Part shown: positions 1 through 64,000 of the stretch, one piece after another | How positions within the stretch are numbered: position 1 is the stretch's first letter | Layout of the letters: every line of letters begins with the position of its first letter | Source: Phycisphaerae bacterium | GTDB lineage: Bacteria; Planctomycetota; Phycisphaerae; SM23-33 | Direction of reading: 5' to 3' | NCBI GenBank assembly: GCA_041687095.1 | Contig: JAWLCQ010000004.1 | Coordinates: 19,194 to 83,193 of the forward strand | DNA length: 64,000 nucleotides | The notes under the pieces: model-generated | The model's database searches: none | What the model was told of the DNA's origin: nothing | The model's input: only the letters and a program-made list of their open reading frames with translations | Program-made: the position numbers and the translations under genes

Positions 1-113
1 GGCCGACATCCTCCCCACCGTCCCCGGAATCGCTGTACGCATGCCCGGTGCGACGAAAGGCCCCTCCCCCACACACGGACACCCTGCACAGGCGCACAAG
101 GAGCACAGCAGAC

Positions 114-1847
114 ATGACGATCACGGCACCGGGCATTGCGGAACGCGACGAGAACCGCCCCGCCACCCTCGCGGGCAGGACGGGCGCCGAACTCATCCAT
201 CAACTCCTCCTCGACGAGGGCGTCGAGGTGGTGTTCGGCTACATCGGGGCGGCCGTCATCCCCCTGTTCGACCAGCTCTACGATTCCCCCATCCAGTACA
301 TCCAGACCCGCCACGAGCAGGGCGCCGCCCACATGGCCGACGGCTACGCCCGCTCCACGGGCAGGGTCGGAACGATCATCGCCACCAGCGGGCCGGGCGC
401 CACCAACCTGGTGACGGGGATCGCGACCGCCCACATGGACTCCATCCCGATGGTCGCCATCACCGGGCAGGTCAAGAGCCACCTCATCGGCAACGACGCC
501 TTTCAGGAGGCCGACGTCACCGGCATCACCCGCCCCATCACCAAGCACAACGCCCTCGTCAAGCGCGTCGAGGACCTCGGGCGGGCCCTGAAGGAGGCCT
601 ACTACATCGCCCGCACGGGACGCCCCGGACCGGTCGTCGTCGATATCGCCGTTGACGCCACGACGGACCGCCTGTCGGACGAGCCGAACCTCACGATGAA
701 CCTCCCCGGCTACAAGCCGCGGATGGTCGGCCACACCCGCCAGATCCTCGCCGCCGCCGCCGCCATCAACGCCGCCCAGCGCCCCGTCCTGTACGTCGGC
801 GGCGGGGTCATCCTCTCGGGGGCCACCGAGATCCTCCGCGCCCTGGCGCACAAGGCCCGGATCCCCGTCACCACTACGCTCCTGGGCCTGGGGACCTTCG
901 ACGAGACCGACGAGCTGGCCCTGCGCATGCTGGGCATGCACGGATCCGCCGCCGCCAACTACGCCGTCCAGGACTGCGACCTGCTGATCTCCGTCGGCGC
1001 CCGCTTCGACGACCGCGTCACCGGCGACGTCCGCACCTTCGCCCCCAAGGCCAAGATCGTCCACATCGACGTGGACCCCACGTCGATCTCCAAGAACGTC
1101 GTCGTCCACATCCCCGTCGTCGGCGACGCCAAGGACATCCTCGAGCGCATGATCGAGCACATCGAGCCCACCGACCGCGCCCCCTGGCTCGCCCAGGTCG
1201 CCCAGTGGAAGAAGGACCACCCCTTCCGCTACGGAGCGCCGAAGGACGGCCGCATCAAGCCCCAGCGCGTCATCGAGCGCCTGGGGGAACTCACGAACCA
1301 CGACGCCCTCGTCGCCACCGGCGTCGGGCAGCACCAGATGTGGGCCGCCCAGTTCTACGGCTGGCGCAAGCCCCGCCAGATCATCACCTCCGGGGGCCTG
1401 GGCACCATGGGCTTCGGCTGCCCCGCCGCCGTGGGCGTGCAGATCGGCAACCCCGGGCGAACCGTTCTCGACATCGACGGCGACGGGTCGTTCAGCATGA
1501 CCATGATGGAGGTCATCACCGCCGTCCGCTACCAGCAGCCCGTCAAGTTCGTCGTCCTCGACAACCACTACCTCGGCATGGTCCGCCAGTGGCAGGAGCT
1601 GTTCTGGGGCAAACGCTACAGCGGCGTCGACCACCCCTGCCCCGACTTCGCCAAGGTCGCCGAGGGCTTCGGCGCCCGCGGGATGGCCGTCAAAGACCCC
1701 AGCGAACTCGACGACGCCCTCAACGAGATGCTCAAGACCGACGGGCCCGTCGTCCTCGCCGTCGACGTCGAGCCCGAGGAGAACGTCTTCCCCATGGTCC
1801 CCGCAGGGAAGGCACTCCATGACATGAACCTGGGAACATTGGCATGA
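114..1847 (+). CDS. ilvB: acetolactate synthase (AHAS) large catalytic subunit, ThDP-dependent; copy 1, not followed by a small-subunit gene
   Basis: ORF 48..1847; likely ATG at 114 (MTITAPGIAERDE) with AAGGAG 10 nt upstream. Conserved AHAS/ThDP motifs (GYARSTGRVGTIIATSGPGATNLVTG; GGLGTMGFGCPAAVG). The 3' 1.15 kb is nearly identical to copy 2. Confidence 0.85.
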   Translation: MTITAPGIAERDENRPATLAGRTGAELIHQLLLDEGVEVVFGYIGAAVIPLFDQLYDSPIQYIQTRHEQGAAHMADGYARSTGRVGTIIATSGPGATNLVTGIATAHMDSIPMVAITGQVKSHLIGNDAFQEADVTGITRPITKHNALVKRVEDLGRALKEAYYIARTGRPGPVVVDIAVDATTDRLSDEPNLTMNLPGYKPRMVGHTRQILAAAAAINAAQRPVLYVGGGVILSGATEILRALAHKARIPVTTTLLGLGTFDETDELALRMLGMHGSAAANYAVQDCDLLISVGARFDDRVTGDVRTFAPKAKIVHIDVDPTSISKNVVVHIPVVGDAKDILERMIEHIEPTDRAPWLAQVAQWKKDHPFRYGAPKDGRIKPQRVIERLGELTNHDALVATGVGQHQMWAAQFYGWRKPRQIITSGGLGTMGFGCPAAVGVQIGNPGRTVLDIDGDGSFSMTMMEVITAVRYQQPVKFVVLDNHYLGMVRQWQELFWGKRYSGVDHPCPDFAKVAEGFGARGMAVKDPSELDDALNEMLKTDGPVVLAVDVEPEENVFPMVPAGKALHDMNLGTLA

Positions 1848-1996
1848 GCGGCGGCGGTTGACCGTATGGAGGCCAGAGCGTACGATACGCTTCTCCCCAT
1901 CGCGGTGATTCCGGAACCCACCGTCGCCGCGGACTCCCCCGCCGGCGCTACCCACGGCGGATGGCGAACAGACGCTTCAACAGAGTGAGGATAGAT

Positions 1997-3718
1997 ATGA
2001 GCGAGAACACGAAAGACGAGCAGGCGAGGGCGAAGAGCCTTGTGGGCCACAACGGGGCCCAGGTGCTCCACCAGATCCTCCAAGACGAGGGGGTCGAGGT
2101 GATCTTCGGCTACCCGGGCGGGTCGGTGATCCCGATCTTCGACGTCCTGTACGACACGCCGATCAAGTACGTCCAGTCCCGCCACGAGCAGGGGGCCGTC
2201 CACATGGCCGACGGGTACGCCCGCTCCACGGGCAAGGTCGGAACCATCATCGCCACCAGCGGGCCTGGGGCGACGAACCTGGTGACGGGCCTGGCGACGG
2301 CGCACATGGACTCCGTGCCCCTCGTCGCCATCACCGGGCAGGTCCGCAGCGACCTCATCGGCAACGACGCCTTCCAGGAGGCCGACGTCACCGGCATCAC
2401 CCGCCCCATCACCAAGCACAACGCCCTCGTCAAGCGCGTCGAGGACCTCGGGCGCACCCTCAAGGAGGCCTACTACATCGCCCGCACCGGCCGCCCCGGG
2501 CCCGTGGTGGTGGACGTCGCCGTCGACGCCACCGTCGCCAAGCTCACCAGCGAGCCGGACCTCACGATGAACCTCCCCGGCTACAAGCCGCGGATGGTCG
2601 GCCACACGCGGCAGATCCTCGCCGCCGCCGCCGCCATCAACGCCGCCCAGCGCCCCGTCCTGTACGTCGGCGGCGGGGTCATCCTCTCGGGGGCCACCGA
2701 GATCCTCCGCGCCCTGGCGCACAAGGCCCGGATCCCCGTCACCACTACGCTCCTGGGCCTGGGGACCTTCGACGAGACCGACGAGCTGGCCCTGCGCATG
2801 CTGGGCATGCACGGATCCGCCGCCGCCAACTACGCCGTCCAGGACTGCGACCTGCTGATCTCCGTCGGCGCCCGCTTCGACGACCGCGTCACCGGCGACG
2901 TCCGCACCTTCGCCCCCAAGGCCAAGATCGTCCACATCGACGTGGACCCCACGTCGATCTCCAAGAACGTCGTCGTCCACATCCCCGTCGTCGGCGACGC
3001 CAAGGACATCCTCGAGCGCATGATCGAGCACATCGAGCCCACCGACCGCGCCCCCTGGCTCGCCCAGGTCGCCCAGTGGAAGAAGGACCACCCCTTCCGC
3101 TACGGAGCGCCGAAGGACGGCCGCATCAAGCCCCAGCGCGTCATCGAGCGCCTGGGGGAACTCACGAACCACGACGCCCTCGTCGCCACCGGCGTCGGGC
3201 AGCACCAGATGTGGGCCGCCCAGTTCTACGGCTGGCGCAAGCCCCGCCAGATCATCACCTCCGGGGGCCTGGGCACCATGGGCTTCGGCTGCCCCGCCGC
3301 CGTGGGCGTGCAGATCGGCAACCCCGGGCGAACCGTTCTCGACATCGACGGCGACGGGTCGTTCAGCATGACCATGATGGAGGTCATCACCGCCGTCCGC
3401 TACCAGCAGCCCGTCAAGTTCGTCGTCCTCGACAACCACTACCTCGGCATGGTCCGCCAGTGGCAGGAGCTGTTCTGGGGCAAACGCTACAGCGGCGTCG
3501 ACCACCCCTGCCCCGACTTCGCCAAGGTCGCCGAGGGCTTCGGCGCCCGCGGGATGGCCGTCAAAGACCCCAGCGAACTCGACGACGCCCTCAACGAGAT
3601 GCTCAAGACCGACGGGCCCGTCGTCCTCGCCGTCGACGTCGAACCCGAGGAGAACGTCTTCCCCATGGTCCCCGCAGGGAAGGCCCTCCATGACATGAAC
3701 CTGGGAACATTGGCATAA
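1997..3718 (+). CDS. ilvB: acetolactate synthase large catalytic subunit; copy 2, immediately followed by the ilvN small subunit
   Basis: ORF 1961..3718; likely ATG at 1997 (MSENTKDEQ) after GAGTGAGG. The N-terminal third is about 85% identical to copy 1 at the protein level; the C-terminal ~385 aa are identical. Stop TAA, then an AAGGAG RBS for ilvN. Confidence 0.85.
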   Translation: MSENTKDEQARAKSLVGHNGAQVLHQILQDEGVEVIFGYPGGSVIPIFDVLYDTPIKYVQSRHEQGAVHMADGYARSTGKVGTIIATSGPGATNLVTGLATAHMDSVPLVAITGQVRSDLIGNDAFQEADVTGITRPITKHNALVKRVEDLGRTLKEAYYIARTGRPGPVVVDVAVDATVAKLTSEPDLTMNLPGYKPRMVGHTRQILAAAAAINAAQRPVLYVGGGVILSGATEILRALAHKARIPVTTTLLGLGTFDETDELALRMLGMHGSAAANYAVQDCDLLISVGARFDDRVTGDVRTFAPKAKIVHIDVDPTSISKNVVVHIPVVGDAKDILERMIEHIEPTDRAPWLAQVAQWKKDHPFRYGAPKDGRIKPQRVIERLGELTNHDALVATGVGQHQMWAAQFYGWRKPRQIITSGGLGTMGFGCPAAVGVQIGNPGRTVLDIDGDGSFSMTMMEVITAVRYQQPVKFVVLDNHYLGMVRQWQELFWGKRYSGVDHPCPDFAKVAEGFGARGMAVKDPSELDDALNEMLKTDGPVVLAVDVEPEENVFPMVPAGKALHDMNLGTLA

Positions 3719-3731
3719 AAGGAGCGGGTCC

Positions 3732-4247
3732 ATGCGACACGTGATCAGTGCATTGGTTCAGAATCAGCCGGGCGTCCTGGCCCACGTGGCCGGGATGTTC
3801 GCCGCCCGCGGCTTTAACATCGATTCGCTGGTGGTCGGACGGACGGAGGACCCCGAGCTGTCGCGGATGACGATCGTGGTCATCGGCGACGACCGGATCC
3901 TGGAGCAGGTCCGCAAGCAACTCGGGAAGGTGATCCCCGTGGTCAAGGTCCGCGACTTCACGGACGTCGCCTACGTGGAGCGCGACCTGCTGCTCATCCG
4001 CGTCCACGCCACGCCCGAGAAGCGGTCCGAGGTGGTCGAGCTGGCCAACCTCTTCCGCGGACGCGTCGTGGACGTGGCGAAGAACTCGCTTTTGGTCGAA
4101 CTCTCGGGGCCCGAGGACAAGCTCGAGGCCTTCGTGGAACTCGTGAGGCCCTACGGGATCAGCGAGATGGCGCGGACGGGCATCATCGCGATGCAGCGCG
4201 GCGAGCAGGTCGGCCGAGCCAAGGACAAGGACGCCGACGTGGCGTAA
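3732..4247 (+). CDS. ilvN: acetolactate synthase small regulatory subunit (ACT domain)
   Basis: MRHVISALVQNQPGVLAHVAGMFAARGFNIDSLVVGRTEDPELSRMTIVV matches the IlvH/IlvN N-terminal ACT domain. RBS AAGGAG 7 nt upstream; 13 bp downstream of the ilvB copy 2 stop. Confidence 0.85.
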   Translation: MRHVISALVQNQPGVLAHVAGMFAARGFNIDSLVVGRTEDPELSRMTIVVIGDDRILEQVRKQLGKVIPVVKVRDFTDVAYVERDLLLIRVHATPEKRSEVVELANLFRGRVVDVAKNSLLVELSGPEDKLEAFVELVRPYGISEMARTGIIAMQRGEQVGRAKDKDADVA

Positions 4248-4457
4248 CCGTCCGCGCGGGCAACCGGTCCTGGACCCGACTGCTCGCGAGACAACGCCTG
4301 CCCAACGCCCCCGGACCGCGTCCGGGGGGTGACGCGGACACAGAGCGGACCCATACGCCCTGCACCGCTATCTCCCGACGGGCCCGGGGGCGTTGGTCTG
4401 TACGCAAACACGGCGGGAGCGTCAGAGGACCTCCGGGGGGATCCGCGGGATCCTGCA

Positions 4458-4486
4458 TTGACACTCGAAGCCTCTTGCCGTATCTC
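4458..4486 (+). promoter_or_regulatory. candidate sigma70-like promoter for the nucleoside hydrolase gene (TTGACA-17-TATCTC)
   Basis: Perfect -35 TTGACA at 4458-4463, a 17-nt spacer and a weak -10 TATCTC, about 60 nt upstream of the ATG. Preceded by a GGATCCGCGGGATCC palindrome. Promoter consensus for this phylum is uncertain. Confidence 0.25.
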
Positions 4487-4545
4487 TCTTCGATTCACGC
4501 GGGCCTGGGCCCGCGCAGAACGGGACAACCCTCAGGCCCACAGGA

Positions 4546-5904
4546 GTGGAGCATTCCATGGCAGACGACAAAGTGAAGATCATCTTCGACACGGACATCG
4601 GTTCGGACATCGACGACGCGGTCGCCCTGGCGTACCTGCTATCGCAGCCGCGATGCGAACTGCTGGGCATCACCACCGTCACGGGCGAGCCCCTCAAGCG
4701 GGCCGAGATGGCGTCGGCGGTCTGCCGCACCGTCGGGCGCGACGACATCCCCATCCACTCCGGGTGCGCCCAGTCCATGCTCATCCGCATGCGCCAGGAT
4801 AAGGCCCCGCAGGCGGACGCCCTGGGCGGTTGGGACCGGCGGACCGACTTCGCCCCCAACACCGCCATCGAGTTCCTCCGCACCACCATCCGCGCCCACC
4901 CCGGGGAGATCACGCTGCTGGCCGTCGGGCCCATGACCAATCTCGGGGTGCTGTTCGCCCTCGACCCCGAGATCCCCGCCCTGCTCAAGGACCTCGTCCT
5001 CATGTGCGGGCGGTTCTTCACGTGGATGGGCGGGGAGTGGAACGCCATCGGCGACCCGCACGCGACGGCCATCGTGTACGGCAACGGCCAGCAGGCCCGC
5101 CCCCCGCACCACGTGAGCTTCGGGCTCGACGTGACCACCCAGTGCACCCTGCCCGCCGACGAGTGCCGCCAACGTTTCACCGCCAAGGTCCTCAAGCCCG
5201 TCAAGGACTTCGCCGAGGTCTGGTTCAAGCACCGCCCCCACATCACCTTCCACGACCCCCTGGCGGCCGCCTGCGTCTTCGAGCCTGACATCTGCACGTA
5301 CAAGCAGGGCTTCGTCCGCGTCCCGCTGGCCGACCCGACCGCCGGGTGGACGCTGTTCAACGAGGGCAGCCAGGACAAGGCCCATACCGTCGCCCGCGAC
5401 GTGGACAGCAAGCGGTTCTTCGAGCACTACTTCGACCTGGTGAAGTCGGCCGGGTCGCACCGCGGTTGCATGGATGGGGGGGGGGGGGCAGCCGGGGGAT
5501 GCCCCGCCCCCACGCGTTTTCCCGATCGCCACGACCAGGCCCCCGCGAGCCGCCCTCGCCCCCCCGCTTTCGACAGGTTCATCTCCGTCATACGCATCCC
5601 GTTTGATTCCTACGCGGGTGCCGCGGTTTGCGCAGCGAAGCGGCTTGCCTCGTCGGAGCCCTGGCGGAGACGGGAACAACCACGTCAAGCCGACGGTGCG
5701 CACGAACTGCTTGGGATGCGTATCCCGCCTTCGCGGCTGGCTGGAGGCCTGAAGGGTCACCATCAAACAAAACGCCCGCAGGCGAATGCCCGCGGGCGTT
5801 TTGCGGTCCGGAAGAACCCTGTCCAAAAGCGTCGAGACAGCCGACCCAGGGATTCGAACCCTGAACCTCAGCTTTACGAAAGCTGTGCTCTACCGTTGAG
5901 CTAG
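4546..5904 (+). CDS. inosine-uridine preferring nucleoside hydrolase family protein; 3' end unreliable (true C-terminus probably near 5480-5620)
   Basis: N-terminal KIIFDTDIGSDIDDAVALAYLLS (the DxDxxxDD nucleoside hydrolase signature). The ORF only runs to 5904 because of a G13 homopolymer at 5476-5488, and its tail overlaps a tRNA gene. Family length is usually about 310-330 aa. Confidence 0.6.
   Translation: MEHSMADDKVKIIFDTDIGSDIDDAVALAYLLSQPRCELLGITTVTGEPLKRAEMASAVCRTVGRDDIPIHSGCAQSMLIRMRQDKAPQADALGGWDRRTDFAPNTAIEFLRTTIRAHPGEITLLAVGPMTNLGVLFALDPEIPALLKDLVLMCGRFFTWMGGEWNAIGDPHATAIVYGNGQQARPPHHVSFGLDVTTQCTLPADECRQRFTAKVLKPVKDFAEVWFKHRPHITFHDPLAAACVFEPDICTYKQGFVRVPLADPTAGWTLFNEGSQDKAHTVARDVDSKRFFEHYFDLVKSAGSHRGCMDGGGGAAGGCPAPTRFPDRHDQAPASRPRPPAFDRFISVIRIPFDSYAGAAVCAAKRLASSEPWRRREQPRQADGAHELLGMRIPPSRLAGGLKGHHQTKRPQANARGRFAVRKNPVQKRRDSRPRDSNPEPQLYESCALPLS
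5766..5804. terminator. bidirectional rho-independent-type terminator hairpin (12-bp GC-rich stem caaaacgcccgc/gcgggcgttttg)
   Basis: Perfect inverted repeat with a T-run on the minus strand (ttttgtttg) and a short T-run on the plus strand. It lies between the nucleoside hydrolase core and the 3' end of tRNA-Thr. Confidence 0.5.
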
Positions 5905-5910
5905 GTCGGC
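5839..5910 (-). tRNA. tRNA-Thr (anticodon CGU)
   Basis: The reverse complement folds as a canonical cloverleaf: acceptor GCCGACC/GGUCGGC, D-arm GCUC-AACGGUA-GAGC, anticodon stem CAGCU/AGCUG with loop UUCGUAA (anticodon CGU), variable loop AGGUU, T-arm CAGGG-UUCGAAU-CCCUG. CCA is not encoded. Confidence 0.85.
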
Positions 5911-6109
5911 AAACTTCGTACCGCCGCACGGCGGCGGGCCTGCACGCGGGCCCACGGCCCATGGCCACTACTGTATCGCTCGACGCCAGTACGGTCAAGT
6001 AGGTTGCGAAGCATTACCGCAGTGTTCATCGCAAACGCGCCGAGACGGCAGAAACCACCGCGCACTGGTTCCCGGACTGCCTCCGCACCGTCAAGGACTT
6101 CGCGGGGTT

Positions 6110-6260
6110 TGTCGGCAGTGAGCGAGTGGTCGGGGACCTCCGCCGTCGGCGAGGAGTTCGACAAGATCCTGGCCAAGCTGGGGTTCAAGCGCAAGGGCTT
6201 GGGCTTCTATGCCCCCCGCCACACCTTCCGCACCTGGGCCGATGAGACCCAAGGGACACC
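6110..6260 (+). pseudogene. remnant of a tyrosine recombinase (phage-type integrase) C-terminal catalytic region
   Basis: The translation GEEFDKILAKLGFKRKGLGFYAPRHTFRTWADE resembles the integrase box-II HxLRHTFAT region. There is no intact N-terminus and no catalytic Tyr. It lies about 200 bp from the tRNA-Thr gene. Confidence 0.35.
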
Positions 6261-6420
6261 GCGATCAGGGCGAGGAAGCTCAGGGGCATCGACAGGATGG
6301 CCGGTTGCCCCAGGAGGGAACCCAACCGATGGCCGCCGGAGGTCGTGGAGCATGAACATGTCGGGGTCCGCCAGGATGATCCCTCGCGATGCCGCAGTGC
6401 CGATCAGGGTCGAGGCCCCC

Positions 6421-7482
<1,062 letters not shown>

Positions 7483-7929
7483 CCTCTTCCTTGCCGGGCC
7501 TACCACCCCGCCGTGCGCATGCCTAGGAATAGCATCCCGAGCCCCCCGCTGTCACGCATGACGTCCCCTCGCACCGAGCCCTCCACCATCGCCAGGGTCG
7601 GCGAACGCTTGACAATCGTGCGTCGCCCGCAGTTGGCCTCGCCCGTGCAGGTGCGGAAGACGCCCAAGTCCCTCCCACTGGCGGCGCGGACGGCGAACGT
7701 GCATCGAGCGGCGAGCCTGGCGCTGTGCAACGGGGGCATCACCGAGCGGCGGCGGACGAGCACCCCCCCGACCGTCTGTCCATCCACACCCACATCGACC
7801 TGTCCGACACGGCCCGTGCCATCGCGGCACTGCCGGGGATATGGGAATGGCAGGAATCGGGGCACACAGGTCTTTCGCGCCCGACCATCCGATCCGTCGG
7901 CCGAAACGCGTGAAGGTCCCCGGTTCCAC

Positions 7930-10902
7930 TCAACGCTTGCCCGTCTCCTTCTTCCCTTCCCTCACCATGCGGATTCGGGAACGTCCGGCGTCGGATTGCT
8001 CGGTGGCGTTGTGCTCCTGGACGTAGGTGCCGGGGCGGTGGAACTCGAAGACGGTGTGCTCCTCCTCCAGGGGCGGCTGCCAGAACAGGGCGTGGTTACG
8101 GCGGAAGACGAGGAGGTCTGCGCCCGGCTCGACGGTGAAGGCGGCGTGAGCGGGACTGCGGACCATGTTGCACTCGACGAGAGTCCCGACGATCTCGCGG
8201 GGCCCCTCCCCCCCGCCGCTGCCCTTGGCGAGGAACCCGTGGCCGCGGAGGTCGTGGAAGGTGTTCTGTCGCATGACGGTCCCGAGGATCAGCGGGAAGC
8301 CCGCGGGGAGTTTCGGGTCGCCTCCGGCGCTGACGATCCCCCCGTCCGTGGTCCCTTCAACGGAATTGTCCTCGAAGGTATTGAAGTACGACGGTCCGAC
8401 CCCGCGATTCCACGTCCGTCGCTGCGAGGAGGCGAGCGTCGCCCGCGAGGCGTGCAGCGAGATGCCCCCGCGGCGCTGGTCGGCGACGGTGTTTCCGGCC
8501 ACGACGTTCTCGATGCAGGTGAACCAGAGCTGCACCCCGGACATCCCGTTCCGCAGGTCGTTGGCGAGAATCAGGTTGCGGTAGAACAGCGTGGTGACCA
8601 GGATGCGGGAGTCGGGGTCGGGCTCGACGCGCCAGGGGCGGTCGAGGTGCAGCACGTGCCCCTCGCGGGCAACGACGCGCCGCGTCTGCCCGAACCCCTC
8701 GCCCTCCAGGACGACCACGTAGTACTGCTCGGTGGGGGTCTGGAAGACCCCGTCGCTCTCGGAGGCGGGCGGGGGCAGCAGGGGAGTTTCGCGCCCCTCC
8801 GAATCGGTCGGCAGCGAGTGGCGGAGGGTGGAACCGAGGTTCGCTTCGGGCGTGGGGGGAACGGAGGCGGGGAGCGTCACGGACGCCGCACCGACGTCCG
8901 CGGGATGCCCCAGGAACGCGTACTCCTGGCAGGCCTCCAGCAGGAGCGTCTCCCCGACGTTCTGGTCCGTGCCGGGCAGGCCCATGAACCGCGCCCGCTC
9001 GGTGCGATTGCGGGCGATGCAGTTGTTGGACACGGACCCATGCCCCGTGCTCAGCCAGATCATCCGGCGGTTGCCGGCGCTGCCCTCGGAGCGGGCGGGC
9101 GGCGCGGCGACAACGTTGTCGGCGATCACGCACTGCTCGATGATGTTCTGCCGCCCGAGGATCGTACCCTCCGCACCGCCCCCAAACCGCCGCTGGGGCA
9201 CGAGACGGTTGTCGCGGACGTGGCACTGGCGAACGCCCGCGAGGTACACCGGGACGCGCCCCCACAGCTCGCAGCCGCGGACCTGCGCCCCGTGGGCGTA
9301 GCGCAGGTGTACCGCGCGGTTCTCCATCCGCTTGCCCTCGATGCCCGTCACGCGGACGCCGACCAGGCGGGCGCCGCGCAGCCAGCGGGGGAACTGCCCG
9401 TGCTGGAACAGCACGCCCGTGTCGATGCGAGGCGAGCCTTCGACCGCGACCGCCTCCAGGGACGCGCCATCCCCCTCCAGATGCACCGCCACCCGCGGGG
9501 CGCCGGGCACGTCCCCGTGGGCCAGGACGTGCCGCGTGACGTTCTCCCCCTGCAGCACGATCCGCCCCGGGGCGGGCGAGGGGTCGGTTTCGTCGCTCGG
9601 GTCGTCGTCCGGATCGGACGCGAGCACCAGGGCGCGGACGATCACGCCCGTCCCCTCGGGCTCCTCCCAGACCATAGGATGGGCGCCTTCTTTCAGCTCG
9701 ATGCTCCCGGCACGCCCCCAGCGGAAGCGTCCCCATCCGCCGGTGTGGGGGAGGGGGGCGAGGTCGACGGGCTCGTCCCTTCCGGACTTGAGGCGGCTGA
9801 TGGCCTTCTGCCCAAGGGGGCCGCCGAGGGCGTACTGCACCCAAACGGTCCGCACGCCGCCCTTGGGCACGTCTGGATGGAAGTGCAACTGGTCGGGCCG
9901 GTTGCCCGGCCCGGAGGGGCCCGCCTGCCAGGCGTCGGGGGTCGCCAGGGCGTAGGCGTCGGTGTCGGCCCCGTCGAAGGCGAACTGCGTGCGGTCTGCC
10001 CCCGCACCGCGGATGGTGACCCCTGCGGGAATGGCGAGCGTGCGCTTCAACGCGATCCGTCCCGGAGGAAGCTGGACGACGGCGGGGGCCTGGCGGGCGG
10101 CCGACGCGACGGCGTCGCGCAGGGCGGACTCGGTGAGTTCGCTCACGGTGAGGACGCCGGGGGCGGTGGGGGGAACGACGCGGACGCGGAGCGGGTTGGA
10201 CCACCCCAGCGCCCCGCCCTTGCCCGTGTGGACCCAGAGGCGGTACTCGCGGGTGTCGGCGTGCGACCCGGCGGGCAGTACGGCGGCGATGCGGTACTTG
10301 TCGCACCCGGTGACCTGAAGCCACGCCCCTTCGCCCCCGTCGGTGGGTTGGGCGTAGACGTGGGCGCGGTCGAAGTCCGGCCGGCGGGCGAGATTCCGCC
10401 CGTAGATCTCGATCGTGTCCCCGGGGGCGCAGGTGTCGGGGGTCGCCCACCAGGCCTCCGGTGCGTTCAGGACGAGGGGGCGCGAGCGCAGCCCGTTCCC
10501 GTCGCGGGCCCACACAACGAAGATCCCGTCGTACGCCACTTGGGGGATGGTGACGGCCTGGTATTGCCCGGTCGCGAACTGCACCTGGAGCGGCCAGAGC
10601 TGCCCCCCGCTCGCCCCGTCACTCTCTCCCCACCCCTCGGCCGTCCCGTCGAGGCCCTCCCCGACGAGCAGGAGCGTCTGGTCCGGTCCGGCGTCGCCGG
10701 TCGCGGCGAAGATCACCGGTGCGTTCGCGTCCGCGTCATGCTGCGGGGGTTGGAAGGGCAGGCCGGGGGGCGAGACCCGGACGACGTCGTCCGGAGCCGT
10801 CAACGGGTGCGCGGGCGTTTGGGCCTGCGCGTGGGGGGTGGGGTCCATGGGTACGGTTCCTGTCGTTAGTGCCATCAGCACGATCGGCCAAGCACGTCGC
10901 AT
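7930..10902 (-). CDS. secreted right-handed parallel beta-helix repeat protein (pectate-lyase-superfamily fold) with an N-terminal Ig-like region
   Basis: ORF 7930..11199. A Sec-type signal peptide starts at the internal Met (MRRAWPIVLMALTTG, ATG at 10902). Beta-helix style repeats are present (NIIEQCVIADNVVAA, SNNCIARN, ILANDLRNG). The overlapping plus-strand 1475-aa ORF is Arg-rich antisense noise. Confidence 0.6.
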   Translation of the reverse strand: MRRAWPIVLMALTTGTVPMDPTPHAQAQTPAHPLTAPDDVVRVSPPGLPFQPPQHDADANAPVIFAATGDAGPDQTLLLVGEGLDGTAEGWGESDGASGGQLWPLQVQFATGQYQAVTIPQVAYDGIFVVWARDGNGLRSRPLVLNAPEAWWATPDTCAPGDTIEIYGRNLARRPDFDRAHVYAQPTDGGEGAWLQVTGCDKYRIAAVLPAGSHADTREYRLWVHTGKGGALGWSNPLRVRVVPPTAPGVLTVSELTESALRDAVASAARQAPAVVQLPPGRIALKRTLAIPAGVTIRGAGADRTQFAFDGADTDAYALATPDAWQAGPSGPGNRPDQLHFHPDVPKGGVRTVWVQYALGGPLGQKAISRLKSGRDEPVDLAPLPHTGGWGRFRWGRAGSIELKEGAHPMVWEEPEGTGVIVRALVLASDPDDDPSDETDPSPAPGRIVLQGENVTRHVLAHGDVPGAPRVAVHLEGDGASLEAVAVEGSPRIDTGVLFQHGQFPRWLRGARLVGVRVTGIEGKRMENRAVHLRYAHGAQVRGCELWGRVPVYLAGVRQCHVRDNRLVPQRRFGGGAEGTILGRQNIIEQCVIADNVVAAPPARSEGSAGNRRMIWLSTGHGSVSNNCIARNRTERARFMGLPGTDQNVGETLLLEACQEYAFLGHPADVGAASVTLPASVPPTPEANLGSTLRHSLPTDSEGRETPLLPPPASESDGVFQTPTEQYYVVVLEGEGFGQTRRVVAREGHVLHLDRPWRVEPDPDSRILVTTLFYRNLILANDLRNGMSGVQLWFTCIENVVAGNTVADQRRGGISLHASRATLASSQRRTWNRGVGPSYFNTFEDNSVEGTTDGGIVSAGGDPKLPAGFPLILGTVMRQNTFHDLRGHGFLAKGSGGGEGPREIVGTLVECNMVRSPAHAAFTVEPGADLLVFRRNHALFWQPPLEEEHTVFEFHRPGTYVQEHNATEQSDAGRSRIRMVREGKKETGKR

Positions 10903-11492
10903 GTCGCCTCCGTGACCGCCGGGGCCTTCTTGCCGGTTCCCAGCCGTGGAGACCGCAAGGGCCGCGGAATACGCAGACCCGGGAGAGCGAAGGCAACCGG
11001 CCCCTCCGTCCTCTCCGGAACTCGGGGATAGCATACCCGACTCCTGCATGCCGGTGAAGGCGTTGCAGCGCGAGAGACGTTCGGAGACCTGCCGTGACCG
11101 CAGCACAGTGTAGGGCATGTCCGTGCCCCCAGTCGGCCCGAACTCCAGGCGCAGGAAGATGGCGGACCTGGAGAAGGAAGCCCCACGTGGCGGTGGCAAG
11201 GTCGTGGAGGCCGACAGTGACTGCAGCCCCCCGGGTCGCTCGTGGTGTTTCCGGCCTCCGCGTCGAATTCCCCGCCGGTTCTCAGCCGATCACTCCGGCA
11301 CGATCGGCAAGGCCGAGCAGGTCCACCGTCAGCAGGGGGGCTCCGAACGTCGAAACCAGAACTCATCCGCTTGCCCGGGGGCCGGTCCGGCGACGGCAGC
11401 GGGGAAAGGCGAACGGCACCGCCTGCGCAGCGGCGCCGCCGCCGTAGCGTGCTCCACGCCCCCGGGCAACCGGACGATTCCCCCGTCGACGT

Positions 11493-11884
11493 TCAGCACA
11501 TGGGGCTCTCCACCACGGGCGCCAGCACGATGACGAACGTGCGGGCGGCCTTGCCCTCGGCGATGGCGTGGGCGAGGGCCTGGACGACCTCGGCGCCATG
11601 GAGGAAGCGGTGGAAGTTCGGCAGCACCAGCACCGCCGTCCCCCCCGGCCGGGCCAGGGCCCCCGCCGCCCGGATCGCCGCCACCGGGCCCTGCGCCTCC
11701 GGGGCCTCGGCCGAGGCATCGCCGACCCGCAGTCCACGGTCGACGTCCCAGACCGCCAGGCCCCAGCCGTGCTCCCGGCACAGCCCCGCAATCTCCGCCA
11801 GGGCCTCCTCGTGCTCGAAGCTCCGCACCCACATCCCCGTGAAGGCCGTGGCGATGTACTCGTGAAGGTGCTGCGATAAGCTCA
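11493..11884 (-). CDS. hypothetical protein (~130 aa)
   Basis: The protein-like part of ORF 11493..12446 begins at MSLSQHLHEYIATAFTGMWVRSFEHEEALAEIAGL, with AAAGGA 13 nt upstream. The upstream 185 codons are low-complexity and overlap the kinase promoter region. No family recognised. Confidence 0.4.
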
Positions 11885-12173
11885 TAGGAGTGTGGTCCTT
11901 TCGGGTTGGGGGTTCTTCCTGTGGTCGTTCCGTGACATGCTGCATGCCTCGCAGGCTGACAGGCCCGGGGGCCCCAGGCCTCGCGGGGCATTTCCGGCGG
12001 CGTTTGACACCCGTGGCGGACAGCGTGTCGGCAAGCGGTTGACGGGTGAGGGTTCGTGGGCGATGATTGGCATCAGATCGGCGCATTTCCTTCCCTCCGC
12101 CTCGGGGTTGTGCGGGGCGGGCGGTTGGGCAGAGGGCGGCGGGCAGGGCGAGCGGGCGCATGGGAGCGAGTTC

Positions 12174-15100
12174 ATGGGCGAGGAAATCGATCTTCACGTT
12201 GGCGGCTACCACCTGACGGAGTCCATCGGCACCGGCGGGATGGGCAGCGTGTTCCGCGCGACCGTCGAGGCCGACGGCAAGCCCGTCCCGCGCGGCAGCA
12301 CCGTCGCGGTCAAGCTCCTGCACCCCCACCTGCGGACCATCCCCGAGTTTGTCCAACGCTTCCGACGTGAGGCCCATCTTGCGGCCGCCATCTGTCATCC
12401 CAATGTCGTCCGCGTCCTTGATGAGGGCGAGGACGACCGCAAGCACTACATCGTCATGGAATTCGCGCCAGGCCGAAAGCTCACCGATCTCCTAAAGGCG
12501 AACTCCCCTCTCAGTCCTCAGCAGACTATCGAGATCATGAGCCAGGTCTGCAACGCCCTCCAAGCGGCCCACTGTGTTGAGGACCCGGATGAGCCCGGGC
12601 GCATCCGCAGCCTCGTTCACCGGGACATCAAGCCTGACAACATCGTCATTCAGGATGTATCCGATCGCCCGTTTCCTACAGTCTCCGTCGCCGACGCCAA
12701 ACCTTCCGTTGCGCAGCTCCGCGTGAAGCTCCTGGACTTCGGGCTCGCAAAGGATGTTCAAAGCCTTTCGACTGCCCTTAGCCAGAGCGGACAGTCCCTC
12801 GGCACTCCGGCCTACATGTCCCCGGAGCAGTGCCGCGGGGAGGATGTGGACCAACGCTCCGACATCTACTCTCTTGGCGTCGTCGCCTATCACACGATCA
12901 CCGGCACGCAGCCATTCGCCGGCCCCACTACCGTCGCCTACGCCCAGCAGCATGCCGAGGAAATCCCCCCCGACATCCTCAAGCGCAATCCCCTGTGTCC
13001 GAATAGCCTCGCCGACTGCATCTACCGCTGCCTCGCCAAGGACCCCGCCGACCGCTACGCCTCCCCTGCCGAACTCCAATGCGATCTCGCCCGCATCGTC
13101 CGAGGCCAGCCCGTCGCACAGGTCCACCGGTTCCGCAGGAAGGACTCCTTCAACGGTCGCCGGGTCGCCGCCATCGCTGCCTGCACGCTTCTAGTCGCCG
13201 CGGCCGTCGCGGTCGGCGGTTGGATGCTGCTAACGGACACAGCGAGATCCGACCTCGCCCGGGCCATGCAGGAGGCCGAGGCCGCCGTCGCCGCACATGA
13301 ATACGGAAGGGCCAGGTCCCTGATGGAAGACGCGATCGCGGCCATTTCGAACCGGTCGGATCGCGATCAACTGATTGCCCCGGCCCAACGCCGCCTGAGT
13401 GCGATTGTGGCCCTGCAGGAGGATGAGCGGGCGAAAGAGGCGCGGTTGGCAAGGGTAGGGCAGCTCATGGGGGAAGCCCGGAAGTTGCTCGTGGAGGGAC
13501 GCTTGGTGGAGGCGGGGACTGTCATCCGGAGCGTTCTGGAACTCGACCCCGACAGCAAGCAAGGCCTGCTGCTGCAGAATGAGATTCTCCATCGTTTCCG
13601 GCTCGCCCAGGCGGCCCCCGTCAAAGTGCAAGCCGATACGGCTGTGGAGAGCCTACGGGCGATGGATCTGGCTCGAAGCGAAGGTTTCGAGGGCCTCTTG
13701 GAAGCCCTGGATGCCACCTACCGCTTGGCGGGGACGCTCTTCACGGAGAAGGATTATGGCCTGGCGATAGAGAAGTACCAGGAGGTGATCCGCGAATCTG
13801 ACCGGTTGGCCCGCCTGGAGGAGGAGCGGCAGCAAGCGAAGCGGGAACTGGCTCGGGCGCGGGACGCGGAGGATGCAGCTCTGCGAGACGGAGCCGAAGA
13901 GGAACCCGAGTCGCTGTCCGCCCTGGGGCGAGCCCGAAAGGCAAGGATGGCGGGACAGGGGCAATTCCAGAGCCAGCGCTTCGCCGAAGCCGCCGCGACG
14001 TGGCAGCAGTCCAGGGAGGGGTTCGACGAAGCCGGCGAGGCCGCAAGTGGCATTACACGCCTTCGAGACGAGGCGGGAGAAGCGAAGTCGGCAGCAGTTG
14101 CGGCGGAGTCTGCGGCGAGGGGCGCGGGAGCCGAAGGGCTGGAAGGCGCGGTGTCCATATGGTCATCGGCCTGCGCGAAGGCTGCTCGGGCGGAGGCCGC
14201 GTACAAGGCTCGGGAGTATGCGACCGCTGCGGCCGAATGGAAGTCGGCCGAGAGCACGTTCATCGCCGCTCGGGACCTCGCCACCTGCCTTTCTGCGGTG
14301 GCGGACGCCCGAGCGAAGTACCAGGTCACGTTATCCCGATGCGATCAGTCGCTCCTTTGCGAACATGGAGCAGTGGTATGGGAGGAGGTGCAGCAGATCC
14401 TCCAGACGGCCACGAGCGAGGGAAAGGACTTCAATGAAGCGGTGAAGGCCTACGAGCGAGCCGCAAGCCTTCTTCCGCAAGCCGTGACGGAGGCGCAAAT
14501 GGTTCAGGAGGAGGCTCGCTTCGCCTCGCTTCTTCTGGCGGCGCAACGAGCGGCTGAGGTCCTTCCGCCCTTGGGAAACGCGCTTAAGGCCGTGGAAAAG
14601 GAGACGCTGGAGTCCGGCCTGCGCGCCGTGCAGGGAGCCTTGGCGATTCGGCCTGCGGACACAACGGCGGCGGGTCTGAAGGACACACTGGAGTCCTATC
14701 TGGCTCTCCCAAAGGAAATCCAGCTCGAATTGGGTAACGGCGTGCGCATTCCGTTCGTGCTTGTCCCTGCCGGAAAGGCCACGATGGGCAGCTCCGAGAC
14801 AGAGGGGGATCGGAAAAGGGACGAGGGCCCCCAGCGCGAGGTGACGATCAGCCAGCCCTTCTACATGGGCGTCTACGAGGTGACGCAGGAGCAGTACGAG
14901 GCGGTGATGCAAGCGAAGCCCAGCTATTTCCGGGGGGCGAAGAACCCTGTGGACAACGTCTCGTGGCACGATGCGGTGAAGTTCTGCCGGGAGGTGTCCA
15001 AGAAGACGGGGCGCACGCTTCGTCTGCCCACCGAGGCGGAATGGGAGTACGCCTTTCGGGCAGGCAGCAACACACGATACCACTACGGGCAAGACCCGGA

Positions 15101-15440
15101 TGCACGCCGTTTGGGTGAATACGCGTGGTATTTCGGGAACAGCGACTCCAAGACGCACCCCGTGGGGGGTAAGAAGCCCAACGCCTTTGGCCTGCACGAC
15201 ATGCACGGAAACGTGTGGGAGTGGTGCAATGACCGCTATGCGGATTCCTACGCAGGGGGCAAAGAGACGGATCCGACGGGACCGGAATCTGGGGACAGCC
15301 GGGTGGTCCGCGGCGGTTCGTGGCTTAGCTTCTCGAAGGACTGTCGGTCAGCCAGTCGCTTCTGCCTGCTGCCGGATACTCGACTGTTCAACGGCGGATT
15401 CCGTGTGGTGTCCCTCGTTCCCGAGGAGGATGAGGAATAG
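12174..15440 (+). CDS. Ser/Thr protein kinase with a long helical/TPR-like linker and a C-terminal FGE-sulfatase (SUMF1/DUF323) fold domain lacking one catalytic Cys
   Basis: Kinase subdomains are present (GTGGMGSVF; VAVKLL; HRDIKPDNIV; DFGLAK; SPEQ). C-terminal FGE-domain motifs are present (NVSWHDA...; GLHDMHGNVWEWCNDRY; VRGGSW...FRVV). Start taken at MGEEIDLH (12174) rather than the ORF start 11892. Confidence 0.8.
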   Translation: MGEEIDLHVGGYHLTESIGTGGMGSVFRATVEADGKPVPRGSTVAVKLLHPHLRTIPEFVQRFRREAHLAAAICHPNVVRVLDEGEDDRKHYIVMEFAPGRKLTDLLKANSPLSPQQTIEIMSQVCNALQAAHCVEDPDEPGRIRSLVHRDIKPDNIVIQDVSDRPFPTVSVADAKPSVAQLRVKLLDFGLAKDVQSLSTALSQSGQSLGTPAYMSPEQCRGEDVDQRSDIYSLGVVAYHTITGTQPFAGPTTVAYAQQHAEEIPPDILKRNPLCPNSLADCIYRCLAKDPADRYASPAELQCDLARIVRGQPVAQVHRFRRKDSFNGRRVAAIAACTLLVAAAVAVGGWMLLTDTARSDLARAMQEAEAAVAAHEYGRARSLMEDAIAAISNRSDRDQLIAPAQRRLSAIVALQEDERAKEARLARVGQLMGEARKLLVEGRLVEAGTVIRSVLELDPDSKQGLLLQNEILHRFRLAQAAPVKVQADTAVESLRAMDLARSEGFEGLLEALDATYRLAGTLFTEKDYGLAIEKYQEVIRESDRLARLEEERQQAKRELARARDAEDAALRDGAEEEPESLSALGRARKARMAGQGQFQSQRFAEAAATWQQSREGFDEAGEAASGITRLRDEAGEAKSAAVAAESAARGAGAEGLEGAVSIWSSACAKAARAEAAYKAREYATAAAEWKSAESTFIAARDLATCLSAVADARAKYQVTLSRCDQSLLCEHGAVVWEEVQQILQTATSEGKDFNEAVKAYERAASLLPQAVTEAQMVQEEARFASLLLAAQRAAEVLPPLGNALKAVEKETLESGLRAVQGALAIRPADTTAAGLKDTLESYLALPKEIQLELGNGVRIPFVLVPAGKATMGSSETEGDRKRDEGPQREVTISQPFYMGVYEVTQEQYEAVMQAKPSYFRGAKNPVDNVSWHDAVKFCREVSKKTGRTLRLPTEAEWEYAFRAGSNTRYHYGQDPDARRLGEYAWYFGNSDSKTHPVGGKKPNAFGLHDMHGNVWEWCNDRYADSYAGGKETDPTGPESGDSRVVRGGSWLSFSKDCRSASRFCLLPDTRLFNGGFRVVSLVPEEDEE

Positions 15441-15543
15441 GCTTCGCCCGAGCCTGTGAACGCTTCATCAGGTTTGCGGTCAAAGAACGATCTGCGCCTT
15501 TCAGGAACGGGCTGTACTGCGAACGGAACGATCATGTGGAGCG

Positions 15544-16776
15544 ATGGGCCAGATGCTGTCTGGATGCTCTTTGTGCATAGACGAATGGGGTTGCTCAATG
15601 ACGGAACTGACCGGAGAAGTGCAACGGACAGAGAACACAACTGTGCGCCTCGAATCGCTGCTGGACTGCCCGTTGCCATCGGAATCCGGGATGACCGCAC
15701 GAGAGGTTCTGTCTGGACCCTCCACGTCGATCAAAGCTATTTGCAGGCTCAGAGAGCATGCCAAGCACCTCGCCCGCGTCCTGGGGGCACCGGATGATCA
15801 CGCAGCGGCGGTGGCGGTTTACTTCGCGGCCATCGCGAGGGCGAAGGTGGCGAGCGGGGAGACGATCACGTCCCACTCCCCCGCGTACCTGGTCAACGCG
15901 ATGGGGCAGCTCATGGACCAGCCCTGGATGCCCGACGGCCTCCGCTCGCTGCTGCGGGGGGCGAGGGATGCGTGGCTGAGCGAGGGGGCGAGCGCAGCAG
16001 GGCGGCTGGACGCGCCGGGGTACGGCGGGTTCGCGATCACCGGGGAGTTCGGCCGATCCGGGCTGCTGTGCCTCTACTCCGCCCGCCACCCCGTGCAGCC
16101 GAAGGGGCGATACCTGGTGAAGGTCTTCCAGCCGCCGATGTTCTGGATCCAAGCGGATCGGCCGGAAACGTACCTCCAGACGTTCCTGGATCGCGTCGAC
16201 GCCCACCACCGCGTTTGCGAGAGCGGAGCGGAGCACTGGGTGCCCCTGCACGCGTCCGGGAAGGCGGAGGGGGCGGGGTTCGCGGCGATGGACGCCTACG
16301 ACCGGTCGGCGGAGTCGCTGATGCTGACGAAGGTCCGCATGCGAGCAGGCCTGCTGCGGGAGATCGTCTTGGGTGTGCTGGACGGTCTGATGGAGGCGCG
16401 GGCGGCGTTGGGGCGCCCCCACGGGGCGGTCAAGCCGAGCAACGTGCTGCTGCGAGACCGGCGATGGGGACACATGGAGGTGGGGTTGGCGGACCCGGCC
16501 CCGGCGGCGTGGCTGGCGGACGTATCGGATGCGGTGGAGCGCGAAGCGACGGACCTGGCGGCGCTGGGGCGACTGATCTACGGCCTGATCCTGCACCGCC
16601 TGCCCGTGGGGGCGGGGCTGGTGCAGGCGGGCGAGAGTGGGGAGTGGCAAGTCCTGGGCCGCAAGGCGGGGGCGCGATGGCGCGACCTGTGCAATCGCCT
16701 CCTTCGCACGCAAGCGGGCGTGGACGTCTGCCCACTGGAGGCGATCCGCGAGCAGGCGGCCGGGATGCGGCAATGA
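15544..16776 (+). CDS. kinase-like protein with a degenerate catalytic loop (predicted pseudokinase)
   Basis: Contains YLVKVF (VAIK-like Lys) and GRPHGAVKPSNVLL in place of HRDLKPxNxLL (the Asp is replaced), and MEVGLAD in place of DFG. Lies immediately downstream of the kinase-FGE gene on the same strand. Start uncertain (15544 or 15598). Confidence 0.45.
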   Translation: MGQMLSGCSLCIDEWGCSMTELTGEVQRTENTTVRLESLLDCPLPSESGMTAREVLSGPSTSIKAICRLREHAKHLARVLGAPDDHAAAVAVYFAAIARAKVASGETITSHSPAYLVNAMGQLMDQPWMPDGLRSLLRGARDAWLSEGASAAGRLDAPGYGGFAITGEFGRSGLLCLYSARHPVQPKGRYLVKVFQPPMFWIQADRPETYLQTFLDRVDAHHRVCESGAEHWVPLHASGKAEGAGFAAMDAYDRSAESLMLTKVRMRAGLLREIVLGVLDGLMEARAALGRPHGAVKPSNVLLRDRRWGHMEVGLADPAPAAWLADVSDAVEREATDLAALGRLIYGLILHRLPVGAGLVQAGESGEWQVLGRKAGARWRDLCNRLLRTQAGVDVCPLEAIREQAAGMRQ

Positions 16777-16834
16777 CTTGGTGGCGGGCTCATCGGTGGT
16801 GTCATCGTAGCTCCGTCTGCGGCCAGCAGGGCTC

Positions 16835-17185
16835 GTGCCGCGAGAGGGCCTGACGTCAGACATCGCCATCCTGACGCGCTGCAACGGCAAGCAGTTCGTG
16901 CTCTTAAACGCCCGCCTCTTCGCCAGCGAGAAGAGCGGACGGTGGTGGGTGTCCTACACCTACCGCAACCGGATCTCGGGGGAGGAGGATCGGAAGGTGC
17001 TCTTCGGGGCCGGCTCCAGCGGCCGCCCCAAGCTGATTGTCTTCGGGCTCTGCCGCCCGAAGATGAACCCGAAGACCAAGCGGGCCTTCCCGCCCGACTA
17101 CGTGTACGATCCGTACGATCGGACCCCGCTGGTCCCCGCCGAGTTGGACGCGCCGTTCCACAAGGTGCAGGAGGAGGCGCCCTGA
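16835..17185 (+). CDS. hypothetical small protein (116 aa)
   Basis: Lys/Phe/Tyr-containing, protein-like composition that is unlike GC-noise ORFs (…KQFVLLNARLFASEKSGRWWVSYTYRNRISGEEDRKVLF…). No family recognised. Confidence 0.4.
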   Translation: MPREGLTSDIAILTRCNGKQFVLLNARLFASEKSGRWWVSYTYRNRISGEEDRKVLFGAGSSGRPKLIVFGLCRPKMNPKTKRAFPPDYVYDPYDRTPLVPAELDAPFHKVQEEAP

Positions 17186-17469
17186 CGCAGGAGGGCAGGA
17201 CGCGCTGCCGTGCTGGGGGGCGCAAACGATCCTTTGGATAGCGGCAGGGCTGTCCCCAGGGCCCGCACCTCTCCGCAGTACGCCAGGTGTCCCCTGCAGT
17301 ACAGCGACGCGTACAGCAGCATCATCCCGCACGGGTGGAACTCGCTGGTCACGCCCGCCCCTGGGCTGCCCGAGCGGTACGTCACCCGCAGGGGCTCGCC
17401 GGCCGTGGGCGGCCTCGTAGGCGAGGAAGGCCGAATTGCCGGCGGAGCCCCCCAACCCACGTAGGTCTT

Positions 17470-17545
17470 CAAGCAAATGCCACGGGCAAGATGCCCGGGG
17501 GACACATGGCCGAGACGGCGAGACGGCCATGCCACGGGAGCCCAA
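17470..17545. repeat. cluster of REP-like GC-rich hairpins (CGGGCAAGATGCCCG; CATGGCCG...GGCCATG) in a ~730-bp gene-free region
   Basis: Short perfect palindromes. The 16-mer cacgggcaagatgccc recurs at 41683-41698 inside another hairpin cluster. Confidence 0.35.
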
Positions 17546-17921
17546 AGGTGCGATCCCCCTGCATAACACGCCGCCAGCGGTTGCCCCGGGGCAACCGGCG
17601 AGGGGCGCCTCGTCGTCATGACCGGCAGCAGGCTTCTGAACGCCTGTCTCTCGACTGCCGCCGCCGCAGGCGCAGCCACATGAGGCTGTCGTACTCGACG
17701 GGGGTGATCGCTCCGCACCGGAGCCCACACCGTTTGTCAACGCCACCGACAGGACCGTACCACGGCCAACCCGGAGGGTCAACGACTGCAGACCGCACGG
17801 TGCACGACCGTTCATGCAGCCGGGCGAGAGCGGCCGCGGGGGCGGTGGTGGAGGCGGTATTCCTCTTGCTTGCCATCTACTCGTTCTCCGTCGGGGCGGT
17901 GCGTTTCTGGTGGGGGTGGAC

Positions 17922-18914
17922 CTACCGAACGCCCTCGCCCAACAGCTCTCCCAGCACAACCGCGACATTGGCGCCGTAGAAGGCAAAGCCCGCGGTGTTG
18001 GGGTGGCAGCCGTCGATGAGCATCGCCGGGCCCGGGGGGACGAGGCGCTCGCGAGGGACCCAGGTGAGACCGCCCAGCGAGGACACGATGTCGCGGAGGT
18101 GGCGGCGGTAGTCGGCGAAGGTCTGCCCGGTGGGATTGGTGCGGGAGGGATCGGTGTCCCCGCCAGCGTACCAGAGCGGTTCGAGGACGGCGGTGGGAGC
18201 GTGCGGGTAGTAGTCGCGGAGGCGATGGAGGAAGGCTTTCGCCAGTTCGGGGGAGCTACCGCGGTTCCAGTCGTTCACCCCGTAGGCGACGGTGATCGCG
18301 TCGGGGGCGTGCGGCAGGGGCGGTTCGGGGATGCTGTCCGCGTCGAACACCGCCCCCCCGACCCCGGTGTTGTGCAGCGACAGGCCCGTGGCGCGGGCGG
18401 CGATGGCGGGGTAGCACAGCGAGGGGAACGGGGTCTCCATGCCCTGCGTGATCGAGTCGCCCATCGCCAGGTACGTGCCCGTGCGCGGGCGCGGGCGGCA
18501 GGCGGATCCGTCGGGCAGCGAGATCGCCAGGGAAGTGACGATCCGCATCTGCGGCAGCCACAGCTCCACGCTCCGCACGCCCTGCCCGGGCAGGACGATC
18601 ATCTCACTGACGGGCGACCCGTCGTCGCTCCCCACCGACGCCACCGCGAGCCCGTCGACGTAGCAGTCGAATCGCCCCGCCGAGCGCGAGAACTTCCCGA
18701 GCGTCGCGTCCAGGTGCAGGCGGTCGGCGTCGGTCGCGAAGGCGACGCGGACACCGGCGGGGCAGCGGGCGCGGATCCACCACCCCTCCGTCGCCGACCA
18801 GTACGCCATCGCCCCCGCCCCGAACCGCCGCAGCAGCAGCCCCCCCTCCTCGCCCTCGACCGCCAGCACGCCCTGCACGCACTCCGCCAGTTGTTCCGTC
18901 GTCAGCGTTCGCAC
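17922..18914 (-). CDS. SGNH/GDSL-family hydrolase (lipase/esterase/carbohydrate esterase-like)
   Basis: Block I GDSITQG with the catalytic Ser; block V DGCHPN (catalytic His) near the C-terminus; GVNDWN block. Confidence 0.7.
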   Translation of the reverse strand: MRTLTTEQLAECVQGVLAVEGEEGGLLLRRFGAGAMAYWSATEGWWIRARCPAGVRVAFATDADRLHLDATLGKFSRSAGRFDCYVDGLAVASVGSDDGSPVSEMIVLPGQGVRSVELWLPQMRIVTSLAISLPDGSACRPRPRTGTYLAMGDSITQGMETPFPSLCYPAIAARATGLSLHNTGVGGAVFDADSIPEPPLPHAPDAITVAYGVNDWNRGSSPELAKAFLHRLRDYYPHAPTAVLEPLWYAGGDTDPSRTNPTGQTFADYRRHLRDIVSSLGGLTWVPRERLVPPGPAMLIDGCHPNTAGFAFYGANVAVVLGELLGEGVR

Positions 18915-19032
18915 TCGTTGCTCCCTTCAATTCCACGCGTCGCGGTGACGCGCAGAAGATACCGCCGAAGCGATCCTGTTGCACGCGCCTCGCGAACAGC
19001 GGAACCGGCCCGGGAATGAACTGGAATGCGTG

Positions 19033-20713
19033 TCACACTGCCCGCGTGGATGGCCAGGCCAGTTCCACGCCCTGGGCGACCAGTTCCTGCTGGAACTCGT
19101 GCAACTCCTCGGGGTGCTCGCGGAGGGCGTGGGGTTCGGTGGAGTGGTTGAGGCACCAGCCCGCCAGCAGCCCCGCGGACTCGCCCACGTTCCACTCCAC
19201 CGGGTGCAGGCGGTAGCACCCGTTGGTGATGTGCGTGGTCCCGATGTTCTTGGCGGCAGGCAGGAGGTTCCGCATTCGTACCGGCAGCAGCGCCCCCAGC
19301 GGGATGCGGAACGGGAGCGAGGAGATGTCGATGTAGTTGTCGCCCCCCGTGCTCATGTGCAGGTCGATGCGGTAGCAGCCCACGCCCACGGTGTCGGCGA
19401 AGGGTTCGGCGAGGGTATCGGCGAGGGCGGTCGGGGCGTGCGGGGTGCGGTGCGGGATCGGGTTCACGCCCAGCCGCACCTGCGTCCCCACGTGCTGCTC
19501 CAGGACGCGGAAGACGGGCACGATGCGGCGGGACTCGCGGATGTAGGGGTACTTCGCCAGCCCGTCGCGCGTCCCGACGAGTTCGGGGCACAGGCACAGC
19601 CCCGGATACCCGCAGCGCCCGTCGGGGCGGGGCGCCTCCGTCTGCAGCCAGTACAGCAGGCTCAGCGAGAGCTGCCTGGCGTCGTGGAGGCTGCGGGCGG
19701 ACTCGTCGGGGGGCACGTCGATCACGCGCCCGGCGAAGTAGTCGTTCATCGGCCAGTTGACGAGCGTGACCTCGTCGGGGGCGTCGGAGGGGGCGTAGTG
19801 GTCGCGGGTGGTGATGCGGCGGTACAGCCAGCGGGCGTACTCCGCCCCCGTCGCCTCGTGCGGGAACAGGACGTTGCGGCGGGGCTCGAGCGTCCAGGGC
19901 AGAACGTCGGTGAACGAGATCAGCTCCCCGCACCACGGGGGCGTGAGCGGGGGCACGTAGCTTCGCCAGCGGTCGTACTGGGCGGGGCGATCGATGGTGT
20001 GGTCCGCCCCCTCGCGGGTGTCGTGCGCCATGGGGAAGCACCAGGTGATGGCCTGGCAGTTGGCGGGATCGGCGACGGACGGGGCGTGGGGCTCCCCGGT
20101 GTCGGACTGGGCCTCCGCACCGGTGACGTACTCCACACCCGCCAGCGGCAGCAGGTCGCCCAGTTCCGTCGCGTCGAGGACGAAGGCGGCGTCGATGGTC
20201 ACCTCGCCCCCGTCGTCGAGGGAGCGGAGCGTCACCGAGCGGACGCGGTCACCGTCGGTGTCGCACGCGATCGGCTGGTGGCGGAGCAGCACGCGCAGGC
20301 GGCCGCTCGCCCGCGGGTACGCGAGCATCTGCTCGATCACCGCCAGCGCCACGCCCGGAAGGCAGCACAGGCGGCTGACGTGCCCGCCCCCGGGGTTGAG
20401 GAAGCGGTCGGCCCTGGCGCGGGCGGTGAGCGGGAAGTGCTCGCGGTAGTACTGGCGGACCCCGTCGCGGAACGCGCGGTAGCGCTGGGTGCATCCGAAG
20501 CTCTCGATCCAGGGGTGCTCGTCGGGCGGGACGGCCTGGCTGGTGAGCTGCCCGCCCAGCCAGTCCGTCTCCTCGGTGAGGATCACCGACCGCCCCATCG
20601 CGCACGCCCCCATCGCCGCCGCCACGCCCCCCGTCCCGCCCCCGACGATCAGCACGTCGCACTGCACGACTTCGCCACCCTCCCTCTGCCCGCCGCCTGC
20701 ACCGTCCACCATC
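19033..20713 (-). CDS. FAD-dependent oxidoreductase (FAD_oxidored family with GxGxxG Rossmann N-terminus)
   Basis: CDVLIVGGGTGGVAAAMGA dinucleotide-binding motif. Start at the internal ATG (20713) with AAAGGAGG 7 nt upstream; the ORF track start is 20739. Confidence 0.75.
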
Positions 20714-20832
20714 GCACCGCCTCCTTTCCCGCCACGCACCGTAGCGGCCGCCGCATTCTAGTCCGCCCGCGGCGGACGTTCCCATCTCAAGGAAATCCCA
20801 AGACGGCCAAAACCAGAAAGGGACCAGAAGAA

Positions 20833-20875
20833 AAGCCCGTCGGGGCCGGCGGTGAAGGCGGCCCCGACGGGCGGG
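20833..20875 (-). terminator. rho-independent-type terminator downstream of the giant gene (13-bp stem gcccgtcggggcc/ggccccgacgggc)
   Basis: Perfect 13-bp GC stem with a 12-nt loop, followed on the minus strand by a T-rich tract (ttttcttctggtccctttctggtttt). About 65 bp past the giant gene stop. Confidence 0.5.
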
Positions 20876-20937
20876 GGTGCGGGCGTTCGTCTCGGTGCGG
20901 CCCGGGCGCTCGGTAGCGGAGGCCGGGCCGGTAGCGT

Positions 20938-23900
20938 CTAGATCAGGGCCAGCAGGTCCACGACCTCCTCGTCGGCGGTGTCGAAGAGCTTTCGCGTGCC
21001 CGCCTCGAGCGTCTCGGACATCACGTCGGCCGAGCCGGGATCCTCGTGGGCCACACCCAGCACGTGGCCCAACTCGTGGCGGAGGACCGTCAACAGATCG
21101 ATCGCCCCGGCGGCGGGGGAGGTGTCCGTGGCGGACAGCCCTCCGGCGGTCTCGGTGGTGAACTCGGCGTTGTCGAGGGGGGTCTCGTCGATGAACCAGC
21201 CATAGCCGGCGGCGTCATCGTCGAGGTAGATCACGCCTCTGTCCTCGTAGGCCAGCAGGGATCCGCCCAGGTCGGTGATAACGAACCGGACACCGGCGAG
21301 GAGTTGGGAGAGGTCGGCGTTGAGGGCAGCTTCCCAGTCGGCGATGGCGGTTTGGACGAGGTCGTCGCTCGGAGCGTCGGAGAGGGTCACCCCGGTGGGT
21401 TCGGCCGTCGTGGGGGCCGTGGCGACCTGCATCGCCGCCTGCCCAAAGACCATGTACCCCAACTGCTCGGTGGTGTGGTTGCGCTCGGAGTCGCCGATCA
21501 TGTCCTCGTTCACGGCGAGGTCGATGTCCGTGGTGGTCACCGGGGCCGGGCCGTACAGCATGGCCCAGCCGCCGTCGGCGCCGTCCATGGCGTTCTGGCT
21601 CACCGTCGCCGACGAGACCGTCGCGAACCCGCTGATGGTGTAGCTGTACGGGGGCGTGTCGCTGATGCCCTGCACAGTGTCCGCTCCGAGGGCCGCCACG
21701 TAGTCCACGCCGTTGATGGTTCCGCTGCCAGATTCGATCACGATGTACCCGATGGTCTCATCGCTGCGGGTGGTGTCGGAGTCCTCGCCCACGTGCTTGC
21801 CGGTGCGAAGCGTCGTCGAGGTGGGCGGGGTGGAGGAGCTGGTTCCGCGGCACCAGAAGACGGACCAGTCGGTGTCGTTGTAGCTCATCACCTGCCCCAG
21901 GACCACGGGGGTGGTGTAGCTGTTGGCGTAGGTCCGGGATTGGCCGTTCCAACTGCTCTTGCGGTCGGTGACGGTGGAGGTGTACTTGACGGCCTCCATC
22001 TTCACCCCGTCGTTGGCGACGGTATAGACGCCCTCCTCGACCACCATGTAGTGGACGGTGATCCCGGTGACGTCGCCGGTCTGCCCATCGGCCCGGTCGA
22101 CGCGGACCTGGAAGCTGTTGCCCGAGGCGTTCTGCACGCGGGCGGCGATGGGAGGCAGCGTGCCGTTGTGCACCACCGTGCAGACCACGACCATCGAGTT
22201 GTAGTCGTTGGCGAGGTTCACGGTGGTCCAGCCGGTGTTGCTCACGGTGGTGACGACGCCCTCGAGGAGCTTCGGCCCGGCGGGGTCGTCGTCGGCGATC
22301 GTCACCGTATCACTGGACGGGGTGCCGATGGTGTAGGCGGCGTCGGTGGAGAGCGTGAGCACCACCGTCTCGTCGCCCTCGTGATCGGCGTCGTCGACGG
22401 GGGTGACGGTGATGACGGCCGAGCTGTTCCCATCGGCGATGACCACACTGCCGGTGAGGGTGGCGTAGTCGCTCGTGTTCGTGGCCGTCCCGCCGATCGA
22501 GTAGTACACGGTCAGGTCGCCGCTGGTCTGGTCCCGCGTGACGGTGAACTGCCCGGTCTCGGAGGACTCCTCGGCGGCGGAGGCGTCGGTGGCGGTCAGG
22601 GTGACGGTGGGGGTGTCCGACACGGTCCAGACGACCTGGGCGTGGCCCTGCTGGGGGTCGTACGTCTGGGTGCGGGGGGCGTCGAGGTAGATGGTCCCGT
22701 TGAGGGTCGCCTGGCTCTTGGCCTGGTTGATGGTGAGGGTGTACCCATTGAGGGCCAACTGCGTTCCGCCGGCCATGTCGAGGGCGCCGATCTCCTGGTT
22801 GCCCGTGAGCTTGACGATGCCCTTCTGCCGCAGCAGCAGTTCGGAGCCCGACAGGTCCTCGCTCGTCAGGACCGTCGCCTGGTCGTCGACGGTGTCCCCG
22901 TTGCGGTCGAAGCTGTCGATGATGACCTGGCCCTCGCCGCTCGCCTGGTCGCCCGTCTGCAGGTAGATCGTGCCCGCCGACGCATGGGCGCTGCTGGCCC
23001 CGCCGGTCCCGGGCTGGGCGTTGAAGCTCCCGGTGTACCCCGAGAACGTGTTGCCGGTCCCGGTGAGGACGACGGCGATCCGCCCGCCGCCGCCGTCGCC
23101 CGTGTTCGACCCGCCGGTGGAGTCCCCGCCCTTGGCGGCGACGCTGCCGGACCCGCTGATCGACGCGGTGGACAGGTACACGCTCCCGCCCGCTCCCGCC
23201 CGGGTGTAGGTCTGCAGCGGGGCGTTCACGTTGGCGAGGATGCTGCCGTTGATGGTGGAGCTGCCGGCGACGGTGAGGTAGACGGACCCGCCGCCCTCAT
23301 GCTGCCAGTCGCTCGTGCTGCCCCCGCCCATCCCGTGCAGCGTGGGGGCGAAGATCGAGTCGTAGACCGGCCCGCCGGTCCAGCTCGATCCCGTCCCGCC
23401 GAGCCCCCCGTGCGACGCCCCGCCGTTGTAGTTGGGGTAACCCGGGCGGTAGCCCTTGCTCGTCACGTCGATCGCCCCGCCCGACCCGATCGTCAGGTTC
23501 CCGCCCACGTCCACGCGGAGGCGGTACTGGTCGGGGTTGGCCTCGCTGTAGCCCTTGCCGTTAAGCTCCTGCGTCCACGTCCCCCCGCTGATCTCCAGGT
23601 CGCCCGTGATGCTCATGACCGTGAACGTGGCGGAGTAGGCGGAGTAGGTGGTCGGAATCGTCACGGTCCCCGTGTACCCGGACGCCTGCGCCCAGTCGCT
23701 CACGGTGTACGTCACGTCCCAGTACAGGTCCTTGGTGCTCGTGGCGTCCAGGGCGATGTCCACCCCGTTGGCGAGGGCGTCCCCGGCCCAGTTGTAGGGG
23801 TTGGAGGCGAGGGTGTCGTCGCCCTGACCGACCCACCAGGCGGTCCCGGCGGGAACGTCGTTGTCTTCGATAACGACCGTCGCCTCGCTGTTGGCCCCGA

Positions 23901-26900
23901 TCGTGTACCCCGTCCCGCTCGCCAGCGTCAACGTCAGCGGCTCGTCGGTCTCCTTCACCGAGTCGTTGACCGGGGTGATGGTGATCGTCGTGCTGCCCTG
24001 GCCGTTGGGAATCACCACGCTGCCGGTGAGCGTCTGGCTGTAGTCCCCGCTGTCCGCCAGGCCGCTCACGGTGTAGTTGACCGTCAGGTCCCCGCTCGTG
24101 CCCGTGCGGGTGATCGTGAAGACGCCGTCGTCCGGGCCCGTTTCCGATGCGAAGGCGTCGGTGGCGGTGAGGTTCACCTCGACGGCCCCGTCGTTGTCGG
24201 CGATGTCCACGGTGGCGTGATCGGGCGAGCCCACCGTGTACCCGCTGCCGGAGGCGACCGTCAGCAGCACGGTCTCGTCGGCCTCGGTCTCGGCGTCGTC
24301 CACGGGGGTGACGGTGATCGTGGCGCTGGCCTGCCCGTCCGGAATCACCACGCTGCCCGAGAGCGTCGCGTAGTCCGTCGTGTTCGTCGCCGTCCCGCCG
24401 ATGGTGTAGTTCACCGTCAGGTCCCCGCTCGTCAGAGCCGGGCCGCTCCCGCTCCGCGTCACCGTGAACGTCCCGGTGTCCGGGCCGGTCTCGGAGGCGC
24501 TGGAGTCGGTCGCGACGATGGAGACGGAGGGCACGTCGTCGCTGACGATCGTGACCGTGTCGCTCGCCGGGGAACCGATGCTGTACCCGCCCGAGGCGAG
24601 GGTGAGCACCACGGTCTCGTCGGCCTCGATGTCGCTGTCATCCACGGGCGTGACGGTGATCGTCGCCGAGGTCTGCCCATCGGGGATTACCACGCTGCCC
24701 GAGAGCGTCGCGTAGTCGCTCGTGTTGGTGGCCGTCCCGGCGATGGTGTAGTTCACCGTCAGGTCCCCGCTCGTCAGGGCGGGGCCGCTCCCGCTGCGGG
24801 TCACGGTGAACGTCCCGGTCGTCTGGCCGGCCTCGGTGGCCGTCGCGTCCGTCGCGGTGATCGCCACCGTCGGCACGTCGTCGCTGACGATCGTCACCGT
24901 GTCGCTCGCCGGGGAGCCGATGCTGTACCCGCCCGAGGCGAGGGTGAGCAGCACGGTCTCGTCGGCCTCGATGTCGCTGTCGTCCACGGGCGTGATCGTG
25001 ATGACCGCATTCGCCTGACCGTCCGGGATGGTCACGCTGCCCGACAGCGTCGAGTAGTCGGTCGTATTCGTGGCCGTCCCGGCGATCGTGTAGTTCACCG
25101 TCAGGTCCCCACTCGTCAGGGCGGGGCCGCTCCCGCTGCGGGTCACGGTGAACGTCCCGGTCGTCTGGCCGGCCTCGGTGGCCGTCGCGTCGGTGGCGGT
25201 GATCGTCACCGTCGGCACGTCGTCGCTGACGATCGTCACCGTGTCGCTCGCCGGGGAGCCGATGCTGTACCCGCCCGAGGCGAGGGTGAGCAGCACGGTC
25301 TCGTCGGCCTCGATGTCGCTGTCATCCACGGGCGTGACGGTGATCGTCGCCGAGGTCTGCCCATCGGGGATCACCACGCTGCCCGACAGCGTCGCGTAGT
25401 CGCTCGTGTTGGTGGCCGTCCCGGCGATCGTGTAGTTCACCGTCAGGTCGCCCTGGGTGGCGGTGCGGGTCACGGTGAACGTCCCGGTGGTCGGTCCGGC
25501 CTCGGTGGCGGAGGCATCCGTCGCCGTCAGCGTCACCGTGTCCAGGTCGTCGCTGACGATTGTCACCGTGCCTCCCGCGGGAGACCCGACGTTGTACGCC
25601 GCATCGGCCGACAGGGTGAGGACGAGGGTCTCGTCGGGCTCGATGGCCGAGTCGTCGACGGGGGTGATGGTGATCGTCGCCGACGCCTGCCCGTCGGGGA
25701 TGGTGATGGTCCCGCTGAGGGTCTCGCTGTAGTCCCCGCTGCTCGCCGTCCCCCCGACCGTGTAGCGGACCACCAGGTCCCCGCTGGTCGGCCCGGTGCG
25801 GGTCACGGTGAAGGTGCCCGTGGTGGGCCCGGCCTCGGTGGCGATGGGGTCGGTGGCCTCGATCGTGACGGTGGGCCGCAGGACGCGGGTGAAGACGATC
25901 TGCGAGCTTCCGACCTGCGGGTCGTAGGTCTGGGTCTTGGCGGCGTCGAGGTAGATGGTGCCGCTGAAGACCGCCTCCTCGGGGGCGGAGTTGATCGTGA
26001 GGGTGTACCCGCCCAGCAGCAGGTTCGTGCCGCTCGCCATGTCCAACCCGCCGATCACGGTATTGCCCATGAGCTTCCACAGGCCCTGCTGCCGCATGGT
26101 GACCTGGACCTTGCTCATGTCCTCCGCGAGGAACTGGTAGGCGTAGTCGTCCACGGTATCGCCGTAGCGGTTGGCGAAATCGATGACCAGTTCGCCCTGC
26201 CGCGGCCCCTCGGACCCGGCCTGCTTGTAGACCGAGCCCGCGGCCGCCTTGGCGCTGAACCCCCCGCCCGTGCCCGCCTTGGCGGACAGGGTCCCGGTGA
26301 AGTTGGCGAAGGTGCTCGCCGAGCCGGTGAGGATGACGGCGAGGCGTCCGCCGCCGCCGTTATTGGTGTTGGACCCGCCGAGGGAGTTCCCCCCCGCGGT
26401 TTCGATGGCGCCCGAACCGGAGAGGCTGCCGGTCTCGAGGTACACGCTGCCGCCCGCGGCCGCCCGCGAGTACGTCGCCGTCGGGGCGTCCACGTTCGCC
26501 AGGATGCTCCCGTTGATTGTGCTGGTTCCGTTGACGACGAGGAAGACCGAGCCGCCCCCCGAGAAGTTCGTCGCGCTGACCGACCCCCCGCCCGTGCCGT
26601 GGTAGAGCGGCATGAACGGATCGTCGTAGGGCGTGGCGGGGTAGCTGCTCCGCCCGCCGTGCGTCCCCCCGCCGTTGTAGTTCGGCTTGCCCTCGACGTA
26701 GCCCTTGCTCGTCACGTCGATGGACACCCCACTCGCCACCGTGAGGTTCCCGTACACCATGGCGTTGAGGCGGTACTCGTCGCGGCCGGACTCGCTGTAG
26801 CCCTTGGTGTTGGCGATATGCGTCCACTTGCCGCCCTGGAGATCCACGTTGCCCGAGACGTAGAACGTCGTGAACGTGGAGGAGAAGGTCGAGTACGTCG

Positions 26901-29900
26901 TGCCGATCGTGACCGTCCCGGTGTAGGCGGAGGTCTGGGTCCAGTCGTCGATGTTGTAGGTGACGTCCCAGACCAGGTCGGCGGTGCTGGTTCCGTCGAG
27001 CAGCACGTCCACCCCGTGGTCCAGGGCGCCCGACCAGTTGTTCGGGTTGCTCGCCAGCCCGTCGCCCCCGCCGTTGGTCCACGTGACCGTCGCGGCGGAG
27101 AAGTCGTCGTCGAGGATCCGCCCCGTGGCGCTGTTGGGGGCGCCCAGCGTGTAGGTGGGGCTGGTTGTGAGGGTCAGCTTGAGCTGCTCGTGCCCCTCGC
27201 GGGCCCCGTCGTTCACGGGGGTGACGACGATGTCAGCGTACAGTTCCCCGTCAGGGATGGTGATCGTCCCGCCCAGAGTCTCGCTGTAGTCGCCCGCGCT
27301 CGCGTTGCCGCTCACCCCGTACATCACCACCAGGTCGCCCGACGCGATGTCGCCCGGGCCGCTGCGGCTGATGCGGAAGCTCATCGTCCCGTTGCCCGCC
27401 TCGCTGCCCGAGGCGTCGGTGGCGGTGATGGAGACGACCGGCTTGTCGTCGCTGGTGATGTTCACCACCCCGCTGTAGGGCGAGCCGATCTGGTAGGCCG
27501 CGTCGGAGGCCAACTGCACGCTCACCGACTCGCTGCCCTCGATCTCATCGTCGTCGATCGGGGTGACGGTGATGACGGCCGAGTTCTGCCCGCTGGGGAT
27601 CACCACCGATCCGGTCAGCGTAACGTAGTCGCTGCCGTTCGTCGCCGACCCCCCGATGGTGTAGTACACCGTCAGGTCCCCGCCCGTGAAGCTGCGGGTG
27701 ACGGTGAACGCCCCCGTCGCCAGGCCCGCCTCGGCGGCGGTGCTGTCCGTCGCCGACAGCGTGACGGTCGGAATCCCGTCGTTGTCCCCGATCGTCACGG
27801 TCCCGCTGATGACGGCCCCGCGGGCGTAGGCGTCGTCCTTGGCGAGCGTGAGGATCAGCGTCTCGGGGCCCTCGACCTCCTGGTCGTCCACGGGCGTGAC
27901 GGTCACGACCACGGAGGACTGCCCGTCGGGGATCACCACGCTGCCCGTCAGCGTGGGGGTGTAGTCGCCGCTGCCGGCCGTCCCGCCGACCGTGTAGTGA
28001 ACCGTCAGGTCCCCGCTGGTGCCCGTGCGCGTCACCGTGAAACTGCCGGTATCGGTCCCCTGCTCGTGGGCCGAGGTGTCGGTGGCCTCCAGGGTGACGG
28101 TGGTCCAGGTGCCCGTGAGCACCACGCTGGCGCCCTGGATCTCCAGGCGGCACCCGCTCCAGCCCGTCGTCCCGTAGTCGAGCACCACGCCCGAAAGGTC
28201 CGGGGCGGTCCCACTGAAGGTGAACAGGACGTGGTCCTCCGTCACGAAGCCCCCGTCGTCCACCAGCTTGAGCGTCCAGGTGCTGCCGCCGTAGGGCAGC
28301 GTGACCACGCCGCTGACGGAGATCGAGTCGCTCACGGTGTCGCCCAGGGAGCACTCGTAGGTCGCCCCGTTCTCCAGCGTGAGGTCCCCGGTGATGGACA
28401 TCGCCCCGGTGGCGCTTCCGGGGGCGATCGTCCCACCGCTCGCCACCGTCACGCTCCCGCTCACCGCCCCCCCGCCCGAGAGCCTCAGCCCGCTGGCGAC
28501 GGTGACGGGCCCGACGAGCGTCCCGCCCGTGTTGACCGTGACGTTCGCGTTGAGGGCGTCGGTAACGCTGGCCGTCAGCTTGCTGCCGGACTGGACCGTC
28601 ACCGGGATCCCGCCCAGGCCCCCGGTGTAGGTGACCATCATCTCGCCCGTCCGCGTCCCGTCCCCGACGATCCACTCGCTGATGGCGTTGGAGTACGCGG
28701 GGGCGGAGCTGTCGAGCACGAAGCGGCCGCGGCCCTGCCCGTCGAGGACGCGCCCGACCACCTTGTTCCCGCCCGTGAGCACGAACGTCGGGCAGTACGT
28801 GTCCAACCCGAGCAGCAGCCGCTCCTCCGACCCGTACGCGTTGCCCGCCGAGAGGAAGACCATCTCGGTGAACCCGTTGCTGCCGTCGACGTTGATCGTG
28901 CCCTGCTGCAGGCGGCGGGTCACCTCGCTGGTGCTCGTGCTGAACGCGCTGGTCTGCCGCGCGATGCCCATCCACGGCGAGCCGTTGCCGATGTTCAGCG
29001 TGAAGGCGGGATCGTTGAAGTTGTTGCCCAGGCCGAACAGCAGGTCATGGGCGGTTCCGAGGTTCTGGATGGAGCTGGTGCTGACCGTGGTGTGGCAAAC
29101 CACCGCGCCCGTGGACAGGATGGCCTCGGGCGTCGTCGGGCTCCCGCTGAAGCTGCTGACGCGGTAGACCGACCCGAGTTGCGCGCTGGACCCGCGGATC
29201 TGCCCGAACTCCGAGACCGTGAAGCGGTCGGGCGTGCTGGACCATGTGCCCACCAGGTTGATCGTCCCGTGGTCCTCGGCGGTGATCCCCGCCGTCACGC
29301 CCCCCACGGCCGTCTGGGCGCCCCACGTGTAGCTCACCAGCCCCCCGATCCCGCGGACGGTCACCGGGCCCGTGCCCAGGGCCCCGGCGACGGTGGCGTT
29401 GAGTTCGGTCACGCGGCGCTGCCCGGAGACGTGGTCGACGAGGAACCCGCCCGAGAAGTTGGGCTGGGCGGCGGAGAGATGCATCTGCGTCCCGTACGTC
29501 ATCGCCCGCAGCGTCACCAGTCCGCTGCCCTGGAGCTGGTCGGCGTCGTCGAAGACGATGTCGTCGCTGTTGGCGTAGAACGTCGCCCCGCCCTCACCGA
29601 TGGTGACCGTCCGCCCCGACGCGGGGTTGAAGTCCCCCCCGTTCGTGCCGATGCTCACCAGCACCCCGCCCCCGAGCGTGAGGTCGTTGGCGCTGTTGCC
29701 GAAGATCGTGTCCGCCCCGGCGGTGCTGTACAGGAACGTCCCGCCGCTGATGGAGATGGGACCGGTGAAGTCGCTGAGGGTGTTCCCGAAGGCGTAGGTC
29801 CCGCCCCCGAAGAAGTTCACCCCGCTCGCCGTTCCGCTCACCGGGCAGGTGATCGTGTGCGTCTTGCCCGAGCGGGCGTTGACGTTCAGCGTCCCGTTGC

Positions 29901-32900
29901 TGAGGATCAGCTTGTATGTCCCCAGGATGCTGAAGCTGTTGAGGCTGTCGATCGTCACCCACCCGACGGTCTCGTCCTGCGTGTCCAGCGTAACGCTGGC
30001 CCCGCTGGAGAAGACGGCGACGTCATTGGGCCCGGGCACCTCGCCCAGGTCCCAGTTGGTGTAGGTGGACCAACTCCCCGTCCCGCCGATCCAGTGGAAG
30101 GTGCGGGTGTCGTTGTCGGCGAGGGTGATCGTGCCCGTCTCCGGGTACGCCAGGTCGTAGTTCGCCGTATCCAGAAGGGTCAGCGTCAGGTACTCGTCGA
30201 TCTCGGGAGCGGCGTCGTCGATGGGGGTGACGTCGATGTAAACATAGCGCTCGTTGGCGGGGATGGTCACGCTGCCGGTGAGGGACTCGTAGTAGTCCCC
30301 GCTGGCGGCCGTGCCGCTGAGGGAGTAGCTCACCGTCAGCGGACTGCCCGTGGGCCCGGTGCGGTAGACCATGAACCGCCCGCCGTCCTCATTCTCCTCC
30401 GAGGCGTCGGGGTCGATGGTGATCAGGCTGACCTGCTGCGTGGCGGGCTGCTCGTAGGAGGTGAACTCCCACGCGCCCCCGACCTGGGTGAAGTTGACCT
30501 TGGCCCCCCCGGGCAGGTTCACGGTGATCGTGCCCGACCCGTAGGTGACGCTGTAGTCCGCCCCCGCCACCGGCAGGTCTCCGGTGAGGTCGTTGAGCGG
30601 GAGCATCACGGTGACCAGCGGGGTGTTGGCGTTGGCGGTGTAGTCACCGCGGACCTTGTACCACTGCACGCCCATGCGGTCGAAGTACCACGAGCCCTCG
30701 AAGTCCGTCGGCCCCGTGGCCGTCAGCGACGCCGCCGGGCCGAACGTGCGGAGCAGCATCCGCCCGTTGTTGCCCTGGATGACGGCCCCCAGGCCCCCAT
30801 CAATGGTCGAGGCCGCGAAGCCCGCCTGGTACTGGGCCGTCACCACCCCGCTGCCCGAAGCGACGATGTCGTCCAGCAGGATGAGCGCCTCGCCCTGCAG
30901 CTCCTGCTGCGTCATGACGAACACCCGGTGCGCCCGCGTGGCCGCCCCGTTGGCGTAGGCGTCCGTGGTGTCCATCACGAACCCACGGTATCCGGCGGCG
31001 GCGTTCTCGAAGCTGCTGAGGATCGTCGCCATCGGCGTGTTCGAATCCGTCACGCCATTGCCGTCGATCAACGGGATGCTGTGGACCGTCTGGTCCCCGT
31101 CGCTGGCGTTGCCCTGGAAGTAGCCCGGGTCGATGAGGTAGGCCTCCTCGTTCGCCTGGACGACGAAGCTGCCTTTGTCGTACTGCTTGTGGTGCCCGTA
31201 GCGGTGCCCCCCGATCGCCGAGACCACCATGTCCGGGTAGAAGTCCGACCCGTCGGTGCGGATCGTGACGCCCTGCGTATTGTTGTCCAGCACGACCTTC
31301 GTGGCGATGGTGGGGAAGCTCGACGGGCTCGCCGTCGCGTCCCGCCACAGGAACCCCCAGGCGACGTACGGGTCGCGGACGTCGAGGTTGTTGCGGTAGT
31401 AGCTGGAGATGAGCCCGTCGGCGTCGGCGGCGATGCGGGAGGCCATCTCGTCCGCCAGCCAGCGGTACAGCCCGTCGTTGAAGCGGGCGCCGAAGTCCGC
31501 GCAGATGGTGAAGCCCGTCAGGAACGGCTGGGTGTCCCCGAAGCTCTGCATCCCGGTGACCTTGTCGCCCGCGAGCAGGAACTCGACGTAGTCCCGCATG
31601 TTCGACAGCGACGGCGCCGTCAGCAGCCCCTGGTGCGAGCCCGTCGCCTGCTCCAGCGCCTTGGCGAAGTACAGGTAGTACCCGAACCCGTAGTCCCAGT
31701 ACAGCGAGCCCTCCGGGCACCCCCCGTCGACCATGAACCCCTTGTCGATGTAACTGTTCTCCAGCAGGTCGACCGCCCAGTTGATGGCGTAGACGCTCTC
31801 GGTGTACATGGTGTGCTTCATCACCAGGCCGGACATGCCCGCCACCCCGGCGGCGACGACGACGGTGTTGGACCCGGGGTTCCCGTACCACCCCCACGTG
31901 CCCTCGTCGTCGGTGAGCAGGTCGGAGAAGTAGCCCTCGAACCACCCCCGCTCCGTCGCCGTCAACTCGGCGGCGAGGGCGTTGTAGGCCTCGGCCATCG
32001 CGGTCACCCGGCCCACCGCCACCTGCCCCTGCTGGCTCACCCAGCCGATGGTGTTGGCGACGTAGTCGACCTCCCGCATCAGCCGGTCACGGTACTCCGG
32101 CTTGCCCGTCAGCAGATACCCATAGAGGCTCGTCACGATGACCGAGCCGTTGGAGTCGAAGCTGTTGATCAGGCCGGTGGAGAGGTGCTTCTCCGCGCGG
32201 TCGAGGATGGGCTGAACGTAGTCGGCGAAGGCGGGGTTGGCCGCCTTGGCCTTCAGCGCCGCCACCCCCGCGTCGCCGAACCACGGGCTCACGTACGTCG
32301 CGTGATACCCGAACTTCGGGGACCCGCCGAACGTGTTGCCGCCCGTGGCCGCCGCGATCGTCGCCAGCCCCACCGTCGTCCCCCCCGCCGGAACCGTGAA
32401 CGTCGCCTGCCGGGACGACACGATCGTCACGTTCGTCGCCGCCGAACCGTTGACGGAGAACGTCGTCGTCGCCTCGAACCCCGCCCCGAAGACGGTGATC
32501 GTCACCCCCCCGTTCAGATGCGCGTTATCCGGCGTGCAGCTTGACAGGTAACGCCCGTAGGCGACGCCACCGTCCAGGACCGCCGACAGCTCGTTGGGGT
32601 TCACCACCTCCAGCGAGTAGATGCCGTCCGCCGCCGCCATCGCCGGGAGCGTCACCGTGAGCTGCGTGGAACTGTTGAACGTCACGCCCGCCATCGCCGT
32701 CCCGCCGATGCGGACCTCGCAGCCGTTGACGAAGTTCGTCCCCGTCACCGTGATCTGCGAGCCGCTCCCCAGCACCGCCGGGCCGCTGTAGCCCGCAACC
32801 GTCGGCCGCAGGCCTACCGTCAGCAGGACGGTCACCTTCATCGTCTGCGACCCGTCCGTGACGGTGATCGTGCCCGTGTAGCTGCCGTTGGTGAGGCTGG

Positions 32901-35430
32901 CGGCGTCGCAGGTGAGCGTGAGCCCCTGCGGGGCGGACTGGTCGGAAAGGCTGCCGCTCGACGGGGCCACGCCGAGCCAGGCCGCGTCGTCGGTGATGCT
33001 CCAGCCCAGGTTCGCCAGCCCGGCGTTCCACAGCGGGATCTCGACCTGCGTGGACGCCCCGGCGGCGACATCGGCGACGACGACCCGCCGCGGCAACTCC
33101 ACCGTCGCCCCCGGGGCGGTGCCCGAAATGCTCGTCTGGAAGCCCGTCCAACTGTTGCCCTGCATGAACAGGCTGCCCGCCCCCGACCCGAAGTTGATCC
33201 CCACCGAGGCGGCGTACTCGCTGTCGCCCTGCTCCAGGGTGTTGTTGTACAGGATGATGTTGTCGGAGGCCGCGCTGCTGAACAGGAACCCCTTGTGGGC
33301 GCTGAGCACCTGGTTGGAGTCGTAGACGTTCAGCACGGCCTTGCCGGTCTTGAACGCGACGTCGGCGACCTTGTTGATGACGACGTTGTCGCGGAAGACG
33401 TTCAGGAGCTGCGTCTCGCCGTGCGCCATCGTCCCCCCCGACACCGAGGTCGCCCAGCGGACGTAGTCGAAGGTGTTGTTGGCGACGTACTGGCTGTAGT
33501 TGACGGCCGACTCGCTCGTCCCGCCCCCCGGGGTCCACACCACGCCCGAACGCATCTCGTGGAAGTAGTTGTTGTCGACGACGAAGTTGATCCCGCCGTA
33601 GAACGTGTTCACGCCCGAGTTGGCGACGTGAGCGGTCTGGTCGACCGCGAGCTGCGTGCCGTCAAAGTAGTTGTCGTAGACCGCGATCTTGTCGAACGTC
33701 CGAACCAGCAGCACCGTGCTGGTGGTGTCGGGGATGACGTTCCAGGGCTGGGTGACGGTGGTCGTGTACGTCCCCCCGTCGTACGACGCCACCTGCCGCA
33801 CCTGCCCCAACCCCTTCCCGCCCGTGATGACCACCCGCATGTTCGTCGCGGGGGGCGTCGCACCGGGGTTGAACGTGATGGTGTTGCTCGTGGCCCCGGT
33901 GATCGTCCCGTTGTAGAACGGGTAGCTGCCCTCCCACAGGAGCTGCTCCCCGGAGTTCTGATCCCCCCCGCCGGTGCGGACCACGAAGTCCACCGTCTCG
34001 TTGCCCCCGAAGTACTGCTGCGTCTGGCTGCCCCAATGGCAGTAGCCCACCCACGCGCGCCCCTCGCCCCAGCCGCTGGGGTGCGACGGGTTGGACATGT
34101 CGTAGTGCTGGAACGTGTTGTTCGTCACGCTCAACTGCGCGCACGCCCACGCCTCGATCAGGTCCTCGGTGTCGTAGCGGGCGTAGAAGTCACAGTTGTC
34201 GATGAACGTCTGCGATCCGAACCCGCTGACGTGCTTGCCGATCAGCGTGCTGTTGGTCAGGTAGATGTGGTTGGACCCGGTGAAGCTGATGATGCTGTAG
34301 TCCAGCCACCCCGTCTCGTGGACGCTGATGCGGTCCATCCAGACGTAGGCGCCGTTGGCGGCGATGCCCTGCTGGCCCTCGAAGGCGAGGTTCTCGATCC
34401 GCGAGTTGCCCCCGAAGGTGACCTTCGTCGCCTTCCACATCGTCGTCCCCGCCCCGTCCCCGTACGTCCGCACGCCCGAGGGGACGGTGAAGCTCGTCGG
34501 GGACAGGTACGTCCCCGCCGGGAAGTACAGTTGGTCGCCCGCCTGGCAGGCGCTGACGGCCGCCTGGATGAAGCTGCTGTCGTCCGTCACCCCGTCGCCC
34601 GTGGCCCCGTAGCTCATGACGTTGCGGATCGTGCCCGTCCAGGTGACCGGATCGCTCACGGTCAGGGCCGAGGGGCTCTTGCTCCACCCGTAGTCCCCGC
34701 CGTGCCCGTTATGCACCCAGACCTCGTACGTCCCGTTGGAGAGCCCCGCGGGGACGGTGTAGTCGACCTTGTAGGGGTTGGCGGCCGTCACCTCGGCCCA
34801 CGTGCCGCTCCCGACGGAGGGCTTGAGATAGACCCAGGCGGTGTTGGTGCCCTCGTAGGTGGCGTCATGGTAGCTGAGATTACGCCCGAAGACGCTGACG
34901 GTGTCGCCCCGGGTCCCGGCGTTGGAGCCCCACCACGCCTCGGTCTGATTGATGGCGACCGGGTAGCCCACGCCGCTGCTGTTCTGGGCCCACAGCAGGA
35001 GCATGGAGTACTCGCCCGCGTCCTCGGCGAGGCGGACGGCGGCTTGGATGTTATCGGTATCCAGGCGGAGCGTCTCGACGTCGACGAGTTCCCCGTCGAG
35101 CATGTCGCTCTGCCGCCAAGCGTAGAAACGCGTGTCCTTCCCGAAGTCGCTCCCCGTGTAGCCCGAGAGCTGCCACCCCGTCAACGCCATCACGTCCCCG
35201 CCCTCGCCCGTGCGGGTCCACTCCCCGATCTGCGGGGCCCCGGAGACCGGGGTCTGCGTGTTGACGGGCGGCAGGAACACGTCCATGCCCGCCTGCAGGG
35301 CCGGGTTGTCCGCCGGGGCAACCACCGTCTGCAGCCCCGGATACCATGCCGTCAACAGCAGCCTGGGCTCGAGGCTCTCAAGGAATAGCGGGGTCGACTG
35401 AAGCTGAGAGTAATCGGGTCGGGGGGACAT
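20938..35430 (-). CDS. giant secreted multidomain protein (~4830 aa): beta-helix lyase-like, IPT/TIG, heparinase-II/III-like, tandem Calx-beta arrays, Gly-rich modules, C-terminal metzincin-type zinc motif
   Basis: Single uninterrupted ORF (track 20938..35526). Start assigned to the internal ATG at 35430, which has AAAGGAG 7 nt upstream. Motifs are listed in the findings. The overlapping plus-strand 3832-aa ORF is Arg/Gly-rich antisense noise. Confidence 0.85.
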   Translation of the reverse strand: MSPRPDYSQLQSTPLFLESLEPRLLLTAWYPGLQTVVAPADNPALQAGMDVFLPPVNTQTPVSGAPQIGEWTRTGEGGDVMALTGWQLSGYTGSDFGKDTRFYAWRQSDMLDGELVDVETLRLDTDNIQAAVRLAEDAGEYSMLLLWAQNSSGVGYPVAINQTEAWWGSNAGTRGDTVSVFGRNLSYHDATYEGTNTAWVYLKPSVGSGTWAEVTAANPYKVDYTVPAGLSNGTYEVWVHNGHGGDYGWSKSPSALTVSDPVTWTGTIRNVMSYGATGDGVTDDSSFIQAAVSACQAGDQLYFPAGTYLSPTSFTVPSGVRTYGDGAGTTMWKATKVTFGGNSRIENLAFEGQQGIAANGAYVWMDRISVHETGWLDYSIISFTGSNHIYLTNSTLIGKHVSGFGSQTFIDNCDFYARYDTEDLIEAWACAQLSVTNNTFQHYDMSNPSHPSGWGEGRAWVGYCHWGSQTQQYFGGNETVDFVVRTGGGDQNSGEQLLWEGSYPFYNGTITGATSNTITFNPGATPPATNMRVVITGGKGLGQVRQVASYDGGTYTTTVTQPWNVIPDTTSTVLLVRTFDKIAVYDNYFDGTQLAVDQTAHVANSGVNTFYGGINFVVDNNYFHEMRSGVVWTPGGGTSESAVNYSQYVANNTFDYVRWATSVSGGTMAHGETQLLNVFRDNVVINKVADVAFKTGKAVLNVYDSNQVLSAHKGFLFSSAASDNIILYNNTLEQGDSEYAASVGINFGSGAGSLFMQGNSWTGFQTSISGTAPGATVELPRRVVVADVAAGASTQVEIPLWNAGLANLGWSITDDAAWLGVAPSSGSLSDQSAPQGLTLTCDAASLTNGSYTGTITVTDGSQTMKVTVLLTVGLRPTVAGYSGPAVLGSGSQITVTGTNFVNGCEVRIGGTAMAGVTFNSSTQLTVTLPAMAAADGIYSLEVVNPNELSAVLDGGVAYGRYLSSCTPDNAHLNGGVTITVFGAGFEATTTFSVNGSAATNVTIVSSRQATFTVPAGGTTVGLATIAAATGGNTFGGSPKFGYHATYVSPWFGDAGVAALKAKAANPAFADYVQPILDRAEKHLSTGLINSFDSNGSVIVTSLYGYLLTGKPEYRDRLMREVDYVANTIGWVSQQGQVAVGRVTAMAEAYNALAAELTATERGWFEGYFSDLLTDDEGTWGWYGNPGSNTVVVAAGVAGMSGLVMKHTMYTESVYAINWAVDLLENSYIDKGFMVDGGCPEGSLYWDYGFGYYLYFAKALEQATGSHQGLLTAPSLSNMRDYVEFLLAGDKVTGMQSFGDTQPFLTGFTICADFGARFNDGLYRWLADEMASRIAADADGLISSYYRNNLDVRDPYVAWGFLWRDATASPSSFPTIATKVVLDNNTQGVTIRTDGSDFYPDMVVSAIGGHRYGHHKQYDKGSFVVQANEEAYLIDPGYFQGNASDGDQTVHSIPLIDGNGVTDSNTPMATILSSFENAAAGYRGFVMDTTDAYANGAATRAHRVFVMTQQELQGEALILLDDIVASGSGVVTAQYQAGFAASTIDGGLGAVIQGNNGRMLLRTFGPAASLTATGPTDFEGSWYFDRMGVQWYKVRGDYTANANTPLVTVMLPLNDLTGDLPVAGADYSVTYGSGTITVNLPGGAKVNFTQVGGAWEFTSYEQPATQQVSLITIDPDASEENEDGGRFMVYRTGPTGSPLTVSYSLSGTAASGDYYESLTGSVTIPANERYVYIDVTPIDDAAPEIDEYLTLTLLDTANYDLAYPETGTITLADNDTRTFHWIGGTGSWSTYTNWDLGEVPGPNDVAVFSSGASVTLDTQDETVGWVTIDSLNSFSILGTYKLILSNGTLNVNARSGKTHTITCPVSGTASGVNFFGGGTYAFGNTLSDFTGPISISGGTFLYSTAGADTIFGNSANDLTLGGGVLVSIGTNGGDFNPASGRTVTIGEGGATFYANSDDIVFDDADQLQGSGLVTLRAMTYGTQMHLSAAQPNFSGGFLVDHVSGQRRVTELNATVAGALGTGPVTVRGIGGLVSYTWGAQTAVGGVTAGITAEDHGTINLVGTWSSTPDRFTVSEFGQIRGSSAQLGSVYRVSSFSGSPTTPEAILSTGAVVCHTTVSTSSIQNLGTAHDLLFGLGNNFNDPAFTLNIGNGSPWMGIARQTSAFSTSTSEVTRRLQQGTINVDGSNGFTEMVFLSAGNAYGSEERLLLGLDTYCPTFVLTGGNKVVGRVLDGQGRGRFVLDSSAPAYSNAISEWIVGDGTRTGEMMVTYTGGLGGIPVTVQSGSKLTASVTDALNANVTVNTGGTLVGPVTVASGLRLSGGGAVSGSVTVASGGTIAPGSATGAMSITGDLTLENGATYECSLGDTVSDSISVSGVVTLPYGGSTWTLKLVDDGGFVTEDHVLFTFSGTAPDLSGVVLDYGTTGWSGCRLEIQGASVVLTGTWTTVTLEATDTSAHEQGTDTGSFTVTRTGTSGDLTVHYTVGGTAGSGDYTPTLTGSVVIPDGQSSVVVTVTPVDDQEVEGPETLILTLAKDDAYARGAVISGTVTIGDNDGIPTVTLSATDSTAAEAGLATGAFTVTRSFTGGDLTVYYTIGGSATNGSDYVTLTGSVVIPSGQNSAVITVTPIDDDEIEGSESVSVQLASDAAYQIGSPYSGVVNITSDDKPVVSITATDASGSEAGNGTMSFRISRSGPGDIASGDLVVMYGVSGNASAGDYSETLGGTITIPDGELYADIVVTPVNDGAREGHEQLKLTLTTSPTYTLGAPNSATGRILDDDFSAATVTWTNGGGDGLASNPNNWSGALDHGVDVLLDGTSTADLVWDVTYNIDDWTQTSAYTGTVTIGTTYSTFSSTFTTFYVSGNVDLQGGKWTHIANTKGYSESGRDEYRLNAMVYGNLTVASGVSIDVTSKGYVEGKPNYNGGGTHGGRSSYPATPYDDPFMPLYHGTGGGSVSATNFSGGGSVFLVVNGTSTINGSILANVDAPTATYSRAAAGGSVYLETGSLSGSGAIETAGGNSLGGSNTNNGGGGRLAVILTGSASTFANFTGTLSAKAGTGGGFSAKAAAGSVYKQAGSEGPRQGELVIDFANRYGDTVDDYAYQFLAEDMSKVQVTMRQQGLWKLMGNTVIGGLDMASGTNLLLGGYTLTINSAPEEAVFSGTIYLDAAKTQTYDPQVGSSQIVFTRVLRPTVTIEATDPIATEAGPTTGTFTVTRTGPTSGDLVVRYTVGGTASSGDYSETLSGTITIPDGQASATITITPVDDSAIEPDETLVLTLSADAAYNVGSPAGGTVTIVSDDLDTVTLTATDASATEAGPTTGTFTVTRTATQGDLTVNYTIAGTATNTSDYATLSGSVVIPDGQTSATITVTPVDDSDIEADETVLLTLASGGYSIGSPASDTVTIVSDDVPTVTITATDATATEAGQTTGTFTVTRSGSGPALTSGDLTVNYTIAGTATNTTDYSTLSGSVTIPDGQANAVITITPVDDSDIEADETVLLTLASGGYSIGSPASDTVTIVSDDVPTVAITATDATATEAGQTTGTFTVTRSGSGPALTSGDLTVNYTIAGTATNTSDYATLSGSVVIPDGQTSATITVTPVDDSDIEADETVVLTLASGGYSIGSPASDTVTIVSDDVPSVSIVATDSSASETGPDTGTFTVTRSGSGPALTSGDLTVNYTIGGTATNTTDYATLSGSVVIPDGQASATITVTPVDDAETEADETVLLTVASGSGYTVGSPDHATVDIADNDGAVEVNLTATDAFASETGPDDGVFTITRTGTSGDLTVNYTVSGLADSGDYSQTLTGSVVIPNGQGSTTITITPVNDSVKETDEPLTLTLASGTGYTIGANSEATVVIEDNDVPAGTAWWVGQGDDTLASNPYNWAGDALANGVDIALDATSTKDLYWDVTYTVSDWAQASGYTGTVTIPTTYSAYSATFTVMSITGDLEISGGTWTQELNGKGYSEANPDQYRLRVDVGGNLTIGSGGAIDVTSKGYRPGYPNYNGGASHGGLGGTGSSWTGGPVYDSIFAPTLHGMGGGSTSDWQHEGGGSVYLTVAGSSTINGSILANVNAPLQTYTRAGAGGSVYLSTASISGSGSVAAKGGDSTGGSNTGDGGGGRIAVVLTGTGNTFSGYTGSFNAQPGTGGASSAHASAGTIYLQTGDQASGEGQVIIDSFDRNGDTVDDQATVLTSEDLSGSELLLRQKGIVKLTGNQEIGALDMAGGTQLALNGYTLTINQAKSQATLNGTIYLDAPRTQTYDPQQGHAQVVWTVSDTPTVTLTATDASAAEESSETGQFTVTRDQTSGDLTVYYSIGGTATNTSDYATLTGSVVIADGNSSAVITVTPVDDADHEGDETVVLTLSTDAAYTIGTPSSDTVTIADDDPAGPKLLEGVVTTVSNTGWTTVNLANDYNSMVVVCTVVHNGTLPPIAARVQNASGNSFQVRVDRADGQTGDVTGITVHYMVVEEGVYTVANDGVKMEAVKYTSTVTDRKSSWNGQSRTYANSYTTPVVLGQVMSYNDTDWSVFWCRGTSSSTPPTSTTLRTGKHVGEDSDTTRSDETIGYIVIESGSGTINGVDYVAALGADTVQGISDTPPYSYTISGFATVSSATVSQNAMDGADGGWAMLYGPAPVTTTDIDLAVNEDMIGDSERNHTTEQLGYMVFGQAAMQVATAPTTAEPTGVTLSDAPSDDLVQTAIADWEAALNADLSQLLAGVRFVITDLGGSLLAYEDRGVIYLDDDAAGYGWFIDETPLDNAEFTTETAGGLSATDTSPAAGAIDLLTVLRHELGHVLGVAHEDPGSADVMSETLEAGTRKLFDTADEEVVDLLALI
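24100..25500 (-). repeat. tandem ~342-bp (114-aa) coding repeats, near-identical at nucleotide level, each encoding one Calx-beta domain
   Basis: Antisense mini-ORFs at 24464, 24806 and 25148 (spacing exactly 342 bp) give almost identical peptides. The sense units read PTVTITATDATATEAGQTTGTFTVTRSGSGPALTSGDLTVNYTIAGTATNT(S/T)DY(A/S)TLSGSV(V/T)IPDGQ...DETV(L/V)LTLASGGYSIGSPASDTVTIVSDDV. Confidence 0.7.
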
Positions 35431-36030
35431 GGCGTGCTCCTTTGCCCAGGTTGGTGGGCGCGGGGAGGGGTCCCTCCGCGCACACGATAACTGCAGTTGC
35501 ATTCCCTTGGCTCGCCACACCGACAAGGGACCACGCGGACAGACCGCGCGACACCCGCCTCCGCCGGGAGGGGATACGGACGAGACTGTCCCAACCCGAA
35601 CCCGGCCGACGAACCAACCAATTGTGCTCCCGCGCCCGCTTCAGGGACGAGAGCGCCAGACAGGACAAGATCGAAGCGACAGCAAACGAACGGTGTCGGG
35701 CAGGCAATGCGCCCGACGACATGCCAGCACCCTTGAGGATAACAGCACCCCGGATAGCGTCAAGCGAGCAGCAACGAGATAATGTGCGAACGTAGAATAC
35801 TCGCGGCTGAATGTGCAGGAATAGCACCCCCGCGCACCCGGCTGCGCTTCGCTCCGCCCCCTGCATGCCCTACACACTCCGCCCGAAAAAGGGGAACAGG
35901 CTCCGCGGCTGTCTGGCGGTGCCTGCCCCCCGGCGGTTCGCCTGCATGGGCTCGAAAAGCGGGACAGGCACCTGCGCGGCGAACAGCAGCCGCCCTGGCC
36001 CCAGTGCCCATTCTCAAAACCGCTGCTCCG

Positions 36031-37368
36031 CTACCGCTGGTAGATCGGGACGATCTGGTACGCCGGGGTCAGCGCCAGGATCGACAGGGCGGTGGTGTAG
36101 GCGGGGCCGCTCCAGTGGTCGCTGTCGATGACCCCGCTCCGCCGCGGCGGATGGACCCAGGCGCCCTGGTCGTTCTGGTTGGCGAGGAAGATCTCGGCGA
36201 GCTGCGAGTAGAACCGCCGCCAGTGCTCCCCCCCGAGTTGGAACGTGCCCTGCGAGGCGTGGTACATCGCGTAGAAGTACCGCTCCGCCCCCGGGACCGT
36301 GCTGCCGTAGGAGGCGGGGTTGTTCGCCAGGATCCAGTCCCCCGCCGCCTTCGCCACCGGCAGCCCGTGCCTCCCCCCCATCGCCAGCGCCAGCATCCCC
36401 GCCCCCGCCATCGCCCGGTTCGGCCGCTCGGGGGTCTGCGGGGCGTAGATGAACGTCCCGTACGACGGGACGAAGCACCGCCCCACGAACCCCGCCGAAT
36501 CGTCCACGCTCTTGACGGGCACGTCGAACCCGGCGTTCTCGGCCGAGCGGAGGAAGCACATCATCCAGCAGGTGACGGACAGGTCCGAGTCGCACTCCCC
36601 GAAGCTGCCCGGAACGATGTACCGCCACGCCCCGCGGTCCAGAACGCGGCGCTTGGGCTGCTGGTACTGCAGGTCGATGGAGTACTTCAGCGCCCGCTCG
36701 ACGGCCGGTCGGATCCGCAGCGCCCGCTCGCGGTCCGTCATCCCGTAGACCTCGGCGAGGAAGATCCCGGCGATTCCGTGGCTGTACGTCGAGTGGGTGT
36801 AGCGGAAGCGGGAGAGCAGCCCGTCGGACTGCTGGGAGTCCAGGACGTAGTCGATGGCGCGGTTGAGGTGCTCCCCGTAGGGCCCCTGCCCCGGGACGTG
36901 CCCCGCCGCCAGCAGCGCCATCCCGCACAGCGCGGTCACGCCCGGCTGGGACTTGGAGTTGCCCGACTGGAACTGCCCATCCCGAAGCTGCTGCGTGACG
37001 AGGAACGCCAGCGCCCGCTCGACGGACTGGTCCACCCGCCGCCACGTGAGGGCGTCGACGGCGTCCTGGGGGGCGGACTGCGGGGGCTCCTGCGCGAGGG
37101 CGGACGAGGCGACAGACAGCAGGAAGAGGAGGGCAACCGCCACCACCCCAGGTGCGCGAGGCGCGAGCGGGGAGGCAGTGGGGCAATTTCCAATTTCCAA
37201 TTTCCAATTTCCAATTGGTTTGAAGACTGTTCCACAAACCGATTTCCACCGCAGAGAACGCGAAGATCGCAAAGGAGACTGGGCGTAGACAAAGGGAGTC
37301 CCACTCCCCCTCTGCGGCCGTTGCGACCTTTGCGGTGGGTTCTGAAGCAGTCTCTTGGCGGGCTTCAC
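36031..37368 (-). CDS. secreted prenyltransferase/squalene-oxidase-repeat (terpenoid cyclase-like alpha/alpha toroid) protein; start codon uncertain
   Basis: Repeated QxxDGxF/W-type motifs (QLRDGQFQSG, SQQSDGLLS, NQNDQGAWV). Hydrophobic signal-like segment VVAVALLFLLSVASSALAQ. The track start at 37368 is a GTG. A (CAATTTC)n repeat lies between that start and the signal peptide. Confidence 0.6.
   Translation of the reverse strand: MKPAKRLLQNPPQRSQRPQRGSGTPFVYAQSPLRSSRSLRWKSVCGTVFKPIGNWKLEIGNCPTASPLAPRAPGVVAVALLFLLSVASSALAQEPPQSAPQDAVDALTWRRVDQSVERALAFLVTQQLRDGQFQSGNSKSQPGVTALCGMALLAAGHVPGQGPYGEHLNRAIDYVLDSQQSDGLLSRFRYTHSTYSHGIAGIFLAEVYGMTDRERALRIRPAVERALKYSIDLQYQQPKRRVLDRGAWRYIVPGSFGECDSDLSVTCWMMCFLRSAENAGFDVPVKSVDDSAGFVGRCFVPSYGTFIYAPQTPERPNRAMAGAGMLALAMGGRHGLPVAKAAGDWILANNPASYGSTVPGAERYFYAMYHASQGTFQLGGEHWRRFYSQLAEIFLANQNDQGAWVHPPRRSGVIDSDHWSGPAYTTALSILALTPAYQIVPIYQR
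37184..37216. repeat. heptanucleotide microsatellite (CAATTTC)x4 plus a partial unit
   Basis: Perfect tandem heptamers, AT-rich in a roughly 70% GC background, in the 5' region of the prenyltransferase-like gene. Confidence 0.9.
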
Positions 37369-37371
37369 GGA

Positions 37372-40300
37372 TCACTCTCCTCTCGCGTCGGGGTCGGTCT
37401 CGACGGTGTCGGCGAGGCGGCGGTAGTAGTCATCGATGGCGCGGCGGTACTGTTCGGGGGGATCGGCGGAACGGCCCTGTTTGAGCCCGTCGCGGAGGCG
37501 GGAGACAAAGAGGTTCCACTTCTTTCGCCGCGCCTCGACGAGGGTCTTCTCCCAGGTCTGCAGCTCGACGCGTTTCCAGGCGTCGAGCTTGTTGCGGATG
37601 GACTGGGCAAGGTTCTGGGCGTTCTGCCCGGTCTGCTGAGCGAGGGCGGAGGCGGCGGCCATGGCGGACCCGGCCCCGCTGCCCGCGCCCGATCCCCCGC
37701 CCATCCCCCCGCCCTCTCCCGGGTTGTTCGGCATCCAGTCCTGCATGACCTGGATGTTCAGCCGCACGCCCGCCAGGCCCAGCAGTTCGGCCGCGTCGCG
37801 CTCGTGCTGGAGCATCCGCAGGATGGCCTCCAGGTCCGGGGCGATGGGCGGCTGCGCCCCGCGCATCCGTTCCTCCAGGAGCGTCAGCAGGTCGTCGAAG
37901 ATCTGCTCCGCCAGGGCGAAGGCGTCGACGGTGGATTGCTGGATGCGGTGGGCGTCGTCGAGCTTGCCCTCGTGCAGGGCAGAGGCGGTCTCGGAGTGCA
38001 GCTTGGCGATGTCCTCCTTGACGAGGCGTTGGAGGTCGTCGGCCTTGGTGGGGATGGGGGGGTCGGCGTCGGCGAGGTTATAGGCGACGTCGAGGAGCTT
38101 CCAGGCGAGGACGGCGGTGTCCTCCTCGAGGAGGATCAATTGGGCGGTGGCGATGGCGGCGAAGTCCTCGGTCTCGAGGGCCTGGAGGCGGGCGACGAGG
38201 GCTTCCTGCTCGCGGAGCATGCGGAGGGTCTCGCGGACGCGGCGGTCGGCGTAGATGGCGACCTCTCCGTCGTTGGGATCGGAGAAGGCGACGGTGTCGG
38301 CGGCGGTCCCCAGGAGGCGCATCTCCTCCAGGAGCTTCTCCGACAGCTCCAGGGCCTTGTTGGGGTCCGCGGGGAGCGTGGCGGCGAGTTCGCCGGCGTG
38401 CTGGGCGACGCTCTTGGCGAGGGCGGCCATGGCGTCGGTGGGCTCGATGGCGAGCGTCGACTGCCGGGGTCGCCAGACCACCGCGTTGTCGTACAACTGG
38501 CTCGCCGCCTGGGCGAGCTGCGCCTGCTCGGTGGCGATGTCCCGGGCGTGCTTGTCGAGGAGGGGCTTGCGTTTCTCGGGCGTGTCGGCCGACTGCCAGG
38601 CGGCGGTGTCGGCGAGCAGGGCCTGCTGGCGGCGGGCGAGGAGCGTGAGCTGGTCGCGGAGGGTGTCGGCGGACTGGCGCTGCATCGCCATGAACCGCCG
38701 CATGAGTTCCGGGTCCTCCGCGAGCAGCCGGGCGAGTTCCTCCATGAGTCTCCGCAGGTCCTCGTAGTACTTCTGGACGGCCTTGGCGAACTCGTCGTCG
38801 ACCTCGACCATCTTCCCGGTCCGCGGGTTGATGCGGTTCCGCTGCGCCTGGAGGAAGGCGTTCATGTCCTCGACGAGGATGCGGTGCATCTTCGCGATGT
38901 GTTCGAGATCGTCGGCGCGCTTCTCCTCGTTGGCGATCCGCTCATAGGCCTTGGTGAGTTCGACGAGTTTGGAGCGGGCGCGGCGGATGTGGAACAGCGC
39001 CTGCGTGAGGGGCTCGGCCATCTCGGCGGGGCTCTTGGTGAGCTTGCCCGCCGCGTCGAGGTTCTCGGCGGCGGGGACGACGTCGGAGATCCCGATGTCC
39101 TCCAGTTGCAGGGAGATCATGGCGTAGGGCGTGTTGGCCGCCTTGTGCTTGAGTTCCTCGATGAGCTTGGCGGCGGATTGGAGGCGCTTTCGGCCGCCCT
39201 TGAGCAGCGTGCCCTGCTCGGCGGTCCACTTGGGGAGGGACGGGACCGCGGTGTGCAGGGCGGTGGTCGCCTCCTCGGCGGCGGCGAGTTCGGTATCGAG
39301 GGCCTTGAGGTAGCGGGCGATGTCCAGGCGGAGCTTCTCGCGCTTCTGGGCGTCGTTGTGCTGGGCCCACTCGTCGATCTGGATGCGGTGCTTGGGCGAC
39401 TCCGCGCGCGGGGGCTTCCCCCCGGGCAGCGATCGCATCTGCATGTCGTTGGGCGGGGGCGAGTTCTCCGGGGCCTGGGGGTCCTGGGGATCCCGCTCGC
39501 CCCCCGAGGTCTGCGAATCCCGCGAGTTCGGATCGGTGCTGCTGGAGTTCGGGTCCTGCTCCCCGCCCGGGGGGCAACTGCTCCCGCCCGAGTTGGGATC
39601 GGAGGGACTGCTCGATTGCGATCCGCTGCTGCCCGAGTTGGGGTCGGACGGGCTGCTCGACTGCCCCCCGCTGCTGGAGTTCGGGTCCTGCGGGTTGCCC
39701 GACTGGCTGTTACCCGAGTTCGGGTCGGAAGGACTGCCGGACTGCCCGCTACGGGAGTTGGGGTCCGACGGGCTGCCCGATTGACCACTGCGCGAGTTCG
39801 GGTCAGAGGGACTGCCCGATTGGCCGCTACGGGAGTTGGGGTCCTGCGGGTTCCCGGGCTGCCCCCCCTGGGAGTTCGCGTCCTGCGGATCGCCCGACGC
39901 GTTCGATTGGCCGGAAGGGGACAGCTGCGGGTTCCCGTTCTGCCCCGACTGGGAGCCCTGATTCCCGACTGCGTTGGGGTCCTGCGGACCGCCCTGGTTG
40001 GGGTTCTGCTGCGTCAGGTCGGTGGGGTCCTGCGGGTCACCCTGCGTGCCCCCGCGCGTGTCGCCCTGGGTGGACTGGACGGCGTCGCGGGCGCGGAGGA
40101 CGTACTCCACGCGGTCCCCATGCTTCACCTGCAGCGCCTGCAGGTCCAGGTTGACCGCCCCCGCCATCTGCAGGGGCGGGGGCAGATTGGGGTCGGGGTC
40201 GAGGGACTTGAGGAAGGTCCGGGGCTGCTCTCCCTCGCGGGAGATGGTGACGGCGAGTTCGAGCCCGAGGATCCCGAAGTCGTCCTGCGCCTCGTAATGG

Positions 40301-41556
40301 ACGGCGATGGTATCGTCGGGGGGGGCGAGGATGTCGGAGTCGGGGCTGCGGATCCAGACGCGGGGTTCGCGGTCGGGGTAGACGGTGATGCGGCAGACGG
40401 GGGGGGCGAGGTTCTTGAGCCCCCCCTGCCCCACCGCCTCGACGCGGAACTGCAGCGTCTCGCGGAGTTCAGACGTATGGCTGAACCACCCGTCGCCCGC
40501 GGGGGTCAGATCGATGGTCCCGGCGGACCCGGTGTCGATCTGGATCCGCTCCACCGCCGTCGCCGCCCGGCAGCGCAGTTCCATCGTGCTGCCCTCCAGG
40601 GCGCGGAGCGTGCGGGGGAGCGTGTCGTACTCCTGCGCGGGGATCTGGCTGTAGTCGGGGGCGGTGACGCGGAGGCGGACCTCGCCCAGCTCGGGGCGGG
40701 GCACGACCGTCACCCGGTGCCAGGGCGTCTGCCCGTCGCCCGCGCGGAAGCGGTACTCGAAGGACTCGCTGACGGCGCGGAAGGCGTAGGAGAAGTCCGC
40801 CCCCCCGCTCCCCTGGCGGGGCAGGTCGATGGCGTGCTCCTCCCCGTCGGCGGTGCGGAGCATGAGGATCGCCGTCTCGCGGGGGGCCCCGGAGAGGGCG
40901 GCCTCCAGGCGGAGCGGTTCGTGGCGGGCGACGGCGGGCGAGCCCGTCAGCGAGCGGATCTGCGTGAGGGTGATGTCCGCGGAGGGATGCAGGAAGCGTT
41001 GCAGCAGCACCCGCGCGCGGTGCGAGCCGGCCACGCTGACCGCCAGGATCAGCGCAGGGACCGCGAGGCACAGGGCGGCGCGGCGGAGCGGGCGGGTGCT
41101 CACCACGCGGTTGGGATGCACGAGGCCGCGGAGGCGGTCCGCCTCCTGCGAGACGCGCTGCAGCAGCGCGGGGTCCCCGCGGAACGCGGGGGCGTCGCGG
41201 CTGGCGGCGAGTTCGGTGACGGTGGACCAGCGCTCCTCGAGTTGGGGAACGGCGAGGTCGATCTCGAGCGCCACCTGCGCCATCCGCCACCGCAGCAGCC
41301 CCACGCGGACGAGCCCGGCGAGGGCGGCGAGGGCGGAGGCGGCGAGGGCGGCGTACGTGAGCCCCGCCCGCCAGGCGGGACTGAAGAGCGTCAGCAGCCC
41401 GTCGAGGCACATGGCCAGGAGCATGGCCGCCAGCAGCGCCCCCGCCCCCCACAGGACCGCGCGGACGAGCGCCACCCCCAGCTCCCGCCGCCGCACTGCG
41501 CGGACGGTGGACTGGAGGCTGGAGGGCACGGAAATCGGTTGGGCACTCTGCGTCAT
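37372..41556 (-). CDS. large membrane-anchored protein (~1394 aa) with N-terminal TM helices, a central Ser/Gly/Pro/Asp/Asn/Gln low-complexity repeat region and a long C-terminal alpha-helical/coiled-coil region; member of the MoxR-BatA operon
   Basis: ORF 37372..41679. Start at MTQSAQPISV (ATG 41556). Hydrophobic helices LGVALVRAVLWGAGALLAAMLLAMCL and LCLAVPALILAVSVAG. Immediately downstream of the VWA gene on the same strand. Confidence 0.7.
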   Translation of the reverse strand: MTQSAQPISVPSSLQSTVRAVRRRELGVALVRAVLWGAGALLAAMLLAMCLDGLLTLFSPAWRAGLTYAALAASALAALAGLVRVGLLRWRMAQVALEIDLAVPQLEERWSTVTELAASRDAPAFRGDPALLQRVSQEADRLRGLVHPNRVVSTRPLRRAALCLAVPALILAVSVAGSHRARVLLQRFLHPSADITLTQIRSLTGSPAVARHEPLRLEAALSGAPRETAILMLRTADGEEHAIDLPRQGSGGADFSYAFRAVSESFEYRFRAGDGQTPWHRVTVVPRPELGEVRLRVTAPDYSQIPAQEYDTLPRTLRALEGSTMELRCRAATAVERIQIDTGSAGTIDLTPAGDGWFSHTSELRETLQFRVEAVGQGGLKNLAPPVCRITVYPDREPRVWIRSPDSDILAPPDDTIAVHYEAQDDFGILGLELAVTISREGEQPRTFLKSLDPDPNLPPPLQMAGAVNLDLQALQVKHGDRVEYVLRARDAVQSTQGDTRGGTQGDPQDPTDLTQQNPNQGGPQDPNAVGNQGSQSGQNGNPQLSPSGQSNASGDPQDANSQGGQPGNPQDPNSRSGQSGSPSDPNSRSGQSGSPSDPNSRSGQSGSPSDPNSGNSQSGNPQDPNSSSGGQSSSPSDPNSGSSGSQSSSPSDPNSGGSSCPPGGEQDPNSSSTDPNSRDSQTSGGERDPQDPQAPENSPPPNDMQMRSLPGGKPPRAESPKHRIQIDEWAQHNDAQKREKLRLDIARYLKALDTELAAAEEATTALHTAVPSLPKWTAEQGTLLKGGRKRLQSAAKLIEELKHKAANTPYAMISLQLEDIGISDVVPAAENLDAAGKLTKSPAEMAEPLTQALFHIRRARSKLVELTKAYERIANEEKRADDLEHIAKMHRILVEDMNAFLQAQRNRINPRTGKMVEVDDEFAKAVQKYYEDLRRLMEELARLLAEDPELMRRFMAMQRQSADTLRDQLTLLARRQQALLADTAAWQSADTPEKRKPLLDKHARDIATEQAQLAQAASQLYDNAVVWRPRQSTLAIEPTDAMAALAKSVAQHAGELAATLPADPNKALELSEKLLEEMRLLGTAADTVAFSDPNDGEVAIYADRRVRETLRMLREQEALVARLQALETEDFAAIATAQLILLEEDTAVLAWKLLDVAYNLADADPPIPTKADDLQRLVKEDIAKLHSETASALHEGKLDDAHRIQQSTVDAFALAEQIFDDLLTLLEERMRGAQPPIAPDLEAILRMLQHERDAAELLGLAGVRLNIQVMQDWMPNNPGEGGGMGGGSGAGSGAGSAMAAASALAQQTGQNAQNLAQSIRNKLDAWKRVELQTWEKTLVEARRKKWNLFVSRLRDGLKQGRSADPPEQYRRAIDDYYRRLADTVETDPDARGE
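39500..39900 (-). repeat. coding low-complexity repeat region (13-aa SDPNSRSGQSGSP unit x3 plus degenerate copies; roughly 39-bp periodicity)
   Basis: The protein reads ...PQDPNSRSGQSGSPSDPNSRSGQSGSPSDPNSRSGQSGSPSDPNSGNSQSGNPQDPNSSSGGQSSSPSDPNS.... Codon usage differs between copies, so the DNA repeats are imperfect. Confidence 0.6.
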
Positions 41557-41589
41557 GGTTCCACCCCTTCTCTCACGCCATCCCCGCTG

Positions 41590-41720
41590 ATCGTGGCATG
41601 GGCGTCTCGCCCATGTGTCCCACGGGCATCCTGCCCGTGGGGCGGGGACCCGAGCAGGGGCGGGACGCCCCTGCGACACACGGGCAAGATGCCCGTGCCA
41701 CGGAAAGCCATGTGTTCCTT
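41590..41720. repeat. REP-like array of GC-rich hairpins between the VWA gene and the 1394-aa gene
   Basis: Palindromes CATGGGCG-tctc-GCCCATG; CCCACGGGCA-tcc-TGCCCGTGGG; CACGGGCA-aga-TGCCCGTG. Shares cacgggcaagatgccc with the 17470 locus. Confidence 0.4.
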
Positions 41721-41727
41721 CATGTCT

Positions 41728-44565
41728 CTACGCCATCCCCGCGATCTTGCGGGTGGTCCACTCCACGGTGACCAGGCCCGCGAAGAGCGCCAGGTAGATC
41801 CAACGGTTCCAGATCGGCCGACGCTTGTGGAGCGTGTACGTCCGCGGTTCGAGGTCGAGCTGCTCGAGGACCGTTTCGAGGGCGGTCGGGGGCAGGACGG
41901 ACCCGCGGGTGGCGGCGGCGATCTCGGTGAGCAGCGGCAGGTTGCAGCGGACGTTCCGCAGCTCCATCTCCCCGGGGGGCTCGACGGTGACGACGGTGAG
42001 GATGGGCTCGGTCCAGCCCTCCTGCTGGAGAAGGGCGTCGACCTGCGCCCCGCCCGCTCGCAGGGTGACGGGTCCGGTGGGCAGGTCGCGGAAGGTGGCG
42101 GTGTAGACGCCCGGGCGCTGGGGGTCCTCGATGGCCTCGGCGGTGGCGACGAGGGTGGGGCCCTGCGTCGCCTCGACGGGGACGGAGGCGTTCTTCACGG
42201 GCAAACCGTTGAGGTATCGCAGCGTGAGGCGGGCGACGACGTCCTCCCCGCGGGCGTAGCGGCGGGCGTCGGTGGCGATGCGGAGGGTCTTGCTGCCCCC
42301 GCTGCGGTCGCGGGAGACGGCCCAGCGGAGGAGCTGGCCCCAGAAGCGGTGGTGGTGCGCATCGCCCTCGCGGAAGCGCAGGGCGTAGGTGACGGGGGCG
42401 GCGATGTGCACGACGCGCCCGGTGCCATAGTTCTGCCAGCACAAAAACGCCCGCTCGTCGGAGGGGCTCTGGACCTGCGAGGGCGAGGCGCCCTGCTGCA
42501 GCGCCCCGCGGGGGACCGCGCGCATCCACGTCGTCGCCGTCGCCCTCGCCTTCGACCACGGGCTGAGCCACTGCACCGGCATGCGATCCGTCGCCTCCCG
42601 CCACACCCGCTCGTCCCCCGCCATCGTCTCCGTCAGCCGCATCTCCTCCACCAGCCGTCCCTCGGGCGTGAGCTGCAGGGCGTACCCGTTTCGCATCGCA
42701 GGGACGGGCCCGCCCGGGACCACGGGAAGCATCTTCTCCAGGACGGTCCCGGCGTAGGCGTGGGGCATGGCGGAGGGCCCGGCGAGGACGATCAGCGTCC
42801 CGCCGCGCCGTGCGACGAACTCCTCGATCATCCGCAGTTGCGCGTCGGGCAGGTACACGCGGTCAATGTCGCCCAGGATGACCGCGCGGTACTTGGACCA
42901 CGTGTCCGCGTCGCCCGGGAAGCCCAGGCCCTCGGCGGGCGTATTCGTTCTGGGGTTGCGGGGCTCGATGAGCAGGCGGTCGAACTCCACCCGCTTGTCG
43001 CGGTCGAAGAGGTTCCGCAGGAAGCGGTACTCCCAGCGGGGGAACTCGTCGGCGAGGAGGATGCGGATGGTCTCCTCGACCACCTGCGTCTCGGTCTGCC
43101 CGCGGTTGTTGACGTTGGTGTGCTCCTTGTCGAGGGGCAGGGCGCGGACCTCGTACTTCCGCGTCCCGGCCGGGCCCGACTCACGGTCGAACGTGATGCG
43201 GGTCGCGAACGCCTCCCCGCGGACCTGCACGTCCCGGGCGTCCACGACCTTCTCGTCCTCGAGCAGCTCGACCGTCACGACCTCCTCGGGGCACCCGTGC
43301 ACGTCGAGCGTCGCCTCGACGACGACCTTGTCCTTCTGCAGCACCGTCCGCGGGGCGTCCACGTGGTGGAGGATCACGTCCCGCGGAATCTCCGTGTTCC
43401 CGATGGGCACGATGAACACCGGGACGCCCAGGAGCTGCCCCGCGTCGGCCAGCGGGTCGCCCGGGGCGTTGTGCGCCCCGTCGCTGAGGATCACCACCGC
43501 CTGCAGCCCGCCCCCCGCCGCGTCCCGCCCCGCCTGCCGCAACACGCACGACAGGCTCGTCGTCATCGAGGGCGAGGAGATCTCCGGCGGGCCCGTCCCC
43601 ACCAGCCGCCCCGCCGTCACCGACCGCGCCCGCGCGTCGAACTCATACCGCAGCACCCGCGCCCGGGACTCGATGCGATGCATCGCCCCGTTCTCCACCC
43701 GCCGCAGCAGCCCCGTCACCCGCGCCTTGCGCGACGCGCCCCCGCTGCCGCTGGAGACGGCGGCGACGGCCTCCGCCTCCGCCAACCGTTCCGCCAAACG
43801 TCCCCCGCGACGGATCAACTCATCCAGCAGCATCTGCAGACCCGCCAGGCGGGTCTGGCGGTCGGGATGGAACCGCTCGGCCTCCCCCGCGAGGTCCGCC
43901 AGGACCTCCTCGCATCGCGGGATCGCCTGCGTCCGCAGGTCCTCCCCCAACCGCCCCAGTTCCTTCGCATCCTCGGGATACCGCGCGGACAGGGCCTTCT
44001 CGGATCTCTCCACAAGCTCCACCGCCGCCCGCAGCGCGCTCCGCACGCACTCCCCCGTCCGCCGCTGCCGGTCCCCCACCGTCTGCGCCTCCCCGGGTCG
44101 CTGACTTCCCGCCAGCGCCTCGCAGTGCCTTCTCGCCATCGCCATCGACGCGACGGCCGCGTCGGCGCTGGCGAGCCCCTCATCGCCCGCCCCGCCCCTG
44201 TCGCATGCCTCCCACCGCCGCCCCCCCGCACAGCGCACCGGGGGGTCCACCAGGTCCATGCTCGCACTGGCGTCGGAGAAGAGGGCCACGGACTTCTGTT
44301 CGGTCCGCTCGATCGTCCGCTGCGCATGCGGCGCCGCCAGCAGCCACACCACCACCGCCACCGCCCCCAGCCGCAACGGGAGGACCAGCAGCCCGATCCG
44401 CTTGCCCGACCGCCTCGCCTCCCACACCGCCAGCCCCACCACCGCCCCCCCCAGCACCAGCCCCAGGACGATCAGCCACCCCAGGGGGATCGGGCCGGTG
44501 AAGACCAGTTGCTCCGATGGGTCCAGTTCGGTCGTCAGTCCCAGCAGTCCGCCTCGCCACATCAC
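41728..44565 (-). CDS. von Willebrand factor A (VWA) domain membrane protein (BatB-like), with a coiled-coil insertion and a C-terminal TM helix
   Basis: N-terminal TM helices, then a MIDAS-like VALFSDASASMD motif and later AVVILSDGAHNAPGD. Its ATG overlaps the upstream gene stop (ATGA). Confidence 0.75.
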   Translation of the reverse strand: MMWRGGLLGLTTELDPSEQLVFTGPIPLGWLIVLGLVLGGAVVGLAVWEARRSGKRIGLLVLPLRLGAVAVVVWLLAAPHAQRTIERTEQKSVALFSDASASMDLVDPPVRCAGGRRWEACDRGGAGDEGLASADAAVASMAMARRHCEALAGSQRPGEAQTVGDRQRRTGECVRSALRAAVELVERSEKALSARYPEDAKELGRLGEDLRTQAIPRCEEVLADLAGEAERFHPDRQTRLAGLQMLLDELIRRGGRLAERLAEAEAVAAVSSGSGGASRKARVTGLLRRVENGAMHRIESRARVLRYEFDARARSVTAGRLVGTGPPEISSPSMTTSLSCVLRQAGRDAAGGGLQAVVILSDGAHNAPGDPLADAGQLLGVPVFIVPIGNTEIPRDVILHHVDAPRTVLQKDKVVVEATLDVHGCPEEVVTVELLEDEKVVDARDVQVRGEAFATRITFDRESGPAGTRKYEVRALPLDKEHTNVNNRGQTETQVVEETIRILLADEFPRWEYRFLRNLFDRDKRVEFDRLLIEPRNPRTNTPAEGLGFPGDADTWSKYRAVILGDIDRVYLPDAQLRMIEEFVARRGGTLIVLAGPSAMPHAYAGTVLEKMLPVVPGGPVPAMRNGYALQLTPEGRLVEEMRLTETMAGDERVWREATDRMPVQWLSPWSKARATATTWMRAVPRGALQQGASPSQVQSPSDERAFLCWQNYGTGRVVHIAAPVTYALRFREGDAHHHRFWGQLLRWAVSRDRSGGSKTLRIATDARRYARGEDVVARLTLRYLNGLPVKNASVPVEATQGPTLVATAEAIEDPQRPGVYTATFRDLPTGPVTLRAGGAQVDALLQQEGWTEPILTVVTVEPPGEMELRNVRCNLPLLTEIAAATRGSVLPPTALETVLEQLDLEPRTYTLHKRRPIWNRWIYLALFAGLVTVEWTTRKIAGMA

Positions 44566-46832
44566 GCCAACTCCTTCCCCATCCCGCCCAGGGGCACTTC
44601 ATCCCCGAGCGTGAGCCCCGCGGGCTGGTCGAACCGCCGCCGCGTCAGGCGGGCAGCGAGGAGGGACTCGATCGCCATCATCCCCAGCACCGCCGCCAGC
44701 AACACCCCCCACGCCGGTTCCAGCCGCGCCACCGCCACCCCCGTCGCCCGCAGCGCCAGCGGATCGGCCCCCACCGACAGGCCCGCCTTCGCCAGGCACG
44801 GCAGGTCCTCGTCCGCCAGGTCCGTCAGCACCGACTCGCCCGTGTCCCTCCGCACGTGGAACGTCACCGTGCGGTCGGGCTCACCGGTAGTGCGGATGGT
44901 GGCGAGGTACGCCCCCGGGCACCCCGCCGCCGGGAGCGAGTACACCGACCGCCCCCCGCGATCCAGCACCACCAGGTCCACCTCCGACTCCAGCGGGGTG
45001 CGGACGCGGACGGACCGCGCGGCATTCGCCGCCGGCAGCGCCAGGCGGATCGGCTGGCCGGGATCGAGGTTCCAGCGGGTCATGGACGGGGAGGACAGGT
45101 GCCACAGCCACTCCAGCGCCCCCACGACGAACGCCTCGCACGCGGGAAGGTTGCTCCAGCGAACGTCGAGCCCCACCGCCTGGGCGATCACCCGCCCGTC
45201 CCCGAACGCCGCCTCCAGGGCGAAGGGCTCCCCGTCGGTCGTCCGCAGGAGGACGGGGACGGAGTCGGAGCCCGTGAGGGCGGTCTCGAAGCGGTGGCGG
45301 CGGTACACGCGGATGCGGTTGAGGTCCACGCGCTTGGTGTCACTCAGGACCGCCATCGCCGGGTGCGCCTCGGCGGGCGGGAGGACGGGGAAGGCGCGCT
45401 CGCGGTCCCGCTCGTCCCCCACGGGATCGGCGAGCGGGAGCGGGAGCAGCCCCTTGCCCTTGGCGTACAGGGCCCGGTTCACCCAGCGCTCGTCCGTGCG
45501 GTCCCCGAAGGCGATCCACAGCCCCCCGCCCCCCGCCACGTACTGCTCGATCCGCCCCACCGCCTCGTCGCTCAGCGGGGACGTGTTGGCGAGGACGATG
45601 CAGTGGACGGCGTCGAGGGGCTCGCGCTCCAGCGCGTCCGCCCGCACGACGCGCGGAACGAACACCGACCGCCACCGCGCCCGCTCGGCCGCCGCGTCCT
45701 CGTCCCCGCTCCCGTACCCCAGCACGGTCAGCAGGTACTCGGTATCCGTACGGCCGGGATCGGGATCGTCGGAGTCGCAGACGATGAGCACGTCGAGGGA
45801 CTCGGCGACCTCGACGGTGCGGTGGGCGACGTTGTCCCCGGGCAGCGCGTCATCCCGCCCGATCCGGCAGGTGACCTCGTAGACCCCGGGGGCGTCGAAG
45901 GCGTACTCGATGTGCGAGGCGGCGGTCTGGTTGGGGTCCAGCTTGTCCACCTCTGTGCTGCCCACGGGCTGCCCGGCGATGAACCAGTGCAGCGGAGCGC
46001 CCGGGGAGGGCACGAGGGCGGTGTTCTTGACCCGCGCCGTCAGCCGCACCGCCGCGGCGGGCGGGACGACCTCGCGCGTGCTGTCGAGGCTCTCCAGCGA
46101 GAGGTTCCCCCCCGCGCCCTCGCCCCCGCAGAGGACCACGTTGACCGTCGGGGCGTTGGCGGATCGGGCGAGCTTGTCCCGGAGGGACGACCACGCCCCC
46201 TGCGCGTCGAGGTGCCAGTTCCCCCGCTGCGCATCGGTAAGGACCGCGACGATGCGGGCGGCGTCCTCGCTTGCGGGCGGGGCGTCGAGGGCCTCGTGCA
46301 GGCAGCGGAGCAGGTCCGTCCCCGCCGTCGTGGACTTCAGCGTCCCCAGCTCCCCGCGGAGGGCGAGCCTGGAGGCGGCGTTGATCTCGATGGGCTCGGA
46401 GGCGATCCACTCCGGGAGCGTCGACGCCAGCAGCACCCGCAGCGTGTCGCCCTCGCGGAGGGAGGCGACGAGTTCGTCGGCGGTGCGGATCATGCGGTCG
46501 AACCGCGTCTCGTGCCCGGAGGTGCGGGAGGTCGAGAGCGTGGTGTCCAGGATGAGGATGACGTCGCGCTTGCTGCTGGTCCCGATCCAGTCGCCCCGCA
46601 GCAGGGGCATGGCAAGGGCGGTCACGACGGCCGCCACCGCCGCCGCCCGCAGCAGCATGAGCAGCCAGTCCTCCAGCGACCACAGCCGTCGGCGACGGGG
46701 CATGGCCTCGCGGAGGAAGCGCGTCGCCCCCCAGTGGATCACCCGCCGCCTCCGCCGCGACAGCAGGTGCAGGATCACCGGGATCCCCGCCAGCGGCAGG
46801 GCCCACAGAAAGATGCTCGCCAGGAAACTCAT
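44562..46832 (-). CDS. BatA-like protein with N-terminal double-transmembrane domain (LHLLSRRRRR motif) and VWA-like region
   Basis: Start at MSFLASIFLWALPLAGIPVILHLLSRRRRRV (ATG 46832), which overlaps the DUF58 stop as ATGA. The track ORF 44562..47105 extends further upstream. Confidence 0.75.
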   Translation of the reverse strand: MSFLASIFLWALPLAGIPVILHLLSRRRRRVIHWGATRFLREAMPRRRRLWSLEDWLLMLLRAAAVAAVVTALAMPLLRGDWIGTSSKRDVILILDTTLSTSRTSGHETRFDRMIRTADELVASLREGDTLRVLLASTLPEWIASEPIEINAASRLALRGELGTLKSTTAGTDLLRCLHEALDAPPASEDAARIVAVLTDAQRGNWHLDAQGAWSSLRDKLARSANAPTVNVVLCGGEGAGGNLSLESLDSTREVVPPAAAVRLTARVKNTALVPSPGAPLHWFIAGQPVGSTEVDKLDPNQTAASHIEYAFDAPGVYEVTCRIGRDDALPGDNVAHRTVEVAESLDVLIVCDSDDPDPGRTDTEYLLTVLGYGSGDEDAAAERARWRSVFVPRVVRADALEREPLDAVHCIVLANTSPLSDEAVGRIEQYVAGGGGLWIAFGDRTDERWVNRALYAKGKGLLPLPLADPVGDERDRERAFPVLPPAEAHPAMAVLSDTKRVDLNRIRVYRRHRFETALTGSDSVPVLLRTTDGEPFALEAAFGDGRVIAQAVGLDVRWSNLPACEAFVVGALEWLWHLSSPSMTRWNLDPGQPIRLALPAANAARSVRVRTPLESEVDLVVLDRGGRSVYSLPAAGCPGAYLATIRTTGEPDRTVTFHVRRDTGESVLTDLADEDLPCLAKAGLSVGADPLALRATGVAVARLEPAWGVLLAAVLGMMAIESLLAARLTRRRFDQPAGLTLGDEVPLGGMGKELA

Positions 46833-47743
46833 CGGCTCTTCACCCGCGCCATGCGGCGGCTGAGGTAGTACCCGATCATCTGCCCGATGGGCTGATGCGT
46901 GACGACGGGCGTGTAGTCGCACTTCGCCTGGGCGCAGCCGCTCTGCAGGCGGTCGAGGAACGCCCGCACCCGCTCCAGGTAACGCTTGCGGATCATCGCG
47001 GGGTCGAGGTCCATCCGCCACTCGGGCGCTTCGAGGCACTCGAAGCGCGACCAGCTCTTGAAGGAGAACGACAACTCCTCGGGCGCCATCACGTGCACCA
47101 GCCACGGTTCGTGCCCGCGGACGGACAGGAGGCGGAGGGAGTCCAGCAGCGCGTCCTCGTCCTCGAAGGCGTCGGTGAGGACCAGGACCAGCCCGCGGCG
47201 GCGGAGGCGCTTGCCCACGTCCCGCAGGACCCCCGCGAGAGACGTCCGCCCCCCCGCACGGACGTTCTCGAGGTTCTCCACCAGCGCGCGGAAATGCCCG
47301 GGGTGGGCGCGGGGCGGGACGAAGGACCGCACGCGCTCATCGGCGACGGCGAGCCCGACCGCGTCGCGCTGGTGCAGCAGCAGGCGGGAGAGGCTCGCCG
47401 CCAGCACCTGCGCGTAGCGGAGCTTGCTCACCGTCTCCATCCCGAACCCCATCGACCCGCTGCCGTCCACCACCAGCATCGCCTGGAGGTTCGTCTCCTC
47501 CTCGAACTGCTTGATGTGGTAGCGGTCGCTCCGCGCGAACAGCCGCCAGTCGATCAGCCGCACCTCGTCCCCCGGGGAGTACGGGCGGTGCTCGGCGAAC
47601 TCGACGCACCCGCCCTTGAAGGGCGAGCGGTGCATCCCCGCGAGGTACCCCTCGACGATCCGCGTCGCCACCACGTCCAGGTGCCCGATCTCCCCGAGCA
47701 CCTGCCCGTCGACGATCCCCGCTTGCGTCCGATTCTCGCTCAT
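46829..47743 (-). CDS. DUF58 family protein (MoxR-associated, VWA-like fold)
   Basis: The DUF58 core SPFKGGCVEFAEHRPYSPGDEVRLIDWRLFARSDRYHIKQFEEE is characteristic. Lies directly downstream of the MoxR ATPase gene. Confidence 0.8.
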   Translation of the reverse strand: MSENRTQAGIVDGQVLGEIGHLDVVATRIVEGYLAGMHRSPFKGGCVEFAEHRPYSPGDEVRLIDWRLFARSDRYHIKQFEEETNLQAMLVVDGSGSMGFGMETVSKLRYAQVLAASLSRLLLHQRDAVGLAVADERVRSFVPPRAHPGHFRALVENLENVRAGGRTSLAGVLRDVGKRLRRRGLVLVLTDAFEDEDALLDSLRLLSVRGHEPWLVHVMAPEELSFSFKSWSRFECLEAPEWRMDLDPAMIRKRYLERVRAFLDRLQSGCAQAKCDYTPVVTHQPIGQMIGYYLSRRMARVKSR

Positions 47744-47766
47744 TGGCCCGTGCCTCTCGCGGATAC

Positions 47767-47822
47767 TGGTTCATTGGTTGACTGGTTGACTGGTTGATTG
47801 GTTGATTGGTTGATCGGTTGAC
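47767..47822. repeat. octanucleotide tandem repeat (TGGTTGAY)x7 in the moxR-DUF58 intergenic region
   Basis: tggttcat tggttgac tggttgac tggttgat tggttgat tggttgat cggttgac, followed by an inverted partial copy (cagtcaaccagttcacc) about 60 bp away. It lies 25-80 bp upstream of the DUF58 ATG. Confidence 0.9.
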
Positions 47823-47902
47823 TGGGCAAGGAACCGATTGCTCCATTGCCTCACCGTGTACTCGCCGGTGAGTCCATCACCCAGTCAACCAGTTCACCAT
47901 TC

Positions 47903-48934
47903 TCAAGCCTTCGCCATCGCCGGCAGGAGGGACTTGGCGCTGCGGAGGATTTCGACGATGAGGTCGTCCGCCGTCCGCCCCGCCGCCTCCGCGCTGAAGC
48001 TGGGGATCACGCGGTGGCGGAGCACGGGACCGGCCATGGCGACGACGTCCTCGGTCGTCGCGTGGCAGCGCCCGTGCAGGACCGCGCGGGCCTTGGCGGC
48101 GAGCAGGAGGTAGATGCTCGCGCGGGGCCCGGCGCCCCAGGCGATGAGGTTCTCCAGCCCGCTGGGCATGGCCCCCTCGTTCGGCCGCGTCATCCTCGCC
48201 AGGCCCACCGCGAAGCGGTAGACGTGCTCGCCCACGAGGACCCTGGGGATGATCTTCTGGATGCGCTCGATGTCCGCCCCGCTGAGGACCTCGGTAACGG
48301 TGGCGGCGTACTCGGTGGTCTGGCGCTTGGCGATCTCGATCTCTTCGAGTTCGCTGGGGTAGCCTACCTGGATCTTGAGCATGAACCGGTCGAGCTGCGC
48401 CTCGGGCAGCGGGTACGTGCCCTCCTGCTCGATGGGGTTCTGCGTCGCCAGGACGAAGAACGGGTGGGGCAGCGGGTAGGTGTTGCCCCCCACCGTGAGC
48501 TGCCGCTCCTGCATTGCCTCCAGCAGGGCGCTCTGCGTCTTGGGGGGCGTGCGGTTGACCTCGTCGGCGAGCAGGAGGTTGGCGAAGAGCGGGCCCGGGA
48601 CGAAGCGGAAGGCCCGCCGGCCCGTGGTGTGGTCCTCCTCCAGCACGTCGGTCCCGGTGATGTCGGCGGGCATGAGGTCGGGAGTGAACTGGATGCGCCC
48701 GAACTTCAGCCCCAGCGCCCGCCCCAGCGACGAGACGAGCATCGTCTTGGCGAGGCCCGGGACGCCCTCGAGAATGCAGTGCCCGTGGCACAGCAGGGCG
48801 ATGGTGAGCTGCTCGATCACGTCGTCGAGCCCCACGATCACGCCCCGCAACTGCCCCACGATCCGCTCGTACGCCGCGTGGATCTCCTCGACCGCCTGCA
48901 CCTGCGCCCCGCTGTCCTGACTGCCCGTAGTCAC
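47903..48934 (-). CDS. MoxR-family AAA+ ATPase
   Basis: Walker A GVPGLAKT, Walker B LLADEVNR, and strong overall MoxR/RavA similarity (…LATQNPIEQEGTYPLPEAQLDRF…). GTG start at 48934 with AAAGGAG upstream; the track ORF extends to 49075. Confidence 0.85.
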   Translation of the reverse strand: MTTGSQDSGAQVQAVEEIHAAYERIVGQLRGVIVGLDDVIEQLTIALLCHGHCILEGVPGLAKTMLVSSLGRALGLKFGRIQFTPDLMPADITGTDVLEEDHTTGRRAFRFVPGPLFANLLLADEVNRTPPKTQSALLEAMQERQLTVGGNTYPLPHPFFVLATQNPIEQEGTYPLPEAQLDRFMLKIQVGYPSELEEIEIAKRQTTEYAATVTEVLSGADIERIQKIIPRVLVGEHVYRFAVGLARMTRPNEGAMPSGLENLIAWGAGPRASIYLLLAAKARAVLHGRCHATTEDVVAMAGPVLRHRVIPSFSAEAAGRTADDLIVEILRSAKSLLPAMAKA

Positions 48935-49228
48935 CCTTCGCTCCTTTCGCCGCACCGCCCGGTGCGACTGCCCGTCACCCTGATCCGGAAATGCCCAATG
49001 CTCCGTCAGACGCTCGAACCGGCCAAAGGTTCCGCACGGCACGGCCGCCTCGACATTCTGCCAGAATTTTGGCACCCTGTCCCGCCCCCGTCAAGCGTAA
49101 ACGCGAAATCCCTGCAGAATGCGGGGCGCACCCCGGCGGGAATCCCGAAGGAAAAGAGTGCATTTTCCGGTCCCCCCGGTACAATCCCCGCCTTCCGCAC
49201 CGCCGCCCGATGGAGTGAGGACGAAACG

Positions 49229-50266
49229 ATGACCGCCCTGGACTACGCGACGCACCCGAACTTCAACCCGACGCCCGAAGTCACCCAGCGCTACAACGCC
49301 ACCATCCGCCGCATCGGGGAGGCGTTCCGCAAGGACGGGGGCGATAAGGCCCCGCTCCTCGCCGCCGCCTACGCGGACATGCAGGAGTTCACCCCCCGCC
49401 GCTGCCGCGAACTCTTCGCCCTGGGCTCGAAGTACTCCCTCGCCAAGGAGTTCTTCTACGAGACCATCGCCGCCAACGCCGCCGTCATCACCCGCCTCCT
49501 CGAACAGCAGGGACAGGTCGAGCAGGCCAAGGCCTTCATGATCGACCTCTACCGCACCGCCTTCGACGAGGGCTTCACCCGCGGCCGCGAGTTCCTCGTC
49601 AACCGCCTCGACTCCCGCACGTTCATGCCCCTGCGCAAGCACATCGACGCGGAGTACCTCGCGGCCATCGGGTACACCCGCCCGGACAACATCCTGCTGT
49701 GCGTCGGGGACTGCCAGACCGTCATCCACGCCGAGAAGGTCCGCGACGCCCTGCCCCTGCGCGGGATCGACATCGCGAGCTACCAGCATGAGCTGGGCTC
49801 GCTGCTGGACTCGCCCCTGGAGCACCTGCTCCACCCGGTGGGGTACCTCTACTCCACCAAGCTCGCCGCCGACTACGCCCTGCTGGGCAAGAGCTTCGAC
49901 GCCCGCGAGAAATTCCTGCAGATCGCCCGCGACATCGTCGCGTTCCTGCACCGCAAGGGCACGCGGCGGAGCGTGTTCGTCACCCACGTGTTCTTCGGTG
50001 TCGACAATGCCGTCAAGCACGTCGGGACCCCCCGCGACGTGTGCATGGACGCCGTCACGCGCTTCAGCGACGACGTTGCCGCCATCCTCGCCACCGCCCC
50101 GGGCGCCCGGCTGATCCACTTCCAGGAGATCTGCCCCTTCACCCCGGGCACCGAGGCGTTCCGCGACGACCCCGACTCCGCCTTCATGCTCCACTTCCGC
50201 TTCGACATCATGGACGCCGTCCACGCCCGCATCGCCGAAGCCCTCGACGGCCTGGACGACGCCTGA
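49229..50266 (+). CDS. hypothetical protein (345 aa)
   Basis: This is the 3' part of track ORF 47846..50266; the 5' part of that ORF is antisense to moxR. ATG at 49229 (MTALDYATHPNF) with a GAGG-type RBS. Protein-like composition. It converges on the BlaR1-like gene with a 12-bp gap. Confidence 0.55.
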   Translation: MTALDYATHPNFNPTPEVTQRYNATIRRIGEAFRKDGGDKAPLLAAAYADMQEFTPRRCRELFALGSKYSLAKEFFYETIAANAAVITRLLEQQGQVEQAKAFMIDLYRTAFDEGFTRGREFLVNRLDSRTFMPLRKHIDAEYLAAIGYTRPDNILLCVGDCQTVIHAEKVRDALPLRGIDIASYQHELGSLLDSPLEHLLHPVGYLYSTKLAADYALLGKSFDAREKFLQIARDIVAFLHRKGTRRSVFVTHVFFGVDNAVKHVGTPRDVCMDAVTRFSDDVAAILATAPGARLIHFQEICPFTPGTEAFRDDPDSAFMLHFRFDIMDAVHARIAEALDGLDDA

Positions 50267-50278
50267 CCCAGGCGGCGG

Positions 50279-53200
50279 CTACTTCTCTGCGGGTTGCGTG
50301 GCAGGCGACGGGAAAGCGCCGTCCCCCTCTGCCGGCGGAGCGGCCTCCGCGGCGGTGAAGGCCCAGTCCGCGGGGTTCAGCAGGTACTCCCGGGCATCAT
50401 CCATCTCCAGGTCCGCTGGGATGCGGTTGCTCTCGGTGCGCTCGGGGCGGTCGAGCGGCATGTTGCTGCGGACGCGGAGGCGCTCACCCTCCCAGCCGAC
50501 GATCTCGATGTACCCGACGTACGGGTCGAACGAGAACTCCGGTTTGCCCGACTGCCCCGCCGCGTTCGACGGCCCGGAGAGCAGCGCGGGCAGGTCGAAC
50601 ACGTCCAGGAACGGGTGCCCCTCCCCGCTAGTGACTATCGCCAGGTGCTTGCGGTCGGGCGAGACGGCGGCGGAGTTGAGGTAGCCCACCGACGTCTCGA
50701 TCTTCAGCGGGGTCCACTCCGTCGCTCCGGCGGGGAGGAACCGCCAGGAGGGATTCACGTTCCCGTCGTGCTCGGCGACCTCGTACCACAGGGTGCCCTC
50801 GCGGAGCGGCAGGACCGCGAGCTGCGGGGCGATCCTGCTTGCGTCGTCGATGACCATGTGCAGCACGTCCATGGGACCGAACTGACGTTCCGCGAGATAC
50901 TCGGCCCAGATGCGGGCGGTTCGGCGCGCCAGCGCCAGTTCGTCGGCCGGGCTGGAGGCGTTCGCGTCCGCGGGGCCGGGCGGGGGAAGCTTGATCCCCG
51001 TGAGTCTGCACAGGGCGTCGTGGACTGCCAAAGCAGCTTCGCTCCCCCGGCCGTGGGTCACGTGGGCGAGCAGCCGCCAGGCGTCTTCGCCCTTGCCCGC
51101 GTCGGCGACTGCGGCGACGAGGGCGGGGCCGACGCAGCAGATCAGGTCGAACGCGGAGGCGTAGCGGCGGTTGGGGCCCAGCAGCTCGAGCAGGTGGTCG
51201 CGGGCGCGCATGGCGTGCAGCGCGTCGATGAAGTACGTCCCGTGCAGCCAGCGGCGCGGGTCGGGCTCGGTCCCGTCGCCCGGCCCGTCGAGCACCCGCG
51301 AGACGATGGCGTCGGCGAGGGCCTTGCGGGCGGCCGGTCGGTCCCTGGTGGCCGCCACGAACGCGTCGAAGTCCTCCCGCGCCACGCCCTGCGGATCGCG
51401 TACCAGACGATCCATGGCTCTACGGATCTCCTCGCCCGTCGTCATCGGGGGCAGCGGGGCTGAGGTAGGCGTGGCAGCCGTTGGCGCCGCAGACAATGTC
51501 AGGCGGAACGCCGACGCGTTGAGGACCTCGTGGTCCGAGTCCGTGAACTCGAAGGACAACTGCTCCGTCTCCCACAGCGGAACGCCCAGGATGGTCCCGT
51601 CCGACTCGACGCTCGCCGTCCGGGTGAACATGGCGGCGCCCTCGCGGTCCAGCAGTTCGAGCTTCGCTCGGTAGGTCGCTTTCGGCCACGAGGCGTAACC
51701 GAGCTTCAGCACCGCGCGGACCGCGTTGTCGGGGGTTCGCTGGAAGCGCACGGTCTCGGCGGCGGCGACCTTCCACGGGTCCGGGCGCTGCGGCGGATCG
51801 GCGTCGTGCCAGACCTTCACGGGGACGGGGATGTCCTTGTCGAACTCCAGGCGGCCGCTGGTCTGCCCGCGGTAGACAGTCAGCTTCTCCAACCCGGAGG
51901 CGGGCAGGGTTTCCTTGGGACCGGGCAGAAGGACCAGCACTCGGGAGGTGTTGGGGCCGTTGTGCAGGGTCCATACCGACTCGGGGCGTGCGAACTCCGT
52001 GATGCGGCGGAGGACCTCCATCGCGGGGATGTCCTTCAGGTCCAGCGGCGGCGCCTGGGCGCTGAGCCACGGGGCGGGATCCTGCCCTTCGGCGACGGGC
52101 ATTCCTACCGTCTCGGCGTAGGTGATGGCGCTCCCGGGCGGTTGCTGCTCGATGACCTTCTGCACCGCTTCCCGCACGGTCAGACCGGCAGTGTTGAGTG
52201 TGACGGGATAGGCCAGCTTCGACCCTGCCCGCGGGAGCACCACATAGCTATCCCCCGTCTTGAGCCACGTGTACGGCGTGTTGCGCGTCATCTCCGTCAG
52301 CAGGCGCCCGATGCCGTAGCGGACCTGGGCGTTCACGGTGTACCACGGTCCGATGTCGAAGATCATGGTCGCGGGCTTGCCTTCGGCGAGCATCTTCTTG
52401 GCCAGTTCCAGGCGAAGCTGCTCGTTGGGCGACAGTTTGCGGGCGGCGGCCGTCGCCTCCAGTCTACGGATCGCCTGCTCGATAGTGATCGGGTCCTTTG
52501 CGGTGTCCAGGTCCGGGTTCTCCAGGCACAGGCGGATGTTGTACTTCTGGCGGACCGTCGCGCAGAGGTGCTGCATGGTCTGCGAGTCGGCGTGGAGGGA
52601 GAACGTCCGGGGGTCGTTGATGACGCTGGGCGCTTCGTCCGCGACGGGCGTCTGCGCCAGCAAGGGCAGGATGGCCTTGGCCTCGGCGGGGGTGGCGCGG
52701 CGGTACTCAAGCTTGTAGACGAGGGATACAAAGCCGTAGAAGACGATCCGGTCGTCGCCCGCGCGGGCCATCTCGGACAGGCCGCTGAAGCTCTTGCCGG
52801 AATCGTCCAACCACCGTGCCAGCGAGTACTGCGCTTCGGGACCGCCGAGGATCCCGCCCCGGGAAACCTTCAGCCCCACGTGGGCCGCGTCGAAAGGCTG
52901 GAGTACCCACTTGGGTCCGCCATAGAGGCCGGTAAGCCCCAGCGGTCTCTCCGGCGTGCCCCACAGCCCGGCGTCGCGCCAGGTGCGGTCGGCGTTGTAC
53001 TGCACGAGGTAGTACTGCGGCTCCTCCCACCCCGGGTTGTCCGTCCGCTCGCGGACCCACAGGCCGACGAGCCAGTCGTCGCCCTTGCCGCCGTCGACGG
53101 CCGCGGGGTCGGCGGGGGCGTCGGGCGCGGGCGCCGTGACGGCACAGCCGACGATGAGGGCGGCGATCAGGAGCGACACCAGCACGCCCGCACCCGCCAG

Positions 53201-54508
53201 CGTGCGGGCGGTGCGGGTGGGGGCGTCGTCGGGGACGCCCAGGATGCGGCGGATGCGGGGGAGGAGCTTGCCGCCGGTGGCGGAGGCGGCGAGGGGGGCG
53301 GAGGCGGTGGGGACGGCGGGTTCGCCGGGACTGTCGGCAGAGCGGGGGCGGCGGGACGGGGGGAGCGGGAACCCCAGGGGCGATGACGAAGGCAGGCGGG
53401 CGGGCGGTTCGGCGGGACGGGCAGGCGACCCGACAGGACGGGCGGCGAGTTCGGCGAGGTGGGCGAGGGCGGCGGCGTAGGCGCGGGGGGATCCGACGGT
53501 GCGGACGGCGAGGGCGTCGCAGCAGTGCTCGCTCTCCTGGCGGACGCGGGCGGAGACCCACCAGACGGCGGGGTGGTAGAACAGCAGCGTCTCGACCAGC
53601 GCCTGCAACAGGCGCACGAGGCAGTCGTAGCGGCGGATGTGGGCCAGCTCGTGCGCGAGGATCGCCTGCACCTGCAAGGGGCTCAGGCCGGACATCGCCG
53701 CCAGCGGCAGCAGCACCACCGGTTTCCACCAGCCGATCACCATCGGCGAGTGCAGGACCGCCGACTGCAGCACCCGCACCGGCCGCGACACGCGGAGGCG
53801 CGTCAGCAGGGCGTCGAACCCGTCGAGGACCGTGGGATCGGTGAGCGGAGCGGCCGCCCGGCGGATGCGGCGCAGCAGCACCCACCCGCCCAGGTGCCAC
53901 ACCGACAGCAGCGTCACGCCCGCGACCCACGCGAGCAAAGCCCACGGCAGCAGCGGCTGGAGCGCCGCCTGCGCACCCGACCACCAGGGGGCGGCGGCGG
54001 ATGCGGGTGTCACGGTGGGCGCAAGGGCGACGGTGCGCGCGGGGGCGGGCGGGGCGGGAGTCGGCGGCGGGTCCTGCGCCGCGACGACCCCGCCGCTCAG
54101 TGACGGAGCGCCATTGAGTTCGGGGGCGGGCATGGCCGGGGGGTTGCAGTGCACGGTTTCTCCCCCACCGAAGACGGCGGGGGGCACGCCAACGATACCA
54201 TCGGGGACCGCGGGAACGAGCGGTGCGGGCACCGAAGGCGCCCCGGGCGTCACGAGCATCGCCGTCGCCACCGGCAGGACCGCCATGGTGGCCAGGGCGA
54301 GGCACGCCACGGCGTACCGTGCGTGCGGGGAGCGGCGGCGGAGCAGGACGGTCGCCCCCGCCAGCAGGGCCGCGATGGCGAGCCCCTGCCACAGGAAGTG
54401 CACCAGCGCCCAGGCAACCCGCTGCGCGAGCGGCCCGGTGAGCGTCTGCGTGAGCGCGTCGGCGAGAAGGGGCACGGTCAGCGCGTCGGCGAAAATGGAA
54501 GCGGTCAT
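50279..54508 (-). CDS. BlaR1/MecR1-family M56 peptidase-type membrane sensor with a ~1100-aa extracytoplasmic C-terminal region in place of a penicillin-binding sensor domain
   Basis: M56 signature HELAHIRRYD within an N-terminal 4-TM region. Start at MTASIFADAL (ATG 54508), which overlaps the BlaI-like stop (ATGA). The track ORF extends to 54838. Confidence 0.8.
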   Translation of the reverse strand: MTASIFADALTVPLLADALTQTLTGPLAQRVAWALVHFLWQGLAIAALLAGATVLLRRRSPHARYAVACLALATMAVLPVATAMLVTPGAPSVPAPLVPAVPDGIVGVPPAVFGGGETVHCNPPAMPAPELNGAPSLSGGVVAAQDPPPTPAPPAPARTVALAPTVTPASAAAPWWSGAQAALQPLLPWALLAWVAGVTLLSVWHLGGWVLLRRIRRAAAPLTDPTVLDGFDALLTRLRVSRPVRVLQSAVLHSPMVIGWWKPVVLLPLAAMSGLSPLQVQAILAHELAHIRRYDCLVRLLQALVETLLFYHPAVWWVSARVRQESEHCCDALAVRTVGSPRAYAAALAHLAELAARPVGSPARPAEPPARLPSSSPLGFPLPPSRRPRSADSPGEPAVPTASAPLAASATGGKLLPRIRRILGVPDDAPTRTARTLAGAGVLVSLLIAALIVGCAVTAPAPDAPADPAAVDGGKGDDWLVGLWVRERTDNPGWEEPQYYLVQYNADRTWRDAGLWGTPERPLGLTGLYGGPKWVLQPFDAAHVGLKVSRGGILGGPEAQYSLARWLDDSGKSFSGLSEMARAGDDRIVFYGFVSLVYKLEYRRATPAEAKAILPLLAQTPVADEAPSVINDPRTFSLHADSQTMQHLCATVRQKYNIRLCLENPDLDTAKDPITIEQAIRRLEATAAARKLSPNEQLRLELAKKMLAEGKPATMIFDIGPWYTVNAQVRYGIGRLLTEMTRNTPYTWLKTGDSYVVLPRAGSKLAYPVTLNTAGLTVREAVQKVIEQQPPGSAITYAETVGMPVAEGQDPAPWLSAQAPPLDLKDIPAMEVLRRITEFARPESVWTLHNGPNTSRVLVLLPGPKETLPASGLEKLTVYRGQTSGRLEFDKDIPVPVKVWHDADPPQRPDPWKVAAAETVRFQRTPDNAVRAVLKLGYASWPKATYRAKLELLDREGAAMFTRTASVESDGTILGVPLWETEQLSFEFTDSDHEVLNASAFRLTLSAAPTAATPTSAPLPPMTTGEEIRRAMDRLVRDPQGVAREDFDAFVAATRDRPAARKALADAIVSRVLDGPGDGTEPDPRRWLHGTYFIDALHAMRARDHLLELLGPNRRYASAFDLICCVGPALVAAVADAGKGEDAWRLLAHVTHGRGSEAALAVHDALCRLTGIKLPPPGPADANASSPADELALARRTARIWAEYLAERQFGPMDVLHMVIDDASRIAPQLAVLPLREGTLWYEVAEHDGNVNPSWRFLPAGATEWTPLKIETSVGYLNSAAVSPDRKHLAIVTSGEGHPFLDVFDLPALLSGPSNAAGQSGKPEFSFDPYVGYIEIVGWEGERLRVRSNMPLDRPERTESNRIPADLEMDDAREYLLNPADWAFTAAEAAPPAEGDGAFPSPATQPAEK

Positions 54509-54909
54509 GGCGTGTCCTCCCCCGCCTCCTCGTCCAGGAGGCGCCGGATCTCGTCCCGTTCCTCTTGCGGGATGTCCTGCGCGGTGAGGGCGGCGACCAG
54601 CTTGCGGGCCGAGCCTCCGAACGCCCGCTCCAGCAGGTCGCCCACCAGCCGCTGCTGCATCCGCTCCTCGGGGATCGCGGGGCGGTAGACGTGCGGGCGG
54701 CGGGCGTCGTCGCGGTGCACGAGCCCCTTGTCGTACATGATCTGCAGGAGCTTGAGCGTGGTGTTGAAGGCGGTCTGCTTGGCGCCCCCAGTGAGGACCT
54801 CGTGGACCTGGCGGACCGAACTGGGCCCCAGTCGCCACAGGGCGCGGAGGATCTCAAGCTCCGCATCGGTGGGCCTGGGCGGCGATTGCTTCCCCTGTCT
54901 GGCGCTCAT
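54505..54909 (-). CDS. blaI: BlaI/MecI/CopY-family transcriptional repressor (penicillinase-repressor winged helix)
   Basis: 134 aa. ELEILRALWRLGPSSVRQVHEVL...KQTAFNTTLKLLQIMYDKGLV matches the BlaI N-terminal wHTH. Translationally coupled to the M56 sensor gene. Confidence 0.85.
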   Translation of the reverse strand: MSARQGKQSPPRPTDAELEILRALWRLGPSSVRQVHEVLTGGAKQTAFNTTLKLLQIMYDKGLVHRDDARRPHVYRPAIPEERMQQRLVGDLLERAFGGSARKLVAALTAQDIPQEERDEIRRLLDEEAGEDTP

Positions 54910-55001
54910 GCGCTTCCCTTTTCCGCTGGGGCGCTCCCCCGTCCCCGACGACCCGCCGGGCGGTCCGGTGCAGCGCCTCAGCCTCTTGGACGGAATAATA
55001 A

Positions 55002-55036
55002 ACGAAGAGTTTCGTTCTTACCACGAAAATCTTCGT
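55002..55036. promoter_or_regulatory. two copies of an ACGAA-N4-TTCGT dyad (candidate BlaI-type operator) in the divergent blaI / U32 promoter region
   Basis: acgaaGAGTttcgt at 55002-55015 and acgaaAATCttcgt at 55023-55036, centres 21 bp apart, in an AT-richer stretch about 95-130 bp upstream of blaI. Confidence 0.35.
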
Positions 55037-55225
55037 TTTCATCCTGCGATTCGGTCCCACTCAGGACACCACCCTACGCTGGGTGCCACGGCTGCGCCGT
55101 CCGCAGCCGTGTCGTCCTGCCAGCATGGCTGCGGATGGCGCAGCCGTGGCACCCGGGCCGTGGCACACCCGGGCCACTGGGACTTCTGAAGACGCAATAG
55201 AATAGGGCGTGCCCAGGGAGACGCG

Positions 55226-56422
55226 ATGAAGCTGGCGGTGGCGGCGAACTATGATGCGGCGATCGCTCCCGAACTGGCCCGCTGGCCAGTGGAGGAGGTG
55301 TACGGGAAGCTCCCCGCCGACGGGATCAGCGGCGGACGGCCGAGCTACATGGGCTCGCCCATCGGCTGGGACGGCCTCGCCCGCTACGCCGCCGCCCTGC
55401 GGCAGCGCGGGATCGCCTTCAACTACCTGCTCAACGGCGTGTGCATGGGCAACCGCGAATGGACCGCCTCGTGGCAGAAGCGGGTGGTGCGGGTGCTGGA
55501 ACGGCTGGGGGCGATGGGGATCGATCGCGTCACCGTCTCGACGCCCTACCTGCTGGAGCTGATCAAGGCCCGCCTCCCGCAGTTCCGCGTGAAGGTGGGG
55601 ATCTACGCGGGCGTCGACACGCCCGAGCGGGCGCGGTTCTGGGAGGACCTCGGCGCCGACGCGATCAACGTCGACAGCCTGGCGCTGAACCGCGACTTCG
55701 AGAGGCTCTCCGCGATCCGCGCCGCCGTCCGCTGCCCGCTTCCGCTCATCGCCAACCACATCTGCCTCCGCGACTGCCCGCTGCAGCGCTACCACCAGGT
55801 GGGGATGGCGCACGCGTCGGACGGGTCGGGCGGGCTGTTCGTGGACTGGTGCTTCCTCCGCTGCTCCCGCCTGCGCCTCGAGGACCCCTCGCACATGATC
55901 CGCTCCCCGTGGATCCGCCCCGAGGACGTGCACGTGTACGAGTCGATGGGCTTTGACACGCTGAAGCTGCTGGAGCGGGGCATCCCATCGGAGGAGCTGC
56001 TCAAGCGGGTGCGGGCGTACGGGGAGCGGCGGTTCGAGGGCAACCTCGCCGAACTCCTCCTTCCCTACGGGTTCCGCAAGGCCCCGCGGAAGGAGCGGTT
56101 CTGGGCCCTCCGCCACTTCCTCCGCCCGCGGGCGATGCGCCCGTGGCGGGCGAGGCCGCTGCTGGACCTCGCGCGCCGCCAGGGCATGCTCTTCGCCCTC
56201 GACGAACCGCTCGTGCACATCGACTCGGCGGCCATCCCCGCCGATTTCCTCGAAGGGTTCCGCACCGCCCCGTGTGCGGGGGGCGCATGCACAGACTGTG
56301 GCCGCTGCCGCCGCATCGCCGACGCCGCCGTCCGCCTCAACGCCTCCGCCCGCGAGGAACTCCTGCAGGGCTACCGCGCCGCCGAGCGGGCGATGGCGAC
56401 GGGGGAACTCTGGAGTGTTTGA
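55226..56422 (+). CDS. peptidase U32-family protein (TIM-barrel, Cys-rich; family includes RNA/quinone hydroxylases RlhA/TrhP/UbiU-V)
   Basis: N-terminal MKLAVAANYDAAIA...VEEVYG parallels U32 ELLAPAGN...AAI..GADAVY. FWEDLGADAINVDSLALNRDFERLSAIRAAV resembles the U32 FWEELG block. Cys clusters HICLRDCP, DWCFLRC, CAGGACTDCGRC. AGGGAG RBS. Confidence 0.55.
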   Translation: MKLAVAANYDAAIAPELARWPVEEVYGKLPADGISGGRPSYMGSPIGWDGLARYAAALRQRGIAFNYLLNGVCMGNREWTASWQKRVVRVLERLGAMGIDRVTVSTPYLLELIKARLPQFRVKVGIYAGVDTPERARFWEDLGADAINVDSLALNRDFERLSAIRAAVRCPLPLIANHICLRDCPLQRYHQVGMAHASDGSGGLFVDWCFLRCSRLRLEDPSHMIRSPWIRPEDVHVYESMGFDTLKLLERGIPSEELLKRVRAYGERRFEGNLAELLLPYGFRKAPRKERFWALRHFLRPRAMRPWRARPLLDLARRQGMLFALDEPLVHIDSAAIPADFLEGFRTAPCAGGACTDCGRCRRIADAAVRLNASAREELLQGYRAAERAMATGELWSV

Positions 56423-57146
56423 CGCCCGCGCCACCGAGCCCGAACTGCTCGACTCCCCGTACTTCGACCCCCAGCGGGCCCAGCGGGAGTACCGCGTGAT
56501 GCAGGTGGTCAACGTGCTCTTCGGGGGCACGCGGGTGGTGAAGCGATACCTGCGGCGGCAGTGGGATTGCGTCCCCCCGGACCGCCCCCTCCGCGTCCTG
56601 GACATGGGGTCCGGGGCGTGCGACATCCCCATCGCCGTCGCCCGCTGGGCGCGGCGGCAGGGGCGGGAAATCGAGTTCACGTGCGTCGAATGCAACCCCG
56701 CCGCCATCGTGGTCGCCCACGAGCGGCTGGAGCGCGCGGGCGAGACGAGCATCCGCCTGATCCAGGGCGACGTCTTCGCCCACCGCCCCGACGAGCCCTA
56801 CGACTTCGCGCTGGGGTCGCTGTTCTTCCACCACCTCGACGACGGGCAGATCCTCGCCCTGCTGGAACACCTGCGGGGGATCGTGCGGTGCGGGGTGCTG
56901 GTGAACGACCTGCTGCGAAGCGTGTGGCACTACGCGGGGGCGTGGGTGGTGACGCTGCCCGCGAGCCACGAGGCGAGGCACGACGGGCTGCTGTCGATCC
57001 GGCGGAGCTTTCGAGCGAGGGAGTTGCGGCAGTTCCTGCGGCGGCTGCCCGATGTCCGTGTGCGGGCAGGGACGGCGTGGGCGTTTCGGGTGTGGGCGGA
57101 GGTGCAGTTCACCGGCGCCCGATCGGACGATTCCGCCCCGGAGTGA
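56415..57146 (+). CDS. class I SAM-dependent methyltransferase
   Basis: Motif I VLDMGSGACD; post-I acidic residue and FDFALGSLFFHHL. Start ambiguous: GTG at 56415 overlaps the U32 stop, or ATG at 56499 with GGGAG 9 nt upstream. Confidence 0.65.
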   Translation: MFDARATEPELLDSPYFDPQRAQREYRVMQVVNVLFGGTRVVKRYLRRQWDCVPPDRPLRVLDMGSGACDIPIAVARWARRQGREIEFTCVECNPAAIVVAHERLERAGETSIRLIQGDVFAHRPDEPYDFALGSLFFHHLDDGQILALLEHLRGIVRCGVLVNDLLRSVWHYAGAWVVTLPASHEARHDGLLSIRRSFRARELRQFLRRLPDVRVRAGTAWAFRVWAEVQFTGARSDDSAPE

Positions 57147-57186
57147 TTTCGCTCCCGTCGGGGGCATGGCGAACCGCCGCCGGTCA

Positions 57187-57229
57187 CGCGAAGGGGAACC
57201 GCCCCCTTCTCGGAGCGGTTCCCTTCGCG
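57187..57229. terminator. bidirectional terminator hairpin between the convergent methyltransferase and membrane-protein genes (15-bp stem cgcgaagg(g)gaaccgc/gcggttcccttcgcg)
   Basis: Near-perfect 15-bp inverted repeat with a 12-nt loop, centred in the 116-bp convergent intergenic gap. Confidence 0.5.
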
Positions 57230-57262
57230 CCTGTCATTCCCCATGTTGGCCGGTCGGATCGT

Positions 57263-57799
57263 CTACACGTGGGCCGGTCGCTGCGGAGTGGGGCCGGTCG
57301 CCACGAGCTTGCCGTGGTAGACCGCCCCGACGATCACACCGTAGACCAGGTGCGAAAGGATGAACAGGATCACCGTCCATGCCCCGTAGTCCGCTCCGAA
57401 GTACCCCGGATCCGCGATGCGCTCCGGCACGACCGGATGGAATCCCGGGAGCAGCCCCAGGAACAGCCCGCCAAGGATCAGGTGCGGGATGGCGATCACC
57501 AGCCCGTGCCACCAGTCCGCAGGCCCCCAGACCCTCGACAAGATCAGCCCGTACAACATGCCGATCAGGCCGGTGACGATCAGGTTCAGGACGAACCCCA
57601 GGATCCACGTCCCCACGGAGACGTTCTGGGTGAACATCGAGCCCACGATCATCGCCAGGTCCAGCGAGGTCAGGTTCACCAACCTCGCCACCGCGAGCAG
57701 GAGCATTACGATCAGGCCTCCCAGCGCTCCCGCCAGGAACGCAAGTGACGGATTGTACTTCCTCTTGCTGCCATCTCCCCTGATGTGTGTGTCTGTCAT
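57263..57799 (-). CDS. small integral membrane protein (4 predicted TM), paralog A
   Basis: MTDTHIRGDGSKRKYNPSLAFLAGALGGLIVMLLLAVARL...WGPADWWHGLVIAIPHLILGGLFL...; about 70% identical to the next gene. Confidence 0.55.
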   Translation of the reverse strand: MTDTHIRGDGSKRKYNPSLAFLAGALGGLIVMLLLAVARLVNLTSLDLAMIVGSMFTQNVSVGTWILGFVLNLIVTGLIGMLYGLILSRVWGPADWWHGLVIAIPHLILGGLFLGLLPGFHPVVPERIADPGYFGADYGAWTVILFILSHLVYGVIVGAVYHGKLVATGPTPQRPAHV

Positions 57800-57877
57800 G
57801 ACTTTATCTCCACAATGCTTTGCACAGTCTTTCCTCTGTCTTCCATACGGTCCGGCGGCAGTGCGTACCGCGAGACC

Positions 57878-58381
57878 CTATACGTGCGCCACGCGGTCCG
57901 GCGTCGGGCCCGCCGCCACGAGCTTGCCGTGGTAGACCGCCCCGACCACCGCACCGTAGACCAGGTGCCCCACGATGAACAGGAGCACCGCCCAGGTGCC
58001 GTAGTTCTCCGCGAAGGCCCCGGGGCTGGGCAGCAGTTCCGGCACGGCGGGGTTGATCGCCGGCATGAGCAGCAGGAACAGCCCCCCGATGATCAGGTGC
58101 GGGATGGCGATGACCAGCCCGTGCCACCAGTTCGCCGGGCCCCAGACCTTCGAAAAGATCAGCCCGTACACCATCCCGATCAACCCGCTGATGAGCAGGT
58201 GGATGACGAACCCGAGGATCCAGGTTCCGGCGGTGAGGCTCTGGGTGAACATCGCCCCCAGGAACATCACCAGGTTCAGGGACGTCAGCTCGAACAGTCT
58301 CGCCAGCGATAGCAGCAGGGTCAGAATCACCCCGCCCAGCACGCCGGCGAGGAAGGCCAAGGATGCGTTGTACTTCGTCAT
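57878..58381 (-). CDS. small integral membrane protein, paralog B (tandem duplicate)
   Basis: Start at MTKYNASLAFLAGVLGG (GGGAG 8 nt upstream), not at the track ORF start 58735. WGPANWWHGLVIAIPHLIIGGLFL is conserved with paralog A. Confidence 0.55.
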   Translation of the reverse strand: MTKYNASLAFLAGVLGGVILTLLLSLARLFELTSLNLVMFLGAMFTQSLTAGTWILGFVIHLLISGLIGMVYGLIFSKVWGPANWWHGLVIAIPHLIIGGLFLLLMPAINPAVPELLPSPGAFAENYGTWAVLLFIVGHLVYGAVVGAVYHGKLVAAGPTPDRVAHV

Positions 58382-58628
58382 GAGAGTTACTCCCGTCGTC
58401 TTCGGGTGCGGATTTCCATAGTTGGACTTATCTAATTGTATGCATGCTCCAGGGGACGCCGCACCCATTGGGGAGTTCTCCCTACCCGCCCTGCGGGCGA
58501 GGCCTCGCCGACCGATGGTGGGGCCCTGCGCGGGACGGGTGCGATCGGAGGATGCTGCCGACGACGCACGATGAACGCTGCCCTGTCCTTGCCCGCCGTT
58601 GTGCGTAAGGTTCCTATAGGCAAGGGGC

Positions 58629-58931
58629 ATGCTGGAGTTGAGAGTGAAGGTTACATCGAAGGGACAAGTAACGATCCCGCAACGCATCGGCAAGGAGGCG
58701 GGGCTGCTTCCCGGATGCGAAGTCGACTTCCACATGGCCGCCGACGGCAGGATCTATCTGCAGAGGCTCGAAGGGAAGGGCCGGGGGGAGCAGTTGGTCG
58801 AGCATCTGCGCCGTCGAGGGAGCGTGCGGATGAGGACGGATGACATTCCGGCACTCACCCGTGAGAAGCCCCGAAGTTTCCGGTTCCGCACGTACTTTCC
58901 CACCGTCCATCTGATCTGCCCTACCCTCTGA
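58629..58931 (+). CDS. AbrB/MazE/SpoVT-family DNA-binding (antitoxin-like) protein; no cognate toxin gene adjacent
   Basis: N-terminal VKVTSKGQVTIPQRIGKEAGLLPGCEVDFHMAADGRIYL corresponds to the swapped-hairpin SpoVT/AbrB domain. The C-terminal 30 aa may be ORF over-extension. Confidence 0.5.
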   Translation: MLELRVKVTSKGQVTIPQRIGKEAGLLPGCEVDFHMAADGRIYLQRLEGKGRGEQLVEHLRRRGSVRMRTDDIPALTREKPRSFRFRTYFPTVHLICPTL

Positions 58932-58947
58932 ATCCGCTCCACAGCCC

Positions 58948-60432
58948 TCACCGCCCGCGGAACGTCAGCGACGGGTCCACGGGGGGGCGCGGGTGCAGCA
59001 GGTGCACCACCCGCGACGCCAGGTAACCCACCAGCACGCACGTCACGAGCCCCACTGCCGCCAGGAGCAGCCCGTGCACCAGCGCGAGCCGCTGCACCAC
59101 CACCACCGCCCCCGCCGACGCCCCCGCCCCGATCAGCGCCCCCACGCCGTTGGCGCGGCGGAGGAAGATGCCCAGCACGAACAGCCCGCCCAACGCCCCA
59201 CCGAACAGCCCCAGAATCTCGTAGAAGAAGTCCAACGCCGACCCCACGTCCATCCTCGCCACCCCCACCGCCGCCCCCGTCGCCACCGCGCCCGACACCA
59301 CCGTCGTCCATCGGGCGAACCGCATGCAGTCTCGCTCCGAGGGGGCGCGGCGGAGGCGGCGGTAGAAGTCCGTCGTCACCGCCGTCGCCACCGCGTTCAT
59401 CCCGCTGTCGATGGACGACATGGCGGCCGCGAAGATCCCGGCGATGACCAGGCCCGACACCCCGACGGGCATCTGGTGGACGACGAAGTACGGGAGGATG
59501 GCGTCGGGACGGAGGTCCGGGGGCAACGCCCCGGGATGCTCGCCATAGAACGCGAACAGCGCCGTCCCCAGGAAGAAGAACAAAAACCCCGTGGGGATCC
59601 CCAGCAGCGCGCTCGTCCACGCCGCCCGCTTCGCCGCCCGCACGTCCGGCGTCACCAGGTACCGCTGCACCACGTCCTGCTGCGCCGTGTTGGGCGAGAC
59701 GGCGAACAAGGCCCCGCCCAGGATCAGCACCCACACCGAGAGCACTCGCGGGCTGCCCGACCAGTCGGGCGTGTAGAACTTGCCGTTCGCCTCCCCGATG
59801 CGCACGATGCCCGCCAGGCCGCCCTCGACGTTCCCCGCCACGATCGCCAGCGCCAGCACCGCCCCGCCCGTCAGCACGACGACCTGGACCACGTCCGTCC
59901 ACACCACCGCCTCGATGCCCCCCAGCACCGTATACGCCGTCGCCAGCACGCCCATGGCGAGGATGCAGGCGTACACGTCCCACCCCGTCGCCGCGTGCAG
60001 CGCCAGCGAGGGCAGGTACAGCACGATCGCCATCCGCCAGAACTGGAACAGCACGAACCACACCGAGGCGAACCAGCGGGCGGCGAGGTTGAAGCGGGCC
60101 TCGAGGTACTCATACGCCGTCGTGATGTTCAGGCGACGGTAGAAGGGGATGTAGACCAGGACGACAAGCGGCACGACCAGGAGCTGCGCGAGCGTGTACA
60201 CGAGCATCGTCCAGTCGCCCGTGTAGGCCTTGCCGGGCACGGCCATGTACGTGATCGCGCTGAGCCCGCCCCCGAAGATGCTCAGCCCCGCCGCCCACCA
60301 GGGGATGCGGCGCCCGGCGAGGAAGTAGTCGTCCGTGCTCCGCTCCCGCCGCGCGAACACCGCCCCCATCGCCACCATCGCCAGCAGGTAGCCCACCAGG
60401 ACCAGCCCGTCAATCCAGGTGAAGTGGGTCAT
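58948..60432 (-). CDS. sodium:solute symporter (SSS) family transporter
   Basis: 494 aa with about 13 hydrophobic segments. SSS-type N-terminus (DYFLAGRRIPWWAAGLSIFGGGLSAITYMAVPGKAY) and overall family pattern. Confidence 0.8.
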   Translation of the reverse strand: MTHFTWIDGLVLVGYLLAMVAMGAVFARRERSTDDYFLAGRRIPWWAAGLSIFGGGLSAITYMAVPGKAYTGDWTMLVYTLAQLLVVPLVVLVYIPFYRRLNITTAYEYLEARFNLAARWFASVWFVLFQFWRMAIVLYLPSLALHAATGWDVYACILAMGVLATAYTVLGGIEAVVWTDVVQVVVLTGGAVLALAIVAGNVEGGLAGIVRIGEANGKFYTPDWSGSPRVLSVWVLILGGALFAVSPNTAQQDVVQRYLVTPDVRAAKRAAWTSALLGIPTGFLFFFLGTALFAFYGEHPGALPPDLRPDAILPYFVVHQMPVGVSGLVIAGIFAAAMSSIDSGMNAVATAVTTDFYRRLRRAPSERDCMRFARWTTVVSGAVATGAAVGVARMDVGSALDFFYEILGLFGGALGGLFVLGIFLRRANGVGALIGAGASAGAVVVVQRLALVHGLLLAAVGLVTCVLVGYLASRVVHLLHPRPPVDPSLTFRGR

Positions 60433-60484
60433 GCCTTCCTTCCGTCATCCCAAGCGTACCGGGAACCCGTTTCACCGCGGAGAG

Positions 60485-60640
60485 CGCAGGGAGAGGAAAG
60501 GCACTAGGGACTAGGGACTAGGGACTAGGGACTAGGGACTAGGGAAGAAGAAGCACCGAAGCATGACGTTGCCTCTTCCGCTTCTTCTGCCTATTCCCTA
60601 GTGCCTATTCCCTAGTGCCTCTCCTCTGCGATCTCTGCGG
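60485..60640. repeat. ~155-bp imperfect palindrome whose left arm carries (ACTAGGG)x8 (60504-60559) and whose right arm carries (GCCTATTCCCTAGT)x2
   Basis: Left arm gagaggaaaggc(actaggg)8aagaagaag; right arm cttcttctgcctattccctagtgcctattccctagtgcctctcctc (reverse complement gaggagaggcactagggaataggcactagggaataggcagaagaag). It lies between the sulfatase stop and the SSS transporter start. Confidence 0.85.
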
Positions 60641-60652
60641 TGAACGCCTCCG

Positions 60653-62110
60653 TCACGCCAACCCGTTGGGGTGCGCTTCCAGGAACTCCGCGTGCTGCTT
60701 GCGCCCGGTCTCGCGGAGGCGCTTGGCGTACTTCTCCAGGCTGCTGCGGGTGTGGAACGGACCGCCCTCGCGGAGAACCTCCCACAGCGGGTCCCCGTAG
60801 GGCCGGCCCGCGAGCATCTCGGTCGTCCACTCCTCCAGCAGCCGCGAGCCGTGATCCACCAGGTCCTGGCGGGACGGGGCGAGGTCGTTCAGCTCGTGGG
60901 GGTCGGCGGCGAGGTCGAAGACCATCTTCTCGCGGAGGTTCTTGAGGCCCGTGTCCCACGTGCGGCAGAAGAGGTTGTCGCCCCAGCGGACGGACCGCAT
61001 GCACGACCACGCCATCTGCGAGAACACCACGTACTCCCGCCCGCCGTCGGTTCCCTTGCGGAAGGCGTCGGCGTAGCTGCGCCCGTCCCAGCACGCGGGC
61101 ACCTCCCCGCCGAGCAGCTCCACGAGCGTCGCGGCGATGTCGCACTGGTTGTACAGGCCCTTGTCCACGCGCCCCCCGGGCATGCCGGGGTAGCGGACGA
61201 TCATCGGGACGCGCGAGGTGATGTGGTCGGCCGTCGCGTGGTCGCCGATCACGCCCAGCTCGCCCATGTTCTCCCCGTGGTCGCTGGTCATGATGACGAT
61301 GGTGTCGTCGAGGACGCCCTTGTCGGCGAGGGCGTTGAGGACGCGCCCGCACCACTCGTCGGCGTAGCGGATGCCGGTGTCGTACCCGTTGACCCAGGTG
61401 CGGTAGTCGTCCATGGACGCGATCTGGCTGGGCTGGCGGGGGTGTCCGGGCGGGGTGGGCGCCCCGTAGCTCCCGCCCGGTTCCTGCGGGGTCCCGGGCC
61501 CGAAGCTGTTCCACTGCTGCTGGCGGAGTTCCTCGGTGTACCACCCGGCGAGGGGCTCGTCGGCGAAGGGGTCCCCGAACTCCTGCGGCGTGCGGTAGAC
61601 CGTGTGCGGGTCCCAGATGTTGATGTGCAGCATCCAGTCGGGGCGCTCGGCGTTGCGGTCGATCCAGTCCAGGGCCAGCGGCACGATCTGGTCCGCCCGC
61701 TCGCTCCCGCAGTAGCCCGTGTTGACCATCTCGTGCCACCCCGCGTAGAACCACCACGCCGAGTGCCGCTCCGCGAACGGGCTGAACGACACCGGGTAGA
61801 TGCCCCGCCCGCGGAGCAGCTCGATGAACTCCGGCCGCTGCCAGCGCGTCTGGAAACCGCGCTCGCGCCCCATGGGCCGCAGGTCCGCCTGCAAGCCCCC
61901 ATGGTTCACCACGCCCGTGTGGATGCCGAACTGCCCCGTGAACATGCTCGCCCGCGAGGGCAGGCAGGGGGCGTCGGAGACGTAGCAGTTCTCGAACCGT
62001 ACGCCCTCGGCGGCGATGCGGTCGAGGTTGGGGGTCGTGTTGCGGTGGTAGCCATAGCAGCCCAGATGATCCGCCCGGGTGGTGTCAACGTCGAGGTACA
62101 GGATACGCAC
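60653..62110 (-). CDS. sulfatase (arylsulfatase-family, formylglycine-dependent), no signal peptide
   Basis: N-terminal MRILYLDVDTTRADHLGCYGY and the FGly signature C-L-P-S-R in SDAPCLPSRASMFTGQ; metal-ligand Asp residues present. Confidence 0.8.
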   Translation of the reverse strand: MRILYLDVDTTRADHLGCYGYHRNTTPNLDRIAAEGVRFENCYVSDAPCLPSRASMFTGQFGIHTGVVNHGGLQADLRPMGRERGFQTRWQRPEFIELLRGRGIYPVSFSPFAERHSAWWFYAGWHEMVNTGYCGSERADQIVPLALDWIDRNAERPDWMLHINIWDPHTVYRTPQEFGDPFADEPLAGWYTEELRQQQWNSFGPGTPQEPGGSYGAPTPPGHPRQPSQIASMDDYRTWVNGYDTGIRYADEWCGRVLNALADKGVLDDTIVIMTSDHGENMGELGVIGDHATADHITSRVPMIVRYPGMPGGRVDKGLYNQCDIAATLVELLGGEVPACWDGRSYADAFRKGTDGGREYVVFSQMAWSCMRSVRWGDNLFCRTWDTGLKNLREKMVFDLAADPHELNDLAPSRQDLVDHGSRLLEEWTTEMLAGRPYGDPLWEVLREGGPFHTRSSLEKYAKRLRETGRKQHAEFLEAHPNGLA

Positions 62111-62177
62111 GGATAGTCTCCTTCTATACGGTTTCGGAAGCGGGCATTATAGGGCCCGACGCCGCACGGGGGAAGGC

Positions 62178-62491
62178 GGGGGGAATTTCGGATTTGGGAA
62201 TTCGGATTTCGGATTTGCGTGGGTGTTGATCGGGGTCCCCTCCGCGGAAGCGGGTCTTTCACTCGCTCCAGGATTGAGCGGGGATGAACGCAGATGAACG
62301 CGGATAGAGGGAAGGCGGGGATACAGGGGATGAGAGTGACAATCAACTCCCATCCCTTGCATCCCCGCTCTCTCTTCCTCATCTGGTTCATCTGCGTTCA
62401 TCCCCGCCAAGTCTTCATCCGCGGAGGGAAGCCTGGACTGCCACCCACGCAAATCCGAATTCCGAAATCCCAAATCCGAAATCCCGAATCC
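62178..62491. mobile_element. ~315-bp non-coding long imperfect palindrome (MITE/BIME-like) with ~45-bp terminal inverted repeats built from degenerate ATTTCGG/ATTTGGG/AATTCGG heptamers
   Basis: Left end gggaatttcggatttgggaattcggatttcggatttgcgtgggtg. Right end cacccacgcaaatccgaattccgaaatcccaaatccgaaatcccgaatccc (its reverse complement matches the left end). Inner perfect inverted repeat gcggggatgaacgcagatgaac / gttcatctgcgttcatccccgc. No plausible ORF inside. Confidence 0.4.
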
Positions 62492-63697
62492 CTACATCCG
62501 GTCCAGCGTTCCCAGCGTCGGGTGCTGGTGGGGGAAAAGCACCTCGGTGAGGGCCCAGCCGTCGCCCGTGGGGCGCATGGAATTGGCCTCGAGGACCTCG
62601 TGCGGGTCGTCGGTGCCCAGGACCAGTTGGGCCACCCCGTGCCCCGCCGCCAGCGTGTGCTTCGTGCGCACCGGGTCGGTCACGCACACCGTCCCCCCGT
62701 CGATCCGCAGGCCCACCCTCTCACGCTCGTCGCTCACCAGCAGCGTCCCCGACCAGTCGTCCAGGTGCGACGCCTTCACGCGGCGGGACAGCTCGGGGGC
62801 GACGTGCTCCAGCGTCTGGCGGAGGTTGACCACGTGCATCATCGCCCCCCCGCTGCGGACGTAGTTGACCTTCGCCGTGCAGTTCCCGCGGCGGAGGCGG
62901 CGGCACAGGTCGCTCGCGTAGTGCAGGTCGCTGAAGGTCACCTCGCCCCAGCCGTTGTGCCTCGCCAGGCGATGCACCACGCGGAGCACCTGCTCCACGT
63001 CGCCCGCGTGATCGACGATCTCGCTGCCCTTGTTCACCACCCAGCCCGCCACCTTGCCCCCCGCGTCCGTCCACAGCAGGCCCTCCAGGCTGTGGTTGGG
63101 GAAGGGCACGCCGCGGAACGTCGGCCGGACGGCCGTGCCCGTGCGGACGCGGTTCTCGCGGTTGTACAGGGCCGCCAGGTCCTCGCGGTGCTTGACGGCG
63201 AACTTGCGGGTCCCCCGCTCGGGGGCCTCCGAGGGCAGGTGCGGGGTGGCGACGGTGTAGGTGGTCGCGTTCCACGCGCGGACGTACCCGAAGCGGTGGT
63301 AGAAGTCGTGGATGCCGTACAGCAGCGTCGCGTCGTAGCCCAGCGGGGCCATCGCCTCCATGCCCGCCTTCGCCGTCTCGGCCATCAGCCCGCGCTGGCG
63401 GTAGTCCCCGTGCGTCGCCACCGCCCCAATGCCCACCACGCGGATGGCCGCCGCCCCCACGCGCATGGCGAGGTCCCACGCGCCCCAGTGCGTCACGATC
63501 CGCCCGTCGAGGATCCCGATCCGCGACGCCTTCCAGTCGTAGTTCGCCCCCCCGAGGATGTACCCGCCCCGGCAGCGGTCGCGGAATGGATAGTACCCGT
63601 TGTGGGAGAAGACCTTGCACACCAGGTCGATCATCTCCTCGGCGTGCGCGTCGGGGTCCGGTGCGATCAGTTGCATCTGCTGCTCATGCTTCGCCAT
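62492..63697 (-). CDS. GNAT-family N-acetyltransferase, Eis-like (GNAT plus C-terminal SCP2-like region)
   Basis: Start at MAKHEQQMQ (ATG 63697) within track ORF 62492..63790. Acetyl-CoA-binding block HGDYRQRGLMAETAKAGMEA (R-x-x-G-x-A). Length and overall architecture resemble Eis. Confidence 0.65.
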   Translation of the reverse strand: MAKHEQQMQLIAPDPDAHAEEMIDLVCKVFSHNGYYPFRDRCRGGYILGGANYDWKASRIGILDGRIVTHWGAWDLAMRVGAAAIRVVGIGAVATHGDYRQRGLMAETAKAGMEAMAPLGYDATLLYGIHDFYHRFGYVRAWNATTYTVATPHLPSEAPERGTRKFAVKHREDLAALYNRENRVRTGTAVRPTFRGVPFPNHSLEGLLWTDAGGKVAGWVVNKGSEIVDHAGDVEQVLRVVHRLARHNGWGEVTFSDLHYASDLCRRLRRGNCTAKVNYVRSGGAMMHVVNLRQTLEHVAPELSRRVKASHLDDWSGTLLVSDERERVGLRIDGGTVCVTDPVRTKHTLAAGHGVAQLVLGTDDPHEVLEANSMRPTGDGWALTEVLFPHQHPTLGTLDRM

Positions 63698-63866
63698 GGG
63701 CGTCTCCGCAGTGGGGGAACGGTCACTTTCAGGATAGATCGGGCGGATCACCGCCCTGCAGGAGAAAAGATTCCCTGCGATCCGATTCAAAGTCCCCCCC
63801 TCCCCGTGCCGATACTCCCTATGTCCCGGAACGCTCCGGGACCTAGGCGCTGGTAAGGAGCCCGTC

Positions 63867-64000
63867 CATGTCCATGAAGGTGCTGGTCATCGATCCCGAT
63901 TGGCGGTTTGCGAAGCAGGCGGCGAAACACCTCGAGTCCCTGGCCCACCACGTGGTCACGGAAACCCACCGCACCGCGGCCCTGGGGCGGCTGGCCCATT
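63867..64000 (+). CDS. response-regulator receiver-domain protein, 5' partial (runs off window end)
   Basis: AAGGAG RBS, then MSMKVLVIDPDWRFAKQAAKHLESLAHHVVTE, a CheY-like beta1-alpha1 (KVLVIDPD acidic pocket). Only 44 codons are visible. Confidence 0.35.

Follow-up and report, generated by a model that had tools for sequence, protein, structure and literature searches.

We predict, from sequence and structure models, that a 14.5-kb gene in the window (the whole 64-kb stretch of DNA that was analyzed) encodes a giant exported protein of the Planctomycetota type, and we favor as probable the reading that this protein binds and cuts an acidic polysaccharide outside the cell, the substrate probably containing uronic acids and possibly being sulfated. 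In the proposed mechanism, export would proceed via an LExLEPRxLL leader, and the polysaccharide would meet a catalytic-type head composed of an 850-residue beta-helix unit, two TIG domains, and then a heparinase II/III-type lyase with a Tyr/His acid-base pair. Calx-beta arrays and beta-helices may form a Ca2+-stiffened spacer on the order of 100 nm, beyond which a C-terminal cassette would provide a tethering or targeting end. Within this cassette, a lectin-like domain may bind a glycan of either the cell or the substrate, while a metzincin may trim or release the giant protein or attack the protein part of a matrix. The sequence-only reading had likewise proposed that the protein is secreted or surface-bound and serves to attach to and process polysaccharides; profile, fold, and comparative evidence support that proposal.

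The gene (20938-35430, minus strand) occupies one stop-free frame of 4830 codons plus a stop codon at 20938-20940. The open frame itself runs from 20938 to 35526, and translation from the ATG at 35430 gives 4830 amino acids; other in-frame starts are an ATG at 35502 (+24 codons) and a TTG at 35526 (+32 codons). Inspection of the sequence located a Shine-Dalgarno-like AAAGGAG at 35437-35443 on the minus strand, as described previously, although its spacing from the ATG at 35430 is 6 nt and not the 7 nt first given. Because the sequence has a GC content of 69% and the antisense frame is also open for 3832 codons, lack of stops is poor proof of coding. Codon-position GC of the ORF was 0.58/0.52/0.957 overall, GC3 stayed between 0.905 and 0.99 in 24 of 24 windows of 200 codons, and other frames contained 26 to 238 stops each, with only 2 in the antisense frame. 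Profile domain matches, which extended from residue 14 to residue 4814, all fell in one frame. On the strength of codon-position GC, GC3, and domain matches along its length, the ORF is a real, single, continuous coding frame, and the earlier description of one unbroken minus-strand ORF holds. A terminator-like hairpin was found, by consensus scan only, at 20834-20847 (minus strand), approximately 90 nt past the stop codon. On the plus strand, a 3366-aa ORF at 35782-45882 was rejected as a gene, as it had no Pfam match and lies opposite minus-strand genes whose GC3 exceeds 0.9.

The N-terminal leader (35347-35430, minus strand; residues 1-28) carries LFLESLEPRLLLTA at residues 15-28, corresponding to the planctomycete LExLExRxLL / LEPR-XLL export motif, with LESLEPRLLL at residues 17-26. 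Scores fell under the cut-off for both available leader models (PF07595 Planc_extracel, 12.7 bits versus 25.5; NF012209 LEPR-XLL, 12.7 bits versus 17); both models are short, and no RR prefix precedes the motif here. No hydrophobic Sec-type core was found in the leader, where maximum 11-residue hydropathy was 1.0, compared with 2.35 to 2.85 in the signal-peptide homologues P0005, P0006, P0007, P0009, P0012, and P0025 and 1.33 in P0016. The initial call of an LESLEPRLLL-type motif in the absence of a classical Sec signal was thus upheld. Homologues from other phyla have a Sec signal peptide at exactly the position of this motif. The nearest homologues, P0001-P0004, share the LExLExRxLL motif, as does L080, a metagenome orthologue collinear with residues 17-3188 at 71% identity. 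This motif has been treated as a planctomycete-specific export signal typical of the longest proteins of these bacteria, is present on 8 of the 10 longest T. immobilis proteins, and has been the subject of reported proteomic fractionation of motif-bearing proteins (PMC8567305); an N-terminal RRLxxExLExRxLLA motif is credited to Studholme et al. 2004, as cited in PMC8567305. We infer that the leader would direct export of the giant protein.

Comparison with the planctomycetal giant surface proteins revealed the same LExLEPRLLL motif in place of a hydrophobic signal peptide, a length exceeding 4000 aa, and Calx-beta arrays, within a planctomycete-like window context that includes a kinase-FGE fusion, sulfatases, and a BatA operon. 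Differences are that the motif here has no RR directly before it, that both leader HMMs score under cut-off, and that the head contains two catalytic-type CAZyme domains. The combination of parts had been called unusual, which was an overstatement: giants with the leader motif and Calx-beta arrays have already been described (PMC8567305, PMC5177795), and the nearest homologues (P0001, P0002, P0004, and L080) are similar mosaics. This exact domain order was found elsewhere only in one partial orthologue, L080. We conclude that the protein is an elaborate but recognizable case of the giant surface proteins known in Planctomycetes and no anomaly.

Domain parsing by profile search was carried out along the whole protein, and profiles or fold models backed 7 of the 8 domain calls made from sequence alone. 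The first unit of the head is a conserved stretch of approximately 850 residues. It begins with a beta-rich region (34645-35346, minus strand; residues 29-262) of a "GH28-related" family that has no Pfam model, is covered by about 94 to 111 homologues, and shows many near-invariant residues in the family alignment. There follow a right-handed beta-helix of the pectate-lyase-like or GH55-like type (33076-34644, minus strand; residues 263-785), which supports the predicted pectate-lyase-type fold (PF12708, 53.7 bits versus a cut-off of 27), and a BACON domain (32821-33063, minus strand; residues 790-870; BACON_2, 31.6 bits; BACON, 25.4 bits). Behind the BACON domain lie the anticipated IPT/TIG-like Ig domains, two CoaZ-repeat units at 32311-32778 (minus strand; residues 885-1040) matched in two stretches each by TIG (51.5 bits) and NF058597 (77.7 bits). 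The beta-helix unit has 113 homologues at 29 to 46% identity, several of which are annotated "GH28-related," and none of the 113 carries a lyase domain on the same chain. In profile comparisons, the family matched GH55 beta-1,3-glucanases (E 1.5e-33) as well as AlgE epimerases, iota-carrageenase (GH82), and the non-enzymatic adhesin PfbA. Its members are mostly stand-alone proteins of about 920 to 1040 aa with signal peptides, and an acidic motif, NSGEQxLWEG, is invariant across phyla; stand-alone size, signal peptides, and an invariant acidic motif are as expected of enzymes. Residues 29-870 of the giant are collinear with stand-alone PF12708 plus BACON proteins of Verrucomicrobiota, Lentisphaerota, Bacteroidota, and Acidobacteriota (P0005-P0040) at 33 to 40% identity, with invariant residues shared, whereas the stand-alone proteins carry a Sec signal peptide and in most cases stop after BACON or add T9SS, LamG, or PA14.

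The second catalytic-type domain of the head (30451-32295, minus strand; residues 1046-1660) is a predicted (alpha/alpha)6-toroid plus beta-sandwich polysaccharide lyase. Hepar_II_III_C scored 31.0 bits on the segment (cut-off 24) and 27.2 bits on the whole protein, and the region matched PL35 glycosaminoglycan (GAG) lyases in the PDB (8KHW, E 3e-7; 9O3Q; 8KHV). The putative catalytic residues Y1244 and H1414 correspond in the alignment to Tyr241 and His397 of 8KHW, which are catalytic, mutation abolishing PL35 activity (PMC12088678), and the Tyr and His pair is also kept in a stand-alone lyase paralogue at the L080 locus. The earlier call of a heparinase II/III-like or alginate-lyase-like region is supported, as a heparinase II/III-type lyase, by the profile, the PDB matches, and the aligned Tyr/His pair. 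The domain has in common with the PL35/PL15/PL17/PL12/PL21 lyases (GAGase II and VII, PDB 8KHV and 8KHW) the Hepar_II_III_C match, the EG..YW.YG and GH..D.GSF motifs, and the aligned Tyr/His, yet similarity to the PL35 enzymes is only marginal, and Gln replaces the second His of the metal-site H-x-H. As identity to every characterized lyase is too low, no PL family was assigned. Known lyases of this type are free enzymes of about 600 aa, whereas here the domain is embedded in a 4830-aa chain. In a weakly aligned stretch, the uronate-neutralizing Asn187 of 8KHW falls opposite the Gly of "YGNPGSN" that has an Asn two positions to each side. Such an unaligned neutralizer would suit a different reading, in which the protein is a purely structural adhesin or fiber whose enzyme-like folds are catalytically dead and only bind glycan, mediating attachment (holdfast, biofilm, or particle) without degradation; the beta-helix profile, whose match to the adhesin PfbA is roughly as good as its matches to enzymes, also leans toward it. 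Retention of both Brønsted residues, Tyr1244 and His1414, argues against a dead lyase, as do, for the beta-helix, the cross-phylum invariance of its acidic motif and the prevalence of stand-alone, signal peptide-bearing relatives.

In the stalk that follows, three beta-helical, adhesin-like modules are set between Calx-beta domains, of which there are 11; one of the modules, region F, has a presumed fold. Calx-beta (PF03160) scored 280.6 bits in total over 11 stretches, above the gathering cut-off. In order on the minus strand, the stalk comprises Calx-beta unit 1 (30106-30435; residues 1666-1775), region F (28111-30102; residues 1777-2440), Calx-beta units 2 to 4 (27106-28107; residues 2442-2775), Gly-rich module H (25879-27087; residues 2782-3184), Calx-beta units 5 to 10 (23851-25878; residues 3185-3860), Gly-rich module J (22615-23841; residues 3864-4272), and Calx-beta unit 11 (22279-22614; residues 4273-4384). 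Units 5 to 10 include a tandem array at 24247-25701 with a period of 342 nt, 4.3 copies, and 85% matches (TRF). Weak Pfam matches to DUF4843, NMD3_OB, and Grp7_allergen within the Calx-beta arrays were discarded as overlapping Calx-beta. J is 56% identical to H (A1 profile hmmsearch, 454 bits), in agreement with the earlier proposal of two diverged Gly-rich modules, and 11 Calx-beta units were found where at least nine had been claimed. No Pfam or NCBIfam model for the H/J module was found; the module is represented by 11,652 cluster representatives, with up to 12 copies per protein, and its AF2 model is a beta-helix that resembles tapirin-like, EtpA, HMW1, and HxuA adhesins.

Region F, a run of Gly/Thr/Ser-rich beta-strand repeats presumed to form a beta-helix, gave nothing usable in Pfam and PDB sequence searches and is not matched by the H profile, being no copy of H/J. 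Its C-terminal part is autotransporter-passenger-like, with a local match at residues ~2300-2390 to an EprS passenger segment (NCBIfam, E 4.3e-10). PATR (PF12951) was not detected at E up to 1, and profile searches of the whole protein found no translocator barrel; the EprS match is what is left of the suggestion of PATR/autotransporter-like repeats, which is weakly supported. Searches of the giant protein for RTX/T1SS signals, LPXTG, PEP-CTERM, and a T9SS CTD were likewise negative. A long array of Ca-binding, Ig-like repeats acting as an extender is common to this protein and the Ca2+-dependent giant repeat adhesins. The adhesin-like character of H and J and the 11 Calx-beta units together with a lectin-like domain would fit the purely structural adhesin considered above, as would the indication from planctomycetal giant genes of roles in adhesion and carbohydrate binding (PMC5177795). 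The genes at the L080 locus, where a sulfatase is translationally coupled and the stand-alone lyase paralogue adjoins, point the other way. We regard a nondegrading adhesin as unlikely, although it is the likeliest competitor of the preferred reading of a polysaccharide-binding and -cutting protein. A sulfatase and a sulfate transporter adjoin P0004, the third-closest homologue, and a sulfatase is also present in the window.

The C-terminal cassette consists of a domain designated K (21442-22278, minus strand; residues 4385-4663), with three H-type-lectin-like beta-sandwich repeats in one chain, and a mini-metzincin designated L (20941-21363, minus strand; residues 4690-4830), with HELGHVLGVAH at 4785-4795 and a Met-turn candidate, VMSETL. 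The structure model of K and L was confident and gave fold matches to lectins and MMP, in agreement with the lectin-like beta-sandwich and the C-terminal zinc-peptidase motif proposed in the sequence-only reading; a Foldseek search of the PDB turned up no experimental structure similar to K as a whole. Matrixin matched only marginally, at 20.8 bits with the complete protein and 26.0 bits with the C terminus searched in isolation, while the HExxHxxGxxH zinc motif was kept in 10 of 10 K+L homologues, with the following Met in most. Compared with matrixin-type (M10) and minimal metzincins (MMP catalytic domain, snapalysin, and selecase), the domain is only ~140 residues long, no pro-domain cysteine switch was identified, and in its homologues it always follows a K domain. 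The K family, a 278-residue triple lectin-like domain for which no Pfam or NCBIfam model was found, occupies at least 519 genome loci in many phyla.

Dockerins are docking modules, and type I dockerins tether cellulosomal enzymes. After its collinear part, L080 ends in a type I dockerin, whereas the giant protein continues as Calx-J-Calx-K-L; residues past 3188 thus appear to be a swapped C-terminal cassette, with a lectin-like domain and a metzincin standing where L080, like dockerin-tethered, cellulosome-style enzymes, has a dockerin. It is from this correspondence that a tethering or targeting role would follow for the cassette. A more specific and decidedly less likely idea is that K and the mini-metzincin form an uncharacterized tether-and-release module doing the job of the L080 dockerin, in which the lectin holds on to surface glycan and the protease frees or processes the enzyme. 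If so, K alone would be a widespread, unmodeled, "choice-of-anchor"-like domain of secreted proteins in many phyla.

The exchange of C termini between orthologues (a dockerin tail in L080, Calx-J-Calx-K-L here) and the recurrence of the K+L pair behind varied N-terminal architectures could also be read as signs of a polymorphic effector, whose variable lectin-like and metzincin cassette would be a delivered toxin swapped between strains. We consider this extremely improbable: Pfam and NCBIfam profile searches revealed no known toxin, pre-toxin, RHS, or HINT module, no small immunity-like gene lies downstream, K is common elsewhere, with numerous secreted proteins carrying it simply at the C terminus or in tandem, and the alternative C terminus in L080 is a docking module and no toxin. 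The effector alternative raised in the sequence-only reading consequently loses its footing. The downstream, same-strand neighbors are, as first noted, an FAD_oxidored gene (19033-20739) and a GDSL gene (17922-18914), and the link of the giant gene to both is weak. An operon was not adopted, given the ~200-nt gap before the FAD gene, the terminator-like hairpin within it, and the different neighbor (sulfatase) of L080.

The end of L080 collinearity also bears on the integrity of the assembly, as independent support via L080 covers residues 17-3188 of the protein and ends precisely where H gives way to the next Calx-beta unit. Residues 3189-4830 might have been joined artificially via similar Calx-beta repeats, or the copy number might be wrong; the 342-nt periodicity of these units at 82 to 85% identity is compatible with such an error, and no identical protein or contig was found on record. 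Nevertheless, GC3 and codon-position composition are even across the junction, a repeat identity of at most 85% leaves few long exact repeats, and the break coincides with a domain boundary, as natural domain shuffling would give. Moreover, the divergence of J from H fits an old internal duplication and not a join between loci. A partial assembly artifact is, in our judgment, very unlikely, and we retain the single continuous gene.

Overall, the giant surface proteins of Planctomycetes are poorly understood, and this gene supplies one example dissected in detail. Within a single orthologous family, an LExLEPRxLL leader stands exactly in place of a Sec signal peptide, which makes the family well suited to clean tests of the long-proposed planctomycete-specific export signal. 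H/J and K are two large families missed by current Pfam and NCBIfam models and are targets for domain curation and structural work, while the head domains may harbor new specificities, as lyases or hydrolases, for sulfated polysaccharides of marine or soil origin. For the group as a whole, the finding suggests that some planctomycete giants may be tethered glycan-degrading machines and not pure adhesins.

The giant gene occupies positions 20938-35430 of the minus strand, where a stop-free stretch extends from 35526 to 20938 and the ATG at 35430 opens 4830 codons followed by a stop. The sequence-only reading of an ORF of about 4830 amino acids (aa) preceded by AAAGGAG stood, the motif lying at 35437-35443, while its spacer of 7 nt was corrected to 6 nt. 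Other possible starts are ATG 35502 (24 codons upstream) and TTG 35526 (32 codons upstream), and the choice among them is without effect on the other results. Because the GC content of the window is 69%, the length of a stop-free stretch is little proof of a gene; the antisense frame across the giant gene is open for 3832 codons, and an adjoining plus-strand ORF for 3366 codons. Considered as genes, neither the former (21046-32544, +; 3832 aa) nor the latter (35782-45882, +; 3366 aa) had a Pfam match, and the minus-strand genes opposite each have GC3 above 0.9. Both are antisense shadows of minus-strand genes, and ORF length alone misleads in this window. The giant gene is established by its codon-position GC (0.58/0.52/0.957), a uniform GC3 (0.905-0.99 throughout, in 24 successive windows of 200 codons), profile matches that span residues 14 to 4814 in one frame, and alignment to L080, an independent metagenome contig (Ga0101944_10000160) with a partial orthologue, as a single 9.5-kb HSP of 74% nucleotide identity. 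It is very unlikely that the ORF is in part an assembly artefact.

Residues 1-28 form a leader containing LFLESLEPRLLLTA, which matched the Pfam "Planctomycete extracellular" and NCBIfam "LEPR-XLL" models, each with a score under its cut-off. The four nearest homologues and the L080 protein share this motif followed by the same mature N-terminus (..YPDLQ..PADNPALPG.D.F.PPV); variants of the motif were LEPLEPRLLLS, LETLEPRLLLS, LEPMEPRLLLS, VEQLESRLLLS, and METLESRVVLS. Homologues from other phyla carry a classical signal peptide in the leader's place, ending directly before the same residues. Maximum 11-residue hydropathy was ~0.9-1.5 in leader-motif proteins; of seven proteins with signal peptides, P0016 scored 1.33 and the other six 2.35-2.85. 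The motif RRLxxExLExRxLLA has been treated as a planctomycete-specific export signal, borne by 8 of the 10 longest Tuwongella proteins (4,016-10,566 aa), some of which have long Calx-beta arrays (PMC8567305).

The head unit (residues 29-870) opens with a beta-rich region, continues as a PF12708 beta-helix (53.7 bits), and closes with a BACON domain. More than 100 proteins align collinearly with it and share 29-46% identity. Most of them are free proteins ~920-1040 aa long, and several bear the label "glycosyl hydrolase family 28-related." The family profile best matched GH55 beta-1,3-glucanases (E 1.5e-33), followed by alginate epimerases, adhesin PfbA, the phi29 appendage, and iota-carrageenase; given such mixed matches, the fold class is certain and the chemistry uncertain. 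Downstream, ~10 kb from the giant gene, another large beta-helix protein is encoded (7930-11199, -), 1089 aa long and with matches to Beta_helix and NosD.

Two TIG/CoaZ Ig-like domains (residues 885-1040; Pfam and NCBIfam profiles) precede a heparinase II/III-type lyase domain (residues 1046-1660; Hepar_II_III_C, 31 bits). PDB sequence searches with the latter returned only PL35 glycosaminoglycan lyases at E <0.01, with two heparinase chains at E 0.011. In the PL35 lyase 8KHW, Tyr241, His397, and Asn187 are essential (PMC12088678). With the offset of 14 between chain index and paper numbering applied before residue mapping, Tyr241 aligned with Y1244 (PEGSLYWDYG) and His397 with H1414 (GHHKQYDKGSF), and Asn187 aligned with a Gly in a weakly aligned stretch. 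A non-catalytic adhesin, for which this Gly and the predicted roles in adhesion and carbohydrate binding of the giant genes that abound in Planctomycetes (PMC5177795) might speak, is unlikely when set beside the two aligned essential residues.

Region F (residues 1777-2440) is Gly/Ser/Thr-rich and had no match in Pfam or PDB sequence searches; one segment is similar to an autotransporter passenger. Calx-beta units, put earlier at nine or more, number 11 by Pfam (280.6 bits summed) in the order 1 + 3 + 6 + 1, with 4-5 of them forming a 342-nt tandem array of ~85% identity. The two diverged Gly-rich copies were recovered as modules H (residues 2782-3184; 25879-27087, -) and J (residues 3864-4272; 22615-23841, -), which are 56% identical. 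A triple H-type-lectin-like K domain (residues 4385-4663; 21442-22278, -; 278 residues) and a mini-metzincin, L (residues 4690-4830), complete the protein. The L080 orthologue (2638-13314, +) is 71% identical to and collinear with residues 17-3188, retaining all parts up to and including H; beyond H it closes with a tail of 290 residues that carries a type I dockerin (34.7 bits). Judging from this alignment, the Calx x6-J-Calx-K-L segment of the window was swapped in or added as a C-terminal cassette, with its junction exactly at a domain boundary. A polymorphic effector, which an exchanged C-terminus ending in a putative protease might bring to mind, is scarcely credible.

The giant protein is probably an exported, tethered protein that binds and depolymerises polysaccharide; its head would hold two enzymes, its stalk would be stiffened by Ca2+, and its C-terminal cassette would serve for targeting. 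Acidic glycans that may also be sulfated are the putative substrate, going by the fold of the lyase domain and by the sulfatases encoded beside relatives of the giant gene. In L080, a sulfatase gene (13311-13893, +) shares an ATGA overlap with the orthologue, and divergently upstream lies a paralogue of the lyase domain that stands alone and bears a Sec signal peptide (1-2484, -; 32% identity to the lyase domain over 558 aa, E 4e-67); the gene for P0004, a near homologue, has sulfatase and sulfate-transporter genes next to it. Within the window, the coupled L080 sulfatase is matched best (tblastx 49%) by a 485-aa sulfatase beside a sodium:solute symporter (58948-62110, -).

Closer to the giant gene, the FAD_oxidored and GDSL genes reported downstream are present, separated from it by a ~200-nt gap with a terminator-like hairpin, and are not conserved as its neighbours. 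Upstream lies a MoxR/DUF58/BatA-VWA operon (44562-49075, -), followed on the same strand by three contiguous large genes (36031-44565, -) whose products of 445, 1435, and 945 aa had no Pfam match. Elsewhere, the window encodes tandem acetolactate-synthase-like thiamine-pyrophosphate enzyme paralogues with near-identical Pfam scores (48-1847 and 1961-3718, +), a 1182-aa protein that joins a Ser/Thr protein kinase to an FGE-sulfatase (sulfatase-modifying-factor-like) domain at its C-terminus (11892-15437, +), and a protein with a BlaR1-type M56 peptidase domain that, at 1519 aa, is unusually long for that family (50279-54838, -). This kinase-FGE fusion, the leader motif, the sulfatases, and the GC content are in keeping with Planctomycetota.

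The initial description of the domain combination as unusual goes too far. The exact architecture was seen only in the partial L080 orthologue, and the lyase domain is absent from all 113 head-unit homologues; every pairwise combination nonetheless recurs elsewhere, and the protein class is already in the literature. Pect-lyase occurs with Calx-beta, TIG, PATR, and LamG in the near homologues P0001, P0002, and P0004, and Calx-like repeats precede K and L in P0155. The H/J beta-helix family, to which P0248-P0397 belong, comprises 11,652 cluster representatives, with at most 12 copies per protein in proteins of up to ~7,000 aa; many short members share a conserved C-terminal tail of the form "P.GT + hydrophobic." The K domain retains 47-64% identity between distant phyla and is often tandem and often at the extreme C-terminus (loci L001-L078). 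Neither family is covered by a Pfam model, nor H/J by an NCBIfam model. These two large families without models, together with the clean substitution of the leader for a signal peptide, are the most useful by-products of the analysis.

Follow-up and report, generated by a model that had tools for sequence, protein, structure and literature searches.

Snapalysin (M7), the small neutral protease of Streptomyces, is a compact metzincin without structural metal sites. It carries the sequence HExxHxxGxxD, whilst the astacins (M12A), which belong to the same metzincin clan, carry the longer string HExxHxxGxxHE. In the matrixins (MEROPS M10A, PF00413), especially the bacterial enzyme karilysin, HExxHxxGxxH is accompanied by a Met-turn, and structural zinc and calcium sites are a defining feature of the MMPs (PMC12587646). 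Giant bacterial proteins, which range in length from thousands to tens of thousands of residues and abound in Planctomycetota, rhizobia and cyanobacteria, are almost entirely uncharacterised. One of them is encoded in the 64,000-nucleotide stretch of Phycisphaerae DNA analysed here (the window). Its C-terminal module is probably a complete, compact metzincin catalytic domain, with the matrixins (M10) nearest and snapalysin (M7) second, that would function as an extracellular, tethered endopeptidase. The reading of this domain as a peptidase is drawn from sequence comparison and predicted structure.

The giant ORF (Table 1) has a likely ATG start at 35433, which gives a product of 4,831 residues. 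Its N-terminus scores 14.5 bits against the NCBIfam model NF012209 (cutoff 17), with the LEPRLLL string present, and the host of the module appears to be a bacterial surface-type protein. The terminator-like hairpin just after the stop codon supports the view that the gene does end at 20938. Elsewhere in the window are a Ser/Thr kinase-FGE-sulfatase fusion, a BlaR1-M56 gene and a MoxR-DUF58-BatA operon. Together with the LEPR-type N-terminus and the best hits, this gene content points to Planctomycetota. Pfam finds nothing in a 3,366-residue plus-strand ORF that faces the upstream operon, and given the high G+C content this ORF is probably an antisense artefact.

Table 1. Features of the giant gene and its C-terminal module (window positions; residue numbers of the giant protein).
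Feature	Position	Strand	Remarks
Giant ORF	20938..35526	minus	4,862 aa from first TTG
Domains of giant ORF			LEPR-XLL-type N-terminus, pectate-lyase-like beta-helix, BACON_2, heparinase II/III-like, 11 Calx-beta, C-terminal metzincin-like module
LEPRLLL motif	35353..35373	minus	aa 52-58 from TTG; LEPR-XLL-type N-terminal signature of giant proteins
Matrixin-like metzincin catalytic domain (predicted)	20941..21435	minus	aa 4698-4862, beta-I to helix C; AF2, hhalign, Pfam Matrixin
Strand AMQVATA, predicted beta-I	21415..21435	minus	equivalent 'pLxAA' segment conserved in homologs
Helix A, DDLVQTAIADWEAAL	21322..21366	minus	aligned with MMP helix A motif (AxxxW)
DAAGYGWF, family hallmark segment	21193..21216	minus	A, G, G and W invariant; aligned with MMP 'HFDxDExW' region
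Zinc-binding helix motif HELGHVLGVAHE	21043..21078	minus	H4817, E4818 (predicted general base), H4821, G4824, H4827 (third ligand)
M4836, Met-turn methionine	21019..21021	minus	Met in 166/186 family copies; aligned with karilysin and MMP Met
LEAGTR	20992..21009	minus	giant protein's form of family motif LxxGxRR(LP); Arg (R4845) invariant in family alignment A2
EEVVDLLALI, C-terminal helix, predicted helix C	20941..20970	minus	pLDDT ~67 (lower confidence); protein end
GC-rich hairpin and T-run, terminator-like	20821..20873	minus	~65 nt past giant-ORF stop codon

The zinc motif is encoded where an earlier note on this DNA had placed it, with HELGHVLGVAH (aa 4817-4827) at 21046-21078 and a Glu directly after it at 21043-21045; both this string and the flanking sequence quoted there agree with the translation of the giant ORF. 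It contains the only HExxH of the giant protein, from whose composition 0.02 HExxH and 3e-5 HExxHxxGxxH would be expected. Over the six frames of the window 0.018 occurrences of HExxHxxGxxH are expected and exactly one is observed, and a chance origin of the motif is excluded. In the giant protein the third His and its Glu are followed by DPGSAD, the Met-turn reads DVMSE, and H4817, E4818, H4821, G4824, H4827 and M4836 are all intact. The candidate Met-turn of the earlier note is a real one, its Met aligning with those of the MMPs and karilysin, but the spacing from H4827 is nine residues and not eight. Similarly, the note's figure of about 35 trailing residues is true from the third His of HELGHVLGVAHE, which lies 35 residues from the stop, but only 26 residues follow M4836.

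The module belongs to a family of 12,240 representatives (clusters at 50% identity) with the consensus ...AIxxW...DAAGYGWFVDxTP...DLLTVVxHELGHVLGLx[D/H]...DLMxxxLxxGxRRLP. This family is large, unnamed and uncurated. No description of the module was found in the literature, nor a peptidase name for it in NCBI and plasmid records, and the RefSeq and GenBank names of proteins that carry it are taken from their Ig, CARDB, PKD or DUF4347 repeats; in a GTDB scan the closest match shared at most 55% identity. All of the 27 closest homologs have HExxH, and so do 186 of 195 family domain copies, some tandem copies being without it; its His residues are the only invariant His of the family alignment. 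Among the 186 copies, Gly at +8 is present in 178, a third ligand that is either Asp or His in 165 and the Met-turn Met in 166. Conservation of the three His and the Glu, proposed as a check on the motif, is therefore borne out for HExxH but not for the third position, which is Asp in 62% of copies and His in 26%. The Glu at +12, after the third ligand, occurs in only six of the 186.

A confident AF2 model of the module (pLDDT 87.8, pTM 0.84) predicts the topology of a strand, helix A, a beta-sheet, the HExxH helix, the Met-turn and a short helix C, and the ten best Foldseek matches in the PDB are all zinc metallopeptidases. Together with profile matches and the retention of HExxH, this upholds the earlier suggestion of a metzincin-type zinc site within a peptidase-like fold, for which structure prediction of the C-terminus had been the proposed check. 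The suggestion of a minimal domain is, however, not supported, since its ~165 residues correspond to a full-size catalytic domain.

The matrixins supply the best sequence, profile and HMM-HMM matches. Searched against the PDB, the family profile finds karilysin (E=2e-6), MMP-11 (2.5e-5), fragilysin (3e-4) and snapalysin (2.4e-3), with a second, non-significant match to MMP-11 at helix A (0.8 bits). Alignment by hhalign with MMP and karilysin catalytic domains, for which hand-typed MMP reference sequences were used, gives 96.8-96.9% probability and E values of ~1e-10 to 3e-10 over ~110 collinear columns that begin at helix A and reach as far as the stretch immediately before helix C, to which LEAGTR aligns. 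Among the 34 family members tested, 33 score a Pfam Matrixin match. In the giant protein itself the isolated C-terminal segment (142-200 aa) scores 26.1-26.7 bits (cutoff 24), in favour of the preferred reading; that the match spans profile positions 102-143 of 159 only, and that the whole protein scores 20.8 bits, below the cutoff, counts against it. The variable third ligand and the few copies without HExxH weigh in the latter direction, as does the reliance on a presumed export of the giant protein.

In common with the matrixins, the module combines HExxHxxGxxH and a Met-turn in a predicted catalytic domain of ~165 residues, in which helix A, sheet, zinc helix and helix C follow one another as they do there. 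Like an MMP catalytic domain it ends directly after helix C, and the 26 residues beyond its Met are as many as make up the C-terminal subdomain in the hand-typed MMP sequences. The module differs from the matrixins in several respects. The aligned columns hold no conserved His or Asp that would correspond to the S-loop ligands of the structural zinc and calcium. A Cys-switch propeptide (PRCGxPD) is also lacking, in that PRCG occurs nowhere in the giant protein and there is no Cys after aa 4559, hence none in the module or the ~140 residues upstream. The module family adds a DAAGYGWFVDxTP...EF insertion of ~25 residues before the zinc helix, most of its members have Asp as third ligand, and giant multidomain proteins carry the module at their end.

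Modules of this family lie mainly at the ends of giant proteins with diverse adhesin-type passenger domains, in Planctomycetota, Proteobacteria, Cyanobacteria and other groups. They occupy either terminus and also occur in tandem or as internal copies between passenger blocks, and paralogous giant genes with one module each are present at three loci in CBDDFU01 and three in CAZJRB01. Many of the host proteins share a LEPR-XLL N-terminus. An obligatory partnership, in which the module would be the leader peptidase of LEPR-XLL, was rejected because each occurs without the other: there are LEPR-XLL proteins that lack the module and cyanobacterial giants that have the module but not LEPR-XLL. No clear stand-alone secreted version was seen among the homologs. 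Candidates for such an enzyme, in the form of short homologs on long contigs, were rejected because the genes upstream of them lie on the same strand and are pieces of broken giant genes; one short homolog (P0001) clusters with a 3,633-residue protein.

If the module is an active peptidase, a single catalytic Zn2+ would be bound by the three His residues and a water molecule would be activated by E4818, and the enzyme would act outside the cell, as a tethered endopeptidase that forms the end of a giant protein of LEPR-XLL type. With neither a structural Zn/Ca loop nor a Cys-switch propeptide, latency, if any, would be expected to come from tethering or export. The favoured role, although put at somewhat less than an even chance, is that the domain cuts, in trans, proteins close to the fibre. 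In this giant protein it would then work together with the lyase-like, BACON and Calx-beta modules, and perhaps also upon giant proteins nearby. We infer this in preference to one-shot self-cleavage in cis because beta-I adjoins the preceding domain and there is no free linker back to the cleft.

A self-processing peptidase, which would cut its own or a sister giant protein after export and so trim a terminus, free the fibre from the cell or break it into pieces, is unlikely overall but is the alternative to be taken most seriously. It would suit a constant terminal cassette on giants with widely differing passengers, for which stand-alone forms are not apparent, as well as the separate copy on each of several paralogous giants in one genome, the placement at either terminus, in tandem or between passenger blocks, and the frequent co-occurrence with LEPR-XLL. 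In ~14 of 80 loci the module is linked to a DUF3467/GAF-HlyD/M50-HlyD cassette, which may be a previously undescribed export cassette. Neither this cassette nor the tail-collar triplet seen at other loci is present in the window, and a conserved candidate for the cleavage site was not found. Upstream of helix A, the 'pLxAA' segment was weighed as a possible cleavage site or propeptide but is better explained as the structural strand beta-I of the catalytic domain, and the independent occurrence of LEPR-XLL and the module also argues against this reading. The HlyD-type genes linked in some lineages are also compatible with a module that is not catalytic at all and serves as a Zn/Ca-binding folding nucleus, as a C-terminal secretion or anchoring element or as a pseudo-peptidase for binding. 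The extreme C-terminal place, where type-1-like secretion signals occur, and the end of the protein, an acidic residue followed by hydrophobics (VVDLLALI) with similar ends in homologs, would agree with such a role, as would the loss of HExxH in some tandem copies and the variable third ligand. It is nevertheless quite improbable, since 95% of copies retain the catalytic Glu together with both His, and ~89% the Met-turn, the pattern expected of an enzyme and not of a purely structural metal site, and N-terminal and internal copies are a poor fit to a C-terminal signal.

The position of the domain also recalls polymorphic toxins, as C-terminal HExxH peptidase toxin domains are known on very large proteins (PMC3482391) and the annotation of one protein that carries a homolog reads 'polymorphic membrane protein'. 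That the module is a metallopeptidase toxin aimed at competitors is very doubtful, however, since Pfam detects no RHS, filamentous-haemagglutinin or pre-toxin modules in the giant protein, the gene downstream encodes an FAD-dependent oxidoreductase and not a small immunity protein, and the module is not polymorphic but conserved, with N-terminal and tandem occurrences as well. Across phyla there is no recurrent small immunity-like neighbour; DUF3467 recurs, but inside the export-like cassette. Membership of the astacin family, towards which the earlier note had leaned, is scarcely credible. The literal HExxHxxGxxHE string and weak profile matches to BMP-1/tolloid over the zinc helix (E ~0.02) point to it, but Pfam Astacin (PF01400) gives 12.2 bits against a cutoff of 22.5, the M10 matches of the family profile in the PDB are about four orders of magnitude better, and the module has neither the RxDRD of the astacin consensus HExxHxxGFxHExxRxDRD nor an SxMHY Met-turn with its Tyr. 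Taken with the rarity of the Glu at +12 amongst homologs, the profile results effectively refute the astacin reading.

On the favoured reading, that of a tethered endopeptidase, a recurrent and unannotated end-module of giant proteins would gain a concrete identity as a stripped-down, matrixin-like zinc endopeptidase with His or Asp as third ligand, and a dedicated family model is called for in annotation. If active, these modules would form a major unrecognised pool of extracellular metalloproteases, with 12,240 clusters at 50% identity compared with the 1,677 bacterial 'MMP' sequences counted from Pfam (PMC12587646), and would offer a handle on the processing or shedding of giant surface proteins, or on their use as enzyme-bearing fibres. 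It is improbable that the module is a self-acting maturation or shedding peptidase common to thousands of exported giants, many of them of the LEPR-XLL class, and coupled in some lineages to the DUF3467/GAF-HlyD/M50-HlyD cassette; were this so, the giant surface proteins of bacteria would share a principle of autoprocessing that is both new and widespread. In role, such a self-acting module would be analogous to the MARTX cysteine protease domain and the LapG/LapA system, to which it is mechanistically unrelated.

Amongst the smaller metallopeptidases, mini-zincins and minigluzincins (Acel_2062, selecase) resemble the module as very small HExxH scaffolds, and selecase and 3e11 appear among its Foldseek matches, although these are partial (TM 0.3-0.5) and no Pfam match connects them. 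HEXXHXXGXXD is discussed for Acel_2062 (PMC3890501). Unlike the module, these proteins have ~110 residues and lack the metzincin arrangement of Met-turn and C-terminal subdomain. Snapalysin is closer, its HExxHxxGxxD being the consensus of the module family and its segment after the Met-turn comparably short; the family profile matches 1c7k/4hx3, and Pfam M7 (PF02031), without a match on the giant protein, is touched by 3 of 34 members (E<=0.01). However, the similarity is weaker than to M10, the copy in the giant protein has His and not Asp at +11, and snapalysin is a stand-alone secreted enzyme rather than part of a giant protein. The host protein shares its LEPRxLL-type start, size and repetitiveness with the LEPR-XLL giants (NF012209), such as Cag_663/665 of Chlorobium chlorochromatii, whose C-termini differ from the module, although its N-terminus falls just short of the NF012209 cutoff. 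ADAM sheddases and serralysin-type T1SS proteases place a metzincin at or near the surface, or export it through a HlyD-type system, to act on neighbouring proteins. The likeness is one of function and not of membership at the sequence level. No secretion system is linked in the window, and the domain order differs: serralysins have an N-terminal protease followed by a C-terminal RTX region, and in the giant protein the peptidase-like domain comes last.

The giant protein of the window ends in a predicted metzincin-type catalytic domain (hereafter the module, aa 4698-4862), which is complete, with all catalytic elements intact and strongly conserved across its family. The C-terminus translated from its minus-strand ORF (...IDLLTVLRHELGHVLGVAHEDPGSADVMSETLEAGTRKLFDTADEEVVDLLALI*) agrees with that quoted in the earlier note, a reading of the sequence alone that proposed an astacin-like HExxHxxGxxHE motif and a Met-turn. 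The protein contains a single HExxH, against 0.02 expected, and HExxHxxGxx[HD] occurs once in the six frames of the window (G+C 69.3%), where HExxHxxGxxH is expected 0.018 times. The proposed Met-turn Met is present in ADVMS, although it lies 9 residues past the third His and not 8, with 26 residues beyond it. A GC-rich hairpin and T-run ~65 nt beyond the stop codon indicate that the protein truly ends here.

Positions, strands and sizes of the features of the window
Feature	Position	Strand	Remark
TPP-dependent enzyme genes, acetolactate-synthase-like, two in tandem	48-1847 and 1961-3718	+	
Ser/Thr protein kinase fused to FGE-sulfatase domain	11892-15440	+	1,182 aa
Giant ORF	20938-35526	-	4,862 codons
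VVDLLALI end of giant protein	20941-20970	-	acidic residue, then hydrophobic residues
Glu directly after HELGHVLGVAH	21043-21045	-	from translation
HELGHVLGVAH	21046-21078	-	from translation
Unannotated domain directly N-terminal to module	~21480-22200	-	~250 aa (aa ~4440-4690)
Tandem array within giant gene	24247-25701	-	342 nt x 4.3, 85% matches
Long ORF	35782-45882	+	3,366 aa
Four abutting ORFs	36014-37375, 37372-41679, 41728-44565, 44562-47105	-	first three 453, 1,435 and 945 aa; last is BatA/VWA (44565-47105)
DUF58	46832-47743	-	
MoxR AAA+ ATPase	47906-49075	-	
Bat/MoxR-type operon (MoxR, DUF58, BatA/VWA)	44562-49075	-	upstream of giant gene, same strand
BlaR1/M56 peptidase-domain protein	50279-54838	-	1,519 aa

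Pfam domains of the giant protein comprise eleven Calx-beta copies, a pectate-lyase-like beta-helix, BACON_2, a heparinase II/III-like domain and, at the extreme end, a partial Matrixin (M10) match. Against a cutoff of 24 bits, the latter reaches 26.1 bits when only the last 200 aa are scanned and 20.8 bits in the context of the whole protein, its alignment being restricted to profile positions 102-142, the zinc helix and Met-turn. The best PDB match by single-sequence search, karilysin, is likewise confined to the zinc helix, and no module-specific NCBIfam model exists for the C-terminal region. The array units encode near-identical 114-aa Calx-beta domains, which points to recent expansion within the gene; in addition, two long stretches of the protein, which start ...TWTNGGGDGLASNPNNWSG... 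and ...AWWVGQGDDTLASNPYNWAGD..., are paralogous. The domain preceding the module (...GWTTVNLANDYNSMVVVCTVV...ERNHTTEQLGYMVFGQA) has no match in Pfam and NCBIfam scans, and its final strand continues straight into the first strand of the module.

Kinship with the matrixins extends over the whole domain. A profile of the domain-only alignment (A2, 34 sequences) matched karilysin (E=2e-6), MMP-11 (2.5e-5), fragilysin (3e-4) and snapalysin (2.4e-3) in the PDB, with a second, non-significant MMP-11 match at helix A (0.8 bits), and 33 of the 34 members match Pfam Matrixin. In profile-profile comparison with the catalytic domains of five MMP/karilysin proteins, whose reference sequences were entered by hand and not drawn from a database, which calls for caution, ~110 collinear columns aligned at a probability of 96.8-96.9% (E about 1e-10 to 3e-10). 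In this comparison the family's AIxxW corresponds to AxxxW of MMP helix A, LGxA to the edge strand LAHA, IxxDxDAAGYGWF to HFDxDExW, the zinc helices to one another, DLM to ALM, and GxRRLP to the stretch preceding helix C; the terminal EEVVDLLALI was matched by eye to the MMP 'DDIxGIQxLYG' helix. In an AlphaFold2 model built from the alignment of closest homologs (A1), which is confident (pLDDT 87.8, pTM 0.84), strand AMQV is followed by a helix of 15 residues (DDLVQTAIADWEAAL), five more strands, the helix with HExxH and, at the end, a short helix. The 26-residue tail after the Met is of like length to that of MMP-3, which we take to be 28 aa. This element-by-element correspondence and the tail length indicate a full-size domain of ~165 aa and no remnant, so that the label 'metzincin' is borne out and the description 'minimal' is not.

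A search with the last 180 aa returned 27 homologs (35-56% identity), and an exhaustive profile search found 12,240 cluster representatives at E<=1e-3, with 4,656 at E<=1e-30. In A1 the HExxH, the G and W of DAAGYGWF and the DL of DLLTV are invariant, the Gly at +8 (counted along the zinc motif) and a downstream L..G.R motif are near-invariant, the third His is frequently replaced by Asp and the next Glu is variable. Among 195 domain copies sampled from 170 proteins, HExxH is kept in 186, of which 178 have Gly at +8 and 166 the Met-turn Met. The third ligand, +11, is Asp in 116 copies, His in 49, Ser in 13 (often with Asp or Glu at +10 in A1) and Glu in 4; conservation of the motif holds for HExxH but not for the third His. 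These counts yield the signature HExxHxxGxx[D/H]...M...LxxGxRR, which, judged by sequence, is of snapalysin/matrixin and not astacin type. Some family proteins carry 2-4 module copies, arranged as tandem pairs (P0028, P0031, P0033, P0037 and P0041) or N-plus-C. One copy lacks HExxH in several tandem pairs, making a pair of enzyme and pseudo-enzyme, and all four copies in the two pairs of P0028 are intact.

A scan of GTDB species representatives located at least 540 loci, each with at most 55% identity to the window's module. The best are mostly Planctomycetota (Pirellulales, Planctomycetaceae/Gimesia, Gemmatales, Isosphaeraceae, Thermoguttaceae), with further hosts in Bradyrhizobium, Mesorhizobium, Labrenzia, Burkholderiales, Nostocales, Geomonas and other Desulfobacterota, Acidobacteriota, Verrucomicrobiota and Chloroflexota. 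Host ORFs are giant, 53 of 82 extending >2,000 aa upstream, past the fetched flank. Beyond the third ligand, 27 loci, chiefly planctomycetes, have a tail of <=60 aa, many ending in a ...(V/I)Dx(L/V)F.. helix like that of the window protein; in 48 loci the tail is longer (61-120 aa, n=11; 121-400 aa, n=32; >400 aa, n=5). An end of this kind, an acidic residue and then hydrophobic ones as in VVDLLALI, may resemble the motif that closes the C-termini of some substrates of type 1 secretion. Members in Nostocales carry the module close to the N-terminus; one example is a 'polymorphic membrane protein' of 10,429 aa encoded on Calothrix brevissima plasmid1. P0171 (3,633 aa), the full-length form of the closest relative, shares with the window protein only the module as a significant likeness (45% identity over 159 aa, beta-I strand included), and passenger domains elsewhere are varied adhesin-type folds (cadherin-like, Big_5/9, SdrD_B, FlgD-Ig, Golvesin_C). 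None of the annotated plasmid records names a peptidase, the names being repeats or hypothetical, and the protein-database source records of the homologs carry no informative names.

The N-terminal sequence of the giant protein, ...LFLESLEPRLLLTA, contains a LEPR-XLL-type motif, to which NCBIfam NF012209 (cutoff 17 bits) gives 14.5 bits. A 2026 preprint (10.64898/2026.03.19.712371) reports the motif N-terminally in further giant proteins, among them the 36,806-aa Chlorobium protein. It occurs in 23 of 63 long family proteins and in ~18 of the 29 GTDB host ORFs whose N-terminus is visible, and in a few of these proteins it immediately precedes the module; the association is frequent, yet obligatory in neither direction.

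A gap of ~490 nt separates the giant gene from three same-strand ORFs without known domains on its upstream side, beyond which lies the BatA/VWA-DUF58-MoxR set; an FAD-dependent oxidoreductase lies downstream, and no secretion-related or immunity-like genes occur near the giant gene in the window. The 3,366-aa plus-strand ORF overlapping the four abutting ORFs has no Pfam match; it is probably spurious, an antisense by-product of the high G+C. Elsewhere in the window, the TPP-enzyme genes form a direct repeat (1,871-nt spacing; 79% identity in one 300-nt block, 99% in another) that indicates recent tandem duplication or partial gene conversion, and the kinase-FGE-sulfatase fusion and BlaR1/M56 protein are gene content typical of Planctomycetota, from which that lineage was deduced for the window.

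In ~14 of 80 loci from widely differing lineages (Burkholderiales, Mesorhizobium, Labrenzia, Geomonas, Desulfobulbaceae, Desulfomicrobium, Bremerella, Blastopirellula), the module-bearing gene adjoins a same-strand cassette of DUF3467 (PF11950), a GAF+HlyD adaptor and a Peptidase_M50+HlyD fusion, located downstream (L003, L008, L020, L032, L036, L041, L043, L051, L054, L061, L070, L075) or upstream (L034, L049). The cassette may serve specifically to export these giant proteins. Ten loci in Bradyrhizobium and other Hyphomicrobiales (L016, L035, L039, L052, L058, L059, L073, L074, L076, L082) instead have three tandem phage-tail-collar (PF07484) genes after the module gene, and their giant proteins have tails of ~120-190 aa with H(H/V)DL(I/L)V-like ends. 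Both arrangements are absent from the window.

By established metzincin chemistry, one Zn2+ would be held by H4817, H4821 and H4827, water would be polarised by E4818 and M4836 would pack beneath the zinc site; a non-catalytic module is unlikely because the Glu is conserved. The giant protein is putatively extracellular, to judge from the LEPR-XLL-type N-terminus and from the Calx-beta, BACON and lyase-like modules. The favoured role is that of a tethered endopeptidase that would cut, in trans, proteins close to the fibre. The main rival is that the module processes or sheds the giant proteins themselves, as its constantly terminal placement, the presence of its own copy in each paralog and the export-like cassette linked in some lineages would suggest. 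However, because the preceding domain enters beta-I directly, strict cis cleavage would have no free linker at its disposal; this, together with the polysaccharide-lyase-like and glycan-binding modules of the same protein, favours cleavage in trans. The biochemistry is ordinary; the interest lies in the scale of the family, its missing annotation and its tie to giant-protein biology.

The designation 'astacin-like' fails on every count, as RxDRD, SxMHY/Tyr and a conserved +12 Glu (Glu in only 6 sampled copies) are lacking and the Pfam score falls below threshold. The structural zinc and calcium ligands are defining features of the MMPs (PMC12587646). The S-loop His/Asp residues that supply them have no counterpart in A2 or the MMP-aligned columns, and the giant protein has no Cys-switch (no PRCG, and no Cys beyond aa 4559). 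Unlike matrixins, the family has a specific insertion of ~25 residues (DxTPxDDxEF...AAG) ahead of the zinc helix. With these ligands and the switch absent and this insertion added, the module is matrixin-like and not a canonical matrixin, and its family is an uncurated, very large, matrixin/snapalysin-like one that caps giant proteins.

Follow-up and report, generated by a model that had tools for sequence, protein, structure and literature searches.

The perfect heptanucleotide array at positions 37184–37216 of the window (the whole 64-kb stretch of DNA that was analysed) is, with a probability that we place at about 0.7, a non-coding, STRR-like intergenic SSR in a repeat-filled spacer of 225 nt, generated by slippage, contributing an A/U-rich leader and at most tuning the expression of the gene that follows. 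On this reading a candidate phase-variation switch is removed, and the array becomes a further case of a known class of heptamer repeats. The features discussed below are collected in Table 1.

Table 1. Coordinates of the array, its spacer, the neighbouring genes and related arrays in the window.
Feature	Position	Strand	Evidence
Prenyltransferase / squalene-oxidase-repeat-like gene, 371 aa, last of MoxR-DUF58-BatA cluster	36031–37146	-	Homologues, NCBI protein P0001
Signal-peptide-like N-terminus MVAVALLFLLSVASSALA, then QEPP	37093–37146	-	Translation; by-eye call
GTG start of prenyltransferase/terpene-cyclase-like gene, best-supported	37144–37146	-	P0001 = MVAVALLFLL...; coding onset 37149
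Perfect heptamer array, 4.7 units	37184–37216	-	TRF; perfect-repeat scan; 0/200 shuffles
In-frame TTG within array, minority alternative start (giving MEIGNCPTASPLAPRAPGVVAV...)	37198–37200	-	Direct reading
Degenerate continuation of 7-nt register (GGAAATC GGTTTGT GGAACAG TCTTCAA ACC...)	37217–37247	-	Direct reading
Long imperfect hairpin occupying most of the spacer	37223–37354	-	RNA fold
TGA stop of upstream 1435-aa ORF, same reading frame as downstream gene	37372–37374	-	
BatA/VWA	44562–47105	-	MoxR/Bat cluster
DUF58	46829–47743	-	MoxR/Bat cluster
About 7.6 imperfect 8-nt units (ACTGGTTG on +), MoxR-DUF58 spacer	47765–47825	-	TRF
MoxR AAA_3	47903–49075	-	MoxR/Bat cluster
(ACTAGGG) x 6.1, perfect, sulfatase-SSF transporter spacer	60503–60545	-	TRF, perfect-repeat scan
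Inverted partner of the 60503 array, TGCCTATTCCCTAG x 2.4, containing CCCTAGT	60588–60620	-	TRF, inverted repeats, fold
Imperfect heptamer array (GGAATTT/CGGATTT types), GNAT-sulfatase spacer	62181–62225	-	TRF
Inverted partner heptamer array (AAATCCG/AAATCCC types) of the 62181 array	62442–62500	-	TRF, inverted repeats, fold

The heptamer array and its spacer

TRF describes the array as having period 7, 4.7 copies, 100% matches and a score of 66, with the unit CAATTTC on the plus strand; in the sense of the flanking genes, which lie on the minus strand, it reads (GGAAATT)n / AATTGGAAATTGGAAATTGGAAATTGGAAATTG. A separate perfect-repeat scan returned the identical 33 nt. The GC content of the array is 27%, against 69.3% for the window, and an earlier sequence-only reading was right to see here four CAATTTC units plus a partial fifth, forming an AT-rich repeat in DNA of about 70% GC. 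When the window was shuffled 200 times with dinucleotides preserved, perfect period-7 runs never reached 21 nt; the longest was 20 nt, as compared with the 33 nt observed. The GGAAATT/AATTTCC unit is free of stop codons in 6 of 6 frames, and arrays of it occur only once in the 64-kb window.

Upstream in the sense of the genes, the 7-nt register continues in degenerate form and includes a small hairpin (GGTTTG-12 nt-CAAACC, 37240–37217) whose stem is present in the RNA fold. By direct reading, deletion of the 28 nt that adjoin the array (CGGTTTGTGGAACAGTCTTCAAACCAAT) would restore a perfect array. This stretch may be a nested insertion or a set of decayed units, and insertion, rather than slippage alone, could have shaped the locus.

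The spacer separates two co-directional genes, the 1435-aa ORF and the prenyltransferase-like gene, with the array 37 nt before the start of the latter. As had been noted, 155 nt separate the preceding stop (minus strand) from the array. The signal-peptide-like segment, which had been put at about 35 bp beyond the array, begins with GTG 37146, at the distance just given. The assignment of the gene to a moxR operon also holds, the order being MoxR AAA_3, DUF58, BatA/VWA, two large ORFs and the prenyltransferase-like gene, all on the minus strand. The label "prenyltransferase-like" comes from the names under which homologues are recorded and from a sub-threshold Pfam match to SQHop_cyclase_C. 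The closest named relatives of this protein and of MoxR are from Planctomycetaceae, Schlesneria, Symmachiella and Polystyrenella, and no relative exceeded 46% identity for the prenyltransferase-like protein or 74% for MoxR. A scan of a metagenome collection with the unique array flank GTTTGTGGAACAGTCTTCAAACC gave 0 matches. Rfam at gathering thresholds found nothing in the spacer, its only match being a tRNA at 5839–5910, and simple scans of 36900–37600 for sigma-70 promoters and intrinsic terminators returned no sites.

Most of the spacer is occupied by a long imperfect hairpin, the arms of which consist of CGCAGAG-like modules with a period of about 9 nt and the base of which is formed by CCACCGCA...TGCGGTGG. 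Its predicted fold (−57.1 kcal/mol, z = −3.05) was equalled in stability by 2 of 200 shuffles. Folding of the entire spacer (251 nt) gave an unremarkable z of −1.23; significance is confined to the hairpin core. The array adjoins this hairpin; the predicted fold leaves it largely unpaired, and no tract complementary to it lies nearby.

We suggest that the array arose, and stays homogeneous, by slipped-strand mispairing, a process known to favour 7-nt units in bacteria, and that it is transcribed, either as part of the operon or from a promoter that the spacer contains. In the transcript, the array would be an A/U-rich tract of 33 nt with little structure, preceded by the stable upstream hairpin (−57 kcal/mol) and followed by a start codon whose Shine-Dalgarno match is poor. 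At most, such a tract might act as a landing site for ribosomes, as a binding tract for ribosomal protein S1 or CsrA, or as a spacer, and gain or loss of one unit could shift expression modestly.

Start codon of the downstream gene

The NCBI start, codon statistics and the lengths of homologue N-termini together place the array upstream of the start codon, in the spacer. NCBI protein P0001 (371 aa, 100% identical) begins at GTG 37146. Codon log-odds and GC3 are non-coding-like in all 10-codon windows from 37374 to 37150, and scores turn positive exactly from 37149. The 74 extra codons upstream score −4 to −19 per 10 codons with a GC3 of 0.2–0.8, as against positive scores and a GC3 of 0.9–1.0 from 37149 onward. 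The conserved Trp of 120 homologues follows a median of 48 residues, and at most 89; the corresponding numbers for starts at GTG 37368, TTG 37200 and GTG 37146 are 108, 52 and 34. The GTG 37146 form has a poor Shine-Dalgarno match and an n-region without charge.

The sequence-only reading had also proposed that translation might begin at GTG 37368, so that the array would be coding (IGNWKLEIGN) and any change in unit number would shift the frame, creating a slipped-strand ON/OFF contingency switch. The frame is indeed open from 37368, reading ...PIGNWKLEIGNCP... through the array and on into the gene, and the unit, at 7 nt, is no multiple of three. GGAAATT-unit arrays elsewhere are translated in frame inside genes, which means that heptamer arrays are not non-coding by nature. 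Nevertheless, the codons of the extension look non-coding, no homologue aligns to it, the 108 residues that it would place before the Trp exceed the longest of the 120 homologues, and the NCBI model begins at 37146. The extension consists of palindromic repeat modules, and an open frame of 74 codons is unremarkable at the given GC content. In view of the NCBI start, the codon scores, the homologue N-termini and a spacer built, like others in the window, of repeat and hairpin modules, we consider the switch highly improbable. Lying outside the translated frame, the array cannot turn the gene off by frameshift, and a unit length not divisible by three is irrelevant here. The fallback offered in the same reading, in which the gene starts at the GTG just ahead of its signal peptide and the repeat belongs to the promoter or 5′ leader, is correct as to position, and the tuning of expression that it foresaw is at most possible; the track start at 37368 is likely mis-set and should be 37146.

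Classical intragenic contingency loci include the tetranucleotide repeats of Haemophilus lic genes and the CTCTT repeats of Neisseria opa. Like them, the present array has a unit that is not a multiple of three (7 nt) and lies close to the 5′ end of a gene whose product is exported. It differs in its position, 37 nt upstream of the true start rather than downstream of it, whereas theirs are long and lie within the translated frame.

Translation might instead begin at TTG 37200, within the array, which would supply an Arg-containing n-region to the signal peptide (MEIGNCPTASPLAPRAPGVVAV...) and turn the array into the ribosome-binding region and first codons. The 52 residues before the Trp would then be near the homologue median of 48, as compared with 34 for GTG 37146; GGA motifs lie 8–12 nt upstream of the TTG, and it is the competing GTG that is without a charged n-region and has a poor Shine-Dalgarno match. 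Against this, the 18 extra codons score negatively (−8.6 to −12.7 per 10 codons), and by direct count GC3 is about 0.69 in the 13 that lie outside the array, versus more than 0.9 in the gene. The NCBI model has its start at GTG 37146 instead, and a charged n-region is also absent in several homologues. We regard initiation at the TTG as unlikely. Even there, unit gain or loss would cause no frameshift, since a TTG occurs every 7 nt, in all three frames, and the in-frame TTG is fixed to the 3′ end of the array; it survives at any array length of at least 3 units.

Repeat-bearing spacers of the window and known repeat systems

Short-period tandem arrays are present in at least four spacers of the window, and each of the four folds into a long hairpin; the three sister spacers also lie between co-directional genes. 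The 47765–47825 array is paired with an upstream inverted partial copy (fold z = −3.83). The 60503–60545 array forms one arm of a long hairpin (inverted repeat I10; fold z = −6.95), and that at 62181–62225 forms one arm of a hairpin of about 330 nt (inverted repeat I1, 44 nt, 93% complementary; fold z = −16.3). An inverted partner is thus present for the three sister arrays and absent for the array at 37184–37216, which merely adjoins its hairpin. Perfect arrays of at least 3 copies in the 64-kb window have periods of 7 and 8 only, and none of period 5, 6 or 9 was found there.

As a dispersed repeat, the CACCGCRGAGA module gave 6 copies at ≤1 mismatch versus 5.0 expected. Three copies are exact, all of them at hairpin bases, in two spacers; these, alone among the module matches, are suggestive of a dispersed repeat.

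The best fit to these observations is that spacers of the host, a high-GC planctomycete-like genome, commonly hold short-period tandem arrays and long hairpins. The genome would then join the lineages in which spacers are full of long hairpins and heptamer arrays of STRR-like type. Should arrays of this kind influence the stability or the translation of transcripts in operons, the 7-gene MoxR/Bat cluster, three of whose spacers bear repeats, would offer a compact system for testing it.

The class of STRR-like, long heptameric SSRs was defined here after Mazel 1990, Mrazek 2007, Rehm 2015 and MacGregor 2015. Three of its hallmarks are observed: head-to-tail 7-nt units beyond chance (a perfect 33 nt, with 0 of 200 shuffles reaching 21), a site in an intergenic operon spacer close to a start codon (37 nt away, in a 225-nt spacer), and several dispersed arrays with a preference for period 7, which within 64 kb consist of perfect (37184, 60503) or imperfect (62181, 62442) heptamers, with a period-8 array (47765) in addition. 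The inverted-pair or hairpin-arm trait is seen in the three sister spacers. Heptamer SSRs are over-represented in bacteria, which has been attributed to polymerase slippage (PMC2670836; PMC4679880; PMC4692102).

Cyanobacterial STRR are tandem 7-bp units that occur as several unit families per genome, in operon spacers and frequently in hairpins, as in the four spacers of the window; hairpins of this kind lie between hupS and hupL, and roles in transcript stability or translational coupling have been proposed for STRR (PMC2670836). STRR in the strict sense belong to heterocyst-forming cyanobacteria, however, whereas the nearest named relatives of the present host are planctomycetes; the unit sequences also differ, and the 37184–37216 array lies beside its hairpin, not within it.

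The TAACTGA direct repeats described by MacGregor 2015 are scattered over marine Beggiatoaceae, cyanobacteria and Bacteroidetes, in 2–6 copies at many loci, mostly just before start codons that have no canonical ribosome-binding site; S1, Csp or CsrA have been proposed as binding partners, and some copies lie within ORFs (PMC4679880). Arrays of the GGAAATT unit share with them the short array of one heptamer, the many loci and the scattered phylogenetic distribution. Read forward, TAACTGA contains stop codons; GGAAATT/AATTTCC has none in any of the six frames. The Shine-Dalgarno sequence before GTG 37146 is weak, but the array lies 37 nt from the start rather than a few nucleotides, and its unit is found once in 64 kb.

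The GGGAATC repeats of Xanthomonas and the GGGGA(T/C)T repeats of Nostoc (Rehm et al. 2015) are intergenic heptamer SSRs, the former of a high-GC gammaproteobacterium and the latter of a cyanobacterium, some in inverted pairs able to form stem-loops; they vary in length and sequence between related species and show no link to a gene class (PMC4692102). The arrays at 62181 and 62442 (GGGAATT/CGGATTT) are close to them in sequence. The Xanthomonas and Nostoc repeats are G-rich and G-quadruplex-forming, whereas GGAAATT is without G-runs.

Among heptamer repeats ahead of start codons, those of H. influenzae hmw1A/hmw2A, (ATCTTTC)n, form the one rheostat that is well studied; they set expression in inverse proportion to repeat number and cause no frameshift; at least 11 are found in nature, of which 10 pair with a G-rich arm to form an RNase III substrate within a structured leader (PMC12721329). 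The present array could in principle be such a phase-variable rheostat in the 5′ UTR or promoter, its unit number changing often and setting the level of the secreted protein. As in hmw, the repeated unit is a heptamer and the SSR precedes the start codon of a secreted or surface protein; here the array also follows an upstream gene and adjoins a long hairpin; hmw expression falls as repeat number rises (PMC12721329), and the lengths of intergenic heptamer arrays differ between related Xanthomonas species (PMC4692102). Its 4.7 units, however, compare with at least 11, and it is predicted to be mostly unpaired, with no complementary arm of the type that leads to RNase III processing. The host is a planctomycete-like organism of free-living type, a non-pathogen context. 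Its arrays are spread over several spacers that have nothing to do with one another, some of them ahead of transporter and sulfatase genes, which speaks for a property of the whole genome and against a device belonging to one gene. A rheostat therefore appears improbable, and the array is better read as an STRR-like SSR that at most tunes expression.

GGAAATT-unit arrays in other bacteria

At least 120 loci, from a very wide range of bacteria, carry arrays of the GGAAATT unit, and some genomes hold several of them. Further arrays near these loci are mostly of period 7 (58 arrays, as against 0, 3, 9 and 1 for periods 5, 6, 8 and 9). The flanks of the arrays elsewhere are not conserved. In other high-GC genomes (loci L042, L109, L065, L088 and L011), the array lies 25–91 nt upstream of start codons in matching sense. 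A fixed orientation relative to the next gene, hinted at by 5–6 high-GC genomes, was not borne out over all 43 intergenic arrays (15 vs 12), which argues against a conserved strand-specific RNA function. Nor is GGAAATT a specially favoured unit: viral contigs hold 11 loci, versus 9, 21 and 44 for three composition-matched control heptamers.

In-frame heptamer arrays also occur in essential genes of Patescibacteria, some of them with nested 21-nt hairpins.

An explanation of another kind would make the array a copy or target of selfish mini-DNA, the arrays and their nested hairpins having spread by insertion and assembled the spacer in this way. The array would then be one copy of a cross-phylum family of self-propagating heptamer arrays with nested GC-rich hairpins, colonising operon spacers and the variable loops of essential genes, among them the loops of LeuRS, DNA polymerase I, topoisomerase I and DNA ligase in Patescibacteria. 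Many lineages do have in-frame arrays of the unit, narrow in size (mode 27–33 nt), within the variable loops of essential genes, and a short perfect hairpin directly adjoins the array in 19% of cases versus 2.3% at control positions. Two organisms have an identical hairpin of 20–21 nt nested in their LeuRS arrays, at two different offsets; this hairpin occurs at at least 120 metagenome loci and is enriched beside period-7 arrays. In the window, the 28-nt deletion described above would restore a perfect array.

These observations have to be set against others. Control heptamers are about as frequent in viral contigs as GGAAATT, so that no unit-specific propagation is needed, and the array flanks are not conserved. 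The nested 20-nt Patescibacteria hairpin is absent from the window, even when 3 mismatches are allowed. No transposase-like agent is known, and the narrow size range within genes can be explained by selection for frame. We consider both the spread by insertion and the cross-phylum family doubtful, the probability of each being low, and retain slippage as the origin of the array. The in-frame arrays in essential genes of uncultivated bacteria could matter more than the array in the window, with regard to the spread of small repeats and the tolerance of essential proteins for insertions.

To our knowledge, selfish mini-DNA of such a form has so far been described in Nostoc only and, otherwise formed, in Rickettsia. 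Elhai et al. reportedly described in 2008 very small mobile repeats of Nostoc, the SDR families, and Ogata et al. are said to have found in 2000 palindromic elements of Rickettsia in protein-coding genes. The arrays in essential genes resemble these in that 21-nt hairpins are nested within tandem heptamers and in that small repeats have entered essential genes in frame, and differ in their hosts, which are Patescibacteria and other uncultivated lineages.

Near arrays elsewhere, a GTGAACG/CGTTCAC motif is weakly enriched (6 of 124, versus 1.8% at control positions), in a few genomes only.

A non-coding heptamer array in a hairpin-rich operon spacer

The (CAATTTC)n array ahead of the prenyltransferase-like gene was confirmed. 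Tandem Repeats Finder and an independent search for perfectly periodic stretches agreed on its 33 nt, which are 27% GC against 69.3% for the window. None of 200 dinucleotide-preserving shuffles of the window contained a perfect period-7 run of at least 21 nt, the longest reaching 20 nt. The distances in the sequence-only reading were also correct, at 155 nt from the preceding stop codon to the array and about 35 nt from the array to the signal-peptide segment. A search of the metagenome collection with the unique flank of the array gave no match.

In one of its two alternatives, that reading had translation begin at GTG 37368 (its "track start"), in which case the array would be coding and changes in unit number would act as a frameshift ON/OFF switch. 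The open frame holds two other candidate starts, TTG 37200, within the array, and GTG 37146. The sole identical database protein (P0001, NCBI, 371 aa) begins MVAVALLFLL..., corresponding to GTG 37146. Using a codon log-odds model trained on 17 confident genes of the window, all windows from the upstream stop to 37150 scored negative (−4 to −19 per 10 codons; GC3 0.2–0.8), and scores were positive from 37149 onward (GC3 0.9–1.0), with the remaining two frames negative throughout. Across an alignment of 120 homologues, a median of 48 residues precedes the conserved Trp (LTWRRVD; 5–95% range 28–72, maximum 89); GTG 37368, TTG 37200 and GTG 37146 give 108, 52 and 34, respectively, and the long form lies outside the family's N-terminal length range. 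The 74-codon "extension" upstream of the gene is made of palindromic repeat modules. All four observations oppose GTG 37368, which is most improbable as the true start, and the frameshift switch is not supported. Initiation at TTG 37200 would give an N-terminus of acceptable length and is nonetheless unlikely given the P0001 model and the codon scores. Even from that codon, slippage would not frameshift the gene, because TTG recurs every 7 nt, covering all three frames within three units, and because the position of the in-frame TTG is defined from the 3′ end of the array, which stays unchanged. Translation very probably begins at GTG 37146, which supports the fallback position of the earlier reading, an array in the spacer or 5′ leader ahead of the signal-peptide GTG.

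The spacer, from stop (37372) to start (37146), is 225 nt long and comprises three elements in gene sense. The long imperfect hairpin has arms of CGCAGAG-like modules with a period of roughly 9 nt. The second element is a degenerate continuation of the 7-nt register (GGAAATC GGTTTGT GGAACAG TCTTCAA ACC...) holding a small GGTTTG/CAAACC stem. The third is the perfect array, after which come 37 nt of GC-rich leader whose Shine-Dalgarno match is poor. The array itself is mostly unpaired in predicted RNA folds. Simple scans for sigma-70-type promoters and intrinsic terminators found neither in the spacer, and an Rfam search gave no match there. Exact copies of CACCGCRGAGA lie at the bases of the long hairpins of two spacers, and CGCAGAG-like units with a period of about 9 nt follow them; when one mismatch is allowed, the window has 6 copies against 5.0 expected, no excess over chance, and as a hairpin-base motif it is only suggestive.

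Repeats and genes elsewhere in the window

Short-period arrays occur in 4 of the about 17 spacers of at least 100 nt that a rough gene map of the window provides. The three sister spacers all lie between co-directional genes, and their 7- or 8-nt arrays and inverted partner copies form long hairpins; one spacer (62111-62491) is essentially a single hairpin of roughly 330 nt closed by heptamer arrays. Because arrays also precede transporter, sulfatase and DUF58 genes, they are a property of the genome and not of the prenyltransferase-like gene. Two further spacers of the about 17 carry CACGGGCA(A/G)GATGCCCGTG-type palindromes. The palindromic repeat CCACGGGCA(A/G)GATGCCCGTGG(GACACATGGxCGAGACG), whose copies make up inverted repeat I7 (38 nt, 92% complementary), lies in two unrelated spacers, one of them inside the operon, where it separates the 945-aa gene from the 1435-aa gene, and is a second intergenic repeat family of this genome.

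Features in the window and in loci of other genomes
Feature	Position	Strand	Details
CAATTTC array	37184-37216		period 7, 4.7 copies, 100% matches
Long imperfect hairpin	37354-37223	minus	fold −57.1 kcal/mol, z = −3.05; 2/200 shuffles equally stable
CACCGCRGAGA	37247-37257, 60473-60483, 60632-60642		exact
MoxR-DUF58 spacer	47765-47825		about 7.6 imperfect 8-mers; fold z = −3.83
Sulfatase-transporter spacer	60503-60545		(ACTAGGG) x 6.1; inverted partner 60588-60620; fold z = −6.95
GNAT-sulfatase spacer	62181-62225, 62442-62500		inverted pair, GGAATTT/CGGATTT-type heptamers; fold z = −16.3
Palindromic repeat	17480-17517, 41603-41640, 41685-41705
MoxR (AAA_3)	47903-49075	minus	Pfam
DUF58	46829-47743	minus	Pfam
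BatA/VWA	44562-47105	minus	Pfam
Large ORF, 945 aa	41728-44565	minus	no Pfam domains
Large ORF, 1435 aa	37372-41679	minus	no Pfam domains; prenyltransferase-like ORF comes next, on the same strand
Giant ORF	20938-35526		about 4,860 aa; tandem repeats 24247-25701
TPP-dependent enzyme genes	48-1847, 1961-3718		tandem pair, acetolactate-synthase-like
Kinase-sulfatase factor ORF	11892-15440		Ser/Thr protein kinase fused to FGE-sulfatase
In-frame arrays, example loci elsewhere	L120:27-2852, L061:3527-6397, L049:5601-7724, L100:882-3275, L118:117-3026, L101:5223-7358, L077:1331-4312, L033:2310-3635
Nested hairpin CCGCCTGCCGGACGGGCAGG, two LeuRS genes	L208:1785-1804, L209:1806-1825		in frame, peptide PPAGRAG

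Homologues of the prenyltransferase-like ORF are named in their sources as prenyltransferase/squalene-oxidase-repeat or terpene cyclase/mutase family proteins. Its best non-self match is just 46% identical and those of MoxR are 70–74% identical, the named ones coming from Planctomycetaceae, Symmachiella, Polystyrenella and Schlesneria; the host is thus a deep-branching, planctomycete-like MAG without a close database relative. In Schlesneria paludicola (L207, JH636434.1, 974-7149) the orthologue adjoins the MoxR-DUF58-BatA operon in divergent orientation, so linkage is conserved and arrangement is not. The association of the secreted protein with Bat/MoxR clusters is conserved across planctomycetes despite differing gene order.

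The 1435-aa and prenyltransferase-like ORFs share a reading frame interrupted by one TGA (37372-37374), with the spacer wholly open in that frame, probably by chance at this GC content. On the operon's strand and directly downstream of it, the giant ORF contains 342-nt tandem repeats (4.3 copies, 85% identity) and more diverged copies. The paired TPP-enzyme genes are 99% identical over one 300-nt segment and 79% over another; either they were recently duplicated in tandem, with partial gene conversion, or the similarity is an artefact of assembly. A further ORF fuses a kinase domain to a sulfatase-modifying factor domain, and sulfatase genes lie elsewhere in the window.

Same-unit arrays in other genomes and the class of the array

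An exact scan for three GGAAATT units, the minus-strand sense of the array, found at least 120 loci with one genome per species. Hosts among the matches listed include Patescibacteria, Saccharibacteria, Saprospiraceae, Nitrospira(e), Acidobacteriota, Verrucomicrobiota, Gemmatimonadota, a "Planctomyces sp. SH-PL62" MAG and a cyanobacterium; several of these genomes have 2–4 loci each, array length clusters at 27–33 nt, and the listed loci show no conserved flanks. Within 846 kb fetched around the loci, period 7 was specifically enriched, with 58 additional arrays against 0, 3, 9 and 1 for periods 5, 6, 8 and 9. GGAAATT as a special unit was rejected, since viral contigs hold 11 such loci against 9, 21 and 44 for three composition-matched control heptamers. 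Five high-GC genomes (L042, L109, L065, L088, L011) have the array 25–91 nt ahead of a start codon, oriented as in the window, and L026 has an inverted pair between convergent genes; no orientation bias was seen across all 43 intergenic cases among the matches listed. Short perfect hairpins (stem 6–12 bp, loop 3–14 nt, variable sequence) directly abut 24 of the 124 listed arrays (19%), compared with 2.3% at control positions, beginning at most 4 nt from the GGAAATT-sense array and mostly exactly at its 3′ end.

Among long SSRs, heptamers are the class over-represented in many bacteria, with polymerase slippage held responsible, according to the passages of PMC4679880 and PMC4692102 that report Mrazek 2007. 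Cyanobacterial STRRs, 7-bp repeats forming hairpins in operon spacers such as hupS-hupL, have been proposed to couple translation or to affect how stable transcripts are (PMC2670836). In Beggiatoaceae, TAACTGA repeats are found close ahead of start codons (PMC4679880), and GGGAATC/GGGGAYT repeats, some of them in inverted pairs, occupy spacers of Xanthomonas and Nostoc (PMC4692102). Host phylum apart, the window array has the features of the STRR-like heptamer-SSR class, with arrays as hairpin arms in its three sister spacers and a hairpin abutting the array itself; it lacks what defines an intragenic contingency locus. In structure it is, with high confidence, an STRR-like intergenic heptamer SSR, an already known class.

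Slipped-strand mispairing would have made the array and would keep it homogeneous. It may be transcribed as an A/U-rich, structure-poor tract between the stable hairpin and the weak-Shine-Dalgarno GTG start, where it could serve as a ribosome landing site or bind ribosomal protein S1 or the regulator CsrA; the upstream cistron may be stabilised by the hairpin or kept separate by it. Each unit gained or lost would change the leader by 7 nt and could do no more than tune output. We put this classification and mechanism together at a probability of about 0.72. A dedicated regulatory role is conceivable, though unsupported. A true phase-variable rheostat would fit a leader position, and the one mechanistically studied heptamer example, H. 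influenzae hmw, relies on at least 11 units pairing with a G-rich arm and cleavage by RNase III (PMC12721329); the window array has neither that many units nor a pairing G-rich arm, and we consider a rheostat unlikely.

In-frame arrays and a nested hairpin in other bacteria

Among the matches listed, long open frames span 81 of the 124 GGAAATT-unit arrays. Pfam domains flank the array on both sides in DNA polymerase I (twice), topoisomerase I, NAD-dependent DNA ligase, LeuRS, a UvrD/AddA-like helicase, TsaD and others, and in the two Pol I proteins, which share 53% identity, it falls at the same alignment column. (AATTTCC)n arrays of about 27–33 nt lie in frame in essential genes both of Patescibacteria and of other uncultivated bacteria. 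For LeuRS of Patescibacteria, the loop that connects WYYL.Y with W.PVD contains ISNFQFPIS in 20 of the 120 closest homologues; in others it contains the canonical NKKALVDKKKEKY or another heptamer's peptide (NSKFKIKNSK).

The LeuRS heptamer arrays of two organisms contain an identical GC-rich hairpin of 20–21 nt at different offsets. It is absent from the window, which makes it a separate lead, and in-frame arrays with nested mini-hairpins merit pursuit in their own right, apart from the window array. The exact 20-mer occurs at no fewer than 120 metagenome loci (L210-L329), mostly on low-GC contigs, for which fewer than one is expected by chance. Among the matches listed, 40 of the 80 testable low-GC copies (about half) lie inside ORFs. 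Next to period-7 arrays the 20-mer is enriched, with 9 of 117 copies against 0.5 expected, and it is often found in the loop of a larger hairpin. It has the look of a tiny mobile element and resembles Nostoc's very small mobile repeats and the palindromic elements found in frame in Rickettsia.

Follow-up and report, generated by a model that had tools for sequence, protein, structure and literature searches.

The moxR-DUF58 junction

The window analysed here, a stretch of 64,000 nucleotides (64 kb) from a planctomycete-like genome with 69% G+C, carries on its minus strand a gene for a MoxR ATPase (Pfam AAA_3), followed by a DUF58/VWA_2 gene and then a BatA/VWA ORF, assignments with which GC3 frame analysis was concordant. 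The MoxR gene (47903-49075) ends in a UGA codon at 47905-47903 and is called as a 390-aa ORF of uncertain start. Because its relatives are 344-375 aa long, moxR probably begins downstream of 49075, and a candidate promoter seen by eye within the first codons of the 390-aa ORF (TTGACG-N17-CAAAAT, 49066-49094, minus strand) may be that of the operon. The DUF58 gene (46829-47743, minus strand) starts with the ATG at 47743-47741 and encodes a 304-aa protein that is 100% identical to P0001 (304 aa).

The gap that separates the stop codon of moxR from the start of DUF58, put at 160 bp in the original prediction, measures 159 nt (47744-47902). In the transcript, the moxR UGA is followed by a G/U-rich segment, two small hairpins, the repeat array, 8 nt, a Shine-Dalgarno (SD)-like GAGAGG (47753-47758, minus strand, read from the sequence), 9 nt and the AUG of DUF58, the distance from the end of the array to the AUG being 23 nt. 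A coding reading of the repeat was rejected, as the DUF58 reading frame is open upstream only to 47770, and an overlapping 169-aa minus-strand ORF (47337-47846) is in a different frame from DUF58 and lacks the coding GC3 pattern.

The plus strand of 47767-47822 reads TGGTTCAT (TGGTTGAC)2 (TGGTTGAT)3 CGGTTGAC. The seven tandem TGGTTGAY octamers proposed for this interval were confirmed by direct reading and by Tandem Repeats Finder (TRF), which reported a repeat at 47765-47825 with a period of 8, 7.6 copies, 86% matches and a score of 80. The array is far above chance expectation: a two-unit pattern allowing up to two mismatches has 8 matches in the window, versus 0.09 expected, and all of them are inside the moxR-DUF58 spacer, while the exact octamer occurs elsewhere in the 64 kb only once, at 22724. 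Because the operon is on the minus strand, its transcript carries the complementary form, (RUCAACCR)n, as GUCAACCG (AUCAACCA)3 (GUCAACCA)2 AUGAACCA, and the six exact TTGAC/TTGAT cores that recur at 8-bp spacing on the plus strand are antisense. The array is among the lowest-GC stretches of the window, and its transcript is rich in C and A (A25 C23 U8 G6 over the 62 nt of 47826-47765). The excess of C over G, 18 per 60 nt, exceeds the operon mean (-1.1, sd 8.6) by over 2 sd and is close to the operon maximum of 19.

The inverted partial copy that had been placed about 60 bp away was found as GTCAACCAGTTCACC at 47884-47898, 61 nt from the array, and belongs to a longer arm. This degenerate partner of about four units (38 nt, 47865-47902, minus strand; transcript GAAUGGUGAACUGGUUGACUGGGUGAUGGACUCACCGG) is G/U-rich, adjoins the moxR stop and can be matched with the array in several registers at 71-88% complementarity. 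It would form the 5' arm, and the array the 3' arm, of a hairpin in the operon mRNA.

The predicted hairpin and the signals around it

The possibility that the spacer contains a structured RNA element of the polycistronic transcript received computational support, of a thermodynamic kind. Folding of the RNA from 47910 to 47730 gave -66.7 kcal/mol, compared with -49.7 +/- 4.1 for dinucleotide shuffles (z = -4.1), and the plus-strand DNA is predicted to form the same helix (z = -4.6). The predicted structure is a long interrupted helix (47775-47898, minus strand) that begins 7 nt past the moxR stop codon and consists of a core with GGUG and UGAUGG extensions; in the core, 13 perfect base pairs would join ACUGGUUGACUGG (47893-47881) to CCAGUCAACCAGU (47792-47780). 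A slippery helix with several nearly equal registers had been expected, but Boltzmann sampling placed 99% of 2000 structures in a single register. Two small hairpins are predicted in the loop (47824-47872, minus strand), namely CUCACC...GGUGAG and GGCAA.GGAGC...GUUCCUUGCC. The three upstream AUCAACCA units (47822-47799) are predicted to lie in an internal loop and to be mostly unpaired (0.56-0.79), and the DUF58 SD sequence, which is outside the long helix, and the AUG had unpaired probabilities of 0.59 and 0.83 in the sampled ensemble.

Searches for known elements and signals around the array were negative. Rfam 15, at the gathering threshold, identified no family at the spacer, its sole match in the window being a tRNA at 5839-5910. 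Consensus scans of 47400-48300 revealed nothing terminator-like on either strand; downstream of the helix comes CAACCAAUGAACC rather than the U-tract of an intrinsic terminator. Scans of the same interval for promoter-like sites were also empty on both strands. Manual inspection of the sense-strand candidates TTGACT (47887-47882) and TATCCG (near 47763) uncovered no acceptable partner hexamer, such that no -35/-10 pair separated by 16-18 nt was present on the strand of the served gene, as sigma-70 recognition demands.

Repeats elsewhere in the window and in other genomes

The octamer array is one of many dispersed arrays with different units in the 64-kb window, where TRF also detected (CAATTTC)4.7, (AGGGACT)6.7, (ATTTCGG)4.6 and arrays with units of 14 and 10 nt. 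Two of the heptamer arrays lie in large predicted hairpins among co-directional but functionally unrelated genes in the order GNAT, sulfatase, Na/solute symporter. The spacer between the sulfatase and symporter genes, both on the minus strand, contains a long hairpin at 60445-60652 (-115.5 kcal/mol, z = -8.2), one arm of which includes (AGGGACT)6.7 at 60499-60545 and the other a degenerate (TGCCTATTCCCTAG)2.4 at 60588-60620. Between the GNAT and sulfatase genes lies a nested hairpin of 345 nt (62147-62491; -221 kcal/mol, z = -15.8), with outer arms of ATTTCGG/GGGAATT-type arrays (62181-62216 and 62451-62500) and inner arms of (GATGAACGCA)2.3 (62283-62305 and 62379-62402). Within the window there is no second copy of the octamer unit pair or of its loop, and thus none of the many copies of one palindrome that define REP, BIME or REPIN elements.

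Several further features of the window were observed in passing. The motif CACCGCRGAGANCGC occurs in exactly three copies (37247-37261, 60473-60487 and 60628-60642), each at the base of a long hairpin, and may be a short dispersed repeat of the source genome. A second SSR in the MoxR operon, (GAAATTG)4.7 in the transcript sense at 37184-37216, follows a hairpin of about 30 bp (37230-37340) and extends into the likely start region of cistron 6, a position that hints at a translation-related role. Alignment with the orthologue at locus L001 places the start of cistron 6 at about 37185; in-frame TTG codons lie inside the array, and its 7-nt unit could shift the start frame. The orthologous junction of L001 (19776-19840) contains a 20-nt repeat in 3.2 copies that duplicates the ribosome-binding site and ATG. 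Coding repeats were seen as 4.3 copies of a 342-nt unit at 24247-25701, within a 4901-aa ORF (20938-35640, minus strand), and as a 39/78/117-nt periodicity at 39586-39883, within a 1452-aa gene of the operon. In the GC3 frame map, a region of about 4 kb at 11290-15460 has no typical high-GC3 frame and contains several low-GC islands; this region could be atypical or of foreign origin.

In a database of 5.8 billion clusters, the DUF58 protein forms a cluster by itself, its nearest relative being 67% identical. Six relatives of the operon (DUF58 identity 57-67%) retain the order MoxR-DUF58-BatA, and in all six the octamer is absent from the moxR-DUF58 spacer, which measures 39, 56, 75, 112, 198 and 286 nt. 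One of them, 60% identical (L163), has four tandem 28-nt units at the MoxR-DUF58 junction (1314-1427, TRF), each forming a small hairpin (GCGGGAAGGGATTCCCGC; fold z = -4.8) unrelated to the octamer. The junction is therefore variable and permissive: it tolerates and accumulates structured repeats, which two of seven lineages gained independently. As judged from these sequences, the octamer array is lineage-specific and lies outside the conserved MoxR-DUF58-BatA operon design.

A search for exact (TGGTTGAY)3 returned at least 118 loci in genomes and 120 or more in metagenomes. Among the matches listed, the hosts included Bacteroidota, Chloroflexota, Planctomycetota, Polyangiaceae and others, and a single genome often carried several loci; arrays had 3 to 32 units, about two-thirds of them were non-coding by crude ORF calls, and their orientation to the downstream gene was random (29 versus 28). 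The same listed loci carried about one other array with a period of 6-10, mostly 7 or 8, per 4 kb. The TRF census of these neighbouring arrays, among the matches listed, found a very wide diversity of units, which ruled out a unit vocabulary shared between lineages as a general rule; AGGGACT is common to the window and to the surroundings of octamer arrays in other Planctomycetales. Viral contigs yielded 25 loci for the real unit and 9, 0 and 4 for three shuffled controls of matched composition, a modest excess of about 3-6 times. A literature search for octamer dimer strings found no paper carrying them.

In three Planctomycetales MAGs, a homologous non-coding element contains an octamer array of 3, 7 and 4 units, which directly shows expansion and contraction of arrays of this kind and makes variability in copy number plausible for the moxR-DUF58 array. 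The shared element, about 450-600 nt long (L055, 7050-7640; L070, 1-480; L024, 2560-3200), combines (CGGAACGAWT)n decamers, a conserved block, the octamer array, a T/C-rich stretch and (AGTCCCW)n heptamers, and also has the palindrome GTTCGCGTTTGCGCGCGCAAACGCGAAC, twice in two of the three MAGs. It had no Rfam match, and Rfam searches of nine Planctomycetes loci returned only a tRNA.

About a quarter of the octamer arrays among the matches listed have an inverted partner within 300 nt, compared with 3 of 189 background windows. Among the genome matches listed, 30 partners lie 3' and 3 lie 5' of the TGGTTGAY array (p = 1.4e-6), and the independent metagenome matches listed gave 13 versus 0 (p = 2.4e-4). 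The hairpin in the window (47765-47902) follows the same G/T-arm-first polarity. Because a palindrome is identical on both strands, the G/T-rich arm is the 5' arm whichever strand is transcribed. At the octamer-ascertained loci (L001-L121 and the window), the 5' arms of inverted repeats show a significant bias, with G>C in 67 cases versus 18, or 54 versus 18 when the octamer is excluded, and other tandem-armed hairpins at these loci gave 12 versus 0. This trend was unconfirmed in small unbiased samples and absent in viral loci, where it was reversed (11 versus 20); a literature search on arm polarity found nothing. The polarity may result from selection against a free C-rich, Rho-loading arm that emerges first from the polymerase, or the G/T strand, which G-T/G-U wobble makes complementary to itself (GUUGAC with GUUGAC), may fold back and act as its own primer. 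If it arises from nascent-RNA selection or from palindrome generation, the polarity would bear on the origin and tolerance of intergenic hairpins in operons.

Interpretation and comparison with known repeat systems

[quoted passage not shown] Because its unit is 8 nt rather than 7, it constitutes a variant in unit length within the STRR type. The account that we favour, with confidence somewhat better than even, is of a lineage-specific STRR-type long SSR in an intercistronic palindrome, any effect of which is most plausibly exerted via the RNA hairpin. The 8-nt-unit SSR would have expanded, most likely by slipped-strand mispairing, in one arm of the imperfect palindrome, and the array and spacer would be transcribed from the minus strand with the operon as one mRNA. 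The G/U-rich 5' arm would then pair with the two GUCAACCA units nearest DUF58 in an interrupted helix of about 22-24 bp, leaving the three AUCAACCA units unpaired within an internal loop and the SD and AUG of DUF58 open. Most likely the hairpin would behave like other intercistronic hairpins of the REP or STRR type, as a barrier to 3'-exonucleases, as a target for a double-strand RNase or as a partial block to transcription. In this way moxR mRNA levels would be uncoupled from those of DUF58-batA, and gain or loss of units could alter the effect. It is possible that the spacer array is a neutral passenger, although neutral slippage predicts neither the octamer excess in viral contigs nor the strict 3' polarity of the partner.

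More specific roles in expression are less probable. A copy-number-tunable posttranscriptional switch, in which the SSR hairpin is cleaved by RNase III or the unpaired C-rich units serve as a Rho loading site, and in which unit number would determine how strongly DUF58, batA and the genes after them are expressed, is considered unlikely. Such a switch is consistent with the single dominant register of the 22-24 bp helix, with three unpaired CA-rich units in a stretch whose C-minus-G excess nears the operon maximum (18 versus 19 per 60 nt), with the differing unit numbers of homologous elements elsewhere (3, 7 and 4) and with the precedent of a 7-nt SSR, hairpin and RNase III (PMC12721329), and selection against a free C-rich arm would be expected to yield the G-rich-arm-first polarity. 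However, the array is missing from all six orthologous operons, solo arrays elsewhere have no preferred orientation with respect to genes, and some other stretches, in the coding regions of the operon, are about equally C-rich. The bolder proposal that (TGGTTGAY)n represents a cross-phylum class of polar palindromes governed by an unrecognised rule, with the free CA-rich units here attenuating DUF58, batA and the genes beyond them in a length-tunable manner, seems distinctly unlikely. In a very GC-rich mRNA, the unstructured CA-rich repeat close upstream of the SD might instead enhance DUF58 translation or provide a ribosome standby site, by recruiting 30S subunits via protein S1, much as has been proposed for the TAACTGA repeats of Beggiatoaceae (MacGregor 2015, PMC4679880). 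The array does end 23 nt before the AUG, is among the lowest-GC stretches of the window and has mostly unpaired units at 47822-47799, and a second A/U-rich array overlaps the start region of cistron 6 in the same operon. By crude calls made by eye among the matches listed, about 12 of 28 CAACCA-sense arrays (window included) lie within 30 nt of a start, versus about 3 of 28 TGGTTG-sense arrays, the latter count setting aside a spurious gene call in the window; but this asymmetry may be an artefact of start calling, because stops are absent from the CAACCA strand and TGA interrupts all frames of the TGGTTG strand. Random overall orientation to downstream genes (28 versus 29 among the matches listed), the location of the units nearest the SD within the helix and the ability of the orthologues to manage without the array further render a standby function quite improbable.

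Two remaining explanations place the function or origin of the array in DNA. The block 47765-47902 could be what is left of a MITE- or REPIN-like miniature mobile element inserted in the spacer, whose terminal inverted repeats have since expanded. Its proposed ends, 5'-TGGTTGAY...RTCAACCA-3', have the form TG...CA; the spacer exceeds the three shortest orthologous spacers (39-75 nt) by about 85-120 nt; and both the strict polarity across phyla (30:3 and 13:0) and the modest octamer excess over shuffled units would fit a common element with defined ends. Against this, the loops range from 2 to 282 nt and differ completely between copies, even in one genome, there is no target-site duplication at 47765 or 47902 and no second copy within the 64-kb window, and the other window hairpins are built from quite different units. 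The idea was set aside on the lack of loop conservation between copies and is regarded as very improbable. Highly improbable, finally, is a DNA-binding array of the iteron or operator kind, or an antisense or internal promoter derived from the TTGAC cores. The original prediction was correct that the cores exist, six TTGAC/TTGAT at 8-bp spacing on the plus strand, and one sense-strand TTGACT is present in the inverted arm (47887-47882); but as -35 elements of a copy-number-variable promoter spacer the array cores are antisense to DUF58, and neither strand of 47400-48300 offers a -10 partner. For this locus an attractive but mistaken reading is corrected: its TTGAC "-35" cores lie on the wrong strand. 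Iterons and operator arrays are typically helically phased protein-binding sites of 17-22 bp beside a replication or regulator gene. The suggested iteron-like array for a regulator instead has contiguous, abutting 8-bp units that would place successive binding sites on different faces of the helix, its neighbours are the MoxR and DUF58 genes, and it is not conserved in the six orthologous operons. Its occurrence at hundreds of unrelated loci in many phyla, with random gene orientation, also argues against that reading.

The closest parallels to the preferred reading, a long SSR in an intercistronic palindrome, are the STRR hairpins in the hupS-hupL spacer of Anabaena, Nostoc and Lyngbya, for which an effect on transcript stability or translational coupling is suspected but unproven (PMC2670836). 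As in those cyanobacteria, short non-coding tandem units capable of hairpin formation lie between two cistrons of an operon, and many different units are dispersed in one genome. The moxR-DUF58 array differs in its unit of 8 nt rather than 7, in a host that is planctomycete-like rather than a heterocystous cyanobacterium, and in a hairpin with one clean array arm and one degenerate arm. Heptamer SSRs are over-represented in the intergenic DNA of large, non-pathogen genomes, with GGGAATC in Xanthomonas and GGGGAYT in Nostoc as examples; they form inverted pairs, include an operon-internal case (pecE-pecF) and vary in length between close relatives (Rehm et al. 2015, PMC4692102). The multi-unit octamer arrays share their strong non-coding bias and stem-loops from inverted pairs, although TGGTTGAY lacks the G-tracts that make those heptamers G-quadruplex-forming.

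Arrays of TAACTGA are found across Beggiatoaceae, Cyanobacteria and Bacteroidetes and are missing from the same spacer in close relatives (PMC4679880). Like TAACTGA, the octamer is a single short unit that recurs in distant phyla, mostly in intergenic DNA and often mixed with other short arrays. The TAACTGA arrays of 'Maribeggiatoa' are strongly oriented just before start codons, whereas octamer arrays lack an overall orientation bias and, in a further difference, often have inverted partners. In Haemophilus influenzae, an (ATCTTTC)n SSR in the hmw1A 5'-UTR forms a hairpin arm, is processed by RNase III and tunes expression (PMC12721329). The window array is likewise an SSR with a unit of about 7 nt that would be transcribed upstream of a gene and forms, in the predicted structure, one arm of a long hairpin opposite a non-repeat or degenerate partner; by analogy, expression could be tuned through the number of units. 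The hmw1A system has demonstrated phase variation, cleavage by RNase III and a phenotype, whereas the window array is known from sequence and a predicted fold, and it is intercistronic rather than in a primary 5'-UTR.

The REP/BIME palindromes of enterobacteria, such as that of malE-malF, are also intercistronic, and REPs comprise one consensus repeated hundreds of times and linked to RAYT transposases. Internal operon terminators set subunit stoichiometry (PMC9045158). The moxR-DUF58 hairpin resembles both as a predicted stable structure in a transcribed operon spacer, of a kind that can make expression differ between the cistrons before and after it, but each hairpin of the window is built from its own unit, unlike REPs, and the moxR-DUF58 spacer has no U-tract terminator. 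The octamer array is, then, an octamer example of the already known STRR/long-SSR kind in a planctomycete. STRR-like arrays of 7-8 nt and repeat-armed hairpins therefore extend beyond cyanobacteria, as a genome style of Planctomycetota, Chloroflexota and Bacteroidota.
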